The notes beneath the pieces are model-generated. The model worked only from the letters and a program-made list of their open reading frames with translations. It made no database searches and was not told the origin of the DNA. 32,000 bases of DNA from assembly GCA_964640155.1 (NCBI GenBank), contig CAZXEQ010000007.1, positions 153,048-185,047 of the forward strand, read 5' to 3'. Of the stretch, positions 1-32,000 are shown piece by piece; within the stretch, counting starts at the first letter, position 1, and every line of letters begins with the position of its first letter. Made by a program: the position numbers and the translations under genes. This DNA comes from an uncultured bacterium (GTDB lineage: Bacteria > Auribacterota > JACPWU01).

Positions 1-825
1 AGACAAAATTCTTCAAAATTAGAGGGTGGTTTCATTCTCATTCAGTTAATGATAGGAGTCTTTTTTATTGCCATCAGTCTTTTGTTCTTCTCGAGTTTTC
101 TTGCATCTGAGCAAAAAAGAGTTCAATCTCTCAAGGAAAATTTTGAGAAAGATCTTCTCCATCGTTCAAAAATTTATGAAGCCATTGCACTTTTGACAGA
201 GGATGCTACTCAAAAAGATGACTTAACAGAACCTTGGCATCAAATCCGAGGATTAAATGATTCTTCTGGGCCTATTTATTTTGAGATAGAGGATGAATGC
301 TCGAAACTGGATTTAAACCAACTATTACATTCAGATAAGAAATTTAAAGAAAAATATGAGAGTTTTATCCAACGACTATTCAAAAACCTGCGAATTGCAT
401 CGATAGACTCACAAGCCATTCTAAACAAAGTTAAAAATGAAGGACCCCTTATTTCTTTAGAACAAATCCCTGCAATTCAAAAAATCAAGAAGGAAAGAGG
501 GCTTGATTTGGAGAAATTTCTAACTGTTTACTCGGCAGGGCGTATCAATATTAATACGGCTTCAAAAGAGGTTTTAGAGGTTTTGCTAGCCGAAGCCAGT
601 CCATTTCTGATAAAAGAGATTCTCTATAAAAGGAAAAAGTCTGGTTTTAAGGATAAAGAGCAGTTAAGAGAAGTCCCTTCAGATTTAATTGATTTTCTCA
701 CGACTCGAAGTATTTTTTTTCAAATTAAGAGTTTTGAAAAAGATCAACACAAAATAAGAGTTATTTTAAACAGAGAATTAGGGGAAGTTAAAATTTGCCA
801 ATGGCTAGAAGAAGAGAAGTCATAA
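1..825 (+). CDS. gspK: Type II secretion minor pseudopilin GspK-like; the 5' end probably lies outside the window
   Basis: The C-terminal half carries the GspK-type helix-hairpin-helix signature (GRININTASKEVLEVLLAEASP). The frame of the 49..825 ORF stays open back to base 1 and encodes ...LEGGFILIQLMIGVFFIAISLLFF. This is a prepilin-like G|F-x-L-I motif plus a hydrophobic helix, with Q rather than E at +5, as expected for GspK. The ATG at 49 is therefore probably internal. Confidence 0.6.
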   Translation, partial: RQNSSKLEGGFILIQLMIGVFFIAISLLFFSSFLASEQKRVQSLKENFEKDLLHRSKIYEAIALLTEDATQKDDLTEPWHQIRGLNDSSGPIYFEIEDECSKLDLNQLLHSDKKFKEKYESFIQRLFKNLRIASIDSQAILNKVKNEGPLISLEQIPAIQKIKKERGLDLEKFLTVYSAGRININTASKEVLEVLLAEASPFLIKEILYKRKKSGFKDKEQLREVPSDLIDFLTTRSIFFQIKSFEKDQHKIRVILNRELGEVKICQWLEEEKS

Positions 826-836
826 GTTTAGAGAAA

Positions 837-2150
837 ATGTCTGATAGCAAAATTCAGCTTCTTCGTTTTATTTTAGAAGACGGTGAAGTTGAAATCCTTC
901 ATTCTGCAAGCATCGACTTGCCCCAAAAAGAGCATTCTTTTAAAGATATTTTAAAAAAGAATGTGGGACGAATAAGCGTTCCTTTTCCCTTAGAATCTTC
1001 TTATATTTATGAAACTCAAATTCCTCGGAATGCTTCTGGCAAGACGTTAAGTTATGTTCTTCATATGACCCAAGAAGTTAATACGCCCAGAGAAGAAAAG
1101 AGCTTGAAAACCTTTTATCTCAAAGGGGAAGATAAAGAAGACAAAACCCAATATTTTCAGATAAGTGTCTCAGATTCTCTCATTCCTTTTTCTGAGGAAA
1201 TTGAGCTAGGTTTAGCAGCTACCAACCCTTTTGCCTTCTTTCAGTCTTTTTCTCGTATCTTTCATTTTCCGACAAATGAAACGAGTCTATTGCTTTATCA
1301 AAAAAAACAAGGATTAATCGTTGCCTGGGGGAAGAATGGAAAAGTCTCATGTATAAGAAATCTTTCAAAATACCACTCTGATCAGTGGCCTATTCTTGCA
1401 GAACAAATCTTTTCAGCCGTTCCCGGAATTAAATATTTTTACAGTTGGTGTGATGCAAGATTCCAAGCATTGTTAAATCAGTCTAAGCATTTAATAACTT
1501 GGACACATTTGCAAGAAAAGGGTCTCCCAAAGAATTTAAAGGGAAATGAAGAAAATTTAGAAGGAATTTGTGCTGCACTTGCTTTTGCTTTAGAATATTC
1601 AAACCCCGTTATTGAACTTTCAGGAAATCATCTTTCCTCTTTGAATCTTTCTTCTCTTAGACAAACATGGATCAAAAGCTTAAAGCTTGTCTCTTTAACT
1701 GGAATACTCCTTTTAAGTTTAGGTTGGACACAAGTTTATAAGGCAAAGAAAGAAATTTCAGCGATAAGTCAAAAATTCGAAGAAGTATTTTATAGTTTTT
1801 TTTCTGCAAAAACTCCTATGCTTGCCCCTCTTCAACAGCTTCAGGAAAAAATAGATCAACAAAAAAAATTACAGTCTTCAACTTCTGGTATTACTCATCA
1901 TCAACTCCTAAAAACATTGAATCATCTTTACGAGTCTAAGCCAGCTCATGTTTCTGTAAATCTGATTGATTCATTGGATCATCAATTTAAAATAGAAGTC
2001 ATGGGTGCATCATCTGAAGAAATCCGTCAATGGAGTGAAAAGATTCAAGATGGTGAATTTAAAGATATTCGATTGAGTGAAGAAAGGAATACGGGTTCGA
2101 ACAATTCACTCACTTATTATTTAACCTTTACACTTGTTTCTTCATCATGA
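837..2150 (+). CDS. Bitopic membrane protein, putative T2SS assembly protein (GspL-like)
   Basis: The ORF is 795..2150. The ATG at 837 (MSDSKIQ...) lies just after the gspK stop at 823-825, so it is the preferred start. A long N-terminal soluble part is followed by one TM segment (LKLVSLTGILLLSLGWTQVY) and a C-terminal domain of about 130 aa. This topology and the position after gspK fit GspL. No diagnostic motif was recognised. Confidence 0.4.
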   Translation: MSDSKIQLLRFILEDGEVEILHSASIDLPQKEHSFKDILKKNVGRISVPFPLESSYIYETQIPRNASGKTLSYVLHMTQEVNTPREEKSLKTFYLKGEDKEDKTQYFQISVSDSLIPFSEEIELGLAATNPFAFFQSFSRIFHFPTNETSLLLYQKKQGLIVAWGKNGKVSCIRNLSKYHSDQWPILAEQIFSAVPGIKYFYSWCDARFQALLNQSKHLITWTHLQEKGLPKNLKGNEENLEGICAALAFALEYSNPVIELSGNHLSSLNLSSLRQTWIKSLKLVSLTGILLLSLGWTQVYKAKKEISAISQKFEEVFYSFFSAKTPMLAPLQQLQEKIDQQKKLQSSTSGITHHQLLKTLNHLYESKPAHVSVNLIDSLDHQFKIEVMGASSEEIRQWSEKIQDGEFKDIRLSEERNTGSNNSLTYYLTFTLVSSS

Positions 2151-2581
2151 AAAAAATAATCATTGGGAGTCTTATTGCTTTTGCATTGTTGGTCAGTTTA
2201 ATTGGACTTTTTTATCATGCGAGCAACCTTCATGATAAAGTAAGGACACTTAAATCTGAATATGACGCGTTTGTGAAATTAAAAGAAAATTCTCAAAAGG
2301 GAATTCCGAAAAATAATCAAACCCTTCTGAAATCTATCGAAGAGCTTGTTAAGACCTTAGAGCTTAAAAACAATCTAGAGTCTTTAAAATCGATTAATGA
2401 TTGCATTGAAATTTCACTAAAAGATCTTTCTCAAGAAAGCTTAATCGAATTTTTAAAAAAGCTAGATGCTTTACCACCTTTTCGTATTCTTAAGTCAAAT
2501 TTTGCTAGCAGCTCTTCGGGAAAGTTAGGCCTCAATCTTGTGCTTGCCCCGCCCACCGTACAAGCAGAGGCAACATCATGA
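2147..2581 (+). CDS. Small bitopic membrane protein, putative GspM-like T2SS component
   Basis: 144 aa with an N-terminal TM helix (IIIGSLIAFALLVSLIGLFY) and a soluble domain. It shares a 4-nt ATGA overlap with the upstream gene. The call rests on synteny and topology only. Confidence 0.35.
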   Translation: MKKIIIGSLIAFALLVSLIGLFYHASNLHDKVRTLKSEYDAFVKLKENSQKGIPKNNQTLLKSIEELVKTLELKNNLESLKSINDCIEISLKDLSQESLIEFLKKLDALPPFRILKSNFASSSSGKLGLNLVLAPPTVQAEATS

Positions 2582-3687
2582 ACATTACCATGGATGTTCA
2601 GCCTCTTTTAGGAAGAAAGAGTGGGGTGGGTTTTTACATTTGGGGTTTGATTCATGCCCTTTCTCAAATAGACTCAAAAAATCAATATCATTTGGCTTTT
2701 TTTGATTTTAAAAATCGACAACATGTGATTCCTGATTTGGCGGCCAATTTTAAAAAGAGAAAAAGTGTTATTCCTGGCCGAATGGTAAGTGCCTTATGGA
2801 AAAAACTAAAATTTCCATCTTATGACTTTTTCTTTGGTAAAGCGGATTTATTTCATTTCCCTAATTTTATTATTCGACCGATTCGCGAGGGAAAGACGAT
2901 TGCAACCATTCACGATGTATCCTTTCTTCGTTTTCCTCAATATACAGAACCCAAAAATCTAAAGTTTTTAACAGATAAGATAGAAGAGACTGTGTTGCGA
3001 GCGAATCAAATCATTGTTGATTCCGAGTTTACAAAATCAGAGCTTCTTTCTTTTTTTAAAATAGATTCCACTCGTGTTCATTCTATTCATCTGGGCATTG
3101 ATTCTCATTTTCAACCGTCCTTAAATCACGAGGCCTCAAAAAAGATTCTTTTTGTTGGGACCATTGAGCCTCGCAAAAATCTCACTCATTTGTTCAAAGC
3201 ATTTGATCTTTTTACAGAAAGAATGAAAGAACAAAATTATCAATTGATCATTGCTGGTATGAAAGGGTGGCTTTATGAAGAAACGTTCAGAAGCTTAGAA
3301 AAATGTAAATCAAAAGAGAGAATACATTTGTTGAACTATGTTGATGATCATCAACTGATTCAACTCTATCAAGAAGCAGATCTCTTCGTTTATCCTTCAT
3401 TTTATGAAGGATTTGGTTTGCCTCCTTTAGAAGCGATGGCTTCTGGAGTGCCTGTTATTGCAGCAAAAAGGGGGTCTTTAGGTGAAGTTTTGGGCGAGGC
3501 TCCTGCATGGATAGAGCCTGAAGATATAGAAGGTCTTGCTAAGAATATGGAAAGGGTTCTTTGCGATCAAGAGTATAAACAGATGCTTATTGCAAAAGGT
3601 CTCTTACAAGCTAAAAAGTTTAATTGGAAAACAACAGCTGAGCAGACGCTGGATGTTTATTATAAAGCCATGGGGCTTTCATTATGA
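2578..3687 (+). CDS. Glycosyltransferase family 4 (GT-B, retaining)
   Basis: Carries an E-x7-E type motif (PSFYEGFGLPPLEAMASGVPVIA). At 369 aa the size is typical. It has a 4-nt overlap with the upstream gene. Confidence 0.85.
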   Translation: MNITMDVQPLLGRKSGVGFYIWGLIHALSQIDSKNQYHLAFFDFKNRQHVIPDLAANFKKRKSVIPGRMVSALWKKLKFPSYDFFFGKADLFHFPNFIIRPIREGKTIATIHDVSFLRFPQYTEPKNLKFLTDKIEETVLRANQIIVDSEFTKSELLSFFKIDSTRVHSIHLGIDSHFQPSLNHEASKKILFVGTIEPRKNLTHLFKAFDLFTERMKEQNYQLIIAGMKGWLYEETFRSLEKCKSKERIHLLNYVDDHQLIQLYQEADLFVYPSFYEGFGLPPLEAMASGVPVIAAKRGSLGEVLGEAPAWIEPEDIEGLAKNMERVLCDQEYKQMLIAKGLLQAKKFNWKTTAEQTLDVYYKAMGLSL

Positions 3688-4832
3688 GAATTGCGATTGA
3701 TGCACGGTGGATTACAAAAGAATCTTCTGGTATTGGGCAATATACAACGAATTTGATTCGTTATTTATCAAAACATTCAAATCATTCTAATACGTATTTC
3801 CTCATTTTTTCTAAAAGAGAGATTTTCGAGAAACTTAGTTTAGAATTAAACTTAAAAGAAAAAGAAAATTTTAAACCTATTTTTATATCTTACGATGTTT
3901 TCTCTTTCTTAGGACAAATCAAGCTTCCTTTTCTTTTGAATCGAATGAAAATAGATTTATTTCACTCTACCAATTTTATGATTCCTCTTTTTAGTCTTAA
4001 AACAAAAGTAGTAGCAACCATACATGATCTTATTCCTTTTCTTTTTCCGGAATATGCACCACGATCTAAAAAAAGTAGATTTTATTTTTTTTATAGTTTC
4101 CTGATGCAATGTATTATTAAAAAAGTGAATCATATTTTTGTGGATTCTAAAAACTCTTATAATGATTTGATTCAAAATTTTAAAAAAGCGGACAAGAAAA
4201 CAAGTATTTTGACATTTGGTATTGATCCTTCTTTTAATTCTCAAGAAACATCCCAACCCCAATTTTCAATTCAGAAAAAATTGTCGCTTGAAGGCCCTTT
4301 TATTCTTTATGTTGGAAGGCAAGACCCTTATAAAAACTTAATTCATCTTGTGAAAGTTTTTAAAGAGCTCTCAAAAGATTTTGACAATCTCTCTTTGGTT
4401 ATTGCTGGATCTAGAGATGAAAGGTACCCAGAGCTTTGGCAAACGATTTCAGCATTAAAACTTGATTCGAAGGTTATTCTCACAGGTTTTCTTTCGCAAA
4501 ACGACCTTGTTCATCTCTATAAAAAAGCTTCTGTTTTAGCTTTGCCGAGCCGATATGAAGGTTTTGGATTACCGCTGCTTGAAGCCATGTCCTGTGGAGT
4601 TCCTGTGGTCGCCTCCAACGCAGCATCTATTCCAGAGATTGTAGGAGATGCGGGGATACTATTGGATGCCGATGATGTTGGAAAATGGGTTGAATCTATC
4701 TCTTGTCTATTGAAGGACGAGTCACTTCGACTTAAGCTCATTGAAAAGGGCTATCAAAGACTTTCTCTTTTTAATTGGGAAAAGACCATTGAACAACTTT
4801 TATTAGAGTATGAAAAAATATGTCAAAGATGA
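3684..4832 (+). CDS. Glycosyltransferase family 4
   Basis: Carries the motif PSRYEGFGLPLLEAMSCGVPVVAS and a GT-B C-terminal domain. It has a 4-nt overlap with the upstream GT gene. Confidence 0.85.
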   Translation: MRIAIDARWITKESSGIGQYTTNLIRYLSKHSNHSNTYFLIFSKREIFEKLSLELNLKEKENFKPIFISYDVFSFLGQIKLPFLLNRMKIDLFHSTNFMIPLFSLKTKVVATIHDLIPFLFPEYAPRSKKSRFYFFYSFLMQCIIKKVNHIFVDSKNSYNDLIQNFKKADKKTSILTFGIDPSFNSQETSQPQFSIQKKLSLEGPFILYVGRQDPYKNLIHLVKVFKELSKDFDNLSLVIAGSRDERYPELWQTISALKLDSKVILTGFLSQNDLVHLYKKASVLALPSRYEGFGLPLLEAMSCGVPVVASNAASIPEIVGDAGILLDADDVGKWVESISCLLKDESLRLKLIEKGYQRLSLFNWEKTIEQLLLEYEKICQR

Positions 4833-5923
4833 AAATGGCTTTTATTCATGACTGGCTCAATGGAATGAGGGGAGGGGAGAAATGCCTAGAAACACTTCTA
4901 GAAATTTTCCCTAAAACGCCTATTTTTACACTTTTATATCAGCAAGAGAAAGTATCTGAGTTGATTCGTCAATCTCCTATCACTTCGTCTTGGATTGGTA
5001 AATTGCCCTTTTGGCGTGAAAAATATCGGTATTATTTACCTCTTTTCCCCTTTGCGATTAAAAGTTTTGATCTTAGTTCATATGAAGCGATTTTAAGCAT
5101 CAGTCATTGCGCCGCGAAAGCGGTTCGCATTCCACCCAAAAGCCTTCACATTTGTTATTGTCTGACGCCTATGCGATATTTATGGGGTTTCTACGAGGAA
5201 TATTTTGGAAAAGGTCCCTATCATTGGCTAAAACATTTAGGCCTTCAACCTCTTCTTTCTTTTTTAAAAAAGTGGGATTTTGAAACTGCAAAAAATGTTC
5301 ATCACTTTATTGCAATTTCAAACTATGTGGCTGAAAGAATAAAAAAAATCTATGGGAGAGAGTCTAGGGTTATTTATCCTCCTGTAGATACTCACAAATA
5401 TTTCTATGATGAAAGCGAAACAAAAGAGAATTATTTTTTAATTGCATCTGCTCTTGTGCCCTATAAGCGAATTGATATTGCAATTGAAGCATTTAACAAA
5501 CTTAAACAACCGTTAAAAATTATTGGAGCAGGTACAGAGCTCAATCGTCTTAAAGCAAAAGCAGGTCCCACCATAGAATTCTTAGGATGGCAGTCTGACG
5601 TTAAGCTTCGAGAATATTATTCTAAGGCGAAAGCATTCATTTTCCCTTCAGAAGAGGATTTTGGAATTACTCCTTTGGAAGCTCAGGCTTGTGGTACGCC
5701 CGTTATTGCATACGGTAAAGGAGGGGCTTTAGAGACCATTCAGGATCAAAAAACGGGAATTTTCTTTAATCAGCAACATGAAGAATCTCTGATCGAAGCT
5801 ATTGAAAAATTTAACAACATCTCCTATGATAGGCGAGCCTTGCGCCAAAATGCGCTTCGTTTTCGAAAAGAAGTATTTCAAGAACAGTTCAAATCTTTTC
5901 TGAAAGAAAAGGGAATAGAATAA
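4820..5923 (+). CDS. Glycosyltransferase family 4
   Basis: Carries the motif PSEEDFGITPLEAQACGTPVIAYGKGGALE. An alternative in-frame start at 4829 would give an ATGA overlap with the preceding stop at 4830-4832. Confidence 0.8.
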   Translation: MSKMKMAFIHDWLNGMRGGEKCLETLLEIFPKTPIFTLLYQQEKVSELIRQSPITSSWIGKLPFWREKYRYYLPLFPFAIKSFDLSSYEAILSISHCAAKAVRIPPKSLHICYCLTPMRYLWGFYEEYFGKGPYHWLKHLGLQPLLSFLKKWDFETAKNVHHFIAISNYVAERIKKIYGRESRVIYPPVDTHKYFYDESETKENYFLIASALVPYKRIDIAIEAFNKLKQPLKIIGAGTELNRLKAKAGPTIEFLGWQSDVKLREYYSKAKAFIFPSEEDFGITPLEAQACGTPVIAYGKGGALETIQDQKTGIFFNQQHEESLIEAIEKFNNISYDRRALRQNALRFRKEVFQEQFKSFLKEKGIE

Positions 5924-5948
5924 TTTTAGAACTATTTTAGGGAAAAAT

Positions 5949-7364
5949 ATGGCTCGTCAGCGTTCAGTTGATTTTTGGCTTCTTGCTCTTCAAATTTTAT
6001 TAGATTCTATTTTGCTTTATCTTTCCTTTTGTTTTGCTTTTTTTATTCGCTTTCATTCAGGCTTGTTTCAAGTCACTCGAGGAATGCCTTCATTTATTTC
6101 ATATGCGGAAGTTTTTCCGGCTGCTACGGTTGTCATGCTTTTGGTCTTTAAATCTATGGGATTGTATGTTAAAAAAGAATTTGGAAAGGAATTACAGCTT
6201 TTTCAAACCATCAAAGCTGTATCTTTAGGAACGTTTATTTTAACTTCTCTTACCTTCCTTTATCGCGAAATTTCTTACTCACGACTCCTTGTGGTTATAG
6301 CTTGGTTTTTAGGCGCATTCATGATCGTCTTGGGAAGATTTTTAATGCGTTTTATTAGAAAAAATATTTATCTTGTTTTAAAACTTCATAAAAATTTTCT
6401 TATTATTGGAGCTGGTGAATGCTCAAAGATTATTATGCAAAGTTTGCTTAAAGTTGATCCTGATCTTTATAAAGTTGTAGGAGTTCTAAACCACATAGAG
6501 CAAGTAGATTCATCTTTGACAGACTACAAAATATCATCCACTCTTCCTATTTTAGGATCTGTTGATCAACTGCCTGCATTACTGACATCACAAAAAATAG
6601 ATGAAGTGATACTCACTGTACCAGGCTTAGAACATAAGAAAATTGTTGAAATTATTTTGGCTTGTGAAAAGGAGATGGTGAATTTTAGAATGGTTCCTGA
6701 TATCTTTGAGATCTTAACAACACAAGTTGAATTAGAAAATTTTCATGGAATTACACTTTTAGGGCTTAAGCAATTTCCTTTAGAGAAAGCGATCAATCGT
6801 TTTTATAAGAGAACAGTTGATGTTCTGGGAGCAAGTTTTGGATTGATTCTTTTATCGCCCCTTTTTTTGTTGATTGGTTGTTTGATTAAAAAAGATTCGG
6901 CAGGTACCATTTTTTATACACAAGAGCGCATTGGACAAGATGGAAAACATTTTATGATGATTAAATTTCGAACCATGAGTCCTGATGCAGAGAAAAAAAC
7001 GGGACCTGTGTGGGCAAAAGAGGATGATCCACGACGTACGCGCATCGGTGCATTTTTGAGACGTTTTAATCTCGATGAGCTTCCTCAGCTTTGGAATGTT
7101 CTTAAGGCTGATATGAGTTTGGTGGGCCCCCGACCTGAAAGACCTCATTTTGTAAATGAGTTTAAGGGAAAAATTCCTAGATATATGTCACGGCATCGTA
7201 TTAAATCAGGTATGACAGGTTGGGCCCAAGTGAATGGTCTTAGAGGAAATACTTCTATTTTAGAGCGAATAAAATATGATCTGTATTATCTTGAGAACTG
7301 GTCTATCTGGTTTGATTTAAAAATTATTTTAAAAACTTTTTTTGCTCGGCAAAATGCTTATTGA
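5949..7364 (+). CDS. Polyprenyl-phosphate glycosyl-1-phosphate transferase (WbaP/PssY-like initiating sugar transferase)
   Basis: The N-terminus has multiple TM helices and the middle is Rossmann-like. The C-terminal bacterial sugar transferase signature is present (DELPQLWNVLKADMSLVGPRPERP ... GMTGWAQVNG). Confidence 0.9.
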   Translation: MARQRSVDFWLLALQILLDSILLYLSFCFAFFIRFHSGLFQVTRGMPSFISYAEVFPAATVVMLLVFKSMGLYVKKEFGKELQLFQTIKAVSLGTFILTSLTFLYREISYSRLLVVIAWFLGAFMIVLGRFLMRFIRKNIYLVLKLHKNFLIIGAGECSKIIMQSLLKVDPDLYKVVGVLNHIEQVDSSLTDYKISSTLPILGSVDQLPALLTSQKIDEVILTVPGLEHKKIVEIILACEKEMVNFRMVPDIFEILTTQVELENFHGITLLGLKQFPLEKAINRFYKRTVDVLGASFGLILLSPLFLLIGCLIKKDSAGTIFYTQERIGQDGKHFMMIKFRTMSPDAEKKTGPVWAKEDDPRRTRIGAFLRRFNLDELPQLWNVLKADMSLVGPRPERPHFVNEFKGKIPRYMSRHRIKSGMTGWAQVNGLRGNTSILERIKYDLYYLENWSIWFDLKIILKTFFARQNAY

Positions 7365-7374
7365 AAAAGGTAAT

Positions 7375-7770
7375 ATGACTAAAAGTCCTAAAAAGAAAAA
7401 CCCTGCTATTGCGTTTTTATTAGCCTATCTTTTCCCAGGGCTAGGTCATTTTTATATGGGGAAAAGGGGACTTGGATTATTTCTTTTTGTCTCAATTGTG
7501 CTCACCTATGCCATCGGGATTTCTTTAGGGGGAGGTATTCTTTGGGATGAAATGAATTTTTTAACGGTTTTGGCTTATATTGTAAAATTTTTTAACGGTT
7601 TTCCATTTTTAAGTACTTTGTTTTATCAAACTTTTTATGAGCTTTCGTTTTATTTTAATGAAATGGGAACCACTTTTATTTTAATATCAGGGGCACTCAA
7701 TTTACTGGTTATTATTCATTTGATCGAATTGTTGCTCAAAGGTAAGACAGAATGCCAAGCGAATTCATAA
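7375..7770 (+). CDS. Integral membrane protein, function unknown
   Basis: The ORF is 7342..7770. The ATG at 7375 is preceded by AAAAGG. There are three or four predicted TM helices. The N-terminal FPGLGHFYMGKRGLG motif is of the kind seen in small TM2-like membrane proteins. No function is assigned. Confidence 0.5.
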   Translation: MTKSPKKKNPAIAFLLAYLFPGLGHFYMGKRGLGLFLFVSIVLTYAIGISLGGGILWDEMNFLTVLAYIVKFFNGFPFLSTLFYQTFYELSFYFNEMGTTFILISGALNLLVIIHLIELLLKGKTECQANS

Positions 7771-7934
7771 AAAATGTTTTTCTGTTTCTTTATATTGCCT
7801 TTGTAGTTTCATTCGTATGGGTTTCTCTGACTCATGAAGGCCTTAAGAAAATCTTGCAAGAAGGAACAAAAAGTTTTTTAATCTTTGTAATTTGTGCAAT
7901 CACTTTAGGAGTCATTGTTCATTTATTGAGCTAA
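7752..7934 (+). CDS. Small two-TM membrane protein (hypothetical)
   Basis: 60 aa with two hydrophobic helices. An AAGGT sequence lies about 9 nt upstream of the ATG. It fills the gap before the tolQ-like gene. Its short length makes the call tentative. Confidence 0.35.
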   Translation: MPSEFIKNVFLFLYIAFVVSFVWVSLTHEGLKKILQEGTKSFLIFVICAITLGVIVHLLS

Positions 7935-7938
7935 TATT

Positions 7939-8634
7939 ATGGGAACTCTCATTCATTTAGATTTTGTTGGAACACTCATTATTATCATCCTTGCTCTGTT
8001 TTCCGTCTATGGTTGGGCTGTTTTCTTAAATAAAATGAAGCTTTTAAGATCTATTGATAAAAGTTCAAAAATTTTCTTAGAACGTTTTCGAAAAAGTGAA
8101 ATGGATCCTTTGGGTTTTTATCGACAGAATTACGCAAAAGTAGAAGATCCTTCGCCTTTGGTCAAAATTTATAAAGTGGGTTGCCATGAATTAGAAGCCG
8201 TTTTAAAAACAAATGAAACGATTGCTCCTGGAGCGCAAAGAAGTGGGCCTGCTAAAATGTCTATTTTAGAATTAGAGAGCATTCAAAAGATTCTTCAGCG
8301 TACGACTTCTGAAGAAATGATGGCTCTTGAGAAATCTTTGGCTGTTCTCGCAACAGCTTCTTCGGTAGGGCCTCTCTTAGGCCTTTTAGGCACAGTATGG
8401 GGCATTATGGATGCATTTGTGGGGATTGGAAAGAAGGGCACAGCTAGCATCAGTGCAGTTGCTCCAGGTGTGGCTGTGGCTTTGATTACAACAGTTATTG
8501 GTCTTCTAGTTGCAATTCCAGCTCTTATTGCTTATAACTTTTTTCAAAGCCGTTTCAATACCATCGCTATTAAGACTGATAATTTTGCCTCTGAATTTTT
8601 ATCTGCAGTTGAGAAGAAACACGTTCTACGCTAG
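7939..8634 (+). CDS. MotA/TolQ/ExbB family proton-channel protein
   Basis: Three TM segments and the family signature SSVGPLLGLLGTVWGIMDAF. An ExbD/TolR gene follows. Confidence 0.85.
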   Translation: MGTLIHLDFVGTLIIIILALFSVYGWAVFLNKMKLLRSIDKSSKIFLERFRKSEMDPLGFYRQNYAKVEDPSPLVKIYKVGCHELEAVLKTNETIAPGAQRSGPAKMSILELESIQKILQRTTSEEMMALEKSLAVLATASSVGPLLGLLGTVWGIMDAFVGIGKKGTASISAVAPGVAVALITTVIGLLVAIPALIAYNFFQSRFNTIAIKTDNFASEFLSAVEKKHVLR

Positions 8635-8652
8635 GATTCAGGATAGCTCCAC

Positions 8653-9063
8653 ATGATATCTACAAAGCAGCGCTCCAAAAAGATTGTCAGCGATATCAAC
8701 ATGACCAATTTGGTCGATGTCACCATGACTTTGCTGATCGTTTTTATTCTATTGGCTCCGGTGATTGAAACAGGAATTGATTTAAAATTGCCTCAAGCCT
8801 CTTCACAAAAGGTAGATACGCCACAAGAAGTAACAAGTCTTAGCGTTTCAAAAGAGGGAGTTATTTTCTGGAATTCAGAAATGATTAGTTTAGAAGAACT
8901 TCCAAATCGTATTGAAACAGAAAAAGAAAAAAAACCAAATCTAGCAATTTTATTGCGAGGTGATACCAGCACTTCTTATGGTCAAATGGTTAAGGTTTTA
9001 GATATTCTTCGCAATGAAGGAATTGATCAAATTGACATTGCAACTGAAGCTGAGACAAAATAA
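8653..9063 (+). CDS. ExbD/TolR family biopolymer transport protein
   Basis: 136 aa with the N-terminal INMTNLVDVTMTLLIVFIL anchor typical of ExbD/TolR and a periplasmic domain (ILLRGDTSTSYGQMVKVLDIL). Confidence 0.85.
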   Translation: MISTKQRSKKIVSDINMTNLVDVTMTLLIVFILLAPVIETGIDLKLPQASSQKVDTPQEVTSLSVSKEGVIFWNSEMISLEELPNRIETEKEKKPNLAILLRGDTSTSYGQMVKVLDILRNEGIDQIDIATEAETK

Positions 9064-9078
9064 AATTTTTTTTGAATC

Positions 9079-9114
9079 AATTGTTAACCTTTTTTTTATT
9101 GCAGGTTAACAATT
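9079..9114. promoter_or_regulatory. Perfect inverted repeat AATTGTTAACC-N14-GGTTAACAATT, a candidate BirA operator (bioO)
   Basis: The left arm (9079-9089) is the exact reverse complement of the right arm (9104-9114). The 14-nt spacer is T-rich. The right arm abuts the ATG at 9115 of the operon containing bioF and bioA. The architecture matches the TTGTWAACC-N14-16-GGTTWACAA BirA site as I recall it. Confidence 0.6.
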
Positions 9115-9897
9115 ATGCCCTCTCAAATTGTTTTGATTACAGGAGTGTCAGGGGGACTGGGCATTGAGTTAGCGTTAGCTTTTGCAAATAGGGGAGACAT
9201 CGTTTTAGGCGTTTATCATCAAAATCATATTGCTATTACAAAGTTAGAAGAGAACATTAAGAGAATAGGAGGTTTTTGTCAGTTTTATCAATGCGACATT
9301 CGTCAGGAGAAAGAGGTAAAAAAGCTTTTTCTTGCAATTGCATCGCGTTGGGGAAAATTGGATGGACTGATCAATAATGCAGGCATTATTCGGGATCAGA
9401 ATATTTTAAAAATGTCTTACGAAGATTGGGATGAAGTTATCCAAGTTAATTTAACAGGTTCTTTTTTTTGTTTGAAAGAAGCTATTTCTTTACTCACTAA
9501 AGAACAATTAAAAAAATCAAAATTCATTATCAATATTGTTTCGCTTCGAGGACTTACTGGAAATGAGGGACAAACAAATTATTCTGCGTCAAAAGCCGGA
9601 TTGATTGCTTTAACACAAACTGCTGCATTGGAGTTGAATCCTTTTGGAATTAAAGTTAATGCAGTTATTCCAGGACTTTTAGAGACGCAAATGAGCAAAG
9701 GAAGTAAGGCACTCAAAGACTTTTCAGAGCGTTTGCCATCTGATATTGCTCAATGGATTGTAAAAATAGCTTCTCTCCAAGAAACCACAGGTCAATTATT
9801 TATTTTAGAAAATCGAGTGACTAAATATGCAAATTTGCCAATATCCTTCTCGAGTTGTAATTACGGGGATGGGAATTTCAACAGCGATTGGAACTAA
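9115..9897 (+). CDS. Short-chain dehydrogenase/reductase, 3-oxoacyl-ACP reductase (FabG)-like
   Basis: Cofactor motif TGVSGGLGIELA, NNAG motif, and catalytic S...YSASK. The usual C-terminal GQ..VDGG is divergent (GQLFILENR). The last 71 nt overlap the next gene. Confidence 0.8.
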   Translation: MPSQIVLITGVSGGLGIELALAFANRGDIVLGVYHQNHIAITKLEENIKRIGGFCQFYQCDIRQEKEVKKLFLAIASRWGKLDGLINNAGIIRDQNILKMSYEDWDEVIQVNLTGSFFCLKEAISLLTKEQLKKSKFIINIVSLRGLTGNEGQTNYSASKAGLIALTQTAALELNPFGIKVNAVIPGLLETQMSKGSKALKDFSERLPSDIAQWIVKIASLQETTGQLFILENRVTKYANLPISFSSCNYGDGNFNSDWN

Positions 9898-10990
9898 GAT
9901 TTCCAAAGCTTGGGAAGCACTTGAAAAAGGAGAATCTGGAATAAAAACGCTTTCTTTTGATCAGCTCAAAATTCCAGCTGGATATGTCTCAAGTCTATCT
10001 TCTGAAAATAAAAAAGCTGAATTGCTTGCGTTGAATGCATCTGAAGAAGCCTTAAAAGATTCTGGTCTTGAAATAAAGAATATCCCCTCTGAAAGAATTG
10101 GAATTTGTGTGAGTTCTAGCAAGGGGGATTTTGAAGATATTCTAAACCCTACAAATGGATTTTTTTTGGAGAAAATTAATTCTAGACTGGTTCAATATTA
10201 TCAAACTTCAGGACCTTCTCTTAATCTTGTGGGGGCTTGTTCAACGGGTCTTCAATCTGTCTCATGGGGAACACGCTGGATACAAGAAAATAAATGTGAC
10301 ATAGTTTTTGCTGGAGCCAGTGACTCGGTTCTTCATCCCTTTTTGATTCATGCCTATGAACAGGCAGGCATTCTAGCGAAAATTGACTCTAAATCTCCCC
10401 AGAAAAATATTAAACCTTTTGATCGAGATAGAACTGGAACCGTTTTGGGCGAGGGCAGCGGGGTGGTGATTCTGGAGTCTTTAGAATTAGCTCAAAAAAG
10501 AGGCGCGAAGATTTATGGAGAAATTTTGTCCTCCTATTACGGAATTGACCCTTTTCATCCGATTCGTATGAATCCAGATGGATCTAGTGTGGCACAAATC
10601 TTTCAACATCTTTTTCAAAAATCTCAATATTCTATGGATAATGTTGACTTGATTCATCTTCATGGTACAGGTACAGTTTGGAATGATTTGATAGAAACAC
10701 GTGGAATTAAAAGTTTTTTTAAAGAGCAGGCAAAAAAAATTTCATTTTGTGCCACCAAACCTTTTACAGGACATTTAATTGGGGCCAGTGGCGTTGTAGA
10801 ACTTATTTTTAGTCTATTAGCTATGAAGCATGGGTTTGTTCCCCCCACACTTAATTTGGAAGAAACAGACCCTGAATGCGATCTTGATTATACCCCTGGT
10901 TATGGAAAAGAGAAAACCATACGGTCTTTGATTGGCTTGGCATATGGTTTTGGTGGTCATATCTCAGGAATTCTTGTGAGAAAGATATAA
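9827..10990 (+). CDS. Beta-ketoacyl-ACP synthase, KAS I/II (FabF/FabB)-like
   Basis: N-terminal RVVITGMG. The active-site Cys lies in GACSTGLQS. Both His motifs are present (HLHGTGT and KPFTGHLIGASG). At 387 aa it is slightly shorter than a canonical FabF. Confidence 0.85.
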   Translation: MQICQYPSRVVITGMGISTAIGTKISKAWEALEKGESGIKTLSFDQLKIPAGYVSSLSSENKKAELLALNASEEALKDSGLEIKNIPSERIGICVSSSKGDFEDILNPTNGFFLEKINSRLVQYYQTSGPSLNLVGACSTGLQSVSWGTRWIQENKCDIVFAGASDSVLHPFLIHAYEQAGILAKIDSKSPQKNIKPFDRDRTGTVLGEGSGVVILESLELAQKRGAKIYGEILSSYYGIDPFHPIRMNPDGSSVAQIFQHLFQKSQYSMDNVDLIHLHGTGTVWNDLIETRGIKSFFKEQAKKISFCATKPFTGHLIGASGVVELIFSLLAMKHGFVPPTLNLEETDPECDLDYTPGYGKEKTIRSLIGLAYGFGGHISGILVRKI

Positions 10991-10991
10991 T

Positions 10992-12179
10992 ATGAGACAT
11001 TTTGATTTTTTAAATCAAGAATTGATGGATATTCACACTAAAAATCGCTTTCGCGAATTCCAAACGATTACATCAAATTCCGGACCATCTATTACTCTGG
11101 GGAATAAAAAACTTATTAATTTTGGATCAAATAATTATTTAGGACTTGCACAAAACTTCCAAGTGAAATGGTCCTCTATTATAAGCACATGGCAGTTTGG
11201 AACAGGTTCGGGAGCTTCTAGGCTTATCTCTGGCAATACAACCGCTCATGACGCTTTAGAACGCATGATTGCTTCATTTAAAGGGGCTGAATCAGCTCTT
11301 GTTTATCCTACAGGTTATATGGCCAATTTAGGGGTAATTTCTGCTTTAATCGAACCAGAAGATGTTGTCATTCTAGATCGTCTTAATCATGCTAGCATCG
11401 TTGATGCCTGTCTTCTTTCCAAAGCGAAAATATGGGTTTATCCTCATAAAAATCTTGAACGTCTCAACGAAGTTCTCGAAAATGCTAAAAAAAGGAATTT
11501 TCGTCGAAAATGGGTCATTACAGAAAGTCTTTTTAGTATGGATGGGGATATTGCTCCATTGCCAGAAATTCTAAAAATTTGTGAAAACCATCAGGCCTTT
11601 CTTATGATTGACGAAGCTCATGCTACAGGAGTTCTTGGAGAAAATGGAAGAGGAGCATTAGAATACTTTGACATTGATCCTAAAAGAGTTTCTATCATCA
11701 TGGGAACTTTAAGTAAAGCATTGGGATCTTTAGGTGGATTTATTGCGGGGGAAAAAGAACTTATTGATTACTTGAGAAATCGATCTAAAACTTTTATTTA
11801 TACAACAGGACTTCCTTCTTCAGTTTGCGCAGGATCTCTTAAATCAATTCAGTTGATTGTAAAATCAAATCAATTAGTTAAAAAACTTAAAGCAAATATT
11901 GATTATTTTTATGAGGGATTAACAAAAGTTGGCATGGATTGCCCAAAAGAAAAAACACCCATTATCCCTATCATTACAGGAACTGAGTTGGATACGATGA
12001 AAGCTTCTCAAAAATTAAAAGAAGAAGGTTTTTTTGTCCCAGGTATCCGTCCGCCTACGGTTCCAGAGGGAGAAGGGCGATTACGCATCAGTTTAATGGC
12101 AACACATACAAGACAACAGATGGACGGAGTATTGGGAACAATAAAATCTATTTTTAAAAATCATGAAATCACAAAATAA
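10992..12179 (+). CDS. bioF: 8-amino-7-oxononanoate synthase (alpha-oxoamine synthase family)
   Basis: The PLP-lysine region GTLSKALGSLGGF, DEAHATG, and a Gly-rich GSGASRLISG motif are present. The gene lies immediately upstream of bioA. Confidence 0.8.
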   Translation: MRHFDFLNQELMDIHTKNRFREFQTITSNSGPSITLGNKKLINFGSNNYLGLAQNFQVKWSSIISTWQFGTGSGASRLISGNTTAHDALERMIASFKGAESALVYPTGYMANLGVISALIEPEDVVILDRLNHASIVDACLLSKAKIWVYPHKNLERLNEVLENAKKRNFRRKWVITESLFSMDGDIAPLPEILKICENHQAFLMIDEAHATGVLGENGRGALEYFDIDPKRVSIIMGTLSKALGSLGGFIAGEKELIDYLRNRSKTFIYTTGLPSSVCAGSLKSIQLIVKSNQLVKKLKANIDYFYEGLTKVGMDCPKEKTPIIPIITGTELDTMKASQKLKEEGFFVPGIRPPTVPEGEGRLRISLMATHTRQQMDGVLGTIKSIFKNHEITK

Positions 12180-13506
12180 AACTAGGACTCTTCAAAAGTT
12201 CGATAAACAATATGTTTGGCATCCCTTTACCCAGATGAAAGACTGGGTCAAAGGCGATCCCTTAATTATTGAAAGTGGAAAGGGGAACACTCTTATTGAT
12301 AGTGATGGCCATTCGTATTTAGATGGCGTTTCATCTTTATGGACTAATGTTCATGGTCATCAAAAAAAAGAAATTGATCAAGCCATTCAAAAACAACTGA
12401 AAAAAATTGCACATAGCACACTTCTAGGTCTCTCTAATATTCCTTCTATCAAATTAGCAAAAGAGCTTATTCAAATTGCTCCTAAAGGTCTTACAAAAGT
12501 TTTCTATTCAGACAACGGCTCCACAGCGGTAGAGGTTGCTCTTAAAATGGCCTATCAGTATTGGCAACACATAGGGCCTGGGTCATCGAGAACAAAATTT
12601 ATCGGTTTTAAGGAAGCCTATCATGGAGATACGATTGGCTCTGTCAGTGTTGGAGGAGTAGAATTATTTCATCATGCATTTAAACCTCTTCTCTTTGATG
12701 TCATTAGATTTGCTTCTCCATATTTTTTTAAGAATCAACCGGAAGTTTTGCTAGATCAAATAGAAAAAGAAATCATTCGAGAGAAAAATAAAATCATTGG
12801 CATAGTGATGGAACCTCTGATTCAAGGTGCTGCCGGCATGTTGACCCATCCCAAAGGCTTTCTGCGTTCCATAAGAAATTTATGTGATCGATATAATCTG
12901 CTCTTGATTGTTGACGAAGTAGCGACAGGTTTTGGAAAAACAGGAAAGATGTTTGCCTGTGAAAATGAAAATGTTAGTCCAGATCTAATGGCTATTGCAA
13001 AAGGTATTTCAGGTGGCTATCTTCCGCTCGCAGCAACTTTGGTAAAAGAAAAAATTTATCAGGCCTTTTTAGGAGAGCAGCATCAGTTCAAAACTTTTTT
13101 TCATGGACATACTTATACAGGGAATCCTTTGGCTTGCGCAGCAGGACTAGCTTCATTCAAAATTTTTAAAAAAGAAAATGTCCTTAAAAAATTACAGAAG
13201 AAGATTCAGATTTTTAAGGAAGGCTTAAAATTATTCTCAAAACTTCCTCATGTTGTAGAAATTCGTCAATGTGGTGTCATGATCGGGATAGATCTTGTTA
13301 AAAATAAATCTCCTCGCAAAGACTATTTACCTGAGGAAAAAATTGGAATTCGTGTTTGTCAAGAAGCCAGAAAAAGGGGAGTTATCTTGAGACCTCTTGG
13401 AAATGTCATCGTTTTGATGCCTCCACTCTCTATTCAACATAATGAGATAAAAAAACTGCTCGGAAGCACGTATCATGCCATCCGAGCAGTTACAGAATCA
13501 TTTTAA
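12163..13506 (+). CDS. bioA: Adenosylmethionine-8-amino-7-oxononanoate aminotransferase
   Basis: YVWHPFTQMKDW N-terminus, AYHGDT, VDEVATGFGKTGKMFACE, HGHTYTGNPLACAA, and the C-terminal RPLGNVIVLMPP. It aligns with BioA along its whole length. Confidence 0.9.
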   Translation: MKSQNKTRTLQKFDKQYVWHPFTQMKDWVKGDPLIIESGKGNTLIDSDGHSYLDGVSSLWTNVHGHQKKEIDQAIQKQLKKIAHSTLLGLSNIPSIKLAKELIQIAPKGLTKVFYSDNGSTAVEVALKMAYQYWQHIGPGSSRTKFIGFKEAYHGDTIGSVSVGGVELFHHAFKPLLFDVIRFASPYFFKNQPEVLLDQIEKEIIREKNKIIGIVMEPLIQGAAGMLTHPKGFLRSIRNLCDRYNLLLIVDEVATGFGKTGKMFACENENVSPDLMAIAKGISGGYLPLAATLVKEKIYQAFLGEQHQFKTFFHGHTYTGNPLACAAGLASFKIFKKENVLKKLQKKIQIFKEGLKLFSKLPHVVEIRQCGVMIGIDLVKNKSPRKDYLPEEKIGIRVCQEARKRGVILRPLGNVIVLMPPLSIQHNEIKKLLGSTYHAIRAVTESF

Positions 13507-13522
13507 ACGCGAAACAGAATTC

Positions 13523-14575
13523 TTAATCAAATACGGCTAAACTCACTCCAAAAGAGCTGTGCCCATCTGAATATCCAAAATCAAATCCGAATCCTGTGTA
13601 GGGTCCTGACTCATAAACATAATATCCATCTACATAGGCATAGGAACTTCCACATGTATCAGCCCAAGAAACAAGTTGATCCCAACCCCAAGGTTGATAG
13701 GTTGTGTAAGAAGCATATCCATAGGGGTAGTAGTAATAACTGGAATATTCATTCGCGAGTTTTTCTCTTTCTAACTCGAGTTTTTCCTGTTCCAAAATAT
13801 ACTCATTTTTAGCAGCAATATCTTGATCTGCTGATGCTCTAGCTGCTTTTTGTTGTTCAATGCTGGGGACTTTAGGGCCTGCAACGCTTTCACCTACAGG
13901 ACTCCAACCTGGAGGAGGGGCAATTGCAACTTTTGCATTTCCACGAGCCTTAAGATAGTCTTCTCTTGAGATCTTCATTCCTTGAGATTCTTCCGTCATC
14001 CCCAATTTTTCATACAATTGAGCAATAACTTGTGCTCCTTTATCGCTTTGAGTTTGATCCACGATTGTTTTAGCTACAGACAAAACACCTGCAGCACCAT
14101 CATGATCTCCTATTTGAATAAGCCCATTAGCTGCTTCTGTCATTCCAATCCAATCATTCTGTGATTGAGCAGTTTGTTCGGCTAAATGAAAAGCTTGGTT
14201 GCTGCTTTCTTTTTTTCCTTGATCAGGTGGTAAACTTGCAAACGCGTATCCAACCGCAATCGCAATTCTCCAATCCTGCTTTTGCTCGGCCATTTGAAAA
14301 GCTTGATCAAATAAACCTGATGCCTGAGCTGGTTCGCCAAGTTTTAAAAGAGCATTCCCAGCATCCAAACATCCTCTTGGCTCACTTGCTTGAGCAGCAA
14401 ATTGACCTGCTTCTTGAAAATGTTGAATAGCTTCAGCTTTGTTTTTTGCCTTAATGGCTTGAAAACCTTTTGCAAAAGAATCATGCATGGATCGAGTGGG
14501 ATCTTCCGAAAAACCTCGAGTTGCGATTAAGCTTATCATTAGAATAAAAAGTGCATATCGTTTCATATTTTTCAC
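13523..14575 (-). CDS. Secreted repeat protein (TPR/Sel1-like degenerate repeats) with a Tyr/Gly/aromatic-rich C-terminal region
   Basis: Signal-peptide-like N-terminus (MKRYALFILMISLIATRGFSEDP) and a good SD (AAGGTG) upstream on the minus strand. Helical repeats of about 35-40 aa recur (e.g. FDQAFQMAEQKQDWRIAIAVG and NQAFHLAEQTAQSQNDWIGMTEA). A coiled EQEKLELEREKL segment follows. The tail reads YSSYYYYPYGYASYTTYQPWGW...GFGFDFGY. Confidence 0.6.
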   Translation of the reverse strand: MKNMKRYALFILMISLIATRGFSEDPTRSMHDSFAKGFQAIKAKNKAEAIQHFQEAGQFAAQASEPRGCLDAGNALLKLGEPAQASGLFDQAFQMAEQKQDWRIAIAVGYAFASLPPDQGKKESSNQAFHLAEQTAQSQNDWIGMTEAANGLIQIGDHDGAAGVLSVAKTIVDQTQSDKGAQVIAQLYEKLGMTEESQGMKISREDYLKARGNAKVAIAPPPGWSPVGESVAGPKVPSIEQQKAARASADQDIAAKNEYILEQEKLELEREKLANEYSSYYYYPYGYASYTTYQPWGWDQLVSWADTCGSSYAYVDGYYVYESGPYTGFGFDFGYSDGHSSFGVSLAVFD

Positions 14576-14792
14576 CTTCAGTTAGTGGGTTAAAAATACC
14601 TCACCTAAACCTGCTTTGGGAGGCTAAAACTCAAGTTTAAACTTCAAAAACCCCCATTTCGATCGTTTATTAACCTATTGAAATTTGACGGGGAATACAA
14701 GGTTTTTTAAATGAGTAGTTTCTGTGTTTCTTCAAACAAATTGACAACACTTTCAGCCTATGATTGTATAGATGCGCATTTGGGGAATATTT

Positions 14793-15290
14793 ATGGCAAA
14801 AAATTCTGCTGAAGGTAGTCAAGCTCCCTCAAAAGGGGGAGATGGCGCAGGAAAAAATTGGTTAGCCGTTTTAAGAATTTTTATGGGGGCTTATTTTATT
14901 AACACGAGCCTCAGTAAATTTACGGCTTCTTATCTGGGTGAATTTTCAAGAATGGTTAGTCGCTGGGCTCATGATAGTTCTTTTGAACTTTATCGCAATT
15001 TCATCAGCGATTTTATAGTTCCTCATGCAAAGTTTTTTGCTTATTTTACTGCTATTGGAGAATTCTATATTGGGATTACACTGATCATTGGTTTTCTTTC
15101 GGGTTTGTCAGCATTACTAGGAATTTCCCTTTATTTGAATTATTATCTGGGCGGCAGTGAAGGAAATATCATGTGGCAAATAGGGCATGTGATTATTTCT
15201 CTTTTAGTAGTCTTTTTTACAAAAGCAGGTCGAGTTTTAGGTTTTGATAAATATTTATCTAAAAAAATCCTTTTTAAATATATTGTTTAA
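14793..15290 (+). CDS. DoxX-like integral membrane protein
   Basis: The ORF is 14772..15290. The ATG at 14793 has a GGGGA SD 6 nt upstream, so it is preferred. There are four predicted TM helices. The N-terminal WLAVLRIFMGAYFI pattern resembles the DoxX family. The call is tentative. Confidence 0.45.
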   Translation: MAKNSAEGSQAPSKGGDGAGKNWLAVLRIFMGAYFINTSLSKFTASYLGEFSRMVSRWAHDSSFELYRNFISDFIVPHAKFFAYFTAIGEFYIGITLIIGFLSGLSALLGISLYLNYYLGGSEGNIMWQIGHVIISLLVVFFTKAGRVLGFDKYLSKKILFKYIV

Positions 15291-15292
15291 TT

Positions 15293-16315
15293 ATGTCACT
15301 TCTTGAAATTTCAAAATTAATAGAACCAATCGCTGAGCCTTTGAATCAGGTTGAGCAAATGCTTGCTGAAGAAGCAAGTGCTTCTGAATTTCCTTTTATC
15401 AATCGTGCATCTCAACACATCACTCTAGATCATGGGAAAAGGCTTCGCCCCATTCTTGTTCTTTCAGCCGCAAAAGCTTTTGGAAAAGTAACAATCGAAC
15501 ACATTAAATTATCTGTGATCATCGAACTCATTCACACAGCCACACTTCTTCATGATGATGTTCTAGATGAAGCTCAAACCCGACGGCACCGAACAAGTAT
15601 CAACTCGGTTTGGGGGAATACAACTTCAGTTCTTTTGGGAGATTATCTTTTTGCAAGAGCCCTCATGCTACTCTCCTCCTTAGGATCAAAAGATTTATTT
15701 TTTCTAGTTTCTGAAGCAACAAAAGATGTATGTGAAGGAGAAATTTTACAAATTCAAAATGCACGAAAGATCGATCTTGACGAAGCAAATTATTTTGAAA
15801 TTGTTCGTAAGAAAACGGCTTCTCTTTTTACGGCATGTTGCAAAGGAAGCGCTATCATTTCAGGGTTAGATACATCTCTTGTCAATGCCATGGCAAAATA
15901 TGGTGAATTGCTGGGAAATGCTTTTCAAATTGGAGATGATATTTTAGACATTATGGGAAGCTCCTCTGAGGAAGGAAAAACATTAGGGACAGATTTAGAA
16001 AAAGGGAAAATGACGCTTCCTTTAATACATCTCTTGAAACATTTAAGTTCCGAAGAAAAAAAACTTCTTGAAGATATTATCGTTCAATCCAATCATGATG
16101 TTCCGGAAAGTAAAATTCAGCTTCTTTTAGCCAAGGGCAGAGGATTGCCAGAAACATTCGAAGTTGTAAGCAATTTATGCAAAAATGCCAGTTTGGAATT
16201 AGGACGTTTTCCTTCCAACTTTGAACTAACACTTTTTAAAGTTATCCCTCAATATGTTCTTTCGCAGGCTCAACAACACTTAAGTGAAACAAATTCTCTT
16301 CTGAAGGTTTCATAA
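15293..16315 (+). CDS. ispB: Long-chain trans-polyprenyl diphosphate synthase (octaprenyl/heptaprenyl-type)
   Basis: First Asp-rich motif LLHDDVLDE with downstream RR. Second Asp-rich motif GDDILD. Length of 340 aa fits the family. Confidence 0.85.
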   Translation: MSLLEISKLIEPIAEPLNQVEQMLAEEASASEFPFINRASQHITLDHGKRLRPILVLSAAKAFGKVTIEHIKLSVIIELIHTATLLHDDVLDEAQTRRHRTSINSVWGNTTSVLLGDYLFARALMLLSSLGSKDLFFLVSEATKDVCEGEILQIQNARKIDLDEANYFEIVRKKTASLFTACCKGSAIISGLDTSLVNAMAKYGELLGNAFQIGDDILDIMGSSSEEGKTLGTDLEKGKMTLPLIHLLKHLSSEEKKLLEDIIVQSNHDVPESKIQLLLAKGRGLPETFEVVSNLCKNASLELGRFPSNFELTLFKVIPQYVLSQAQQHLSETNSLLKVS

Positions 16316-16330
16316 ATCTATATCACATTC

Positions 16331-16466
16331 AGCGGGGTGGCACGACTGGGGGACCCCCATCGAGCGCCAGCAGGTATCGTCGATATACTCAAAAATTTTC
16401 ATGAGACTTTTTTTCGGTACCGATGCCGTCGATGGGGGTGAGGAGTGACAGGACCCCGTTCGCTTG
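16331..16466. other. GC-rich long imperfect hairpin; candidate structured ncRNA, terminator complex or palindromic element
   Basis: Complementary pairs are 16333-16338 CGGGGT with 16453-16458 ACCCCG, 16353-16363 ACCCCCATCGA with 16429-16439 TCGATGGGGGT (11 bp), and 16373-16379 GGTATCG with 16415-16421 CGGTACC. The apex is AU-rich. The element is conspicuously GC-rich in an AT-rich genome and lies in the ispB-ligA gap. Confidence 0.45.
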
Positions 16467-16498
16467 TTCTTTAAAAATCTCTGGATATCTTCCCCTTC

Positions 16499-19474
<2,976 letters not shown>

Positions 19475-19500
19475 TAGGCCGAGCGTGACAATCTAGATGG

Positions 19501-20082
19501 TTATTCATAGATCTGAATAATTTTTTTTAAATCAAAAGTATCTCCCCAAATTTTTTGGCCATAATGTCGGAAAAAATCAATCATATATTTTTTCATCACA
19601 AATAATTGTTCCGATCGAGGACTTTTGCTAAGGGCTTTGCGCCAAAGTTGGGCTAGTTTAATGGGATCAAAAGGATTCTTTTTGAAAACTTCGATCATGT
19701 CTTGGCAATCTGATACCAGATAGCGTCCAATCTTTCCAATACTCCAGTACAATGGATGAGCGAGATAAACTTTAATTTCATTAAAAGTTTTATAGAGAAT
19801 AATATTTTTGTCAAAATCAAGGAAACTTAATGAAGACCATCGATCAACATTGTCACTAAATTGAGCCTGAACTCCTGTTTGATGGACCACTTTAGCAACA
19901 GCTTCGGAAAACGCATTGAATGAACACGCCTCTTTAAATTGAAATTGAAAATCGACATCGAGTGTTGGACGAACTCCTCCAAAAAGAAGTGCAGCAGCTC
20001 CTCCAATAAGAATAATTTCTGTCGGATGTTTCCACTCGTTAGAAAGCTTTTCAAAAAAAACATCAATATCATTCTTTTTCAT
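19501..20082 (-). CDS. Minimal nucleotidyltransferase-fold protein (pol-beta superfamily, AbiEii/DUF6036-like); putative toxin or effector
   Basis: The N-terminal motif IILIGGAAALLFGGVRPTLDVDF fits hGG-x(n)-D-x-D of minimal NTases and the GG[ST]AL...R.T.D[LV]DF pattern of AbiEii-type proteins. Length is 193 aa. It shares an ATGA overlap with the upstream HTH gene. Confidence 0.55.
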   Translation of the reverse strand: MKKNDIDVFFEKLSNEWKHPTEIILIGGAAALLFGGVRPTLDVDFQFQFKEACSFNAFSEAVAKVVHQTGVQAQFSDNVDRWSSLSFLDFDKNIILYKTFNEIKVYLAHPLYWSIGKIGRYLVSDCQDMIEVFKKNPFDPIKLAQLWRKALSKSPRSEQLFVMKKYMIDFFRHYGQKIWGDTFDLKKIIQIYE

Positions 20083-20561
20083 GAAATGTATTTCCAGAGA
20101 TGTTTATCAATTCGATCTAATAAATGTGTAATCAATTTTTGAGAGTAAAGCGTCTTTAATTCACTCCATCTTTTTGCTACGAAGGTTCTTCGATGTGGAT
20201 AGAAGAGAGGACGTGGTACATTTACCGCACGCAATTTAGTGAGAACAAGTAATTCTATTTCATCACACAACTTGTTTTCTTCATCAGAAAGTTCTCTTTT
20301 TCCTGTAATTATTTGCAATGCAATTTTATCCAGTTCATGTCGATTTAAGTTTTCAAGAGGTGAGTGATGAGGCTCTAAATTTACCCAAGAAATTTTTAAA
20401 GCCTCACAAATACGATTTAAAGTACGGACCGTAATGTCTCGTTTTTGGTTTTCAATAGCAGAAATGGCTGATTGGGGGAGTCCACATATTTTTCCAAGCT
20501 CGACTTGGCTTAAATGAGATTTCAATCGATTAAGTTTAAGCTCTAATGAGATCGAATTCAT
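20079..20561 (-). CDS. XRE-family helix-turn-helix protein with an uncharacterised C-terminal domain; putative antitoxin or regulator
   Basis: N-terminal HTH: LSQVELGKICGLPQSAISAIENQKRDITVRTLNRICEAL. The C-terminal extension of about 95 aa has no recognisable motif. It is the first gene of a two-gene minus-strand operon. Confidence 0.75.
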   Translation of the reverse strand: MNSISLELKLNRLKSHLSQVELGKICGLPQSAISAIENQKRDITVRTLNRICEALKISWVNLEPHHSPLENLNRHELDKIALQIITGKRELSDEENKLCDEIELLVLTKLRAVNVPRPLFYPHRRTFVAKRWSELKTLYSQKLITHLLDRIDKHLWKYIS

Positions 20562-20652
20562 GATTCTATTATATTAAATATTATATATTTGTCAAAAAAT
20601 AAATTAAATAAAAATAATGTTATTTCTGTATTATATTTATATGGAGAAAGTT

Positions 20653-22272
20653 ATGACTATTTTAATGGTTGGCTTGATTCTTGGAAAATATGATGTATAT
20701 TACTCAGGACCAATGAAAACCATGCTGGATATTCTTATTTTCTATTTTATTCTTCAGAGCTCATTCCTTCAGGCAAGTGAGACTGACAAAAGAGAATTTG
20801 ATTTATCAAAATCTTCCATCACCCAAAAGACTTTTACTGCACACAGTCATCTTCAAATCCAAAAGAATTACTTACTCCTTTCAAAAATTCCTGTTCCGTC
20901 TCTTTTCAATGTATCACTCGTATTGAATGTATTTGCAAATGTGCACGCAGAAGAGCAAAGAGCTTTAGCAGAAGCTTATGTACATGCATTTCAGGACTGG
21001 GTCATCAAAACAGGGCAGGGTCAAAGTACTGAAGCAATTTCAGAAAAAACACTTCGTTTAATCGATGAGTGGGAAAGCAAAAGAAAGACAGAACAAGGAC
21101 AATTATCAGAACGTGAACAAAGAATTTTTTCTATGCTTAGAGAAGCAAGTTCTATAAAAGTAACGGAGCCCGCCGCGAGGCTTACTGAAAATGATATTCA
21201 ACTATTATGTTGTCTTGGCCTTTTGCATGTAGATGCTATCTTTTTGTTTATTAATGATTTCTATTTTGAATATCAAGATTTGGTTGGAAATTTAGTTAAA
21301 ACATCTAAAAATAATGAAGAAATTCAAAGATGGAAGAATGCATGGAATACTAAGTTAGAGGAAAGTCGTCTGCAATGGGTTTTTAATCAAGACTTAGGAT
21401 TAATGTATAATCCTTCCGTTGCTATAGCTTATGATCCTAAAGAAATTAAAACAAAAAGAGTTGGTCCCTTTGTCTATTTTGAAATTCCAGATATGCCAAA
21501 CAGACGTTCTCGTCGTATACATCGAGAAAGTTGCATTCGTTCTGATTTTTTAGATGTTTTAGAGGAGGACACAATTATGGATGATTCTATTAATAGTATT
21601 CTTGTCGTGACTCGAAGATGGCCTCGAGTAACTTATGATTCTCTTCTAATCAGCAAAGAATGGAAACCTCAAAAATTAATACGAGACCTTATTCGTTCTC
21701 AATTAAAATGGGCTAGTCGAAATGCCATTTTGTGTTTTCATCGGGGGAATCGATTTGTTGACCATCAGCATTCTCATCTTTATCCTGTGGGTTCTTTCCC
21801 AATAGCAGAGCTTGCTGGAAGTTTTATTTCTTCTACCTGCTTACATGGATTGGAAATAGGAAGTCTTTCGAATTATCCTGTCCACCATATTGCATTTTCG
21901 AGTTCTAACGCTGAAAATTTAGAGGAAGCAACTTTAACTATGTCTGAATTTTTAGAGGAGAAACAGATAAGATTTCACCAGCTTGTTTTTTATCATCCTC
22001 TGATCAAGAAAATAATGGTTTGTTTTGTTTTTTGGAAAGATGTTCGGGATTATCCTCTTCCTTTTACCTTTGAAACTCCAGGAGCTATTACAGTTGAAGT
22101 TCCTACCGATCTTTCAGAAGAAACCATTCGTCATCATTTAAAAGCTATTTCTGTCCCTCAAGAAACAGTCGATCGTATTCGAGATGAATTTTTGGAAAGA
22201 AGATGGAGGAGAGTTATCCCAGGCAGACAGGATGTTCCTCTTTCCTTTGAATTTTTTGAAGAAGCTGCTTAA
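20653..22272 (+). CDS. Orphan hypothetical protein (about 540 aa), possibly membrane-anchored or secreted
   Basis: The ORF is 20617..22272. The ATG at 20653 has a GGAGA SD 5 nt upstream and lies downstream of a candidate promoter (TTGTCA 20589-20594, AATAAT 20613-20618). The N-terminus is hydrophobic (MKTMLDILIFYFILQSSFLQASE). I recognise no conserved domain. Confidence 0.6.
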   Translation: MTILMVGLILGKYDVYYSGPMKTMLDILIFYFILQSSFLQASETDKREFDLSKSSITQKTFTAHSHLQIQKNYLLLSKIPVPSLFNVSLVLNVFANVHAEEQRALAEAYVHAFQDWVIKTGQGQSTEAISEKTLRLIDEWESKRKTEQGQLSEREQRIFSMLREASSIKVTEPAARLTENDIQLLCCLGLLHVDAIFLFINDFYFEYQDLVGNLVKTSKNNEEIQRWKNAWNTKLEESRLQWVFNQDLGLMYNPSVAIAYDPKEIKTKRVGPFVYFEIPDMPNRRSRRIHRESCIRSDFLDVLEEDTIMDDSINSILVVTRRWPRVTYDSLLISKEWKPQKLIRDLIRSQLKWASRNAILCFHRGNRFVDHQHSHLYPVGSFPIAELAGSFISSTCLHGLEIGSLSNYPVHHIAFSSSNAENLEEATLTMSEFLEEKQIRFHQLVFYHPLIKKIMVCFVFWKDVRDYPLPFTFETPGAITVEVPTDLSEETIRHHLKAISVPQETVDRIRDEFLERRWRRVIPGRQDVPLSFEFFEEAA

Positions 22273-22366
22273 ACTTGAGATTGTAGTAGCTCACACATCC
22301 CAAATCGTATATCTTATATAGCTAAAAATTGAATCACTCTTATTCATTACTTTGCAATGAGGTTAA

Positions 22367-23359
22367 ATGGAACGCGTTTTAAGTGGAACTCGACCGACAG
22401 ATCGTCTGCATCTAGGTAATTACGTTGGGGCAATACAAAATTGGAAAACACTACAAGATAAGCTTGGAACGGAGCTAGATCAGTGTTTTTTTATGATTGC
22501 CGACTGGCATGCCATCACGACTGAGTACGAAAATCCTAAGCAACTTCGAGAAAATATTCGCCAGGTTGCGATTGATTATTTAAGCGCCGGAATTGATCCT
22601 GAAAAATCGATACTCTTTATTCAATCTCATGTCAAAGAACATGCAGAGTTAAATCTCTTACTGGGAATGCTTACCCCGATTGCTTGGCTAGAGCGCAACC
22701 CTACTTACAAAGAACAATTGGAAGAAATTAAGGGTAAAGATATACGAACTTTTGGATTTTTAGGTTATCCTATTTTACAAGCTTCAGATATCTTGGCTTA
22801 TAAGGCAACGCTTGTTCCGGTAGGGGTGGATCAGCTTCCTCATCTGGAACTTTGCCGAGAAATGGTTCGCCGATTTAATTTTATTTATAAAAAAGAAATT
22901 TTTCCTGAACCTAAAGATTCTTTAACGAAAACGCCCAAGCTTGCGGGAATGGATGGGCGTAAAATGAGTAAGAGTTATGGAAACGCAATTTATCTTTCTG
23001 ATTCAGGATCTATTTTAGAAAAAAAAGTGATGGCCACAATCACAGATCCAGCTCGGAAAAGAAGAGCTGATAAAGGTCATCCAGAAGTTTGTACAGTTTA
23101 TTCGTATCATGAACTTTTTAGTAAACCTGAACTTGAAACTATTTCTCATGAATGTCGAGAAGCCCTACGAGGCTGCACCGACTGTAAAATGAATTTATTT
23201 AAAAATATGTCATCAGGATTAGCTCCGCTTCATGAAAAGCGAAAAGAATTGGAGTCTAAGCCTCAAAAGGTAGAAGAAATTTTAGAATCAGGAGCTATAA
23301 AGGCTCGAAAAGTGGCTCAATCAACATTGGCAGAAGTTAGAGAAACGATGGGACTATAG
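22367..23359 (+). CDS. trpS: Tryptophan-tRNA ligase
   Basis: Class I HIGH-type motif (RLHLGNYVG), KMSKS, GVDQLPHLEL, and a length of 330 aa. Confidence 0.95.
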   Translation: MERVLSGTRPTDRLHLGNYVGAIQNWKTLQDKLGTELDQCFFMIADWHAITTEYENPKQLRENIRQVAIDYLSAGIDPEKSILFIQSHVKEHAELNLLLGMLTPIAWLERNPTYKEQLEEIKGKDIRTFGFLGYPILQASDILAYKATLVPVGVDQLPHLELCREMVRRFNFIYKKEIFPEPKDSLTKTPKLAGMDGRKMSKSYGNAIYLSDSGSILEKKVMATITDPARKRRADKGHPEVCTVYSYHELFSKPELETISHECREALRGCTDCKMNLFKNMSSGLAPLHEKRKELESKPQKVEEILESGAIKARKVAQSTLAEVRETMGL

Positions 23360-24084
23360 TGGAAGACTATAAAGTTAAATTAGAAATTTTTGAAGGACCC
23401 CTTGATCTTCTTCTTTATTTAGTAAAGAAGACAGAAGTAGATATTTATCACATTCCTATTGTTCAAATCACAGATCAATATTTAAAATATTTAGAATTGA
23501 TGAAAATGTTGGATTTGGATATTGCGGGAGAGTTTTTATGGATGGCATCTAATTTAATTTATATTAAGAGTAAAATGCTACTTCCACCCGATGAGCGTCC
23601 GGAAGAAGAAATAGAAGACGAGATGGATCCTCATCAAGAACTGATTCGGCAACTTCTTGAATATAAAAAATTTAAAGAAGCTGCTGAAAGTCTTGAGGAA
23701 ATGGAAGAAAAGAGAAAACAGTATTTCCCAAGAGAAGCTTCACTAGAAGTCGACAGTTCTGATATTAGCTTAGATCTTAAACCTGTCAGTCTTTTTGATC
23801 TTTTGAGTGCTTTTTCTGAAATATTGCAAAAAATCGGCGTTCGAGAAAGCCTCAAAAAAATATTTGAAGAAGAAGTATCTGTTGAAAAAAAAATCGAAAT
23901 GATAGATAAAATGATTTCAGTAGCTGGAAGTTTTGCGTTTCAAGAGCTTTTTGCCGAGACTTCTTCGCGCATGGAAATCATTGCTACGTTTCTTGCTGTG
24001 CTAGAATTGATTCGTCTCAAAAGAATAAAAGTTGCACAATCTGAAGCTTTTGGAAATATACTTATTCAAAGGAATGCTGCATAA
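23359..24084 (+). CDS. scpA: Segregation and condensation protein A (kleisin)
   Basis: FEGPLDLLLYLVKKTEVDIYHIPI N-terminus and a winged-helix C-terminus (IIATFLAVLELIRL). The GTG start overlaps the trpS stop (TAGTG). Confidence 0.9.
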   Translation: MEDYKVKLEIFEGPLDLLLYLVKKTEVDIYHIPIVQITDQYLKYLELMKMLDLDIAGEFLWMASNLIYIKSKMLLPPDERPEEEIEDEMDPHQELIRQLLEYKKFKEAAESLEEMEEKRKQYFPREASLEVDSSDISLDLKPVSLFDLLSAFSEILQKIGVRESLKKIFEEEVSVEKKIEMIDKMISVAGSFAFQELFAETSSRMEIIATFLAVLELIRLKRIKVAQSEAFGNILIQRNAA

Positions 24085-24085
24085 A

Positions 24086-24709
24086 ATGATACAAGAACAA
24101 GATATTGTAAAAATCAAATCTATTATTGAATCTCTATTAGTGGTTTCAGGAGAACCTCTTTCAATTGATGAAATTAAAAGTTCACTGGATCAAGAATGGG
24201 ACATCTCCACACAAGAAATTACAGATCTGCTCGAAGCCCTCAAAAATGAATATGCTTCTGGAAATCATGGGTTTCAAATCATGGAAATTGCGGGGAAATT
24301 GCAATTTTGTACTCATCCGCAAAATGCAGAATGGGTTAAGCGTTTACTTCAAGTGCGTAATAGTGAAGGCCTTTCCAAGCCTGCGCTTGAGACTCTAGCC
24401 ATCATTGCTTATCGCCAGCCTATTACAAAAGTTGAAATTGAGGGAATTCGAGGTGTTAATGCGGATGGTGTCTTGAAAAAACTGACTGATAAAGGTTTGA
24501 TACGAACCCGTGGACGAAAAGAAGTTTTAGGTCATCCTTTTCTTTATGGAACAACCGAAAGATTTTTAGAATATTTTGGTTTAAAAAGCCTTAATGATTT
24601 ACCGCAAAAAGAAGAACTAAAAGTGATTCCTTCAAATACTAAAGAGGAAACTATAAAAGAGGAAACCAGTGAACCTACAGAAGTTGCGACAGAAAATAGA
24701 CCAAGTTGA
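24086..24709 (+). CDS. scpB: Segregation and condensation protein B
   Basis: LETLAIIAYRQPITKVEIEGIRGVNADGVLKKL and GHPFLYGTT motifs. The ATG at 24086 directly follows the scpA stop, so the upstream extension to 24032 is probably not translated. Confidence 0.9.
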   Translation: MIQEQDIVKIKSIIESLLVVSGEPLSIDEIKSSLDQEWDISTQEITDLLEALKNEYASGNHGFQIMEIAGKLQFCTHPQNAEWVKRLLQVRNSEGLSKPALETLAIIAYRQPITKVEIEGIRGVNADGVLKKLTDKGLIRTRGRKEVLGHPFLYGTTERFLEYFGLKSLNDLPQKEELKVIPSNTKEETIKEETSEPTEVATENRPS

Positions 24710-25736
24710 TCAAAAGCTTGTTGATTTGATTAATGAAAGAACGAAAATCGTTCTCGAGATTGGTAAACAAAAAATTAAAAACGGTCAGGAAATTTACTCT
24801 CCGGAGCGAGAGGTAAGTGTTTATCAAAATATTCTTGATAAAAATAACGGACCTTTGCCAGCCGAAGCGTTAAAATCTATTTTTTGCGAAATCATGTCCA
24901 GTGCATTGGCGATGGAAAAGGAATTAAAAGTCGCTTATTTGGGACCTAAGGCAACTTTCACTCATCAAGCTTCAATACAAAAATTTGGATCTAGTGTTGG
25001 ATATGCTCCTATGGATAGCATCTCGGATATTTTTCTGGAGGTAGAGAAGGGAAGGGCAGATTATGGAGTTGTTCCGATTGAAAATAGCGTCGAGGGAGCA
25101 GTCAATCATACGCTTGATGTATTCATAGAGTCTGAACTTAAAATTTGCTCAGAGATTCTCTTGAAAATAAATCATACTTTGCTCTCGAATGTAGAGCTTG
25201 ATCAAATTCAAAAGATTTATTCAAATCCACAGGTTTTTGGTCAATGTCGAAATTGGTTGAAGAAAAATTTACCCCATGCTGAACAAATTGAAGTTTCAAG
25301 TACTTCTCGAGGAGCAGAAATTGCGGTCAAAGAGCCTCATGCTGCATCAATTGGAAATCTTTTGGGAGCCCATGTCCATGGACTCAAAGTTCTAGCAGAA
25401 AACATAGAAGATTTTAGCAGCAATATCACTCGATTTTTAGTGATTGGGCAGCACGCCGCTAAACCTACGGGTAAGGATAAAACATCGGTTGTTTTCTCTA
25501 TTAAAGATAAAGTTGGGGCATTGACAGAGGTGCTTTTACCCTTTAAAAAACATAAAATTAATCTTACTAAAATTGAATCTAGACCTTCTAAAAAGAAAGC
25601 TTGGGAATACTATTTCTATGTTGATTTTTTAGGTCATCAAGAAGAATCTTCTGTAAAGAAGACCTTGCAAGGTCTGGCAAAGCATTGTAATTTCTTAAAA
25701 GTTTTAGGAAGTTATCCGTTTATGACAAGAGACTAA
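24669..25736 (+). CDS. pheA: Bifunctional chorismate mutase / prephenate dehydratase (P-protein)
   Basis: N-terminal CM helix (LRQKIDQVDQKLVDLINER). PDT domain (VAYLGPKATFTHQA, TRFLVIG). ACT domain (LTKIESRPSKK...YYFYVD). The GTG start lies inside the scpB 3' end. Confidence 0.9.
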   Translation: MNLQKLRQKIDQVDQKLVDLINERTKIVLEIGKQKIKNGQEIYSPEREVSVYQNILDKNNGPLPAEALKSIFCEIMSSALAMEKELKVAYLGPKATFTHQASIQKFGSSVGYAPMDSISDIFLEVEKGRADYGVVPIENSVEGAVNHTLDVFIESELKICSEILLKINHTLLSNVELDQIQKIYSNPQVFGQCRNWLKKNLPHAEQIEVSSTSRGAEIAVKEPHAASIGNLLGAHVHGLKVLAENIEDFSSNITRFLVIGQHAAKPTGKDKTSVVFSIKDKVGALTEVLLPFKKHKINLTKIESRPSKKKAWEYYFYVDFLGHQEESSVKKTLQGLAKHCNFLKVLGSYPFMTRD

Positions 25737-25776
25737 AAAAGTTATAAGTTGTAAGCAATATTGAGAGGAGTAAAAA

Positions 25777-26796
25777 ATGATTATCGTTTTAAAACCAAGT
25801 GCAACACCGGCACAAAAAGAACATATCACTAAATTTTTAGAAGAATACCATCTTAAAGCGGTTGTGAGTCATGGCGTCGAGAGAACTATTGTGGGTGTGA
25901 TTGGTTCCGAAGAAAATGTGCTCAAGGCCAAACCTCATGTTGAAGCGCTCGAAGGCGTAGAATCCGTCGTTCGAATTTTGAAACCCTATAAAATTGTCAG
26001 TCGTGAATTTAAAAAAGAGAACACGATTGTTGATGTCAAAGGGGTAAAAATTGGTGGGAATGAAATCATTGCCTTTGCTGGCCCTTGTTCCATCGAAAAT
26101 AAAAAAATGCTGACCGATGTAGCCATTGAAGTAAAAAAGGCAGGTGCCAAAATTTTACGTGGTGGGGCTTATAAACCCAGAACCTCTCCTTATGCATTTC
26201 AAGGGCTAGGTGAACATGGCCTCGAAGTCATGGCCGAGGTGGGTGAAGAAGTAGGATTGCCCATATGTACCGAAATCATGGATATACGTGACATTGCAAA
26301 GTTCGAAAAATATGCGGATATTCTTCAAATCGGTGCTAGAAACGTCCAGAATTTTTCTCTTTTAAAAGAAATTGGTCATTGTAAAAAGCCTGTTCTTCTT
26401 AAACGGGGGATGATGACTACAATTACCGAATATCTTCAAGCCGCAGAATATATTCTTAGCACGGGAAACCCGAATGTCATTTTATGCGAACGTGGTATTC
26501 GTACTTTTGAAGACATGACTCGAAATACCCTGGATTTAAGTGCTATTCCATTAATCAAATCACTCAGTCATCTTCCCATTATTTCAGATCCAAGTCATGG
26601 AACAGGCAAGAGAGATCTTGTGGCTCCTATGGCTAAAGCATCTGTTGCATGCGGTGCAGATGGTCTGATTATTGAAGTTCATCAATGTCCAGAAAAAGCA
26701 TTGTCTGATGGTGCACAATCCCTCTATCCTCATATGTTTAAATCTATGATGGATGACTTAAGACCTATTGCAAGGGCAATAGGAAGAGAAATATAA
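25777..26796 (+). CDS. aroF: 3-deoxy-7-phosphoheptulonate (DAHP) synthase, type I-beta, with an N-terminal regulatory domain
   Basis: GPCSIEN, LRGGAYKPRTSPYAFQGLG, and DPSHGTG motifs. The N-terminal ferredoxin-like extension of about 70 aa resembles that of Thermotoga-type enzymes. A strong SD (GAGGAG) is present. Confidence 0.9.
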   Translation: MIIVLKPSATPAQKEHITKFLEEYHLKAVVSHGVERTIVGVIGSEENVLKAKPHVEALEGVESVVRILKPYKIVSREFKKENTIVDVKGVKIGGNEIIAFAGPCSIENKKMLTDVAIEVKKAGAKILRGGAYKPRTSPYAFQGLGEHGLEVMAEVGEEVGLPICTEIMDIRDIAKFEKYADILQIGARNVQNFSLLKEIGHCKKPVLLKRGMMTTITEYLQAAEYILSTGNPNVILCERGIRTFEDMTRNTLDLSAIPLIKSLSHLPIISDPSHGTGKRDLVAPMAKASVACGADGLIIEVHQCPEKALSDGAQSLYPHMFKSMMDDLRPIARAIGREI

Positions 26797-26815
26797 AAAC
26801 GGGGAAGCGTGAAAC

Positions 26816-27652
26816 GTGAAGAAGGTTTGCATTATCGGCATGGGCCTCATTGGCGGCTCTCTGGGAATGGCTTTTAAAAAGAAATGTCCTGATCTTAAAA
26901 TAACAGGCGTTGCCAGAACTTCCACAGCCTGTAAAAATATTCTTTCACTTAAAGCTGCTGACACAGCGACCACGGATCTCATTGAAGCCGTAAAATCAAA
27001 TGATTGGATTATTTTAGCTACACCTCCTTCTAGTTTTGAAAATATTCTAAAACTTATTACGCCTATTTTAACTTCGTCTCACATTGTCACAGATGTCGGA
27101 AGCATCAAAGCCCCTGTCATGAAAATTTATAAAAAATTTCTTCAGAAAAAAGGCATATCTTATATTGGCTCTCATCCTATTGCAGGTTCAGAAAAGAAGG
27201 GGATTGAAGCTGCAAGAAGTAACTTGTTTGAAAATGCAACATGCGTGATTACACCAGACAAAAATACTTCCCCAAAAACCTTAAAACAAACACAAGAACT
27301 TTGGAAAAAAATTGGTATGAAGCCTGTGTTTAAAAAACCCGAAGAACACGATGCCATTTTTGCTTGCATCAGTCATCTTCCTCATCTTATTTCTTGGGGT
27401 TTAGCAGGCACTCTTCCCAAAAATCAATTTTGGGATGGTTTAGCGGGGGAAGCTTGGCGTGATATGACTCGAGTTGCTCACAGCTCCCCAGATTTGTGGA
27501 GTGAAATCTTTTTATGTAATCAAAAAAATCTTTTAAAGTTTCTTCAAAAATTCTCTAGAATCCTGGAAAAACTTAAGACATCAATCAAACAAAAAAAATT
27601 AGCATCACTTACTCGCAATTTAAGACTTATCCAAGAAGAATTAAAGCGTTAA
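26816..27652 (+). CDS. tyrA: Prephenate dehydrogenase
   Basis: NAD-binding motif VCIIGMGLIGGSLG and catalytic-region motif GSHPIAGSEKKG. The GTG start has a GGGGAAG sequence 8 nt upstream. Confidence 0.85.
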   Translation: MKKVCIIGMGLIGGSLGMAFKKKCPDLKITGVARTSTACKNILSLKAADTATTDLIEAVKSNDWIILATPPSSFENILKLITPILTSSHIVTDVGSIKAPVMKIYKKFLQKKGISYIGSHPIAGSEKKGIEAARSNLFENATCVITPDKNTSPKTLKQTQELWKKIGMKPVFKKPEEHDAIFACISHLPHLISWGLAGTLPKNQFWDGLAGEAWRDMTRVAHSSPDLWSEIFLCNQKNLLKFLQKFSRILEKLKTSIKQKKLASLTRNLRLIQEELKR

Positions 27653-27655
27653 GAA

Positions 27656-28321
27656 ATGAAAAAGATTCTTTACCGACTTGCGAACATTCTTGTCTATCGA
27701 GGTGCATATTTTTTATCCAAAATTCTAGCAACCGTTCTCTTTAGGATAAGAATCATTGGATCAAACAATGTACCAAAGCAAGGTTCATTCATCATTGCCC
27801 CCAATCATGCCAGTCTTTATGATCCACATATCGTAGGTTGTTCCATTCGAAGAGAAATTTATTATTTAGCCAGATCTACGCTGATGAAAAACAAAGTGCT
27901 TACAATTCTTTTTCAACTGTGGAATTGCATCCCTGTTGATAGAGATAAGCCTGCTGCGAGCAGTCTTAAAAAAGCTGTTCAAGTTTTAAGAGAAGGAAAA
28001 CCTTTAATGATTTTCCCCGAAGGAACTCGTAGTGTGGATGGGGAACTTCAAAAGGGGAAATTAGGTATTGGCTTTATTGCCCAAAAATCTCAAGCTCCTA
28101 TTATTCCTGTGTATGTTCATGGTTCATATGGGATTCTTCCAAAAGGAGCAAAATTTCCGCGTCTTAAAAAAGTAACTGTTTTGATTGGTAAGCCTCTTTA
28201 TTTTAAGAATCTCTATGCTCAAAAGGGAAATGAAGAAATCTATCAAGCCATCAGTGATGAAGTAATGAATCAAATTTCTATCTTAAAGAGCCATGTCCTC
28301 AAAGAAAATCAAAAATCTTAA
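27656..28321 (+). CDS. plsC: 1-acyl-sn-glycerol-3-phosphate acyltransferase
   Basis: H-x4-D motif (NHASLYDP) and FPEGTRS motif. There is an N-terminal membrane anchor. Confidence 0.85.
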   Translation: MKKILYRLANILVYRGAYFLSKILATVLFRIRIIGSNNVPKQGSFIIAPNHASLYDPHIVGCSIRREIYYLARSTLMKNKVLTILFQLWNCIPVDRDKPAASSLKKAVQVLREGKPLMIFPEGTRSVDGELQKGKLGIGFIAQKSQAPIIPVYVHGSYGILPKGAKFPRLKKVTVLIGKPLYFKNLYAQKGNEEIYQAISDEVMNQISILKSHVLKENQKS

Positions 28322-28335
28322 CTTGTAAAAATTTT

Positions 28336-28364
28336 TTGACATTTGAATACAAGCATGGTAGCTT
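28336..28364 (+). promoter_or_regulatory. Promoter candidate for rpsA (extended -10)
   Basis: TTGACA (28336-28341), a 17-nt spacer ending in TGG, then TAGCTT (28359-28364). A 7-bp leader hairpin lies at 28373-28390 (CGCTTCC-CCAG-GGAGGCG). The SD AAGGAGG is at 28405-28411. Confidence 0.45.
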
Positions 28365-28425
28365 ATTGCCCACGCTTCCCCAGGGAGGCGAATACGATTG
28401 CCAAAAGGAGGCAGAATAGGCATTT

Positions 28426-30105
28426 ATGCTTACAGAAGAAACTATGACCCAACAAATTGATAATGAGGACTTTAAGTCGTTATACGAGAGTACGTTTAAG
28501 GAATTTAAGGAAGAAAATGTAGTAAAGGGGACTGTCATCTCCATTAAAAAAGATGAGGTTCTTGTCGATATTGGTTACAAATCAGAGGGGGTCATAGCTC
28601 TAAGTGAATTCACTGAAGGCGCTCCTAAACCAGGAGACGTCATCGAAGTTTTCCTTGAAAGTAAAGAAAACGATGATGGTGTAGTCGTACTTTCCAAGCA
28701 AAAAGCAACAAAGGTTTTAGGTTGGGAAAGAATTATTTCTTCATGTAAAGAAGGTCAAACCATCGAAGGCCGCGTATGCAGAAAAGTCAAAGGCGGACTT
28801 ATGGTAGACATCGGAATGGAAGCTTTTTTACCCGCCTCTCAAATTGATGTAAAATCCCTGCGCGAAATTTCAATTGATGATTATCTTTATAAAGTCTATC
28901 AATTCAAAGTCATCAAAATTAATGCAGAGAAAAAGAATATTATTCTCTCCAGAAGAGAATTACTGGAAGAGCAAAGAAAAGAAGATCGTGGGAAGCTCCT
29001 TGAACAAATCAAACCTGGGGATGTTCGAAAAGGTCGTGTTAAAAATATCACTGACTTCGGTGTGTTCATCGATCTTAATGGTATTGATGGACTTTTACAT
29101 ATTACGGACATGACTTGGGGACGCATCAATCATCCTTCAGAGTTATTATCTTTAGGTCAAGAAATTCAAGTACAGATCTTGGATTTTGATCGCGAAAAAG
29201 AAAGAGTTTCTTTAGGACTTAAACAACTTCAACCCAGCCCTTGGGAAAAAGCTCAAGAGAAATATGCTGTGGGTACCAAAGTAAAGGGAAGAGTTGTCAA
29301 TCTAGTTCCTTATGGAGCCTTTGTTGAAATTGAAAAAGGTATTGAAGGGCTCATTCATATTTCTGAACTTTCTTGGATTAAGCGCATTAATCATCCTTCA
29401 GAAGTTCTTAAGCTGGATGATGAAATTGAAGCTGTTGTTCTTGAAATCGATCCAGCCAATAAAAAGCTTTCACTGGGAATCAAGCAAACAGGGCTTAATC
29501 CGTGGACTGTGATTTCTAGCAAATATCCAATTGGTGCCAAAGCCAAAGGTATTGTGCGAAATCTTGTATCCTATGGTGCCTTTGTTGAATTAGAACCAGG
29601 CATCGATGGTCTGATTCATATCTCAGACTTTTCTTGGACTCGAAAAATCAATCATCCTTCAGAACTCTTAAAGAAGGGGGATGAAGTTGAGACAGTTGTA
29701 TTATCCATTGAGGCAGAAAATAAGAAGATTTCCTTGGGGCTTAAACAACTCCAAGAAGATCCTTGGCTTCGCATCAATGAGATCTATCAACCTGGACAGT
29801 CCATTGAAGGTAAAGTCACCAAGGTAACCGGCTTTGGAGCTTTCATAGAGCTTGCAGAAGGAATCGAAGGTCTTGTACACATTTCCCAAATTTCCAATCA
29901 AGAGTTCAAAAAACTCGAAGATGTTATCAAAGAGGGTGATGTTGTCAAAGCTACGATTCTTAAAGTTGAATCTGCTGAAAGACGAATTGCTCTTAGCATG
30001 AAAGACCTTGAGGAAATTTCTCTCAGTCGTGAAGAAGGATTAGCAGCTGAAAAGAAAGGGGCTAAAAAGCCTCGTGCTAAAACTTCTCAACCTGAAAACG
30101 AATAA
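28426..30105 (+). CDS. rpsA: 30S ribosomal protein S1
   Basis: 559 aa with six tandem S1/OB repeats (recurring G.V......GAFV.L..GIEGL.HIS motif). A strong SD is present. Confidence 0.95.
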   Translation: MLTEETMTQQIDNEDFKSLYESTFKEFKEENVVKGTVISIKKDEVLVDIGYKSEGVIALSEFTEGAPKPGDVIEVFLESKENDDGVVVLSKQKATKVLGWERIISSCKEGQTIEGRVCRKVKGGLMVDIGMEAFLPASQIDVKSLREISIDDYLYKVYQFKVIKINAEKKNIILSRRELLEEQRKEDRGKLLEQIKPGDVRKGRVKNITDFGVFIDLNGIDGLLHITDMTWGRINHPSELLSLGQEIQVQILDFDREKERVSLGLKQLQPSPWEKAQEKYAVGTKVKGRVVNLVPYGAFVEIEKGIEGLIHISELSWIKRINHPSEVLKLDDEIEAVVLEIDPANKKLSLGIKQTGLNPWTVISSKYPIGAKAKGIVRNLVSYGAFVELEPGIDGLIHISDFSWTRKINHPSELLKKGDEVETVVLSIEAENKKISLGLKQLQEDPWLRINEIYQPGQSIEGKVTKVTGFGAFIELAEGIEGLVHISQISNQEFKKLEDVIKEGDVVKATILKVESAERRIALSMKDLEEISLSREEGLAAEKKGAKKPRAKTSQPENE

Positions 30106-30126
30106 TTTCACAAGCGGTCTGTTCTC

Positions 30127-31353
30127 ATGAATTCTGTTGATGATCAACTTAAAGTCCTGAAGCGAGGAACAGTTGAACTCATCACAGAAGAAGAGTTTCG
30201 CAAGAAGCTTGAAAAATCTATCCGAGAAAAAAAACCTCTTCGTGTTAAATATGGAGCAGATCCATCTGCTCCTGATATTCACTTAGGGCATACCGTTGGT
30301 TTAAGAAAACTTCGCCAATTTCAAGATCTTGGACATCAAGTTGTTTTCATTGTGGGGGACTTTACAGCCACAATTGGAGATCCTTCAGGCCAATCTAAAA
30401 CTCGTCCTATTTTGACAAAAGAACAAGTTTTGGAAAATGCAAAAACTTATCAAGAACAAATTTTTAAAATCCTTGATCGCAATAAAACAGAGATTCATTT
30501 TAACAGTGAATGGTTTGAGAAAATGAATTTCTCTGACGTTGTAAAACTTGCAGCCCAATACAATGTCGCTCGCATGTTAGAGCGCGATGATTTTTCAATC
30601 CGATACAAAGAAGGAAAACCCATTTCTGTTTTAGAATTTCTTTATCCTCTGATTCAAGGCCATGATTCATGCATGATCAAAGCAGACGTGGAGATTGGGG
30701 GAACAGACCAAACCTTCAATCTGCTTGTTGGACGCGATCTACAGAGAAATGCAGCGCAAGAGGCACAGGTTGTTATGACGCTACCTCTTCTTGAAGGACT
30801 TGATGGAAAAAAGAAAATGAGTAAAAGCTTAGGCAATTATATCGGCATTACAGAATCGTCTAAAGAAATGTTTGGAAAGTTGATGTCTATTCCTGACGAA
30901 CTTATTTCAAAGTATCTGAGACTACTGACAAACACTGAAGAAAACACCATTCAAGAATACGAACAAAAAATATCTAGAGCAGAATTAAATCCAATGATTG
31001 TCAAAAAAGAATTAGCTCAAAAAATTATTGAGCAATTCTACAATTCTCAAATTGCTCAGGAGTCTCAACAAGAATTCGAAAAGATTTTTTCTAAAAAAGA
31101 GCTTCCAACTGAGATTGAAGAGTTTACTTTAGAACCTTCTTTAGAAAATTCCAAAATTTGGATCGTAAAAATATTACAGCAAATGGGTCTTGTGAGCTCT
31201 AGCAGCGAAGCACGAAGATCCATTCAACAAAATGCTGTAACCGTAGATGGCATCAAGGTTTCCAGTGAAGATGAACAAGTCATTTTAAAGCAAGGAATCA
31301 TCATTCAAGTAGGAAAAAGAAAATTTAAGAAAATTTATTTCAAAAAAGCTTGA
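30127..31353 (+). CDS. tyrS: Tyrosine-tRNA ligase
   Basis: HIGH motif (DIHLGHTVG), KMSKS, and a C-terminal S4-like domain ([18 protein letters not shown]). Confidence 0.95.
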
Positions 31354-31377
31354 CTCAAAAGGGACCTGTGATATTAT
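31350..31377 (+). promoter_or_regulatory. rRNA operon promoter candidate (extended -10)
   Basis: TTGACT (31350-31355, overlapping the tyrS stop), a 16-nt spacer, TG at 31369-31370, then TATTAT (31372-31377). Confidence 0.45.
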
Positions 31378-31431
31378 ATCCCCCGCTAAAGGAAAAGAAG
31401 CTTAAACTCCTTGGCACAAGCGATGTTAGAG

Positions 31432-31444
31432 GGTCTTTGAAAAC
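31432..31444 (+). promoter_or_regulatory. boxA-like antitermination element in the rRNA leader
   Basis: GGTCTTTGAAAAC resembles the rrn leader boxA (GCTCTTTAACAA / GTTCTTTGAAAAC type). It lies about 90 nt upstream of the 16S 5' end. Confidence 0.4.
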
Positions 31445-31528
31445 TGAATAGTGCGGTACATGTTAGTGTTCATTTGAGTAAAGTAGTAAACTCTGAAACA
31501 TTTTCCTGATACAAGGAAATAATTTTTC

Positions 31529-32000
<472 letters not shown>

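What the first reader, a model, noticed from the sequence alone, without database searches (positions are those of the whole stretch)
9115..10990. Dedicated FabG-like reductase and KAS I/II-like synthase leading the bioF-bioA operon: possible specialised pimeloyl-moiety pathway
Known routes to the pimelate moiety of biotin are BioC/BioH hijacking of FAS, BioI or BioW, and BioZ (a KAS III-like enzyme). Here an intact KAS I/II-type enzyme (Cys in GACSTG, His in HGTGT, His in GHLIGASG) and an intact SDR (TGxxxGxG, S-Y-K) form an operon with bioF and bioA, with overlapping or 1-nt-spaced junctions. They sit behind a BirA-type operator. No bioC, bioH, bioZ, bioW or bioI is visible in the window. 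As I recall, fab-like genes embedded in bio operons have been noted by comparative genomics in some Desulfovibrio species but were never resolved biochemically. This pair could be a distinct solution, for example condensation of a glutaryl or malonyl-derived primer followed by ketoreduction.
Basis: partly seen in the sequence, partly recalled or inferred. Interest (0 to 1): 0.6.

Follow-up and report, generated by a model that had tools for sequence, protein, structure and literature searches.

The report
Biotin-dedicated ketosynthase-reductase pair with basic residues
This uncultured bacterium starts its biotin operon with its own modified copies of two fatty-acid-synthesis enzymes, which most likely build biotin's seven-carbon precursor without the usual methyl-ester disguise; the route is hinted at by Desulfovibrio genetics but has never been shown biochemically.

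Summary
Confirmed. An intact FabG-like reductase and FabF-like ketosynthase lead bioF-bioA, directly behind the genome's only BirA-type palindrome. They are paralogues: housekeeping fabG-acpP-fabF lies elsewhere. The 97%-complete Ca. Auribacterota genome has bioB, bioD and BirA, but no bioC, bioH, bioW or BioZ was found. Both enzymes form biotin-linked clades with a diagnostic basic residue. The ketosynthase has Lys99 at FabF's acyl-pocket gate Ile108: 33 of 34 such enzymes sit by bio genes, against 0 of 130 others. The reductase has Arg234 (47/47, versus Gly in 73/73). In 111 probable Omnitrophota genomes, 49 have the ketosynthase, 17 have bioC, none has both. Best reading: elongation of unmethylated dicarboxyl-ACP to pimeloyl-ACP on the single housekeeping ACP/FabZ. 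This is a two-gene variant of the genetically supported Desulfovibrio route, without its dedicated ACP and dehydratases. Chemistry, primer and orthology to DVU2563 are untested, and some genomes keep the reductase without the ketosynthase. This scan has already reported the same module on other DNA several times.

The parts
9079..9114 (.). BirA-type operator: perfect 11-bp inverted repeat, 14-nt spacer, ending immediately before the SDR start codon
   Evidence: unique in the genome; similar sites precede the SDR in 8 relatives' loci and precede bioB-bioF-bioC-bioD in G017 (L208); consensus from PMC545781; BirA with N-terminal HTH at C4
9115..9897 (+). Biotin-linked FabG-like 3-ketoacyl reductase (SDR); catalytic N112/S143/Y156/K160; the last ~24 residues are a non-conserved run-on into the KAS overlap
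   Evidence: below the FabG cut-off (181 vs 298 bits); model of the G010 orthologue has the FabG fold, TM 0.96
9814..9816 (+). Arg234 codon of the SDR: clade-diagnostic D/E-x-R in place of FabG's D/N-G-G
   Evidence: R in 47/47 bio-linked SDRs, G in 73/73 others
9827..10990 (+). Biotin-linked KAS II-like ketosynthase, C138-H279-H316 triad
   Evidence: AF2 model pLDDT 91.9, TM about 0.93 to FabF structures; below the FabF cut-off (285 vs 494 bits)
10121..10123 (+). Lys99 codon of the KAS, aligned with FabF Ile108 (acyl-pocket back gate)
   Evidence: alignment to B. subtilis FabF 4ls5 and its I108F mutant 4ls6; role of I108 from PMC9006962
10992..12179 (+). bioF, 8-amino-7-oxononanoate synthase
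   Evidence: TIGR00858 449.6 bits, cut-off 426
12163..13506 (+). bioA, DAPA aminotransferase
   Evidence: TIGR00508 543 bits, cut-off 405

Best explanation
The two genes are a BirA-controlled, biotin-dedicated module that supplies the pimeloyl thioester for BioF without BioC methylation or BioH demethylation. Shown: operon, operator, paralogy, biotin-linked clades, diagnostic residues, exclusion with bioC. Inferred: the ketosynthase loads an unmethylated omega-carboxy-acyl chain (glutaryl, and probably malonyl in a first round) on C138. Lys99, at the Ile108 gate, neutralises the free carboxylate and blocks longer chains. The enzyme condenses the chain with malonyl-ACP, and the dedicated SDR reduces the charged 3-keto-dicarboxyl-ACP, with Arg234 as a candidate carboxylate contact. 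The single housekeeping ACP, FabD and FabZ and one of two FabI enzymes would complete the cycle(s) to pimeloyl-ACP. I put two rounds from malonyl-ACP at about 60% and a single round from an outside glutaryl primer at about 40%.
For: Order (bioB)-SDR-KAS-bioF-bioA-(bioD) is kept across Auribacterota families and in metagenome contigs. K/R108 ketosynthases form one clade (SH-aLRT 100); 33/34 lie next to bio genes versus 0/130 other KS. Bio-SDRs form one clade with invariant R234. Auribacterota (79 genomes): K/R KAS confirmed in 29, 28 of them with bioB; BioW 0/79; of three bioC-like genomes, the two bio operons fetched lack the pair. Probable Omnitrophota (111 genomes): 44 KAS+, all bioB+, plus 5 found by hand; 17 bioC+; overlap 0; none among 31 bioB-negative genomes. 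Unique BirA site. I108 lies at C7-C8 of the bound chain and I108F limits chain length (PMC9006962). Precedent for basic or polar residues holding a glutaryl carboxylate in BioZ (PMC7645780, PMC8024396). E. coli FabG/FabA/FabI finish the BioZ product in vitro, so housekeeping dehydratase and enoyl reductase can suffice. Related genes are needed for biotin in D. vulgaris (PMC10102598).
Against: No biochemistry. K99's position comes from alignment and fold similarity, not measured distances, and R234's position relative to the substrate was not determined. In BioZ the R147A mutant kept partial activity, so a basic residue need not be decisive. At least 8 genomes have bioB-SDR-bioF or SDR-bioF with no KAS in the operon, and in G030 (96% complete), G016, G177 and G187 no K/R108 KAS was found genome-wide, so the pair is not obligate. 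Two K108 KAS (P0101, P0073) stand alone, away from bio genes. The exclusion with bioC is confounded by kinship. Some loci were fetched because they held bioF, which inflates the adjacency count. BioE was not searched.
Confidence: 0.72

Rival explanations
1. The pair is biotin-dedicated but acts on a masked or differently primed substrate: a divergent, unrecognised methyltransferase and esterase still act, and the pair only elongates and reduces malonyl/glutaryl methyl esters more efficiently.
For: The genome has 17 weak TIGR02072 matches (best 66 bits) and one alpha/beta hydrolase at 86 bits on TIGR01738; divergent BioH replacements are common (own knowledge).
Against: All matches are partial or far below cut-off and unlinked to bio genes. 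Recognisable bioC never co-occurs with the KAS. An invariant Lys/Arg is better explained by a free carboxylate than by an ester.
Confidence: 0.1
2. The SDR is the core biotin enzyme, and the KAS is an accessory that raises flux but can be replaced by housekeeping FabF/FabH; or the SDR works in another step, such as oxidative shortening of a longer dicarboxylate.
For: The SDR clade is wider than the KAS clade: bioB-SDR-bioF without KAS in several genomes, and bioF-SDR-bioD in most of 30 Nitrospirota loci with no adjacent KAS.
Against: Where present, the KAS is almost always placed between SDR and bioF and is absent from bioB-negative genomes. Nitrospirota carry a separate FabF paralogue with Arg108, twice next to bioF. 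MAG gaps or greater divergence could hide the KAS elsewhere.
Confidence: 0.12
3. The genes make some other short or polar acyl product (for example an octanoyl/lipoate precursor or a specialised lipid) and are merely co-regulated with biotin.
For: Substitutions at I108 shorten products to about C8 (PMC9006962); standalone K108 copies exist.
Against: Position under the BirA site, insertion between bioB and bioF in many lineages, and exclusion with bioC all point to the pimelate step.
Confidence: 0.05
4. They are housekeeping fabG/fabF that happen to neighbour bioF.
For: Best profile hits are FabG and FabF.
Against: Both score far below the cut-offs; the true fabG-acpP-fabF cluster lies on C1; the pair falls in separate clades.
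Confidence: 0.01

Closest known systems
Desulfovibrio vulgaris extended bio cluster DVU2558-DVU2565 plus DVU1220 (PMC545781; PMC10102598)
   Same: KAS and FabG-like reductase embedded in a BirA-regulated bio operon; no bioC/bioH/bioW; proposed methyl-ester-free route to pimeloyl-ACP.
   Different: Here there is no dedicated ACP or FabZ-like gene in the operon, and the genome has one ACP and one FabZ only. No nitroreductase gene in this operon. Other phyla. Orthology to DVU2563/DVU2561 could not be tested.
BioZ of alpha-proteobacteria (PMC7645780; PMC8024396)
   Same: A ketosynthase in a bio operon that accepts a free omega-carboxyl primer and bypasses BioC/BioH; polar/basic residues at the pocket end.
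   Different: BioZ is FabH-like (Cys-His-Asn, CoA-primed, glutaryl-CoA from lysine) and needs no dedicated reductase. This enzyme is FabF-like (Cys-His-His) and travels with its own reductase; no clear glutaryl-CoA source was found in this genome.
[quoted passage not shown]
   Same: Fold (TM about 0.93 and 0.96), catalytic residues, presumed reaction type.
   Different: 33-35% identity to the genome's own copies, below NCBIfam cut-offs; I108 replaced by Lys/Arg, G107 mostly by Ser, and the helix region after it shortened in this protein; FabG's invariant N150/Q153 positions relaxed and the C-terminal Gly replaced by Arg.
BioC-BioH, BioI/BioW and BioE routes (PMC12704756)
   Same: Same end product, a pimeloyl thioester for BioF.
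   Different: No methyl ester, no pimelate ligase, no P450 motif found; BioE not tested.

Membership tests
FabF (TIGR03150) | Cys-His-His triad and KAS I/II fold | tested here: met
FabF (TIGR03150) | score above the equivalog cut-off; Ile108 back gate; linkage to acpP | tested here: not met
   285 vs 494 bits; Lys at 108; separate clade
FabG (TIGR01830) | TGxxxGxG, N-S-Y-K catalytic residues, SDR fold | tested here: met
FabG (TIGR01830) | score above cut-off; C-terminal D/N-G-G; fab-cluster location | tested here: not met
   181 vs 298 bits; E-N-R instead
BioZ | FabH-type KAS III with Cys-His-Asn triad | tested here: not met
   Cys-His-His, PF00109/PF02801; the only FabH is the housekeeping one
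BioZ | condenses glutaryl-CoA with malonyl-ACP | not testable with these tools
   needs an assay
Desulfovibrio-type bio-FAS cluster | KAS and ketoreductase inside a BirA-regulated bio operon; bioC/bioH/bioW absent | tested here: met
Desulfovibrio-type bio-FAS cluster | dedicated ACP and FabZ-like dehydratases | tested here: not met
   one ACP and one FabZ in the genome; none in the related operons
Desulfovibrio-type bio-FAS cluster | orthology to DVU2563/DVU2561 | not testable with these tools
   no Desulfovibrio sequence could be fetched
Desulfovibrio-type bio-FAS cluster | nitroreductase-like partner (DVU1220) | not tested
   none in the window operon; not searched genome-wide
BioC-BioH route | BioC and BioH over cut-off | tested here: not met
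   66 vs 185 bits; 86 vs 207 bits
Cyanobacterial KAS family PRK05952 (NF004618) | score above cut-off, or preference over housekeeping FabF | tested here: not met
   218-224 vs 455 bits; the housekeeping FabF scores higher, 275
BirA regulon | palindrome with N14/15 spacer upstream, and BirA with an N-terminal HTH | tested here: met
   binding itself not tested

The most novel reading that the evidence does not exclude
The pair is a distinct two-enzyme route to pimeloyl-ACP: a Lys-gated KAS II and an Arg-tailed ketoreductase that run both elongation rounds from unmethylated malonyl-ACP on the ordinary ACP, with no SAM, oxygen, lysine catabolism or dedicated carrier. It would be a common route in Auribacterota and Omnitrophota, with a reductase-sharing version in Nitrospirota where a basic residue at position 108 may have arisen independently.
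Probability: 0.4. Interest if true: 0.75.

Novelty: new variant of a known kind. Interest (0 to 1): 0.58.

Why it matters
Condensing malonate units with a free carboxyl is the old hypothesis for pimelate synthesis; it was doubted because FAS pockets are hydrophobic (PMC7645780). The Desulfovibrio cluster revived it genetically but needs five or six genes and has no biochemistry. A two-gene version with one diagnostic basic residue per enzyme makes the question directly testable in E. coli bioC/bioH mutants with single point mutants. It would fill the missing first step of biotin synthesis in many Auribacterota, Omnitrophota and possibly Nitrospirota genomes, supply markers to re-annotate mis-labelled fabF/fabG copies, and offer a SAM-independent module for biotin or dicarboxylic-acid production.

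Tried and rejected
Housekeeping-copy explanation: rejected. Link to the cyanobacterial PRK05952 family: not supported by profile score; papers naming slr1332 showed no biotin link in titles or abstracts; a recalled motif resemblance could not be tested because no cyanobacterial sequence was reachable. The profile search of 50% representatives was swamped by multi-module PKS. The metagenome scan returned mostly ordinary FabF, useful only as a control. Plasmid searches gave only FabF/FabG. Atlas searches gave generic FabF/FabG clusters. Thermodesulfobacteriota genomes were not held and the G080 phylum gave no KAS next to bioF. Glutaryl-CoA source: no saccharopine dehydrogenase, no SucA motif, and the one acyl-CoA dehydrogenase found by motif is a Bcd/EtfAB type below the glutaryl-CoA dehydrogenase cut-off; this is weak negative evidence. 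Literature searches found no paper describing this pair or the lysine gate (open-access library only; the Omnitrophota papers listed were not read). No complex prediction was run.

Full report
Observation. The window holds four co-directional ORFs: SDR 9115-9897, KAS 9827-10990, bioF 10992-12179 and bioA 12163-13506. bioF and bioA pass their curated cut-offs; the SDR and KAS are FabG-like and FabF-like but fall far short of theirs. The KAS start at 9827 is supported by matching N-termini in relatives, so the 71-nt overlap is real; the SDR's last ~24 residues are a run-on absent outside close kin. Upstream lies a perfect 11-bp inverted repeat with a 14-nt spacer (9079-9114) matching the published BirA consensus (PMC545781). 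It is the only such site in the 2.44-Mb genome, even with one mismatch, and similar sites precede the SDR in eight relatives' loci and precede bioB-bioF-bioC-bioD in a relative that lacks the pair. BirA has an N-terminal HTH.

Genome. An 87%-identical locus comes from a record titled Ca. Auribacterota; the genome is 97% complete. The housekeeping plsX-fabH-fabD-fabG-acpP-fabF cluster and two fabI lie on another contig and are 33-35% identical to the pair. bioB and bioD are elsewhere and two biotin carboxylase domains exist. Nothing reaches cut-off for BioC, BioH or BioW; there is a single FabH, ACP and FabZ, and no P450 motif. BioE was not tested.

Conservation. The order (bioB)-SDR-KAS-bioF-bioA-(bioD) recurs across Auribacterota families and in metagenome contigs, without ACP or fabZ genes. 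In 79 Auribacterota genomes, BioW was not found. BioC-like genes occur in three, and the two operons fetched from these lack the pair. The diagnostic KAS was confirmed by sequence in 29 genomes, 28 of which have bioB. In 111 genomes of a second phylum, probably Omnitrophota (inferred from source names of close hits; the tool does not name it), 44 carry the KAS and all of these have bioB. Seventeen carry bioC, none carries both, and none of the 31 bioB-negative genomes has the KAS. Five more KAS copies were found beside bioB among the remaining genomes. Fisher p is about 1e-7, but kinship inflates it.

Diagnostic residues. Window Lys99 aligns with FabF Ile108: the top PDB hits are B. subtilis FabF and its I108F mutant, and it is residue 108 of the genome's own FabF in the alignment. 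Of 166 distinct ketosynthases, 34 have Lys or Arg there; 31 lie within 2.2 kb of a bio gene, two more are seen beside bioB in longer regions, and the last is on a 2.6-kb contig. None of 130 others lies near a bio gene. Some of these loci were fetched because they held bioF, so adjacency is partly by selection, but the residue was not. They form one clade (SH-aLRT 100, quick tree). I108 gates the acyl pocket at about C7-C8, and I108F restricts loading of longer chains (PMC9006962). A lysine there would suit the carboxylate of a glutaryl chain on C138 and would stop elongation at C7 (inference). The SDRs linked to bio genes also form one clade, with Arg in 47/47 where 73/73 other SDRs have Gly (window R234); where this residue points was not determined. 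Both folds are otherwise ordinary.

Wider range and complications. The SDR clade extends to Nitrospirota (source names Nitrospiraceae and Thermodesulfovibrionia), where 28 of 30 loci show the D/E-x-R motif next to bioF and/or bioD, with no adjacent KAS. Seventeen of those 61 genomes have a FabF paralogue with Arg108, twice beside bioF; it forms its own clade whose relation to the K108 clade is unresolved. Several Auribacterota and Omnitrophota genomes have bioB-SDR-bioF with no KAS, and in four of them none with K/R108 was found genome-wide. Two K108 enzymes stand alone away from bio genes. The pair is therefore typical but not obligate.

Mechanism. Most likely (0.72) the KAS condenses an unmethylated omega-carboxy-acyl chain with malonyl-ACP, the SDR reduces the charged 3-keto product, and housekeeping FabZ and FabI finish the cycle on the single ACP to give pimeloyl-ACP for BioF. 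E. coli FabG/FabA/FabI process the equivalent BioZ product in vitro (PMC7645780), which makes use of housekeeping downstream enzymes plausible, but also shows that a dedicated reductase is not always needed. Whether the primer is malonyl (two rounds) or glutaryl (one round) is open. I found no clear glutaryl-CoA source in this genome, which slightly favours malonyl, while one distant locus has lysine-catabolic genes right after the operon. None of the chemistry is shown.

Comparison. The closest system is the D. vulgaris cluster, predicted in 2004 and shown by mutant fitness in 2023 to be needed without biotin, with its biochemistry undefined (PMC10102598). This locus probably works like it but fails membership on the dedicated ACP and dehydratases; orthology could not be tested. 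It works like BioZ in concept but is not BioZ, having the FabF fold and Cys-His-His triad. I found no paper on the two-gene form or the lysine gate in the open library. The scan's own index holds several earlier reports of the same module in other genomes, including the lysine gate. I read them after completing my analysis; they agree but are not independent evidence.

Verdict. Real, conserved and testable: a new variant of a known but biochemically unsolved kind. Interest 0.58.

Noticed in passing
L292, L328-L343, L358-L362 (Nitrospirota genomes): A standalone FabF paralogue clade with Arg at position 108, twice adjacent to bioF (L332, L340), in a phylum whose bio operons carry the same Arg-tailed SDR; possibly a convergent solution, and cultured hosts may exist.
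   Followed up: partly
L197, L198, L200, L204, L206, L257-L259: bioB-SDR-bioF (or SDR-bioF) operons with the diagnostic SDR but no KAS; no K/R108 KAS found genome-wide in G030, G016, G177, G187.
   Followed up: partly
L063:9189-10172, L256:7774-8727, L260:3849-4787: A 312-327 aa Rossmann-type dehydrogenase (weak ELFV_dehydrog/PglD_N hits) beside bioF and bioD in operons lacking bioA; possibly BioU-like.
   Followed up: partly
L287:9996-12735: Saccharopine dehydrogenase, aldehyde dehydrogenase and HGLS (lysine catabolism) directly follow bioB-SDR-KAS-bioF-bioD in one genome; a possible glutaryl source, seen only once.
   Followed up: no
L006:493-2119 (G000 C1): Two tandem fabI paralogues, 49% identical; one could serve the dicarboxyl enoyl-ACP step.
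   Followed up: no
L262-L266: bioB-bioF-bioA-bioD operons followed by glycine cleavage genes (typed in L262) in genomes where neither bioC nor the K108 KAS was detected: first step of biotin synthesis unexplained.
   Followed up: no
L218:6001-7287 and P0101: K108 ketosynthase standing alone after rho-rpmE-prfA-prmC, away from bio genes.
   Followed up: partly
L257:2543-4660 and L275:4750-7668: bioD-bioA fusion (705 aa, confirmed by Pfam) and a 972-aa bioA-containing fusion that probably includes bioC.
   Followed up: no
window 13523-14575 (-): Signal-peptide-bearing TPR-like protein with a Tyr/Gly-rich C-terminus, convergent on bioA and conserved in the family; unannotated.
   Followed up: no
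window 9827-9897: 71-nt out-of-frame SDR/KAS overlap, shared with L007 and L060, while G003 has a gap between the genes; it looks like a lost stop codon with a non-conserved run-on tail.
   Followed up: partly

Follow-up and report, generated by a model that had tools for sequence, protein, structure and literature searches.

The gap between xerD (18569-19474, plus strand; Phage_integrase, 9e-51, plus SAM_1) and trpS (22367-23359, plus strand; tRNA-synt_1b, 1e-60) in the 32,000-nucleotide stretch of DNA analyzed here (the window) is a strain-variable accessory islet. The best explanation of its gene content, held with somewhat better than even confidence, is that the islet carries two independent units: a toxin-antitoxin (TA) cassette on the minus strand (19501-20595) and an Apa2/GalT-type HIT protein on the plus strand (20589-22272).

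The cassette consists of an HTH gene (160 aa, 20079-20561, minus strand), encoding a putative antitoxin and autorepressor, followed by an NTase gene (193 aa, 19501-20082, minus strand), encoding a putative toxin. The HTH stop codon overlaps the NTase start by 4 nt (ATGA). On the left, the NTase gene converges with xerD across a junction of 26 nt from stop codon to stop codon (19475-19500), in which a search for a terminator-like site found none. The divergent large ORF ends at 22272. Its mechanical start, the ATG at 20617, gives a protein of 551 aa; the ATG at 20653 gives 539 aa, lies downstream of the predicted plus-strand promoter and has a GGAGA Shine-Dalgarno sequence at 20643-20647. With the latter start, the spacer between the HTH gene and the large ORF is 91 nt (20562-20652), and the initial annotation of an ORF of about 540 aa, divergent from a minus-strand HTH-NTase pair across about 90 nt, is borne out. 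Its description of the surroundings also holds: 28 of 31 gene calls are on the plus strand, the exceptions being the two cassette genes and 13523-14575, and most of the flanking genes checked fit housekeeping roles (ligA, scpA/B, pheA, DAHP synthase, tyrA, aminotransferase, polyprenyl synthase).

Base composition contributes little to the argument. The spacer, at 12% GC, is the lowest among the eight intergenic regions longer than 40 nt in the 31-gene set. The segment as a whole was noted to look AT-richer than its flanks, and its GC content is indeed lower than that of the window (0.343 vs 0.366), placing it within the lowest 5% of 2.9-kb windows, although these span a narrow range (0.333-0.400) and the difference is marginal. 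The impression does not extend to the genes: GC and GC3 of each islet gene are at most 1.7 sd from those of other genes, and codon usage is no less host-like than in other genes, and is more so in the NTase gene. Windowed GC and codon usage compared with other genes thus provide a weak argument for an islet or module.

Comparison with related genomes shows the islet to be variable. In a relative (L002) whose flanks share 96-98% protein identity and 89-93% DNA identity with those in the window, the junction holds another pair of HTH and DUF6036 genes (E 1.6e-15; 57.7 bits), with no pairwise similarity to the pair in the window. L002 lacks the large ORF, of which two short relics are left. One lies in the right islet junction (22246-22366), in which the final 27 nt of the ORF (FEFFEEAA and the stop codon) are followed by the 94 nt upstream of trpS; this stretch is 96% identical to L002 9881-10000 despite the absence of the ORF. 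The second, collinear with the first, matches window positions 22109-22127 to L002 9851-9869 at 18/19 nt, better than all 200 shuffles. The breakpoints relative to L002 fall at 19474/19475 and 22245/22246, the similarity on the left stopping directly after the xerD stop codon. In a more distant relative (L003), the junction is empty, with 97 nt from xerD to trpS. The suggestion that the segment is accessory is supported by these two genomes.

A junction that is occupied, replaced or empty between conserved flanks, together with TA-like cargo, is also seen in known small accessory or defense islets at hotspots. The present islet differs from these in its host-like composition and in having neither direct nor inverted repeats bracketing the islet or the cassette, nor any integrase, transposase or tRNA gene belonging to the site. 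An Xer/dif module, an integron cassette and an integrative element were each considered and are disfavored by the lack of bracketing repeats and tRNA genes and the retention of xerD at the empty L003 junction.

Judged from sequence, the HTH-NTase pair is most likely a self-contained TA module. NTase homologues with 42-71% identity occur in four other contigs (L082, L083, L084 and L085), each preceded by a homologous HTH protein of 151-165 aa in the same gene order, and HMMs built from alignments A5 and A6 find the pair together at every locus that has either gene. The HTH partner is homologous along its entire length in L082 (46% identity), L084 (41%) and L085 (30%). Eight NTase relatives are known, all except the source contig on short contigs, so that these co-occurrence statistics are thin. 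In L082 and L083, the cassette lies between a pair encoding an AbiEii-like NTase and a 54-aa protein and a Fic gene. The anatomy is that of a generic type II TA locus, with small, adjacent, co-directional genes, an ATGA overlap, the DNA-binding gene first and, in a small sample, pairing conserved in 4/4 other contigs. That the HTH and NTase genes genuinely belong together, as a conserved pair with the anatomy of a TA locus, is supported by the pairing, the full-length HTH homology and the promoter described below.

The HTH protein combines an N-terminal Xre/Cro-type HTH (residues ~7-62; HTH_3, E 1.4e-11) with a C-terminal extension of ~95 residues that falls outside known families and has no match in Pfam. 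PDB sequence matches (HipB, C-proteins, PezA, SinR) are confined to the N-terminal 60-77 residues, and PADLOC-DB 2.0 returns only generic HTH and controller models. By analogy, its architecture resembles that of PezA (2p5t), the antitoxin of PezAT/epsilon-zeta, a protein of ~160 aa whose N-terminal Xre-type HTH matches the first 77 residues; in PezA, the HTH acts as the operon repressor and the toxin is bound by a helical domain at the C-terminus. The two systems differ in that the putative toxin here is an NTase rather than a zeta kinase, and the C-terminal domains are dissimilar.

The cassette promoter and predicted operator (20567-20595, minus strand) match the sigma-70 consensus at 12/12 positions, with TTGACA (20595-20590) and TATAAT (20573-20568) separated by a 16-nt spacer. 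Promoter-like sites in the region number 11, compared with 11.2 in shuffles, so that only this 12/12 site stands out. An operator-like palindrome, TATAATATT-T-AATATAATA, at 20585-20567 covers the -10 box. The HTH start codon (20561) is only 7 nt past the -10 box, and the cassette mRNA is therefore predicted to be leaderless. Both TTGACA ~34 nt before the ATG and palindromes recur in L082, L084 and L085, the palindromes being stronger in L084 and L085, and the promoter placement for a leaderless start is thus kept in three other distinct contexts. Upstream of the large ORF, a putative promoter and 5' UTR (20589-20652, plus strand) include TTGTCA (20589-20594), an 18-nt spacer and AATAAT (20613-20618), with 10/12 consensus matches. 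On opposite strands, the -35 box of this promoter overlaps that of the cassette promoter (20589-20595).

The NTase sequence carries three conserved motifs: G27G28 (in 19975-20004), R38-P-T40-x-D42-x-D44-F (19948-19971) and YWSIGKIGRY (19720-19749). In the family alignment (A5), G27G28...R38P39T40-L-D42-V-D44 is invariant, and K116 within YWSIGKIGRY is conserved, as are D125 and D128. The window protein matches Pfam DUF6036 (PF19502) with 16.1 bits (E 0.0098), below the gathering threshold of 23.6, and 5/8 family members match it at E ≤ 1 (best E 2.6e-7). For Pfam AbiEii (PF08843), the window protein has no match at E ≤ 1, and 3/8 of the family match below threshold (best E 0.004). The "NTase" label was therefore right in kind, given the DUF6036 matches and the invariant pol-beta motif.

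The AlphaFold2 (AF2) model of the NTase (pLDDT 94.2) shows strands followed by five C-terminal helices, giving a bi-lobed pol-beta fold. Its top Foldseek match in the PDB is the MenT1 toxin (8an5_B), which aligns full length, if weakly (E 0.014, prob 1.00, TM 0.47); HMMER links the NTase family to none of the MenT chains. The active site of MenT1 comprises T39, D41, D43, K137 and D152 (PMC10435456), and the window NTase shares the center hGG...T-x-D-x-D, in which T39, D41 and D43 have counterparts. Equivalents of the MenT C-terminal Lys and Asp were guessed from spacing. The broader likeness to MenAT/AbiE systems (DUF1814/AbiEii; MenT1 8an4, 8an5) extends to the gene arrangement, in which the gene for a small bi-lobed pol-beta NTase follows that of a DNA-binding partner and is coupled to it, and to the occurrence of such cassettes in TA-rich, variable regions. 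MenT toxins pair with unrelated antitoxin types (PMC7450476, PMC10435456). Several differences are evident. The window NTase scores below the Pfam AbiEii/DUF1814 threshold and is nearer DUF6036, and DUF1814 motifs III and IV are not demonstrably present (candidates K116, D125 and D128). In place of a COG5340/AbiEi winged-helix protein, a MazE-like peptide or COG4861, the partner here is of the Xre HTH_3 type and carries a novel C-terminal domain.

These structural matches bear on two other readings of the pair. It is possible, though fairly unlikely, that the pair is not a TA module but an Xre repressor with an NTase that modifies a protein or a small molecule such as an antibiotic, like the ANT enzymes. 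ANT(2'')-Ia is among the full-length fold matches (TM 0.43, E 1.3), and the sole PDB sequence match, which is weak, is 5uvd, a "nucleotidyltransferase-like protein". Moreover, DUF6036 is uncharacterized, with no mention in the literature searched, and the toxicity of the NTase is itself predicted. The 4-nt overlap and the conserved pairing with a co-evolving HTH C-terminal extension are nevertheless typical of TA loci, as are the TA-cluster context in L082 and L083 and the strain-level swap for a diverged cassette of the same architecture. In addition, the best fold match is a proven toxin whose T-x-D-x-D residues agree with those here. A very improbable alternative is that the NTase is the protective partner, like the AMPylating MNT antitoxin of HEPN-MNT systems, with the C-terminal domain of the HTH protein as the toxic part. 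MntA antitoxins (7bxo, 6m6w, 7aer) do appear among the fold matches (prob 0.6-0.9), but they span only the N-terminal core of 72-76 residues, whereas MenT1 aligns full length. Neither the HTH protein nor its C-terminal part has a HEPN match, R-x3-H is not conserved in the family, and a DNA-binding protein first and an enzyme second is the usual antitoxin-toxin order. Scans of the HTH protein and of its C-terminal part likewise revealed no HEPN partner with Rx4-6H, and membership in HEPN-MNT was rejected.

For a TA cassette, the features above suggest the following scheme. The near-consensus promoter would drive a leaderless mRNA, and the HTH N-terminal domain may repress it through the palindrome overlapping the -10 box. 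Translation of the NTase, a small bi-lobed pol-beta enzyme of the DUF6036/AbiEii neighborhood with a MenT-like T-x-D-x-D center, would be coupled to that of the HTH gene through ATGA. The C-terminal domain of ~95 residues in the HTH protein would neutralize the NTase. Once freed, the NTase may add nucleotides to RNA 3' ends and so arrest translation; the most plausible target would be the tRNA acceptor end, as for MenT toxins.

The large ORF is a different kind of protein. Its N-terminal part (20653-21321, plus strand; alternative start 20617) is orphan sequence. The ~220 residues there match DUF6904 below threshold (22 vs 27 bits), and hydropathy indicates hydrophobic segments near the N-terminus and at residues ~182-200 (539-aa numbering). 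An exhaustive phmmer search of 1.84 billion cluster representatives found 32 relatives, none of which covers the N-terminal part; no alignment begins before residue 181 (551-aa numbering). The C-terminal domain of ~316 aa (21322-22272, plus strand) has a confident AF2 model (pLDDT 91.3, pTM 0.89) with an Apa2/GalT-branch HIT-superfamily fold. Six Foldseek matches in the PDB have E < 1e-3, and all are chains of Apa2, the Ap4A phosphorylase of yeast (4i5v, 4i5t, 4i5w; E 3e-9 to 7e-8, TM 0.49-0.57, 308-334 columns). At the sequence level, the domain has no Pfam match at E ≤ 0.1, whether to GDPGP1_N/C, ATP_transf, GalP_UDP_transf or any other family, a PDB profile search gave nothing relevant, and hhalign aligns the domain with a GDPGP1-domain protein collinearly through the His motif but weakly (probability 4.7%).

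That motif, H383-Q-H385-S-H387 (21763-21777), is strongly retained, with the middle His invariant and the outer two at least 90% conserved among 31 sequences (alignment A1). The catalytic motif in the GalT/Apa2 branch is usually HxHxQ, and HxHxH, found in the Hint and Fhit branches, is atypical there. The domain shares with Apa2 and the branch of GalT and the GDP-L-galactose and GDP-D-glucose phosphorylases a two-lobed HIT fold over ~300 residues, the histidine motif at the same mid-domain position and an association with sugar-nucleotide enzymes. It differs in its low identity (11-14%), its HxHxH, its orphan N-terminal region and its lack of a Pfam match to GDPGP1 or other HIT-superfamily families. 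With 33 clusters, the query among them, the family is also separate and rare, and most of its members are parts of giant proteins. With its His triad intact, the 316-residue domain may be an Apa2/GalT-type nucleotidyl-phosphorylase or transferase that exchanges or phosphorolyses a nucleotide-sugar or dinucleotide-type substrate.

Among 16 relatives scanned with Pfam, 11 carry GT4, one of them with a PRTase domain as well; the others carry GNAT, APH plus HD or guanylate-kinase domains. A stand-alone relative, P0009, lies between GT4 and GT8 genes. The giant relatives with source labels are from Candidatus Omnitrophota MAGs and are annotated as epimerase or ARMT1-like, and for the unlabeled relatives from JGI the annotations read CMP kinase and guanylate kinase. 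Outside the window, the family is linked by fusion or adjacency to GT4/GT8 glycosyltransferases, sugar-nucleotide epimerases and nucleotide kinases; no glycosyltransferase accompanies the protein in the window.

The initial annotation had further suggested that the three genes could form one regulated module, possibly for defense, with the large ORF as effector or sensor. This is not supported: the NTase family occurs with an HTH gene in 4/4 other contigs and with the large ORF in none, and the relatives of the large ORF are for the most part joined to or neighbored by glycosyltransferases rather than HTH or NTase genes, with one exception (L086). The defense part fares no better, as none of the defense models of PADLOC-DB 2.0 matches the large ORF (0 matches) and no PADLOC or NCBIfam model matches the NTase. 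We think that the large ORF is not a defense effector, and the islet looks like two separate pieces rather than one three-gene defense system.

The adjacency of the two pieces does call for comment. In three places (the window, L002 and L086), a diverged NTase cassette of DUF6036 type is found immediately upstream of a stand-alone Apa2-like gene or its remnant, which is more than one would expect if the two were unrelated. This adjacency, along with the overlapping -35 boxes and the palindrome beside them, is compatible with a single system in which the HTH protein represses both divergent promoters and the NTase and Apa2-like enzyme share a nucleotide chemistry. One possibility would be that the HIT phosphorylase takes off or recycles what has been added by the NTase; another, that it degrades or produces a nucleotide signal. 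RNase PH, which is phosphorolytic, counteracts MenT3 (PMC7450476), making the pairing of an NTase with a phosphorylase chemically conceivable. Such a system is unlikely, however. The large ORF is missing from all four other contigs with the same NTase family, neither an NTase nor an HTH gene neighbors its relatives in L089, L091, L093 or the P0009 contig, and L002 kept its cassette while the large ORF decayed. The L086 region is rich in TA-like genes (BrnA, two DUF433) and duplication scars, so that adjacency there may reflect a shared hotspot. A more speculative proposal, and a decidedly doubtful one, is that the stand-alone HIT enzyme of Apa2-like fold and NTase cassettes of the DUF6036/MenT-like type are a functionally linked, diversifying pair, an undescribed three-component nucleotide-based conflict system. 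Here the HTH would control both promoters and the HIT phosphorylase would process what the NTase makes, for instance by stripping off added nucleotides through phosphorolysis or by turning over a nucleotide signal; strains would exchange the NTase cassette but retain the HIT gene.

If the pair is a working TA module, it would represent a new partner class for MenT/AbiEii-type NTase toxins, namely an Xre HTH that carries a novel neutralizing domain and is produced from a leaderless transcript. In addition, it would provide a first functional handle on the uncharacterized DUF6036 neighborhood, in the barely studied phylum Candidatus Auribacterota. The locus also offers a clean illustration, on a small scale, of how one cassette replaces another at a conserved junction without mobility genes. 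The large ORF defines a rare HIT-superfamily domain that has no Pfam model and that recurs in giant multi-enzyme proteins, the labeled ones from Omnitrophota, beside glycosyltransferases; its chemistry could hint at the products of these proteins.

The interval between xerD (18569-19474, plus strand; Pfam XerD-type recombinase domains) and trpS (22367-23359, plus strand; Pfam TrpS) departs from its surroundings, where the plus strand carries 28 of the 31 gene calls and the neighbours checked are mostly housekeeping genes (ligA, scpA, scpB, pheA, DAHP synthase, tyrA, an aminotransferase and a polyprenyl synthase). ORF listing and translation reproduce the layout described in the initial annotation, a minus-strand gene pair and a divergent plus-strand ORF. 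The pair comprises an HTH gene (20079-20561, 160 aa; Pfam HTH_3, E 1.4e-11) and an NTase gene (19501-20082, 193 aa), with the stop codon of the first overlapping the start codon of the second (ATGA). The large ORF ends at 22272. Its mechanical start is ATG 20617, giving 551 aa; ATG 20653 (539 aa) is the better candidate, as it is preceded both by the predicted plus-strand promoter and by a putative GGAGA Shine-Dalgarno sequence (20643-20647). The spacer from the HTH gene to ATG 20653 is 91 nt long with 12% GC.

The islet had also been described as AT-richer than its flanks, an argument for which composition provides no support: GC is 0.343 in the segment and 0.366 in the window, GC and GC3 of each islet gene fall at most 1.7 sd from other genes, and codon usage is host-like, ruling out foreign origin on compositional grounds. 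Elsewhere, GC jumps to 0.51 over the final 500 nt of the window, which is explained by the 5' part of a bacterial 16S rRNA gene (31529-32000, truncated by the window edge; Rfam SSU_rRNA_bacteria, 403.7 bits). The third minus-strand gene of the window (13523-14575, 350 aa, no Pfam match) has the highest GC of the 31 gene calls (0.406, z +2.2). A 351-aa minus-strand ORF occupies the same relative position in the related contig L003 (4170-5225), so this gene seems to be conserved and not accessory.

Comparison of the junction across relatives bears out the reading of the interval as an accessory islet. A genome scan with TrpS yielded three informative contigs (L001-L003), of which L001 stems from a sequencing run and is identical. 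In two further contigs, L004 and L005, synteny upstream of trpS differs. L002, labelled Candidatus Auribacterota, encodes a TrpS 98% identical to that of the window, and LigA, XerD, TrpS, ScpA and ScpB are collectively 96-99% identical with flanking DNA at 89-93%. In L002 all three islet proteins are undetectable. In place of the window pair, its junction holds a different overlapping minus-strand pair: one gene encodes a clear DUF6036 member (186 aa, E 1.6e-15), and the gene upstream of it a product of ~200 aa that matches HTH weakly. Neither product has pairwise similarity to the window pair. L003, with a TrpS 76% identical, has no genes at the junction, its xerD and trpS being 97 nt apart. 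Within this empty junction (L003 9904-10000) lies a long imperfect inverted repeat (CAGAATTCAG...CTGAATTCTG), read by eye in the alignment, that is probably the xerD terminator.

DNA alignment to L002 puts one breakpoint immediately 3' of the xerD stop codon (19474) and the other at 22246, within the large ORF and 27 nt from its end, so that the last nine codons of the ORF are kept in L002. A second collinear piece of 19 nt (window 22109-22127) scored above 200 of 200 shuffles. The large ORF (window 22249-22272) and its relative P0006 (L086 9300-9323) have the same C-terminal ending, ...EEAA, which supports the 27 nt as a true relic of the native C-terminus. From the two retained pieces it is concluded that the L002 lineage formerly carried the large ORF, has since lost it, and now holds a different NTase cassette. 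The islet has likely been exchanged by recombination through its conserved flanks. Bracketing repeats, tRNA genes and mobility genes are absent from the site, and xerD is retained where the junction is empty; an integrative element, a Xer/dif module and a tRNA-targeted island are rejected on these grounds. Neither scanning IMG/VR with alignments of the NTase and the Apa2-like domain nor a tblastn search of plasmids and phages with the NTase produced matches, and so neither gives evidence for a phage or plasmid origin.

A word-indexed homology search, with either the single sequence or the profile of the family alignment, recovered only the large ORF itself. Relatives emerged only from an exhaustive phmmer search, which retrieved 32 among 1.84 billion cluster representatives; each aligns to residues ~225-540, a C-terminal region termed here the Apa2-like domain. 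A metagenome scan with a further alignment (A4) recovered only the L086 contig, and a BFVD viral search only uncharacterised giant-virus proteins. The N-terminal ~220 residues are orphan sequence with hydrophobic segments; a DUF6904 match in this region is below threshold and is treated as unsupported.

The Apa2-like family is concentrated in giant multi-enzyme proteins, its host proteins ranging from 140 to 7,498 residues. GT4 glycosyltransferase domains, including the 'GT4-conflict' model, occur in 11 of 16 relatives scanned with Pfam, with PRTase and pentapeptide repeats spread over two of the GT4 proteins; the non-GT4 relatives have GNAT, APH kinase plus HD, or guanylate-kinase domains. 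Those giant relatives whose source is labelled are from Candidatus Omnitrophota MAGs, with annotations as epimerase/dehydratase or ARMT1-like; JGI relatives without a label bear CMP kinase and guanylate kinase annotations, and the 7,498-aa protein is likewise an unlabelled JGI one. P0009, a stand-alone member, is positioned between GT4 and GT8 genes and overlaps the GT4 gene. In L091, Apa2-like-domain genes occur in tandem (707-3514 and 3769-11517), encoding P0002 (899 aa) and a protein of >1,950 aa. L089 (58-2502 and 6463-9572), a nanopore-type contig with apparent frameshifts, encodes the Apa2-like P0024 followed by a GDPGP1_N/C-domain protein, with a ligA-xerD pair resembling that of the window ~5 kb downstream.

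The core of a 31-sequence alignment reads NRWPK..Y.SLL.SK.W.PQ.LT ... EFHR...FV.H.H.HL, with the middle histidine invariant; the histidine motif in the window protein is H383-Q-H385-S-H387. The AF2 model of the domain (pLDDT 91.3, pTM 0.89) has a single PDB fold match, the yeast Ap4A phosphorylase Apa2 (E 3e-9 to 7e-8, TM 0.49-0.57; next match E > 0.1). By hhalign there is a weak collinear match to a GDPGP1-domain protein, and this match spans the His motif. The domain falls outside all Pfam, NCBIfam and PADLOC models, and a PDB profile search with it gave nothing useful. On the basis of the modelled fold, the match through the His motif and the lack of a covering model, the domain is assigned to a new sequence family in the GalT/Apa2 branch of the HIT superfamily. 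Given its association with glycosyltransferases, its most likely activity is that of a nucleotide-sugar or dinucleotide transferase or phosphorylase.

The NTase is also rare, with only eight relatives in a search of 5.8 billion clusters. An HTH_3 protein of 151-165 aa directly precedes the NTase homologue in all four readable contigs (L082-L085). The window HTH protein is homologous to these partners over its full length, including a C-terminal extension of ~95 residues (46, 41 and 30% identity). Its N-terminus matches HipB, restriction-modification controller proteins, PezA and SinR, and no match was found for the C-terminal part. In L082 (975-3889), and likewise in L083, the cassette is flanked by an AbiEii-like NTase with a 54-aa partner and by a Fic-domain gene, which makes up a compact cluster of three TA-like modules.

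Pfam DUF6036 is matched by five of eight NTase family members (best E 2.6e-7), the window protein scoring 16.1 bits, below the threshold of 23.6; AbiEii is matched weakly by three of eight (best E 0.004). Among the invariant residues (G27, G28, G35, G36, R38, P39, T40, D42, D44, F45, W82, S83, Y112 and R120) are those of the pol-beta signature and of a T-x-D-x-D pattern. In the AF2 model (pLDDT 94.2), a lobe that contains a sheet precedes a helical one. The PDB fold closest to this model is that of the toxin MenT1 from the MenAT1 complex (8an5_B: E 0.014, prob 1.00, TM 0.47, full length); MenT1 is a bi-lobed tRNA nucleotidyltransferase toxin with active site residues T39, D41, D43, K137 and D152 (PMC10435456). 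The remaining fold matches cover the NTase core only or are insignificant, a PDB profile search gave nothing useful, and no paper on DUF6036 was found. MenT toxins belong to DUF1814/AbiEii and are paired with several unrelated antitoxin types (PMC7450476). The resemblance to MenT1 is real but weak, the window cassette does not pass the sequence test for AbiEii, and its putative antitoxin is of another protein type; the cassette is therefore not classed as a MenAT/AbiE member, although it probably works like one. A HEPN-MNT reading is rejected for lack of a HEPN domain.

The cassette also carries its own predicted promoter and a probable operator, as suggested by a consensus promoter, conserved -35 placement and palindromes. 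On the minus strand, a perfect sigma-70 consensus (TTGACA 20595-20590, 16-nt spacer, TATAAT 20573-20568) stops 7 nt short of the HTH start codon, predicting a leaderless mRNA. The -35 box lies ~30-35 nt before the HTH start in all four distinct contexts (TTGACA in the window and, ~34 nt from the ATG, in L082 and L084; TTTACA in L085), which implies a conserved, putatively leaderless transcript like that of some phage repressors. Palindromes upstream of the HTH gene read ACAAATATAT-N8-ATATATTTGT in L084 and ACAAATATA-N9-TATATTTGT in L085, and the window has TATAATATT-T-AATATAATA over the -10 box.

These features bear on whether the islet is one system or two. In favour of a link, the -35 boxes of the two divergent predicted promoters overlap, and in L086 the stand-alone P0006 is directly preceded by another DUF6036 gene and an 80-aa gene; with this context added to the others, three diverged NTase cassettes adjoin the large-ORF family or its relic. 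Against a single module, the cassette occurs without the large ORF in all four other contigs (L082-L085), none of which encodes a relative of it, four contigs (L089, L091, L093 and that of P0009) have the large-ORF family but not the cassette, and L002 retained a cassette while the large ORF decayed. The L086 region is moreover rich in other TA-like genes and bears duplication scars, so a shared hotspot is sufficient to explain the adjacency. In that contig the mgsA/rarA 3' end (GDLGEEIRIKERLN...; 7080-7140) recurs where the 80-aa ORF ends (7857-7915), and a 45-nt 5' UTR with GGAGG (7143-7188) has a second copy upstream of a DUF433 pair (9444-9487); these repeats resemble scars that insertion or duplication would leave around the DUF6036 cassette and the gene for the Apa2-like P0006. 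The single three-gene defence module is not supported: across the small number of genomic contexts inspected for linkage, about nine, a genuine three-gene system is improbable, and the evidence leans modestly toward two independent units, with the HTH-NTase pair as a TA-like module. Judged from its anatomy, folds and context, this pair is best described as a variant among NTase-toxin TA modules.
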